Source of the DNA: an uncultured virus (IMG/VR IMGVR_UViG_3300013004_000029)
Taxonomy: Duplodnaviria; Heunggongvirae; Uroviricota; Caudoviricetes
Length of the DNA stretch: 20,000 nt
Strand: one strand, 5' to 3'
IMG/VR virus record: IMGVR_UViG_3300013004_000029
Below the pieces are notes generated by a model. It made no database searches and was not told where the DNA came from. It saw only the letters and a program-made list of their open reading frames with translations. The translations under genes and the position numbers were made by a program. Below, piece by piece: positions 1 to 20,000 of the stretch. The first letter of the stretch is position 1. Every line of letters starts with the position of its first letter.

Positions 1-44
1 ATTCGTTCCTATTAAGGTGAGTAAGAGTATCTCTTTAGGATTTT

Positions 45-51
45 ATACACC
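45..51 (-). promoter_or_regulatory. GGTGTAT motif, candidate phage late promoter (copy 1)
   Basis: Minus-strand GGTGTAT just past the capsid terminator. It is followed by AGGA and the 'AT' of a probable ATG at the window edge (position 2). The same motif lies a similar distance before two other starts. Confidence 0.45.
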
Positions 52-56
52 TTTAT

Positions 57-92
57 AAAAAAAAGTAGGGCCAGCGGTTTACGCCAGCCCTA
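57..92 (-). terminator. Rho-independent terminator after the major capsid gene
   Basis: Minus strand reads TAGGGCTGGCG-TAAAC-CGCTGGCCCTA (11-bp stem with two G-U pairs), then C and T8. It lies about 38 nt after the capsid stop. Confidence 0.85.
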
Positions 93-129
93 ACTTTCAT
101 CGGTGAACCTACTTATTTAGTTGACACTA

Positions 130-1155
130 TTATAGAGCGCCAAGTAGAACTCTACGATTGTCTAGAACAGCAAAGCCCTGTTCTGCCCAGCCATAGAAAC
201 CAGCTCTCTTTTGACGATGTAGTGTATCGTCTTCGAAGATTTGAACTTCTTCACGAACTGGCATAATAAACGAATCGCTCTTGCGCAAGTCAAGACCGAC
301 AACAATTTCAACCTTGTCGTCAGCGGCACCGTTATCGGGCAATGTGCCATTGAGAGTGTTGCTATAGAATAGCTGATACTCTTGACCAACGCCGAGTTCA
401 TCAAGATCATGTAGGTTAACACCAAAGATTCTGTTGATGGCACCATCAGCAGCGGTGTAGATTTCACGACGAGTGATATCGTCAACTAAATCTAGACCCC
501 AATTACGAATGTCTTCCATACTTTCTGGAGAGACATAGAGATCGGTGAGGATACCACGGTTATTACTAGCCGAGTTACCGCCGCCGTTTCTACGCATAAC
601 TGTCTTCATGAGACTTACTAATCTCTTTGTAAACTGACCAGCTGATGCATCGCTATCATAGACAACGATGTTACGATCAACGCCAGCAGCAAGAATGGTG
701 TGCCAGCCGTCATCGTTCATCTTCTTAACAAATTGACCTTCTAGAACTTCCATAGCACGACCAACTACGTCCCAACGAGCATCACGGGCATACTTGAGTA
801 GCCAGTCGATACTAGCGCCGATGTCATAGGTTGGTACCATGACGTAATCGCCTTCAACATGGCGTTCTGGAATATAGCCATGATTTGGGATTGTATAAGC
901 TACGAAGTCTTTTTCTGTGCCTGGGGACAGAAAATCAAGTGGAAACTCTGGAGTAGCACTTTGAGCTAGTCTGATTGGTTCAAAAATACCGTCTAGGATG
1001 TTGCCGCTTAATAGGGCTTGTCTTAGTGGTAATTCTAGAGCCTTAGCAAACTCGTGGGTTGCTGCTAAAGAAGTTTCTCTATTCATCGAGCCGGAACGAA
1101 CTAAAAGATCAGTTAGTTCCGAAGTGGGCTGAAAAGTTTTATTGTTGCCTGCCAT
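130..1155 (-). CDS. Major capsid protein (probable HK97 fold)
   Basis: 341 aa; last gene of the TerL-portal-protease-decoration series. GGGAG RBS, followed by a terminator. The C-terminal 'AGFYGWAEQGFAVLDNRRVL' resembles HK97-type capsid ends. Call rests on synteny plus recognition. Confidence 0.8.
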   Translation of the reverse strand: MAGNNKTFQPTSELTDLLVRSGSMNRETSLAATHEFAKALELPLRQALLSGNILDGIFEPIRLAQSATPEFPLDFLSPGTEKDFVAYTIPNHGYIPERHVEGDYVMVPTYDIGASIDWLLKYARDARWDVVGRAMEVLEGQFVKKMNDDGWHTILAAGVDRNIVVYDSDASAGQFTKRLVSLMKTVMRRNGGGNSASNNRGILTDLYVSPESMEDIRNWGLDLVDDITRREIYTAADGAINRIFGVNLHDLDELGVGQEYQLFYSNTLNGTLPDNGAADDKVEIVVGLDLRKSDSFIMPVREEVQIFEDDTLHRQKRAGFYGWAEQGFAVLDNRRVLLGAL

Positions 1156-1183
1156 TGTTTATTCTCCCTGTTTGAAAAATGAA

Positions 1184-1639
1184 TTATAGATTTACTGATA
1201 CTTTAGCGTAACCGTTGGAATCTACTGCACTGAGGAATTGACCAATCTTAACTGCTCCAGCAGCTTGTGTTGTGCTGATATAGCCACTGTTAGCTACATA
1301 AGCATCAGCGCCTGCCGATGGTGTGCCAGCTACGAGGTTTGTGGTAACCTGTCCCTGACGCAATAGTGTTACTTTGCCTCCAACTTGTACTTCGTCTTTG
1401 TGCCAATTGATGTGCTGTCTTGTTAGATCAAGGTCAACAACATCATTGAGTAGAATACCAACTGGCTTGGCTCCAGATGCATTTGCGGCATAAGCAACAA
1501 CAGCATTGGCATCATCCATAGATACGCCAACACCACTGCTAGTAACCACAACTGAAGCAACGCCACCACGAGTAGCGGTAGTATTCATGAAAAAAGAAAC
1601 GTCTGATAGAAGTTCGATACGATCTGGTTTTAGAGCCAT
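1184..1639 (-). CDS. Capsid decoration/cement-like protein
   Basis: 151 aa, rich in G/A/V beta-type segments ('KPVGILLNDV', 'GGKVTLLRQGQV', 'AGADAYVANSGYIST', 'KIGQFLS'). Sits directly upstream of the capsid gene with a GGAG RBS. Confidence 0.6.
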   Translation of the reverse strand: MALKPDRIELLSDVSFFMNTTATRGGVASVVVTSSGVGVSMDDANAVVAYAANASGAKPVGILLNDVVDLDLTRQHINWHKDEVQVGGKVTLLRQGQVTTNLVAGTPSAGADAYVANSGYISTTQAAGAVKIGQFLSAVDSNGYAKVSVNL

Positions 1640-1661
1640 TGTATAATCTCCGATAAAAGGG

Positions 1662-2339
1662 TTATTTGGATATGCCTAATCTGCTAGTTACAAAATCTAC
1701 TAGAGCTGCGCGAGCTGATGATACAGTATTTTCAACATCATCTTGACCAACTGATAAATTGACATTTTCTTCAAGTTCGGCAGTCTCTAGAACAGCAGGA
1801 TCAGCTGTTGTTTCTGAAGCCTTCTTCTTAGCTTTTTCTTCTGTATCATCTTCTTCTTTCTTATCTTTTAGCCATGGTGGCATTTTGCCTGCTAGCGACA
1901 CAATGGCTTCAAAAGCTTCATCGTCTACAGATTCGAATTTTTCTACTGTTGATAAAGCAAGCTCGCCATCGACACCCTTGTCTGTTAGTTGAGCTACTCT
2001 CTTCATCTTCTTTTCTTTCTTCATGGCTTCTTCTTCTGCTTTCTTATAGCCAGCGATAGCTTCTAAAGCAGCATCAAGATCAGCCTTCATCTTTTTGACT
2101 TCTTCGTCCTTCTTGGACATTTCAGTCTTAACCTTGGCTAATGATTCGTTAAGATCAGAAATAGTTTTGTCATGTTCAGCTTTGAGCTGTTCTATTTCTG
2201 TATCCTTAGCCTTAATAGAATTTTGTAGTTCGTCCACATTGGTAGAAGCTACTTCAGTTACAGTTACTTCTTCCACTGGATTAATTGTTTGTGCCTCTGT
2301 TGCTGGTACAACTTCTGCAACCGATGTTTCTTCTTTCAT
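1662..2339 (-). CDS. Nested in-frame scaffolding protein (internal start, 225 aa, MKEETSVAEV...)
   Basis: In-frame ATG at 2339 with GGAG 9 nt upstream and a GGTGTAT motif at 2387-2381. It starts exactly where the coiled-coil region begins. Confidence 0.5.
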   Translation of the reverse strand: MKEETSVAEVVPATEAQTINPVEEVTVTEVASTNVDELQNSIKAKDTEIEQLKAEHDKTISDLNESLAKVKTEMSKKDEEVKKMKADLDAALEAIAGYKKAEEEAMKKEKKMKRVAQLTDKGVDGELALSTVEKFESVDDEAFEAIVSLAGKMPPWLKDKKEEDDTEEKAKKKASETTADPAVLETAELEENVNLSVGQDDVENTVSSARAALVDFVTSRLGISK

Positions 2340-3170
2340 TGTACTATTCTCCACTTGATTAAGGTTGGACTCTTGTTTAGATACACCTGATATTACAAAA
2401 TCGTCTTTTTTTTCCAAATTAATATTTTCATTTTTATTCAATAGATTGTCTTTAGTAAAAATTACACTGTCTGGATTTGCTGGTTTATCAACAAACCCCT
2501 TGCCAGAAAAGGTAATATTTCTAAGAACACGACCTATTTTATAGTTATCGTGCTCTCCCATTCCGCCGTATGCTCTAAGATATTTTGTTAAATAAGCGGT
2601 AGCTTCATTTCTGGATAAAACTTTATATTCTCCAGTTGTTTTATTTAAGAGACCATAATCAAATCCCTTAAAAAAGCATTCCATGCTAACATACTTAGTA
2701 CCATCTTCTATTTCTGCTATTAATTTATCTGCTCTATTTTTTAGTTCAGGAATTGTATAACCTTTATAGATTACAGAGCCTGTTAAAATATGATATGTAT
2801 TTGGTAAATTTTCTACTGGGGTATTATCGTCAATTAATACTCCTTCGGTTGTAACAGGCCAATTTGATGTTATATGTCCGACTATATCGCCTTCATTATG
2901 TTCTAGATTTGTGGGCTTATCTTCTGGAGTGCTTTTGGCTTGCCATACTTCTGCTTTATCAAAAATATCGTCATTCTTATTCCAGTTTGATGTCACAAGA
3001 ATAGATTGGACATAATATAAATCAGAATCATTTACAGAAGCCAAACTCTTGATATGCTTAGTTTGACTAGATGTTGAGCATGGTTCTACATATGATGCAT
3101 AGGATATTGAGGCTGATGCCTTGATAGTCTCTTCTAGGCCATCTAGTTTTTCTTGTTCAAATATTTTCAT
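1662..3170 (-). CDS. Prohead protease fused to a coiled-coil scaffolding domain
   Basis: The N-terminal half has 'NKNDDIF', 'KPTNLEH' (candidate His) and 'VSMEC' (candidate Ser), typical of phage maturation proteases. The C-terminal half is an E/K-rich coiled coil. Lies between portal and capsid genes. Confidence 0.75.
   Translation of the reverse strand: MKIFEQEKLDGLEETIKASASISYASYVEPCSTSSQTKHIKSLASVNDSDLYYVQSILVTSNWNKNDDIFDKAEVWQAKSTPEDKPTNLEHNEGDIVGHITSNWPVTTEGVLIDDNTPVENLPNTYHILTGSVIYKGYTIPELKNRADKLIAEIEDGTKYVSMECFFKGFDYGLLNKTTGEYKVLSRNEATAYLTKYLRAYGGMGEHDNYKIGRVLRNITFSGKGFVDKPANPDSVIFTKDNLLNKNENINLEKKDDFVISGVSKQESNLNQVENSTMKEETSVAEVVPATEAQTINPVEEVTVTEVASTNVDELQNSIKAKDTEIEQLKAEHDKTISDLNESLAKVKTEMSKKDEEVKKMKADLDAALEAIAGYKKAEEEAMKKEKKMKRVAQLTDKGVDGELALSTVEKFESVDDEAFEAIVSLAGKMPPWLKDKKEEDDTEEKAKKKASETTADPAVLETAELEENVNLSVGQDDVENTVSSARAALVDFVTSRLGISK
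2381..2387 (-). promoter_or_regulatory. GGTGTAT motif, candidate late promoter (copy 2, inside the protease gene)
   Basis: About 42 nt upstream of the internal ATG at 2339. Confidence 0.4.
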
Positions 3171-3182
3171 GTATGATCTCCA

Positions 3183-5375
3183 TTATTCTGTATATAGGTA
3201 TGAATAAAATGAAGCTTTAGCCTGTTTTTGTTCTTCTACCGTTAATGTTTTGTCTAATTGTGCAGATAATCCTTTGAGCCAATTATTATACCCCAGAAAT
3301 AATGTTTTCTGCTCTTCTTTGTTTATCTCGCCAAATACTTTCATGATATTATCTTTATCTATTGTTGAAAATGGTTTGGTGGCAAATAGTATTTTTGACT
3401 TGGTTTCCTCTAATTCCTTAGACTCTTCGCTAGATAATGATCTTAGGTTTTTCTTCTTATAGAAATCTAATAATATAGGATTTATTATTTCACTTATTTT
3501 TTCTTGTGCATCATTCGCCCAAACCATAAGGGTTGCCCCTGTTTGGGGTTTAAAGACTTTTGTTTTGCGTGGCGAAGAATCTTTAGAAGTCTTGGGGCGA
3601 CCTTGACCCGGTACTCCTGGCAAAGATTCTGGCGAATCTTTTGCCAACTGCGTTGGGTTAGCATTAGGCATTTGAGAGGTCTTCATTTCTAACGCTGTTT
3701 TCTCTCCACTTTTCTTTTTGTCCAACTCCAACCCCACTTGACTGGGTGTTACGGTTCCTCCTTGGAGAGCTATTTTCTTTAGAGCATTTTCTAGTTGTGG
3801 ATCATGCCATGGGCCAGATTTTCTTACCATTCTATTACTATTCCTATCTCTTGTTTCCCTATTAAGTCTGGTTCTTTCCATATCTGGATCAAAGCCAAAT
3901 CTATTTTGTAGCATTTCGTCTGAGATTAGATTTCTATCTGCTAATTGAATTAATAATGCCTTTTCACTATCTTCATTACTTAGATCCATTCTATCAAATT
4001 CTATTTTAGCTGAGTATTTAAAACCCATTGCTTTTTGAACAAGGGCCATTTCTTGTTCCCAGAAATTGATTATAACATCTCTTCCGTATTGGAGTCTTTG
4101 AGTAAGAGTTTTTAGACTGATGAAATTGTTTGTGGTTCCAGCCGCACCGAATGTTCCTGTTAGGGTTGGAGGAATACCAAGACCAGCATAAACACTGTTT
4201 AAATGTGGAATGTATTTACCTTCTCCAAGAAATTGATGTACTGTAGTTTTGGATTCTATTAACTCAATATCTGGACCCCACACAAGATCCATTGTACCAC
4301 CACCAACATTGTTACCTAAAATTTGTGCTAATTTAGCGGTGGCTGCTTTTGTTGGGGCGATCTTATGTTCTAGATTTCCTAGTTTAAAAATTCTGATATT
4401 AGAGATAGCACCGTCTAGTGCTGCCATATCTGCTAATTTAAGCTTTTCTATAACAATGATATCATCCATAATGGCATAAATCATTGGGAAAGCCCATGCT
4501 TGCCAATCGTCTTTTTTGTAGTGATATACAATAGTTTTATTTGGATCTAATAAATAGGGTTTTCTATTTTTAGCTGCTTCTATAATTTCTGTTGGTAAAG
4601 ATTCAACAATTTTCTTTTCTGCTTCAGTTTTGGGACTATTAATAATTTTTCTAAGATTACCCGGTAAACTAATCTGATATGTTTTATTGGCTACGAAAGA
4701 AGCTAGTGCTCCACCAGAAACATCAACATAATAAGGATCTATGAAAGTATATTTCCAGGGAACTTCTCTTTTTTCTAATTTGATTTGATCTGGGTCTTGT
4801 ACGATAAGATCTGGACTAGAAACAGCTTTATACAAATTATCTGCAACTTTAACGCTTAATTTTGCTGTTTGTCTATTAACAACAATATTTCCTGTTTTAT
4901 ATAAGTTATTAAGAAATCTTTCGCTACGTTCTTTACCATTGATTTTTTTAAACCATTGCTTATAGAATCTTTCTATTCTTTTGTTTTTGTGAACTGGTCG
5001 GATTCCTTGAACCGCAAAATCCGCCATAAGATCAATAACATTTTTTACCAAACCAACTCTTTGATAGATATCTTCAGCTTTTTTAATTACATTTTTTACT
5101 TGAGAAGGAACTTCTTCGTCTGGTCTAAAATAGTAGTAGTCGGCTCTTGTTAATCCGGGTCTGCCACCAGTATTTGTGTCTAGATTAGAATAGTCTAAGC
5201 GATATCTTCTTGAACCTTCAGCCTTTTGTATACCTATAAATTCTTCAAGAGAATCTGAGGATTTATTAAGAGCTTCCTGTTTGCTGTTAAGGTCATCTCC
5301 CCATGTTACATATGCTTCAGCTTTTTCTGTACTAGCATTTTGAACACTTTCGCTTTTTGGATATTTTTTGCTCAT
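3183..5375 (-). CDS. Portal protein
   Basis: 730 aa, directly after TerL. Portal-like features include 'LVKNVIDLMADFAVQGI', 'VYAGLGIPPTL' and 'LIQLADRNLIS', plus a low-complexity tail with 'GQGRP'. Confidence 0.8.
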   Translation of the reverse strand: MSKKYPKSESVQNASTEKAEAYVTWGDDLNSKQEALNKSSDSLEEFIGIQKAEGSRRYRLDYSNLDTNTGGRPGLTRADYYYFRPDEEVPSQVKNVIKKAEDIYQRVGLVKNVIDLMADFAVQGIRPVHKNKRIERFYKQWFKKINGKERSERFLNNLYKTGNIVVNRQTAKLSVKVADNLYKAVSSPDLIVQDPDQIKLEKREVPWKYTFIDPYYVDVSGGALASFVANKTYQISLPGNLRKIINSPKTEAEKKIVESLPTEIIEAAKNRKPYLLDPNKTIVYHYKKDDWQAWAFPMIYAIMDDIIVIEKLKLADMAALDGAISNIRIFKLGNLEHKIAPTKAATAKLAQILGNNVGGGTMDLVWGPDIELIESKTTVHQFLGEGKYIPHLNSVYAGLGIPPTLTGTFGAAGTTNNFISLKTLTQRLQYGRDVIINFWEQEMALVQKAMGFKYSAKIEFDRMDLSNEDSEKALLIQLADRNLISDEMLQNRFGFDPDMERTRLNRETRDRNSNRMVRKSGPWHDPQLENALKKIALQGGTVTPSQVGLELDKKKSGEKTALEMKTSQMPNANPTQLAKDSPESLPGVPGQGRPKTSKDSSPRKTKVFKPQTGATLMVWANDAQEKISEIINPILLDFYKKKNLRSLSSEESKELEETKSKILFATKPFSTIDKDNIMKVFGEINKEEQKTLFLGYNNWLKGLSAQLDKTLTVEEQKQAKASFYSYLYTE

Positions 5376-5420
5376 ATTTTCGATTCTATTGTAATGGGAT
5401 TGCGATATAATTACTTGTCA

Positions 5421-5427
5421 ATACACC
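5421..5427 (-). promoter_or_regulatory. GGTGTAT motif, candidate late promoter (copy 3)
   Basis: At the TerL stop, about 46 nt upstream of the portal ATG at 5375. Confidence 0.45.
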
Positions 5428-7466
5428 TATTCTCTATATATTCCTTTATATATGTCTTCGTTTACTGCGGATGTAAACCATTCTGGTCCTTTATATAGTG
5501 TTCCTTGACAATTGACTATATTCCTACGATTTTCACCTATGATATCATATTCGACTGGCTGTAAAGTTAATCGGCTTTGTCTTGCTAACATATTTGCTAT
5601 TAATAATGAACTATATCGGTCTTTTCTTAATCTACCCTTTTTACCGTTTGGTAGCTTAACTTCTGGAGTATCCCATCTATCTCTTGAATTAGGACCTGTG
5701 CTTGTTTGTGACATAACTATTGTTGTCAATTCATTTTTAAGTTCTTCTATTTCAAGAATGCATTCACTTACGCTATCATAAATATTATGTGTTAAATCTG
5801 TTGTCATAATATCTTTACCTTCAGCATCTAATGCTAGTCCGAGAGTTAAACCATCGAACCTAGGAAATAATAGTGTTTTATCTTCTAGGTCTTTTCTTAA
5901 TCCATGATTTGCTTGACTAGTCCATTCTGCCTTAGCAAACTGTACGAGTTCTATGATATGTTGTCCCGGTTGATTATCTGTGTCTTTGGATTTATTGTAA
6001 TCAATAACTGGCCATAATAGTGTTTCACCATCTTCTAGCTTGGACGGATCATGCAATGCTTCTTCGATGGCTACACCACCACCCTGAGCATCCATACCAA
6101 TACGTGAACATGGAAATGTTTTCATAAGATTTCTAATTTTTCTTGCACAAAACCCATAGAAATCATGTTCTTTAACTAATCCTGTCTTTTGTCTTTCTTT
6201 AAAGTTATTTCTATTAGTTGTCCAACAATATACAACTCTTGAGTGATCTTGATATGCTTCTAGTATAACTATACTGAAATTATCTTGTTCACTAGCAGGA
6301 TCGATTCCATAGATATATTGTTTAGATGAATTACCTGTAATCACAGCATCAAATATGATAGGATTAGAATTTATTACTACGGGATTAGAGTCATTGACTA
6401 CGCAGCTCTCAATTAAACTACGCTTAAAAAATCCATTACTATCAGACGTAAAACAAGCACCATATTCCATATTATATATGCCAGTATGAATAGTGGCTTT
6501 TGCTCTACTTACCTGTTTATCATCCATGAAGCCTTTTGGAATAAGCTCATATGGGATTCTAATAATGCTATAATCTTTCCAATTAAAATTAATAGGAACT
6601 TCACCTTTGAAGATTTCTTCTAATTTATGAGGATCTCCTTTGCTCTCTATAATTGCTTTATATCTATTCCAATATTGTGCGAAATGTTTAAAGGAATAAT
6701 CTGCTGTACCACTAATGATAGCTTGATTACCCATTTTTGTATTTAATGATTCTAGCTGTTCATTCCATAGCCCAGCTTCTATCATAGCTTCTCTTTTGGC
6801 TTGTTCTTTAACATTTTGTATAGGACTGGCCGAAACTGCTGCGAAGCCTGAAACAACTGTCTCATAAATATCTGGAGATATAGATGCAAATTCGTCAGCA
6901 ATAATAATATGAGCGCGTAAACCTCTAATTTTACTTCCGTCGCCCATCGGCACAGCAATAGTCCAACTGTCTCCTAGTCGTATTGTACATCTATCAACGT
7001 CTCGACGAGGACCGTCATCATTACCGTTGTAGATGCTTCTAAGAATAGGACTATTTCTCCACATGGTTTCCATGTACTCAAAGATAATCTTACTCTGTCT
7101 GAAAGCTGCACCAACGATAACTATTTTAGTTCCTGGATAAAATGTACAACGCAATAGAGAATATAAGGCTAGTAAAAATGATTTACCCCAACCACGACTA
7201 GCAATATACATTGGAAAAGCTCTAACCCAAAATTCTTGTAAAATTAATATTTGTATTGGATGTAGTTCTATATTAAATAAAAGCTTACATGTTGATCCAA
7301 TATAGTCAGGACTCCTAAGTAATCTAAGCAGATGCAGGTCCGGATTTTCTATATCCTTTTCTGATCTGTGTATCATTGGATTACGATCTATAGATAGGAC
7401 AGATAAATCACCTAGTCCTAGCCAAGCATCTTCAAATATCTTTTTCTGACTTTCCTTCAAGTTCAT
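5427..7466 (-). CDS. terL: Terminase large subunit
   Basis: Walker A 'ASRGWGKS', Walker B 'HIIIADEF', 'IRGLRA', coupling-like 'IISGT', and RNase H-like nuclease motifs 'YGIDPA' and 'KDRYSS'. Confidence 0.92.
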   Translation of the reverse strand: MNLKESQKKIFEDAWLGLGDLSVLSIDRNPMIHRSEKDIENPDLHLLRLLRSPDYIGSTCKLLFNIELHPIQILILQEFWVRAFPMYIASRGWGKSFLLALYSLLRCTFYPGTKIVIVGAAFRQSKIIFEYMETMWRNSPILRSIYNGNDDGPRRDVDRCTIRLGDSWTIAVPMGDGSKIRGLRAHIIIADEFASISPDIYETVVSGFAAVSASPIQNVKEQAKREAMIEAGLWNEQLESLNTKMGNQAIISGTADYSFKHFAQYWNRYKAIIESKGDPHKLEEIFKGEVPINFNWKDYSIIRIPYELIPKGFMDDKQVSRAKATIHTGIYNMEYGACFTSDSNGFFKRSLIESCVVNDSNPVVINSNPIIFDAVITGNSSKQYIYGIDPASEQDNFSIVILEAYQDHSRVVYCWTTNRNNFKERQKTGLVKEHDFYGFCARKIRNLMKTFPCSRIGMDAQGGGVAIEEALHDPSKLEDGETLLWPVIDYNKSKDTDNQPGQHIIELVQFAKAEWTSQANHGLRKDLEDKTLLFPRFDGLTLGLALDAEGKDIMTTDLTHNIYDSVSECILEIEELKNELTTIVMSQTSTGPNSRDRWDTPEVKLPNGKKGRLRKDRYSSLLIANMLARQSRLTLQPVEYDIIGENRRNIVNCQGTLYKGPEWFTSAVNEDIYKGIYRE

Positions 7467-7911
7467 AAACTCTTCTCATGATTGCTATTGCCATTTTTTC
7501 GGCATTTGATGGGGATCCGCAAAATAATACTTTGATATTGAAATATACCTGTAATTCTGTTAAATGTTTTAGTATAAATGCTGGAGAGATTTTTAACTTA
7601 TCCCACATTTTCTTAGGAACATTTGAACCAATAGGATATTGTAAAACATCTTCTAGATCAAACTCTAGAAGAATAAAAGGATATTTATATGTTGTCATTC
7701 TATTGATAACGTCTTTAAATCTTTTTTCTGTAATATTATTAGCTATTTCACTTACGCTTTTTTTACGTTCAATACATAATAAATGCTCAAAACCTTCCAT
7801 AGAATAATCGCCAGTATCTAGTTTTCTAGACGCTACTTCGTGTCGTGGAAAATCCCACGGTTGCTGTTCTCTGGTATCAACTATAATTTTGATGTTATTG
7901 TAATCTATCAT
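7432..7911 (-). CDS. ERCC4/XPF-family nuclease
   Basis: Motifs 'IIVDTREQ', 'LDTGDYS' and 'CIERKK'. The probable start is ATG 7911 (MIDYNNIK); the ORF track extends to 7950. Confidence 0.85.
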   Translation of the reverse strand: MIDYNNIKIIVDTREQQPWDFPRHEVASRKLDTGDYSMEGFEHLLCIERKKSVSEIANNITEKRFKDVINRMTTYKYPFILLEFDLEDVLQYPIGSNVPKKMWDKLKISPAFILKHLTELQVYFNIKVLFCGSPSNAEKMAIAIMRRVYELEGKSEKDI

Positions 7912-8173
7912 TTTTCTTGTCCTGCAAAATTTTAAAAAATACAGATTCATAGGAGTCTTCCATACCCTGAATCATTTTGTGGTGTTGTTTACATAATGTT
8001 ATTCCATTATTAACATCATACCTTAAGGCTGGATAATTAGCCCATGTTCTTATATGGTGAGCATTTAATTTTTTCTTATTTATACATCCTGGCCACTGAC
8101 AGCAAAAACTATCTCTTGTATAAACATCTTTTCTCCATTTTTTATATATTGGATCATCATAGTTTCTAAACAT
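7895..8173 (-). CDS. HNH endonuclease
   Basis: 'WRKDVYTRDSFCCQWPGC...AHHI...DVNNGITLCKQHH', the pattern of small terminase-associated HNH proteins. Confidence 0.88.
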   Translation of the reverse strand: MFRNYDDPIYKKWRKDVYTRDSFCCQWPGCINKKKLNAHHIRTWANYPALRYDVNNGITLCKQHHKMIQGMEDSYESVFFKILQDKKNDRLQ

Positions 8174-9179
8174 AGCTATATGCTTTAATATCAGAGTTAA
8201 CCATATCTTCTACTAATTCTGCAAAAGAAATTTCTGGAACCCAACCTAGCTGTTTACGAGCCTTTTCTGGAGATCCTTTAAGATATTCTACTTCTGCTGG
8301 ACGATAAAGATTAGCATCAATTTCAACATGTTGAGTATAGTCTAAATTAACTAAGCCAAATGCTATCTTAAGAAAATCTAATACTGTTCTAGTTTCTCCG
8401 GTAGCTATAACATAATCATCAGGAACATCTTCTTGCAACATCATCCACATTGCTCTTACGTAATCTTTGGCGTGTCCCCAATCTCTATGAATATTAATAT
8501 TGCCTAATTTAAGCGTACTGGTTGTATCTATACCTGTAACTAATTTGCCTATGTATTTTGTTATTTTACGAGTTACAAAATTTTCGCCTCTTCGTGGACT
8601 TTCGTGATTAAACAGAATACCGGAACACCCAAACAGACCATAGCCATCTCTATAAATTTGTACCATTCGATGAGCGGCTAGTTTGGAAACGCCGTATGGA
8701 CTTTGTGGCATAAATTCTGTATTCTCGTCTTGATATGTTTCATTAGAAGCATAGTCTACAGATACGTTTCTCCCAAACATTTCACTAGTACTAGCCTGAT
8801 AAAACTTGGTATCTGATGAATAATTTCTTATAGCTTCTAGTATATTAATAACTCCAGTAGTATTAATATCTATAGTTGTACTTGGTTGTTTGAAACTAGT
8901 ACCAACATGGCTTTGTGCAGCTAAATTATAGAATTCATTTGGTTGAAACTTTGAAACCATTGCTGATACTGCGGAAGGATCAGTCAAGTCGAATTCTTCT
9001 AGCTGGAAGTTAGGATTATGAATGATATTATTTAATCTTTGAAAATTATTACTGCTACTTCTGCGATATAAACCTATTACAGTATATCCTTTGGATAAAA
9101 GAAGTTCTGATAAATATGATCCGTCTTGTCCGGTCACTCCGGTAACCATAGCAATTTGATTATATTCTTTAGTTTTCAT
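8166..9179 (-). CDS. gmd: GDP-mannose 4,6-dehydratase
   Basis: 'TGVTGQDGSYL', 'YNLAAQSHV', 'YQASTSEMFG', 'SPYGVSK', 'GILFNHESPRRGENFVTRKI', 'RDWGHAKDYV'. Probable start is ATG 9179. Confidence 0.96.
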   Translation of the reverse strand: MKTKEYNQIAMVTGVTGQDGSYLSELLLSKGYTVIGLYRRSSSNNFQRLNNIIHNPNFQLEEFDLTDPSAVSAMVSKFQPNEFYNLAAQSHVGTSFKQPSTTIDINTTGVINILEAIRNYSSDTKFYQASTSEMFGRNVSVDYASNETYQDENTEFMPQSPYGVSKLAAHRMVQIYRDGYGLFGCSGILFNHESPRRGENFVTRKITKYIGKLVTGIDTTSTLKLGNINIHRDWGHAKDYVRAMWMMLQEDVPDDYVIATGETRTVLDFLKIAFGLVNLDYTQHVEIDANLYRPAEVEYLKGSPEKARKQLGWVPEISFAELVEDMVNSDIKAYSYV

Positions 9180-9180
9180 A

Positions 9181-9987
9181 TTATTCTTCCACACTTTCCG
9201 GTGTTAAAAAAGGTTTGTCTACGGATCCATCATTGTATTGATGCAGTGAAAACATTTTGTCTCTGGCCTTTTGAGTTGCCATAGCAAGTATTTCCATCTG
9301 CTTTCCTTCTTTCTCTCGTATTTCTTCGTCTTCTAGCATTCTTATTAGTCCTACCCATGAACTTTTACCATCTTCTACTCGTTTAATTCTTTGTTCCCTA
9401 GTTGCCTTAAGATCCTTACTGATTTTTTGCTGTTCATTAAGGAGCTTTGTATATTCATTAGTATAATTAGCGATGCTGTTGCGGGCAAAGCTAAGTTGTG
9501 TTTCAAGGTTGGCCAGTTTTGGAATATCTCTTTGATCTTCTGGTTTAGCATATTCAGCATCCACAAGCTTTTGTAATTTGTCGGTATCTGCTATGTGACG
9601 TTTACGCTCTTTCATGCTGCGATTAATAAGAATATCGATAGTTATAAATTGTTTGATTTGTAATTCTTCTGCTGGTAAAACGTCTTCTCTAAATTGTTTT
9701 ATTAAACCTATCCATGTATCTTCAAAGTATTTTAATTCTCCATTATTATCATCAAATTGACGAACAATTTCTTCCCAGAAAGTTTTAGCATGGAGTTTGT
9801 ACCTTAAGGTTTCGTCATCTTTCTTTTCGTCTGGGGAAGCAAAAAGCTTTTGTTCTTCTATGTATCTCTTAATAGGTGCTGTGCTTCTGTTTAGATACTC
9901 AGCAATCTGTTCTATTGACAATGAATTTACATTGTCTCTTATGTATTTTTCTTCATCAAGAGATAATTGGCCGCGCTTTTTATTCAT
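9181..9987 (-). CDS. HTH plus coiled-coil protein, candidate terminase small subunit
   Basis: N-terminal HTH-like 'LSIEQIAEYLNRSTAPIKRYI' followed by long helices. It lies upstream of TerL; the function is inferred from that position. Confidence 0.45.
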   Translation of the reverse strand: MNKKRGQLSLDEEKYIRDNVNSLSIEQIAEYLNRSTAPIKRYIEEQKLFASPDEKKDDETLRYKLHAKTFWEEIVRQFDDNNGELKYFEDTWIGLIKQFREDVLPAEELQIKQFITIDILINRSMKERKRHIADTDKLQKLVDAEYAKPEDQRDIPKLANLETQLSFARNSIANYTNEYTKLLNEQQKISKDLKATREQRIKRVEDGKSSWVGLIRMLEDEEIREKEGKQMEILAMATQKARDKMFSLHQYNDGSVDKPFLTPESVEE

Positions 9988-10615
9988 TGTCGGTTATTAT
10001 TTCCTGTATATGTTTTTGTAATTTTTTAATATCTGCCTTATGAACCTTAACCCCGTGTTTTAACCGCAAATAAATCTCCCTATGTTCCCCTTGAAGAACC
10101 TCATCCAACTTCTTGATCAATTCTTTGTTACCCATAATATCCTGAAAATCTTCACTATCTTTATTACGTAGTAATGATTGGTCTTCTATTGTGGTGGGTT
10201 TCATAATATTTTTTTTACTATCATTCCTATCATGCCACTTTTTATATAACTCACACTCCATTTGATTGGCAAACTCTGTACATTGATTATTAGAGTTTTT
10301 AAAGTGTTTATCATAAAATGGACAGGTTAAACAAGGCTTGTCAGGACGCTTGTAATTGTCTCTTTTGTAATTAAAGAGCCTATTTCTTACATGGGTCCAC
10401 AAGAAATTTTCCAAAGGTCTTTTATTATCGTATTTTTCTAATCCTTCCAGGGCAAATACAGCTGCCTGCTGATACATATCATCATAGCTATGATAACCGA
10501 ATTTGAATTTATGGCCCAATCTTTTGCTTATATTATCAAGTACTTTTAAAAATTCTTCTTCGCTAACATTATTTGGTAATGAACTATTATTTGTTGTCTT
10601 CTTTTTTTTCTTCAT
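9980..10615 (-). CDS. Sigma-70-family-like factor with a Cys4 insertion
   Basis: Region-2-like 'DDMYQQAAVFALEGLEKYDNKRPLENFLWTHVRNRLFNYKR', then CxxC-x13-C-x8-C, then a short region-4-like helix 'LQGEHREIYLRL'. Confidence 0.7.
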   Translation of the reverse strand: MKKKKKTTNNSSLPNNVSEEEFLKVLDNISKRLGHKFKFGYHSYDDMYQQAAVFALEGLEKYDNKRPLENFLWTHVRNRLFNYKRDNYKRPDKPCLTCPFYDKHFKNSNNQCTEFANQMECELYKKWHDRNDSKKNIMKPTTIEDQSLLRNKDSEDFQDIMGNKELIKKLDEVLQGEHREIYLRLKHGVKVHKADIKKLQKHIQEIITDNE

Positions 10616-10748
10616 CTTCTAAAAGCTCTGCTATGCTTTTCCCTTCGTCTAGTTGTAATTCTTCCGGAGTTACGATAGCACCGTCTGTAGCGCAAGCTTT
10701 GATTTCTAAAACTGATGGTACGATTTTAATCTCATCAAAATTATTCAT
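10587..10748 (-). CDS. Small acidic hypothetical protein, 53 aa (MNNFDEIKIVPSVLEIKACATDG...EDNK)
   Basis: Not in the ORF track. GGGAG RBS 7 nt before the ATG; it is the first gene after the leftward promoter and overlaps the sigma gene start. 15 D/E versus 6 K. Confidence 0.65.
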   Translation of the reverse strand: MNNFDEIKIVPSVLEIKACATDGAIVTPEELQLDEGKSIAELLEDEEKKEDNK

Positions 10749-10778
10749 TAAATTTCTCCCGTATTAGGATTGTATACT

Positions 10779-10807
10779 ATAATACTTTTTTGTACACTTT
10801 CTGTCAA
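10779..10807 (-). promoter_or_regulatory. Sigma70-type promoter for the leftward operon
   Basis: Minus strand TTGACA-N17-TATTAT, about 30 nt upstream of ATG 10748. Confidence 0.7.
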
Positions 10808-10839
10808 TAAGATTATCAAATTTAAAAACCAAATACTAC

Positions 10840-10867
10840 TTGCATAATATTACCAATAGAGTACTAT
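10840..10867 (+). promoter_or_regulatory. Possible sigma70-type promoter for the rightward operon
   Basis: TTGCAT-N16-TACTAT upstream of the AAGGAG RBS of 10909. Confidence 0.4.
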
Positions 10868-10908
10868 ACTACAAGGTGTGAGGGATTTTTTTCAGAAGGA
10901 GACTAAAT

Positions 10909-11145
10909 ATGGCTAATTATAAGAAATGGACCCAATCGGATCTAGAATTTATTCAGAACAATCAGAAGCTATATAGTGATGACGAATTGGCCGCAAAGCT
11001 ATCTCAAATTTGTGGTCAAAATATTACTACCGCTATGATTAGGCGACAAAGACGCAAGCTACATATTGAAAAGCCAAAGGGCAGGCGTCCAAAGAATAGG
11101 GTTGTGTCGAATGAAGCGCCAGCTGTTCAACCAACCGCCAACTAA
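10909..11145 (+). CDS. Small HTH/Myb-like DNA-binding protein
   Basis: 'KKWTQSDLEFI...SDDELAAKLSQ...ITTAMIRRQRRKL' plus the basic 'KPKGRRPK'; AAGGAG RBS. Confidence 0.6.
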   Translation: MANYKKWTQSDLEFIQNNQKLYSDDELAAKLSQICGQNITTAMIRRQRRKLHIEKPKGRRPKNRVVSNEAPAVQPTAN

Positions 11146-11166
11146 GTTTTATAGAGAACTTATCAA

Positions 11167-12993
11167 ATGTGTGGTATAGTAGCTTACAAGGGCGGGCAGA
11201 AATGCTTGCCCTTTTTGCTTGAAGGATTAAAAAGATTAGAATACCGGGGCTATGATAGTGCCGGAATTAGTTACATTATGTTTCATAAGATTGTGACTAA
11301 AAAGCAGGCAGGATGTGTTGCAGATCTAAAAGCAATTATTGATACTGAACATGGATCTACTGCCAGGGTGGGTATTGGCCATACTAGGTGGGCAACTCAT
11401 GGCAAACCATGTTCAAGAAATGCTCATCCTCATAATACTTTAGACAATCGATTAAGTATGGTTCATAATGGTATTATTGAGAATTATTTAACTTTAAAGG
11501 AAGAGTTATTACAAAAGGGATATCTATTTAAGAGTGATACCGATAGTGAGGTTTTGCTCTATTTAATTTATGATTATCTTATTAAAGAAACTGGGGATTT
11601 GTGCGAAGCTGTAAAACTAGCTTCAGAAAGAGCTACCGGGGCCTTTGCTATTGTCATATTAGACATATTAAATCCAAATACTCTGGTTTGTGCAAAAAGA
11701 GGGAGTCCTTTGGTTGTGGGCGAAAATGATGGAGAGTTCTTTGTGGCATCTGATGGTATAGCTATACATGAACATTGTAATGAAATTATAGTGCTAGAGG
11801 ATAATACTATATGTAAAATTAGTGATAAAATAGAATTATTTAATATGGATGGTCAAATAGTATCACCGTGTAATGTACAAAAATTATATTATCAGTTATT
11901 CAATATAGAAAAGGGTGAGTTTGATCACTTTATGTTAAAAGAAATATACGAACAACCACGATGCATAGAAGATTGTACTAGTGGGCGAATCGATGGATAT
12001 AGAATGATGTTGGGGGGACTTGTGGGATATGAAGATAAAATATCTAACGCTAAACATATAACTATATTAGGTTGTGGTACTAGCTGGCACGCTGGATTAT
12101 TAGCCAAGTATTATTTAGAGGAATTTTGTCATATTAAAGTTAGTGTGGAATATGCTAGTGAATATAGATATAGAAAGCCATATATAGATAGCGAAGATAT
12201 AGTTATAGGTATTAGTCAAAGTGGTGAAACTGCTGATACTTTGAGCGCATTAGAGCTAGCTAAAAGTAAGGGAGCTTTTATTATTGGTATTTGTAATACT
12301 CCTAATTCCTCTATGGTTAGATTAACTGATTGTGGAATATTTCTTAGAGCAGGAATGGAGATTGGTGTTGCAAGTACAAAAGCGTTTACAACACAGGTCG
12401 TATCTCTCCTAATGTTAAGTTTATGGATAGAACAAAATAAATCTGAGCGTCCTATGGATATTGATTATAGAAAAGCTCTTATTAATGATTTGAGAAATTT
12501 ACCTGATACTATGAGAAAAGCTTTGGATGGACAAAAAATAGAATCAATAGCTAAAAAGTTTATTAAAGCTAAAAATTGTTTGTATCTTGGGCGTCAATAT
12601 AATTTTCCTGTGGCTTTAGAGGGTGCATTAAAATTAAAAGAAATTAGTTATGTTCATGCTGAAGGATATCCGGCAGCAGAAATGAAACACGGACCTATTG
12701 CTCTAATAGATAAAAATATGCCTGTGGTAGTAGTAACTAATCACAAGAACCATTATGATAAGATATATAATAATATTAAAGAAATTCAAGCTAGAGAAGG
12801 AAAAATAATATCTATTAATGATAGTAATAGTTCTATTGGAGACTATAATATATGTGTACCTCAAATTATTGATCCGTTATCTCCGTTGGTTTCTATAATT
12901 CCTTTGCAACTGTTTGCTTATTATAGTGCTGTAATTAGAGGGTGTAATGTGGATAAACCTAGGAATTTAGCTAAAAGTGTAACCGTGGAGTAA
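11167..12993 (+). CDS. glmS: Glutamine-fructose-6-phosphate transaminase (isomerizing)
   Basis: N-terminal 'MCGIV', 'LEYRGYDSAG', 'GHTRWATHG', 'SQSGETAD', 'EGALKLKEISY' and C-terminal 'PRNLAKSVTVE'. Full length, 608 aa. Confidence 0.97.
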   Translation: MCGIVAYKGGQKCLPFLLEGLKRLEYRGYDSAGISYIMFHKIVTKKQAGCVADLKAIIDTEHGSTARVGIGHTRWATHGKPCSRNAHPHNTLDNRLSMVHNGIIENYLTLKEELLQKGYLFKSDTDSEVLLYLIYDYLIKETGDLCEAVKLASERATGAFAIVILDILNPNTLVCAKRGSPLVVGENDGEFFVASDGIAIHEHCNEIIVLEDNTICKISDKIELFNMDGQIVSPCNVQKLYYQLFNIEKGEFDHFMLKEIYEQPRCIEDCTSGRIDGYRMMLGGLVGYEDKISNAKHITILGCGTSWHAGLLAKYYLEEFCHIKVSVEYASEYRYRKPYIDSEDIVIGISQSGETADTLSALELAKSKGAFIIGICNTPNSSMVRLTDCGIFLRAGMEIGVASTKAFTTQVVSLLMLSLWIEQNKSERPMDIDYRKALINDLRNLPDTMRKALDGQKIESIAKKFIKAKNCLYLGRQYNFPVALEGALKLKEISYVHAEGYPAAEMKHGPIALIDKNMPVVVVTNHKNHYDKIYNNIKEIQAREGKIISINDSNSSIGDYNICVPQIIDPLSPLVSIIPLQLFAYYSAVIRGCNVDKPRNLAKSVTVE

Positions 12994-12996
12994 ATT

Positions 12997-13917
12997 ATGA
13001 AAATTCTTTTAACTGGCGGATATGGTTTTCTGGGGCGATATGTATATGATAAATTAATAGCTAGTGGATATAATGATACAAAAATATTTGGATCTAAAGA
13101 GTATGATTTAAGAGATAAAGATCAGACACTAAAGCTTGTAGATAGTTATAAACCTGATGCTGTTATTCATTTAGCTGCTACTGTTGGTGGCATAGGTGCC
13201 AACATGAAAAATCCTGGAGTGTATTTTTACGAAAATATGGTTATGGGATTAAATCTGATAGAGAGCAGCAGAGTTGTAGGAATTAATAAATTTGTGCAGG
13301 TTGGGACGGTGTGTTCTTATCCTAAATATTGTGCTGTGCCATTTAGAGAAGATGATTTGTGGGAAGGCTATCCTGAAGAAACAAATGCTCCTTATGGAGT
13401 TGCTAAGAAAGCGTTATATGTAATGTTAGAAGCATATAAAAAACAATATAACTTTAATAGTACTATTTTGATACCTTGTAATTTATATGGTCCATACGAT
13501 AATTTTAATCCAGATTCTAGTCATGTTATACCAGCATTAATTAAAAAGGTGGCGGAAGCCAAGGAATATGGAGACAATGGCATAGAGTGTTGGGGAACTG
13601 GTAGTGCTACTAGAGAATTTTTATATGCTGAAGATGCAGCAGAGGCTATTGTTAAAAGTATTAAAATAGATACTGCTCCGTCTCCTATTAATCTTGGTAC
13701 TGGTGAGGATATTAGTATAAAAAATTTAATTGACACCATATGTAGTGTTATGGACTATAATGGAACAATTGTGTGGGATACATCTAAGCCAGATGGTCAA
13801 CCTAGAAGAAAATTAGATGTATCATTATCTAACAAAATTTTAGGATGGAAAGCTAAAACTCAATTGCGTGATGGTTTACAAAAAACAATAGAATGGTATT
13901 TAAGGAGAAGTACATGA
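12997..13917 (+). CDS. fcl: GDP-L-fucose synthase (GDP-4-keto-6-deoxymannose epimerase/reductase)
   Basis: 'GGYGFLG', 'HLAATVGGIGAN', 'CSYPK', 'EETNAPYGVAKK', 'SHVIPALI', 'KPDGQPRR'. Confidence 0.93.
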   Translation: MKILLTGGYGFLGRYVYDKLIASGYNDTKIFGSKEYDLRDKDQTLKLVDSYKPDAVIHLAATVGGIGANMKNPGVYFYENMVMGLNLIESSRVVGINKFVQVGTVCSYPKYCAVPFREDDLWEGYPEETNAPYGVAKKALYVMLEAYKKQYNFNSTILIPCNLYGPYDNFNPDSSHVIPALIKKVAEAKEYGDNGIECWGTGSATREFLYAEDAAEAIVKSIKIDTAPSPINLGTGEDISIKNLIDTICSVMDYNGTIVWDTSKPDGQPRRKLDVSLSNKILGWKAKTQLRDGLQKTIEWYLRRST

Positions 13918-14240
13918 AAAATTTATTAGCGTCTTTTATTTTTGTAGTACTACTATGTTCGTCTTCATACGCTCAACAAGTAGTAGTACCTGTGACTAGT
14001 TATGTTCCAACTACAGTAGTTAATAATGTTGTTGTACCGGTATATAGTACGTACTATAGACCTGTAACTACTTACTACTATAATCCTGTTGTGGCTGCTC
14101 CTGTGTGGATAGCTCCTCCATACTACAATTATATTGTACAAGAACGAGCGGGCTTGTTTGGATGTCAAAGAACTTATGTTAATATAGTTCCTAATTATCC
14201 TGGATTTTTTTATGGAAATCAAATTATTAGACCATACTGA
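13914..14240 (+). CDS. Secreted V/P/Y/T-rich low-complexity protein
   Basis: AAGGAG RBS and an ATGA overlap with the fcl stop. Signal peptide 'MKNLLASFIFVVLLCSSSYA', then 'VVVPVTSYVPTTVV...YYRPVTTYYYNPVV'. Confidence 0.7.
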   Translation: MKNLLASFIFVVLLCSSSYAQQVVVPVTSYVPTTVVNNVVVPVYSTYYRPVTTYYYNPVVAAPVWIAPPYYNYIVQERAGLFGCQRTYVNIVPNYPGFFYGNQIIRPY

Positions 14241-14643
14241 TAATATTTCTCAGTATCTAGAATGTGTGGCCTCACTAAATAATAGTGGGGTCGTATTGTG
14301 TGACGAGGAAAGCATTAAGTTTGCTCTGGAAGCTAGACCAAGTAATATATTAACATTCGTAGGAATAGTAGATAATAATATTGTCTGTACTGCTACTACA
14401 ATTATGGAGCGTAAATTAAGATATAAACAGCTATGCTGTCATATAGAAGATGTTGCTGTTCATCCATCTCAACAAGGAAAAGGGTATGGAAAAGAAATTG
14501 TAGATCATTGTATCAAAGTAGCAAAAAAGAATAATTGTTATAAGGTTAAATTAAATTGTAATCCTAGTTTAGTGGAATTCTATAAAAAAATTGGTTTTGA
14601 TGATGGTGGAATGCATATGGTTTTAAATCCTATTGACACCTGA
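14212..14643 (+). CDS. GNAT acetyltransferase, GNA1-like (glucosamine-6-phosphate N-acetyltransferase)
   Basis: 'ERKL...CHIEDVAVHPSQQGKGYGK...CYKVKLNC...FYKKIGF' follows the GNA1 pattern (HIEDV..., CYKxxLxC). In the same operon as glmS. Confidence 0.75.
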   Translation: MEIKLLDHTDNISQYLECVASLNNSGVVLCDEESIKFALEARPSNILTFVGIVDNNIVCTATTIMERKLRYKQLCCHIEDVAVHPSQQGKGYGKEIVDHCIKVAKKNNCYKVKLNCNPSLVEFYKKIGFDDGGMHMVLNPIDT

Positions 14644-14660
14644 ATTTTTTTTGGTAAATT
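14633..14660 (+). promoter_or_regulatory. Possible sigma70-type promoter for the protease gene
   Basis: TTGACA-N16-TAAATT with a TGn extension, about 45 nt upstream of ATG 14705. Confidence 0.45.
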
Positions 14661-14704
14661 GCGAGAAGTTCAGATTTGTCACAACTTTTCGTAAGGACAC
14701 GACC

Positions 14705-16303
14705 ATGAACAAAAAAGTTCTAGGCATAGAGAATTTGGAATCTAGAACCCTCTTGTCAGTAGCTCCTAATGATACTTTCTTAAATAACCAATGGGGTTTA
14801 AATAATATATCGTCGTTTGGAGCTTGGAGTCAAAATACAGGCTCTAAAAGCGTTGTGGTGGCTATTATAGATAGCGGTATAGACCTAACACATAAAGATC
14901 TCAAAGATAATTTATGGATAAATCCTGGAGAAATTCCAAATGATGGTATAGATAATGAGGGGGATGGATATATAGATGATGTTAATGGATGGAATTTTGC
15001 AAACAATAATAATGACGTGCAGGACAGATATGGTCATGGAACTCATATTGCTGGAATAATTGGTGCAGTGGGGAACAATTCTTTGGGTGTTGCTGGCGTT
15101 AATTGGAATGTTAGTCTAATGCCTCTTAAGTTTTTAGATGATAAGGGGGTTGGAGATACGGGTGGCGCTTTGGCTGCTATGGATTATATCCTAATGATGA
15201 AGAACTCTTACCATATAAATATTGTGGTTGCTAATGCTAGCTGGGGTGGAGGAATTGGCTTTAGTAATATGTTGTATGGGGAGATTCAAAAATTAAATGA
15301 TGCTAATATACTACTAAGTGTGGCTGCTGGAAATAATGGTAGTGATAATGATATTACTTTAAGATATCCTAGTTGTTTTGATATTCCTAATATTATTAGT
15401 GTGGGGGCTTTGGGATATGATGGAATACATTTAGCATCATATTCTAATTATGGCGCCGTTCAAGTTGATCTGGCTGCTCCTGGTGGTATGATATATTCAA
15501 CATTGCCATGGAATAGTTATGGGTATTTAAGTGGAACTAGTATGGCTGCTCCTTTTGTTACCGGGACTGTGGCTTTATTAAATGCAGTTAAGTCTAATTT
15601 GAGTGTTGCAGAAGTTAAGAATGCTATATTTGCCGGGGTGGATAAAATACCAGAGTTGTTTGGTAAGGTTGCTACTAATGGAAAATTAAATGTTGAGGCT
15701 GCTGTTGATAGTTTGCTGGGAATTCCGTATGAACATAATAAGGCTCCTATAGGATCTATTAACTATCAGTCATTAAGGCTTGTTGGGGGCTGGGCAAAAG
15801 ATCCTGATAGTTTGGTATCTGTTAATGTTCAATTATGGATAGATAATAATCTGGTAGGATCAAAGATAACAAACTCTGATGGAGGTTTCGTTTTTAATCT
15901 GGGTGGCCTGACAGTAGGGGATCATATTATAAATATCAAGGCTCAGGACGTTCAAAGCAAATCTTGGACAGATATAGCTTCGACCAAGGTTACTATAAAG
16001 CCTCCTGTGGTTCATGTTGGCTTCTTATCAATCAACAGAGTTGTTGGCTGGGCGTATAGTGAAAGATCTGGTTCTTCTCCTGTGGTTGTTAGAATACTAG
16101 TGAACAATAGACTGGTGGCATCTCAGTGGGCTAATGGATATAGACCAGCATTACAAGCTTCTTTGGGTAGCTCGTATCATGGTTTTAATATCTCATTAGA
16201 TAGGATCTGGTTTCATAGAGGATCAAATAATATAAAGATTCAGGTATACGACCCTATTTCAAAACAAGTTTCAATAGCATGGACAGGAACAACATATAAA
16301 TAA
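14705..16303 (+). CDS. S8 (subtilisin-like) serine protease with a planctomycete-type N-terminal motif and two C-terminal beta-rich repeats
   Basis: Catalytic 'IIDSG', 'HGTHIAG' and 'GTSMAAP', oxyanion 'AAGN'. Probable start is ATG 14705 (MNKKVLGIENLESRTLLS) after TAAGGA. C-terminal repeats 'VGGWAKDPD...VQLWIDN' and 'VVGWAYSER...VRILVNN'. Confidence 0.92.
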   Translation: MNKKVLGIENLESRTLLSVAPNDTFLNNQWGLNNISSFGAWSQNTGSKSVVVAIIDSGIDLTHKDLKDNLWINPGEIPNDGIDNEGDGYIDDVNGWNFANNNNDVQDRYGHGTHIAGIIGAVGNNSLGVAGVNWNVSLMPLKFLDDKGVGDTGGALAAMDYILMMKNSYHINIVVANASWGGGIGFSNMLYGEIQKLNDANILLSVAAGNNGSDNDITLRYPSCFDIPNIISVGALGYDGIHLASYSNYGAVQVDLAAPGGMIYSTLPWNSYGYLSGTSMAAPFVTGTVALLNAVKSNLSVAEVKNAIFAGVDKIPELFGKVATNGKLNVEAAVDSLLGIPYEHNKAPIGSINYQSLRLVGGWAKDPDSLVSVNVQLWIDNNLVGSKITNSDGGFVFNLGGLTVGDHIINIKAQDVQSKSWTDIASTKVTIKPPVVHVGFLSINRVVGWAYSERSGSSPVVVRILVNNRLVASQWANGYRPALQASLGSSYHGFNISLDRIWFHRGSNNIKIQVYDPISKQVSIAWTGTTYK

Positions 16304-16400
16304 ACTGGCCAATTCTATATAGGGGTGCCTACTTTTTTTAGACCACCGCAGGGTTTCCCTAATTTTTCGACAGTACTTACCCAAAACGAAAAAACCCCCC

Positions 16401-16478
16401 TAAGTTGTTGAGGGGTATGGACTTACGTTGAGTTTTATCCGCAAAATTTGACGTAAGTTCTTTATCTGTATGTACTTA
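16401..16478. repeat. Double-palindrome element, copy 1
   Basis: TAAGT(16401)-N15-ACTTA-N28-TAAGT(16454)-N15-ACTTA(ends 16478). Confidence 0.9.
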
Positions 16479-16521
16479 TGTCATATCTCGTAAAAAAACC
16501 AAAAAAATTTTCTCTAAGGTA

Positions 16522-16550
16522 TTGACACGGGAAAAGACGATATGTATAAT
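16522..16550 (+). promoter_or_regulatory. Consensus sigma70 promoter
   Basis: TTGACA-N17-TATAAT, with an A/T-rich stretch upstream. Confidence 0.9.
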
Positions 16551-16578
16551 GCGTTCAACACAAGAGGAGATGAGAAAA

Positions 16579-16818
16579 ATGGTTACCTTGAACACCCGAG
16601 ACGAGTTGGTTGAGTTCCTGTACGGTGCGAACAGCACTTGCCCCGATACTCTGGTTGGTGTGGCTCGTATTGGTGGAGAGTTGCTTGAGGAGGCTCTGAC
16701 CTGTGAGCTTTCTGACGGTACTTTCAGCATCAACGATTTCTTCCCGATGGGCGATGAGGGTGAGGGTATCACCGTTGATCGTGAGGGAACGATCTTGAAC
16801 GACTATCTGTACTACTGA
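16579..16818 (+). CDS. Small acidic hypothetical protein (79 aa)
   Basis: GAGGAG 9 nt before ATG 16579. The ORF-track start (TTG 16522) is the -35 box. 16 D/E, 3 R, no K. Confidence 0.75.
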   Translation: MVTLNTRDELVEFLYGANSTCPDTLVGVARIGGELLEEALTCELSDGTFSINDFFPMGDEGEGITVDREGTILNDYLYY

Positions 16819-16824
16819 TCAGTA

Positions 16825-16852
16825 TTGACACGATCAAAAATCTTGCTAAAAT
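16825..16852 (+). promoter_or_regulatory. Sigma70 promoter
   Basis: TTGACA-N16-TAAAAT with extended TGn; spacer resembles that of the 19294 promoter. Confidence 0.8.
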
Positions 16853-16877
16853 AGGGACATCAGAAAGAGAGAAAGAA

Positions 16878-17066
16878 ATGAATAGCAACTACTTCCAGCC
16901 ATCGTTTGACACAATGCAGACTAGCACGATTCAGTTGACCTTGCGTGAGGCACAGATACAACTCAATCATGCGAAGGGTGCGGTGAGAGAGGTACTGTGC
17001 GAAGTGATTAGGGCTGCTGCTACTGAACTTCTGATCAGGTATAGAGCAAATAAGAATACGCTCTAA
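16878..17066 (+). CDS. Hypothetical protein (62 aa)
   Basis: Own promoter and purine-rich leader. The stop TAA forms the first bases of repeat copy 2. Confidence 0.65.
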   Translation: MNSNYFQPSFDTMQTSTIQLTLREAQIQLNHAKGAVREVLCEVIRAAATELLIRYRANKNTL

Positions 17067-17140
17067 CATACTGATACATAAGTACTTACGACTAGCGGGC
17101 GGGCCGAGTTTGACGTAAGTGTATGCTGCATAATGACTTA
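17064..17140. repeat. Double-palindrome element, copy 2
   Basis: TAACA-N15-ACTTA-N27 (GCGGGCGGGCCG core)-TAAGT-N15-ACTTA. Confidence 0.9.
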
Positions 17141-17144
17141 CGTT

Positions 17145-17166
17145 AACCTTACGATATTGTAAGGTT
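17145..17166. promoter_or_regulatory. Operator-like palindrome AACCTTAC-N6-GTAAGGTT
   Basis: Perfect 8-bp arms just upstream of a -35 box; second copy at 18827-18846. Confidence 0.6.
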
Positions 17167-17201
17167 CAAGCTATTGACACTCATAAGCCGATAAGTATAA
17201 T
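17166..17201 (+). promoter_or_regulatory. Sigma70 promoter interleaved with a sigma28-like element
   Basis: TTGACA(17174)-N16-TATAAT(17196) and TCAAG(17166)-N16-GCCGATAA(17187). Confidence 0.8.
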
Positions 17202-17230
17202 AGGGACAACACGAGAGGAAAGGAAAAAAG

Positions 17231-17380
17231 ATGACGATTCAAGTGCAAAACACAGTTCGCCGGTTGGTTGCTCGTCACGGATATTCGGCTACGTTTGTTC
17301 GCCATATGGGCGAAGGTATCTGCCTGTATAGCATTGGTGGTATTTTCTATCGTATTCGTGGTGACGGTACGATCCTCTAA
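17231..17380 (+). CDS. Hypothetical protein, 49 aa (MTIQVQNTVRRLVARHGYS...DGTIL)
   Basis: Not in the ORF track. AAGGA RBS; it fills the gap between two promoters exactly. Confidence 0.7.
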   Translation: MTIQVQNTVRRLVARHGYSATFVRHMGEGICLYSIGGIFYRIRGDGTIL

Positions 17381-17394
17381 ACAAGCGTACAGTA

Positions 17395-17422
17395 TTGACT
17401 CGCTAGAATAATTCGCTACAAT
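17395..17422 (+). promoter_or_regulatory. Sigma70 promoter
   Basis: TTGACT-N16-TACAAT. Confidence 0.7.
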
Positions 17423-17445
17423 ACAAGCACACAAAGGAAAAGAAA

Positions 17446-17646
17446 ATGATCAAGCACAACAACAACCTGAGTAAGATTTTCGCTGCTATGACCGCTGGTA
17501 AGTATATCGGGGTGATCGACCCCAAGGGTAATGCTCACTGCGGATTGGTGAATAGCATCATGAGGGAAGACGGTAGCGGAAAGAATTGGATCGTGACGAT
17601 CAGTAATCGCTGTGTGAATGAGAAAGTTTTTATTCATGCCTGCTAG
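17446..17646 (+). CDS. Hypothetical protein (66 aa)
   Basis: AAAGGA RBS and own promoter. Confidence 0.7.
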   Translation: MIKHNNNLSKIFAAMTAGKYIGVIDPKGNAHCGLVNSIMREDGSGKNWIVTISNRCVNEKVFIHAC

Positions 17647-17649
17647 GGC

Positions 17650-17678
17650 TTGACTGTGCAGAATCCATAGTGTAGAAT
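17650..17678 (+). promoter_or_regulatory. Sigma70 promoter
   Basis: TTGACT-N17-TAGAAT. Confidence 0.75.
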
Positions 17679-17696
17679 ACCGAAAAGGAGTTACTC

Positions 17697-17798
17697 ATGA
17701 TCAGCCTGATTATTGACCTGTGCTTCGCTTCTGCGATTACCATTCTTCTGTTCTTTGTGTTTCGAGATATCGAAACATTCTACAATAAGCATATGTGA
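17697..17798 (+). CDS. Small membrane protein, 33 aa (MISLIIDLCFASAITILLFFVFRDIETFYNKHM)
   Basis: Not in the ORF track. AAGGAG RBS, one hydrophobic helix, stop 2 nt before repeat copy 3. Confidence 0.7.
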   Translation: MISLIIDLCFASAITILLFFVFRDIETFYNKHM

Positions 17799-17800
17799 CC

Positions 17801-17878
17801 TAAGTGGTTACGACATAAGCACTTACGAATAGGCGGGCGGGCCGCATTCGTTGTAAGTTGTTTTGCAGCAGGGGGTTA
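17801..17878. repeat. Double-palindrome element, copy 3
   Basis: TAAGT-N15-ACTTA-N28 (GGCGGGCGGGCCGC core)-TAAGT-N15-GGTTA. Confidence 0.9.
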
Positions 17879-17887
17879 CGACAATAC

Positions 17888-17904
17888 AGCAATCTGTGTG
17901 CCAA
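17888..17904 (-). promoter_or_regulatory. Sigma54 -24/-12 match
   Basis: Minus strand TTGGCAC-ACAGA-TTGCT, matching TGGCAC-N5-TTGCW. Confidence 0.65.
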
Positions 17905-17967
17905 ACTGATCAAAAAACCAGAAAAGTTTTGTCAAAATTTCTTGACACAAAAATTCGGATTTTTCTC

Positions 17968-18004
17968 TTGCAGACTCAAGTAGGGGATGGTATAATGTCG
18001 ATAT
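17968..18004 (+). promoter_or_regulatory. Sigma70 promoter (extended -10) with overlapping sigma28-like element
   Basis: TTGCAG-N17-TATAAT with TGn extension; TCAAG(17976)-N16-GTCGATAT(17997). Confidence 0.75.
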
Positions 18005-18035
18005 AAGAAGTAAGAGAGAAAGAGAGAGAAGAAAA

Positions 18036-18257
18036 ATGAGAAAGCCTCCGAAGACTTCGACGATCAAGGGTAAGATCAACGCCTACGCCTATAAGTGTGG
18101 CTTTACGTTCCACCCCCAGACGGATGGGACGTATGCTCTGTTCGACATTCACATGGGATACTACGTTTGCCGTGGTTCGCATGATAGGGTTGTGCAGTTC
18201 GTGGTAGATGAGTTGTGGGCCAAGTATTACCGGCTCAACAATGCGTATTCTGCCTAA
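18036..18257 (+). CDS. Hypothetical protein (73 aa)
   Basis: Directly downstream of the promoter and a long purine-rich leader. Confidence 0.7.
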   Translation: MRKPPKTSTIKGKINAYAYKCGFTFHPQTDGTYALFDIHMGYYVCRGSHDRVVQFVVDELWAKYYRLNNAYSA

Positions 18258-18273
18258 TGCTCGAAAGGAAACC

Positions 18274-18372
18274 ATGACGATTCTCGACTACTTGACTCTG
18301 TTTGGCCTCTTGACTGCTTGTGCATTCGTGACGTATACTGTGCATGAAGTTGGTAACGCTATCCACGATTGA
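18274..18372 (+). CDS. Small membrane protein, 32 aa (MTILDYLTLFGLLTACAFVTYTVHEVGNAIHD)
   Basis: Not in the ORF track. AAAGGA RBS and one hydrophobic helix. Confidence 0.65.
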   Translation: MTILDYLTLFGLLTACAFVTYTVHEVGNAIHD

Positions 18373-18397
18373 CTCAACGATTATTGAAAGGGAAAAG

Positions 18398-18697
18398 ATG
18401 ACACACTCCGAAGCGGTTGCTCTGGTTCGCGGTAAGACTAATCGAGATACTCGCAAGGTTGGCAACAACACCTATGCCTATATCCAAGCGGATGGCAGCG
18501 TTGCCATCGAGTTGCATGGCACGAATGTTGTGGTAATCTATCCCGACAATACTGCGATGCTCAATAGTGGCGGATGGCATACGCACACCACGAAGAAGCG
18601 TATCAACCAGTATTCACCCGTACACGTATACCAGAAGAACTACGAATGGTACCTGAACGACGGTACACCATTCGAGGATCGTATGATCGTGGGTTGA
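18398..18697 (+). CDS. Hypothetical phage protein (99 aa)
   Basis: Probable start is ATG 18398 after GAAAGGGAAAAG. The motif 'LHGTNV...LNSGGWHTHTTKKRIN' looks like uncharacterised phage proteins; no family name assigned. Confidence 0.75.
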   Translation: MTHSEAVALVRGKTNRDTRKVGNNTYAYIQADGSVAIELHGTNVVVIYPDNTAMLNSGGWHTHTTKKRINQYSPVHVYQKNYEWYLNDGTPFEDRMIVG

Positions 18698-18699
18698 CG

Positions 18700-18777
18700 C
18701 AAAGCCTTGCCAGCAAAGAACTTGCGGCGAGGCGGGCGGGCCGCGCTAGACGTAAGTGCTTATACTGCAACAACTTA
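18700..18777. repeat. Double-palindrome element, copy 4
   Basis: CAAAG-N15-ACTTG-N28 (GGCGGGCGGGCCGC core)-TAAGT-N15-ACTTA. Confidence 0.85.
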
Positions 18778-18804
18778 TGTCCTACCTAATGAAATCGGTT
18801 AGAA

Positions 18805-18820
18805 TGGCACGGTACTTGCT
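18805..18820 (+). promoter_or_regulatory. Sigma54 -24/-12 match
   Basis: TGGCAC-GGTAC-TTGCT. Confidence 0.7.
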
Positions 18821-18826
18821 GTGCGT

Positions 18827-18846
18827 AACCTTACGAGATTGTAAGG
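18827..18846. promoter_or_regulatory. Operator-like palindrome CCTTAC-N6-GTAAGG, copy 2
   Basis: AACCTTACGAGATTGTAAGG; 19 of 20 positions identical to 17145-17164. Confidence 0.6.
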
Positions 18847-18857
18847 AAATTTTTGTG

Positions 18858-18893
18858 TTGACACTCAAGATAGGGTTGGTATAATGCCGATAT
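18858..18893 (+). promoter_or_regulatory. Sigma70 promoter with overlapping sigma28-like element
   Basis: TTGACA-N16-TATAAT with TGn extension; TCAAG(18865)-N16-GCCGATAT(18886). Confidence 0.85.
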
Positions 18894-18916
18894 AAGAGAA
18901 AGAGGAGATGAGAGCA

Positions 18917-19099
18917 ATGAGTGGTGTGAAGGTTGGTGATGTGGTTGAGGTGAAAAGCCTTGACGGTATGCGAAAGTGTGGTATTGTAGAGCAAATCATT
19001 GGGGGAAACTTTCGGATTCGTCTTTCTGGACAGTACGGATATGGTGATTGGTTCTCGGGTGGTGAAATCGTATCTCACGCAAAACTGGGCAAAAAGTAA
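18917..19099 (+). CDS. Small hypothetical protein, SH3/KOW-like pattern
   Basis: 'VKVGDVVEVKS...GIVEQI'. GAGGAG favours ATG 18917; the ORF track starts at 18908. Confidence 0.65.
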   Translation: MSGVKVGDVVEVKSLDGMRKCGIVEQIIGGNFRIRLSGQYGYGDWFSGGEIVSHAKLGKK

Positions 19100-19111
19100 G
19101 GAATAGGTAAT

Positions 19112-19297
19112 ATGTACGAACTTGGCGACAAGGTGAAGATCAAGAGCATGAATCCCCAAGTGGTGGGGGAAATCGTCCTGTGGCATTATGACGAAGGAAA
19201 CGTCTGGACGGTCGAACTGAGCGATGGTAGGCATGAGGATTTTGGTGACCATGATTTGAGTCCGGTGTGTGATGCCTATGGACACTCTTGGGCTTGA
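19112..19297 (+). CDS. Small hypothetical protein, SH3/KOW-like pattern
   Basis: 'YELGDKVKIK...GEIV...WTVELSDG...FGDHDL'; TAAGG-containing leader. Confidence 0.65.
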   Translation: MYELGDKVKIKSMNPQVVGEIVLWHYDEGNVWTVELSDGRHEDFGDHDLSPVCDAYGHSWA

Positions 19298-19322
19298 CAC
19301 GACCAAAAACTTTTGATAGAAT
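19294..19322 (+). promoter_or_regulatory. Sigma70 promoter
   Basis: TTGACA-N17-TAGAAT with TGn; the upstream gene's TGA stop lies inside the -35 box. Confidence 0.8.
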
Positions 19323-19346
19323 CTTGGAAAAGAAAGAGAGAAGAAG

Positions 19347-19562
19347 ATGTTCAAGAAGTTTGTAGATGCTAAGGCTAGGATTTGGGGTGATGAGGCTCAT
19401 GCCTGTACGATTGTTTATGAGGTTGCAAAGGGTAAGTTTTACGCTGAGTGTGATTCGATCCTTGAGACGAGGGTTCTCAATGAGAAGAATTACGAAGAAG
19501 TGTTGAACGATATGTTTTACGATTACTGTGTTGAAAATGCTTCCTACATGGGTGTTTCCTGA
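19347..19562 (+). CDS. Hypothetical protein (71 aa)
   Basis: Own promoter and purine-rich leader. Confidence 0.7.
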   Translation: MFKKFVDAKARIWGDEAHACTIVYEVAKGKFYAECDSILETRVLNEKNYEEVLNDMFYDYCVENASYMGVS

Positions 19563-19580
19563 CAATCCGAAAGGGAAATT

Positions 19581-19796
19581 ATGAATGATGCAGAAATCGA
19601 AATGTGGGCAACTTTGTTGATTTGGACAATTGGTGCTATTGTATTCGGATCGACAGTTGTATGGTGGATTTTCTTACGGGCTTTTAAGCTAATCGACGAC
19701 TATCTTCAAGATAGGTATTATGCTAAAATGGGGTGGAAGAAGATGAAAGATGATAGTGGGAAGACTTGGTATGTAGGATACGGGGATTGGCCGTAA
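19581..19796 (+). CDS. Small single-pass membrane protein (71 aa)
   Basis: Hydrophobic 'WATLLIWTIGAIVFGSTVVWWIFL'; GAAAGGGA RBS. The stop TAA forms the first bases of repeat copy 5. Confidence 0.7.
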   Translation: MNDAEIEMWATLLIWTIGAIVFGSTVVWWIFLRAFKLIDDYLQDRYYAKMGWKKMKDDSGKTWYVGYGDWP

Positions 19797-19871
19797 ACTA
19801 TTGTGAAATAAAGACTTAGAACAAGCCCGGCGGGCAAAATTTGCTGTAAGTGGTTATGAGACAAAGACTTA
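19794..19871. repeat. Double-palindrome element, copy 5
   Basis: TAAAC-N15-ACTTA-N28 (GCCCGGCGGGC core)-TAAGT-N15-ACTTA. Confidence 0.9.
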
Positions 19872-19880
19872 GGACTAATT

Positions 19881-19897
19881 AGCAAATGGTGTGCCAA
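19881..19897 (-). promoter_or_regulatory. Sigma54 -24/-12 match
   Basis: Minus strand TTGGCAC-ACCAT-TTGCT. Confidence 0.65.
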
Positions 19898-19960
19898 TTG
19901 CTCAAACAATAAGCAAAAGTTTTGTCAAAATCTCTTGACACAAAAATTTCTGGATTTTGC

Positions 19961-19997
19961 TTGAAAGCTCAAGAATCGTCTGGTATAATGTCGATAT
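19961..19997 (+). promoter_or_regulatory. Sigma70 promoter (extended -10) with overlapping sigma28-like element
   Basis: TTGAAA-N17-TATAAT with TGn; TCAAG(19969)-N16-GTCGATAT(19990). Confidence 0.75.
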
Positions 19998-20000
19998 AAG

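Follow-up and report, generated by a model that had tools for sequence, protein, structure and literature searches.

The window, that is, the whole 20,000-nt stretch of phage DNA analyzed here, carries five alignable copies of a ~90-nt element between positions 16398 and 19880. A sequence-only model placed all five copies on the + strand and found no further match in the window at E<0.6. This model was trained on related copies with the window copies included, so it matches the latter by construction; copies 2–5 were also recovered by an independent nhmmer seed. The heptamer ACTTACG occurred nine times against 1.41 expected, a count attained by none of 200 shuffles, and seven of the nine occurrences fell within 16421–18757. 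The core GCGGGCGGGCC occurred three times (0.40 expected; three occurrences were attained by 2 of 200 shuffles). The intervals between successive copies are 663, 737, 899, and 1094 nt, and the four modules hold twelve small + strand ORFs of 32–99 amino acids (16570..19796 in the ORF list), two, three, three, and four per module. These ORFs belong to different families, and their homologs in related contigs (30–94% amino-acid identity) occur in shuffled order. The module lengths, the ORF counts, and the unrelatedness of the ORFs had all been noted in a first-pass annotation of this DNA and were reproduced here.

Copy 1 (16398..16485; alignment and model) is degenerate, with an AT-rich center instead of the GC core, and is placed between a subtilase gene and the first promoter of the array. 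The other four copies sit at stop codons, as had been described before. Copy 2 (17059..17147) encloses the TAA at 17064–17066 that ends ORF 16878–17066, and copy 5 (19788..19880), with the core variant GCCCGGCGGGC, encloses the TAA at 19794–19796 that ends ORF 19581–19796. At copy 3 (17795..17885 by the model), the TGA of ORF 17697–17798 is followed after 2 nt by the repeat at 17801. Copy 4 (18694..18782 by the model) overlaps the TGA at 18695–18697, the stop of a 99-aa Kyano_Gp96-like ORF, and 2 nt later the repeat starts at 18700; this copy is the closest to the family consensus, with a predicted 5′ hairpin at ~18704–18733.

Module 1 is opened by a sigma-70-type promoter that matches the consensus at 12 of 12 positions (16522..16550, + strand; promoter scan). 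The scan also gave promoter-like sites at 16825, 17174, 17395, 17650, 18858, 19294, and 19961, and those at 17174 and 18858 are perfect, as is the one at 16522. The four modules contain at least eight sigma-70-type sites, so that almost all genes have a promoter of their own. A conserved promoter/leader block on the + strand (17922..18007) is repeated at 19915–20000 with 80% identity and partly at 18851–18896. We also observed an optional junction module (18826..18850, + strand) in which a T-rich tail follows the small hairpin CCTTACGAGATTGTAAGG; it recurs at 17144–17164 and in many relatives.

The window contains three perfect matches to TGGCAC-N5-TTGCW, the −24/−12 consensus of sigma-54 promoters. 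The first of these sigma-54-type boxes (TGGCAC-N5-TTGCT; 17888..17903, − strand) adjoins copy 3 and points back into the element, the second (18805..18820, + strand) lies 22 nt past copy 4 in the forward direction, and the third (19881..19896, − strand) adjoins copy 5 in reverse. In 149 kb of relatives, we found 47 such boxes (26 reversed, 21 forward) versus none for a control pattern, and 44 of the 47 lay at −3 to +47 nt from an element end. Twelve of the 13 boxes in three whole genomes were inside the array. Overall, about a third of the elements are flanked on the 3′ side by a box, which may point either way.

Of 54 sources searched with nhmmer, 45 contained the element, at 194 sites with 128 unique sequences; loci were located via a pattern that fixes the core, and they are thus an ascertained sample. 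The clade comprises uncultured lake phages of ~190–230 kb whose large terminase is 75–84% identical to that of the window. Complete genomes carry 17–25 sites each, and all sites listed are confined to one ~20-kb block of small genes (25 sites at 220.8–229.0 plus 0.6–14.2 kb in G002, 17 at 100.5–119.7 kb in G003, and 20 at 29.7–49.2 kb in G005). Twenty-two of 23 conserved array proteins matched no Pfam family. Where a conserved ORF ended close to an element (85 elements), the stop codon fell within element columns 1–16 in 40 and within columns −8 to 16 in 57. Within the next 250 nt, 86 of 122 elements had a promoter-like site, the median distance being 57.5 nt, across a variable, modular spacer (21–112 nt to the sigma-70 promoter, 10th–90th percentile). 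The element was oriented with transcription in 106 of 125 cases; in the remaining 19 the core was inverted relative to transcription while the flanks were unchanged. The layout is, in short, an element at or just before the last stop of a module and then, at a median of ~58 nt, a host-type promoter for the next module.

The element is built from two 29-bp dyad units, set 53 bp apart center to center (~5 helical turns), with a G-rich core, GGCGGGCGGGCC, between them. Its motif columns are >90% conserved and show no compensatory change; the palindromy stems from this conservation. As RNA, the full-length element is able to form an imperfect hairpin of ~86 nt (mean −27.4 kcal/mol). Paired cells amounted to 71.6%, versus 28%–42% when the partners were slid, but shuffles gave 71.2 ± 0.4%, and 83 of 500 equaled or exceeded the observed value. 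The inner arms can therefore pair, as first proposed, but no better than column composition predicts. The central hairpin was not more stable than with its inner 24 nt shuffled (z = −0.05), and heptamer pairs showed no bias of G-U over A-C (62 versus 63). Comparing native with chimeric arms, we observed no co-variation in the central hairpin, in the dyad unit termed B, or in the whole palindrome, whose native arms folded worse than chimeras (p 7e-4). Arm co-variation was confined to the 5′ hairpin, where native arms folded at −8.75 versus −6.99 kcal/mol for swapped arms and were better in 83 of 122 elements (p 3.6e-6). This hairpin also gave t = −4.6 in a register-free segment scan, and z = −1.69 when the inner part of the region was shuffled. 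Covariation, which the first-pass annotation had proposed to test, is present in the 5′ hairpin arms and absent from the longer stems.

An intrinsic (Rho-independent) terminator is not supported: the GC core is not followed directly by a U-tract, since the T at columns 61–63 spans only 3 nt and is predicted to be paired, and in the family consensus the core is followed by TTTG, likewise predicted to pair. A terminator scan flagged only copy 1, which has a T-rich tail (TTTATCTGTA). The statement in the first-pass annotation that no copy has a U-tract consequently holds for copies 2–5 but not for copy 1. The hairpin of copy 1 was confirmed, although folding yielded a stem of 18 pairs at 16419–16460 instead of 16 bp at 16421–16458.

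Five comparisons between related contigs, which represent at least four separate events, each revealed a 452–634-nt module in one contig that was missing from the other. In all five, both breakpoints lay within the flanking elements and a single chimeric element remained; related phages have gained or lost whole modules by crossover within the element. The crossover interval was in the core in two comparisons, in unit B in two, and at the 3′ edge in one, and this variable position argues for homologous rather than site-specific exchange. Counting non-independent events in both cases, we observed that 452 of 2220 blastn homology-block ends (20.4%) were inside elements, which occupy 7.9% of positions (a 2.6-fold excess), and that gene adjacency was kept across an element in 119 of 603 cases (19.7%) versus 410 of 1018 (40.3%) within a module. 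Roughly half of the homology-block ends lay outside the element-to-promoter zone. The gene-shuffling array proposed in the first-pass annotation is supported by these comparisons with relatives, even though many block ends lie outside the elements, but its integron-like character is not: searches of five relatives (three complete) recovered neither Phage_integrase (PF00589; 0/5, controls positive 14/14) nor Resolvase (PF00239; 0/5).

Promoter-early stem-loops (PeSLs) have been described in T4-type phages, namely RB49/phi1, T4/PST, and KVP40/nt-1 (PMC2839356, PMC4122927). In reporter assays, transcription was terminated by PeSL stem-loops that carry polyG/polyC tracts, and crossovers have been located within PeSLs (PMC2839356). 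The junctions described here share with PeSLs their repetition between genes of a variable region rich in orphan genes, a structured GC-rich element that precedes a strong sigma-70-type promoter (itself equipped with an AT-rich upstream part and a ribosome site), and the gain and loss of modules among related phages by crossover inside the repeat. They differ in phage group (the terminase is only ~24% identical to that of any isolate). They also differ in having, instead of a simple Gn-loop-Cn stem, a ~90-bp palindrome of two units whose conserved core is not a hairpin, in their fusion to a stop codon, and in a variable spacer to the promoter that holds the optional sigma-54-type box and small hairpin. 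PeSLs are also associated with mini-circles that arise when neighboring copies recombine; for the element described here, such circles and a terminator role are both putative.

We favor, with moderate confidence, the reading in which the repeats make up the conserved 3′ boundary half of PeSL-like composite junctions of terminator-promoter type that tile an early orphan-gene region of ~20 kb. The indels with both breakpoints in elements, the shifting crossover, and the lack of a recombinase in the relatives searched point to PeSL-like homologous shuffling and not to an integron-like process. Because the same ~90-bp sequence recurs every ~1 kb in one orientation, modules are deleted, inserted, and reordered when its copies recombine. 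The higher identity of orthologous copies (75%) than of same-locus copies (65%) or random pairs (64%) speaks for functional constraint on the element. It probably also stops the transcription of the upstream module or insulates it. Such a stop might act through the 5′ hairpin and G-rich core on the sense RNA or, alternatively, through a factor that recognizes the strongly conserved motif; we infer that the job of the element is either that of a transcription stop or insulator or that of a protein-binding site.

A possible but unlikely alternative is that a sequence-specific, two-fold symmetric protein recognizes the element as double-stranded DNA. The early array could be shut in this way, as at an operator or roadblock, or an enhancer provided for the adjacent sigma-54-type boxes, with recombination a by-product of the conservation of the element. 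Conservation without compensatory change, two dyad units spaced at ~5 helical turns, a core conserved as sequence rather than structure (the inner-shuffle result), a core that can be inverted between constant flanks, and the clustering of the boxes at element ends are all consistent with this idea. However, we found no candidate binder, as none of the 23 conserved array proteins has a Pfam DNA-binding domain, and no clear or convincing enhancer-binding ATPase (PF00158) in the five relatives beyond one weak AAA-type match. Moreover, boxes are limited to about a third of the elements, and where a box is reversed the element would lie downstream of the start site. The spacing to the sigma-70 promoter is not constant either, and a double-stranded DNA site leaves the co-variation of the 5′ hairpin unexplained.

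More speculatively, the element could be a recognition hub of two-fold symmetry rather than a passive hairpin, its four half-sites arranged around the GC core on one helix face and bound by a putative phage or host protein, and the whole early array could be switched from it. If so, read-through from the upstream module would be blocked, and the element would act as an enhancer or partner of the sigma-54-type boxes at its 3′ edge; the backward boxes, more than half of the total, would send antisense transcripts across the element and into the early genes before it, and module shuffling would ride on a dedicated regulatory signal. A comparison can be made with the stoperators of cluster A mycobacteriophages, many copies of a conserved site thought to stop elongation (PMC9283540). 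The element resembles them in its many conserved copies in short intergenic spaces near stops and in its fixed orientation. Stoperators, however, are asymmetric, 13–14 bp long, and occupied genome-wide in temperate phages by an immunity repressor that acts as a monomer, whereas the element is ~90 bp long, dyad-symmetric, and limited to one 20-kb region, and, unlike in temperate stoperator phages, no integrase was found in the five relatives.

An RNase III-type processing site or 3′-stabilizing hairpin in a polycistronic early RNA, as the first-pass annotation had suggested, is improbable. The R sites of T7 are likewise conserved, hairpin-capable elements between early genes, and the long hairpin, its register-dependent pairing, and its intergenic location are what such a site would display. 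Unlike at R sites, the stems do not co-vary: comparative analysis lent the idea no support, as the pairing reflects column composition, variable columns do not compensate, native halves fold worse than chimeras, and the heptamer pairs lack a sense-strand wobble bias. Nearly every gene also has its own promoter, which makes separation of messages by processing unnecessary.

A recent spread through intergenic spaces as a selfish, MITE- or REP-like miniature mobile element is very improbable. The element is palindromic, intergenic, multi-copy, and adjacent to stop codons, but orthologous copies are 75% identical, whereas same-locus copies (65%) are about as similar as random pairs (64%), indicating that the copies are old and evolve with their flanks; besides, they occupy one region only, mostly in a single orientation, and 185,579 species genomes yielded only one match, on a 3.6-kb contig. 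Least credible, and already largely refuted, is an integron-like array in which a site-specific recombinase cuts and joins the elements as attC-like sites: the repeats do bound cassettes in one orientation, with indel breakpoints inside them, but the five relatives yielded no domain of a tyrosine or serine recombinase, the crossover interval is not fixed, the cassettes are not promoterless, and many breakpoints lie elsewhere.

Overall, our analyses are most consistent with PeSL-like composite junctions and extend PeSL-type modular shuffling to a clade of large, uncultured freshwater phages unrelated to T4. The chimeric elements that remain after module gain or loss provide evidence at the nucleotide level and thereby show concretely how natural phage populations exchange orphan early genes. 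Being unusually long, symmetric, conserved in sequence without covariation, and often accompanied by a sigma-54-type box, the element is a good candidate for a new terminator, insulator, or regulator-binding signal, and its model and alignment offer a means of marking early-region cassettes in phage contigs from metagenomes.

The element, a palindromic repeat of ~90 nt found at the stop codons that close small-gene modules, occurs five times in the window. Alignment and model placed copies 1-5 on the plus strand at 16398-16485, 17059-17147, 17795-17885, 18694-18782, and 19788-19880. The first-pass annotation had described modules delimited by stop-fused repeats, and its measurements held: the copy spacings are 663, 737, 899, and 1094 nt, the modules hold 2, 3, 3, and 4 ORFs, TAA stops at 17064-17066 and 19794-19796 lie within copies 2 and 5, and TGA stops at 17796-17798 and 18695-18697 each lie 2 nt ahead of the repeat in copies 3 and 4. 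The heptamer ACTTACG occurs 9 times versus 1.41 expected, a count reached in 0 of 200 shuffles. The hairpin previously seen in copy 1 does form, with 18 pairs; the accompanying statement that no copy has a U-tract fails for this copy, which has a T-rich tail. Copy 1 is without the GC core and is the only one of the five flagged by a terminator scan. Directly 5' of it (16390-16416), we observed A6-C6-N11-G4, which reads on the minus strand as a short GC hairpin with T6 after it. Judged from its sequence, it may halt antisense transcription that exits the array, the element-bounded small-gene region; the stem is weak and was unflagged by the terminator scan.

The element consensus is (T)GACGTAA.CCTTG-N5-TAAGGACTTA.G.C.AG-GCGGGCGGGCCG-..TTTGACGTAAGT.CTTA-N6-AA.GACTTACGAC, an imperfect palindrome of ~86 nt overall. 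A dyad unit of 29 nt, CGTAAGT.CTT-N7-AAG.ACTTACG, occurs twice, as unit A (model columns 13-41) and unit B (columns 66-94), 53 nt apart center to center, on either side of a G-rich core. Stops are built in, a TGA at column 10 and a TAA at column 15. Among 85 elements with a nearby conserved ORF end, the stop fell at columns 9-11 in 28, at column 15 in 7, and anywhere within columns -8 to 16 in 57. Element orientation followed the direction of transcription in 106/125 cases; the other 19 form a subtype that occupies orthologous positions and has the core alone inverted. Readings of the element as a CsrA loop (GGA), MotA box, NtcA site, G-quadruplex, or Chi-like motif were rejected, as the relevant bases were inconsistently present or oriented.

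We then searched for the family with a pattern of the core plus GTAAGT, through which the sampled loci were ascertained. It matched in 52 stretches of IMG/VR viral contigs and, among 185,579 species genomes, in a single contig. This 3601-nt contig (L053) was binned with a lake Alphaproteobacteria MAG; because it bears four elements along with array genes, it probably derives from a phage, and its binning is at best a faint hint of the host. An nhmmer profile found 194 sites, with 128 distinct sequences among them, in 45 of the 54 sources, with neighboring elements typically 0.45-2.4 kb apart (median 978 nt). In whole relatives, every listed site fell within one block per genome: 25 listed sites at 220.8-229.0 and 0.6-14.2 kb of the 229-kb G002, 17 at 100.5-119.7 kb of the 205-kb G003, 20 at 29.7-49.2 kb of G005, and 7 at a contig end in each of G004 and G006. 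The record nearest to the window, G001, is fragmentary (9.4 kb) and lacks elements. The large terminases of the element-bearing relatives are 75-84% identical to that of the window, and the closest terminase from an isolate phage is only ~24% identical. The element-bearing phages are one uncultured clade of lake phages, for which sequencing-run listings name lake water. We also observed divergent variants on other small viral contigs, at L013:2964-3594, where the center is a near-perfect GC hairpin, and at L034:347-3070, where unit A forms a perfect inverted repeat of 13 bp whose two half-sites have changed in concert (AACTCG...CGAGTT); as sequences, the altered half-sites would be compatible with a hairpin or an altered-specificity dimer site alike. 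In the literature, the core word GGCGGGCGGGCC turned up in two unrelated human papers, and a keyword search on intergenic repeats of freshwater metagenomic phages gave nothing of relevance; in these searches and one on promoter-early stem-loops, we met no description of the element in print.

The first 16 kb of the window hold phage protein genes, including those for the portal (3183-5375, minus strand), the large terminase (5427-7466, minus strand), a cement protein, an ERCC4-type nuclease, and an HNH nuclease. A sugar-nucleotide set (GDP-mannose 4,6-dehydratase, a GlmS-like amidotransferase with SIS domains, NAD epimerase, and GNAT acetyltransferase; 8166-9194 on the minus strand and 11167-14643 on the plus strand) adjoins a 556-aa subtilase and may act in surface or DNA glycan modification. 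A 211-aa protein (9980-10615, minus strand) gave a borderline Sigma70_r2 match (23.6 bits versus a cut-off of 24) and may be a phage sigma-like factor. Beyond 16.3 kb, the plus strand holds small ORFs only, of 32-99 aa, preceded by consensus sigma-70-type promoters, of which three (16522, 17174, and 18858) match at 12/12 positions. G+C is 32-36% at 2-15 kb versus 42-47% in the array, and the arrays of 25 related loci average 42% with elements masked or not. Blastn of 16300-20000 found no match among isolate phages, a tRNA search found none, and Rfam gave two sub-threshold chance matches only, 0 on element copies and one in the junction 3' of copy 5. Kyano_Gp96, a T4-like cyanophage family, matched the 99-aa ORF at 18398-18697 on the plus strand (E 7.6e-10), which gave the sole Pfam match among 23 conserved array proteins. 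The Kyano_Gp96-like gene is the most widespread module gene, in a set of ORF families that contains some overlapping spurious frames, and usually lies directly 5' of an element.

Between the element and the next promoter, conserved but optional modules form a mosaic spacer. One is a 16-nt motif, TGGCAY-N5-TTGCW, which we take to fit the sigma-54 -24/-12 consensus. We counted 47 such boxes in 149 kb (26 reversed, 21 forward) and 0 matches to a control pattern, and 44 of the boxes lay between -3 and +47 nt from an element end; in three whole relatives, 12/13 fell inside the array. About a third of elements carry a box on their 3' flank, in either orientation, and the window has perfect ones (TGGCAC-N5-TTGCT) at 17888-17903 (-), 18805-18820 (+), and 19881-19896 (-). 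From reversed boxes, antisense RNA would begin at the element edge. A search of the relatives for an enhancer-binding ATPase gave one weak AAA-type match, in G002. Another module, at 17144-17164 and 18826-18850 of the window, is the small hairpin CCTTAC-N6-GTAAGG, which has a T-rich tail. The spacer also includes an AT-rich upstream block and the sigma-70 promoter, in which GCCGATAA or GTCGATAT, resembling a sigma-28 -10, often comes after the -10 region. At 17991-18007, 18880-18896, and 19984-20000 of the window, a TATAAT -10 runs directly into GTCGATAT or GCCGATAT, both of which resemble the sigma-28 (FliA) -10 GCCGATAA. Relatives contain TAAAG-N~15-GCCGATAA, and a loose sigma-28-like pattern matched 79 times forward and 11 times in reverse in 149 kb.

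A protein-binding site is a tentative alternative for the element, to which we give roughly one chance in four; it is favored by sequence conservation without covariation, by the phasing on the helix, by a core that can be inverted, and by sigma-54-type boxes attached to the element. The long palindrome paired in 71.6% of cells versus 71.2 ± 0.4 in column shuffles (83/500 at or above the observed value), and in 28-42% with the partners slid. Neither mutual information by column nor Watson-Crick excess raised any long-range pair above noise; the best z, 3.9, came from a 1-in-122 cell, and the others were ≤3.2. Unit B, the central hairpin, and the element as a whole were not destabilized when arms were swapped between sequences; in the whole element, native arms folded worse than swapped ones (p 7e-4). 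Shuffling the 24 nt enclosed by the inner arms changed nothing (z = -0.05), and G-U and A-C cells were equal in the heptamer pairs (62 versus 63). The long palindrome is not a selected fold. The first-pass annotation had offered RNase III processing or a stabilizing hairpin; with the palindrome pairing no better than column shuffles and its arms showing no co-variation, RNase III processing is unlikely. A 5' hairpin, pairing columns ~19-31 with 37-48, behaved differently: native arms folded at -8.75 versus -6.99 kcal/mol for chimeras and were superior in 83/122 sequences (p 3.6e-6), and it gave the strongest signal (t = -4.6) among 171 segment pairs scanned register-free in 91 representatives. 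Its inner-part shuffle gave z = -1.69, and the sense strand was somewhat more stable than the antisense. At fixed register (alignment A2), the hairpin was only weakly above shuffles (58.6% versus 57.4%, 21/500 as high), because the register differs among copies, and the +1 register scored equally well; the case for it therefore rests on the register-free arm-swap tests. A pairing of columns 37-45 with 73-81 (t = -3.3) was lost after correction for 171 tests. From the arm-swap, shuffle, and G-U/A-C results, the heptamers and core are thus conserved as sequence, and the 5' hairpin alone as structure.

Many contigs carry homologs of the window's small ORFs (30-94% amino-acid identity) in differing order, and near-identical contigs differ by the presence or absence of 452-634-nt modules with both breakpoints within elements. 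Gene shuffling through the element, as first proposed, was borne out in five comparisons of related contigs, in each of which a module was gained or lost and a chimeric element was left. On oriented copies of the contigs, L014 has two elements (4064-4155 and 4698-4789) where L047, L020, and L039 each have one chimeric element; L047 has two (306-400 and 812-901) where L014 has one; and like differences separate L016 from L043, L033 from L027, and L053 from L027, the last possibly the same event as in L033. The switch from left to right parent mapped to the core and to unit B in two comparisons each, and to the 3' edge in the fifth. Blastn block ends lay within elements in 452/2220 cases (20.4%) versus 7.9% of positions (28 non-redundant sources), and adjacent gene pairs were kept in other contigs in 119/603 cases across an element versus 410/1018 without one between, both counts being of non-independent events. 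A second, 1.8-fold excess of block ends lay 51-200 nt downstream of the element, at the promoter and first gene, and about half of all block ends fell outside the junction zone. An integron-like mechanism, suggested in the first-pass annotation, is unlikely, given the varying crossover position and the absence of Phage_integrase and Resolvase domains from five relatives. Element identity was 75% for the same upstream gene in different contigs, 65% within one locus, and 64% for random pairs; there was therefore no recent mobile burst, a MITE is unlikely, and these identities indicate a shared motif kept by selection, not by homogenization or recent copying.

Having weighed these alternatives, we return to a boundary signal comparable to the promoter-early stem-loops (PeSLs) of T4-type phages. 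PeSLs are cassettes of a stem-loop and an early promoter that mediate modular shuffling through crossovers in the motif (PMC2839356; PMC4122927). Boundary element, promoter, and in-motif crossovers recur here; unlike those PeSLs, our element belongs to an unrelated phage clade and is much longer, bipartite, and fused to stop codons. Overall, the element marks the 3' ends of small-gene modules as a boundary signal under strong constraint, with host-type promoters downstream of it. It is also a preferred, non-exclusive crossover point at which modules are gained, lost, and reordered via homologous exchange. For its job we favor a transcription stop or insulator, by which it would end or shield against transcription coming from the upstream module.
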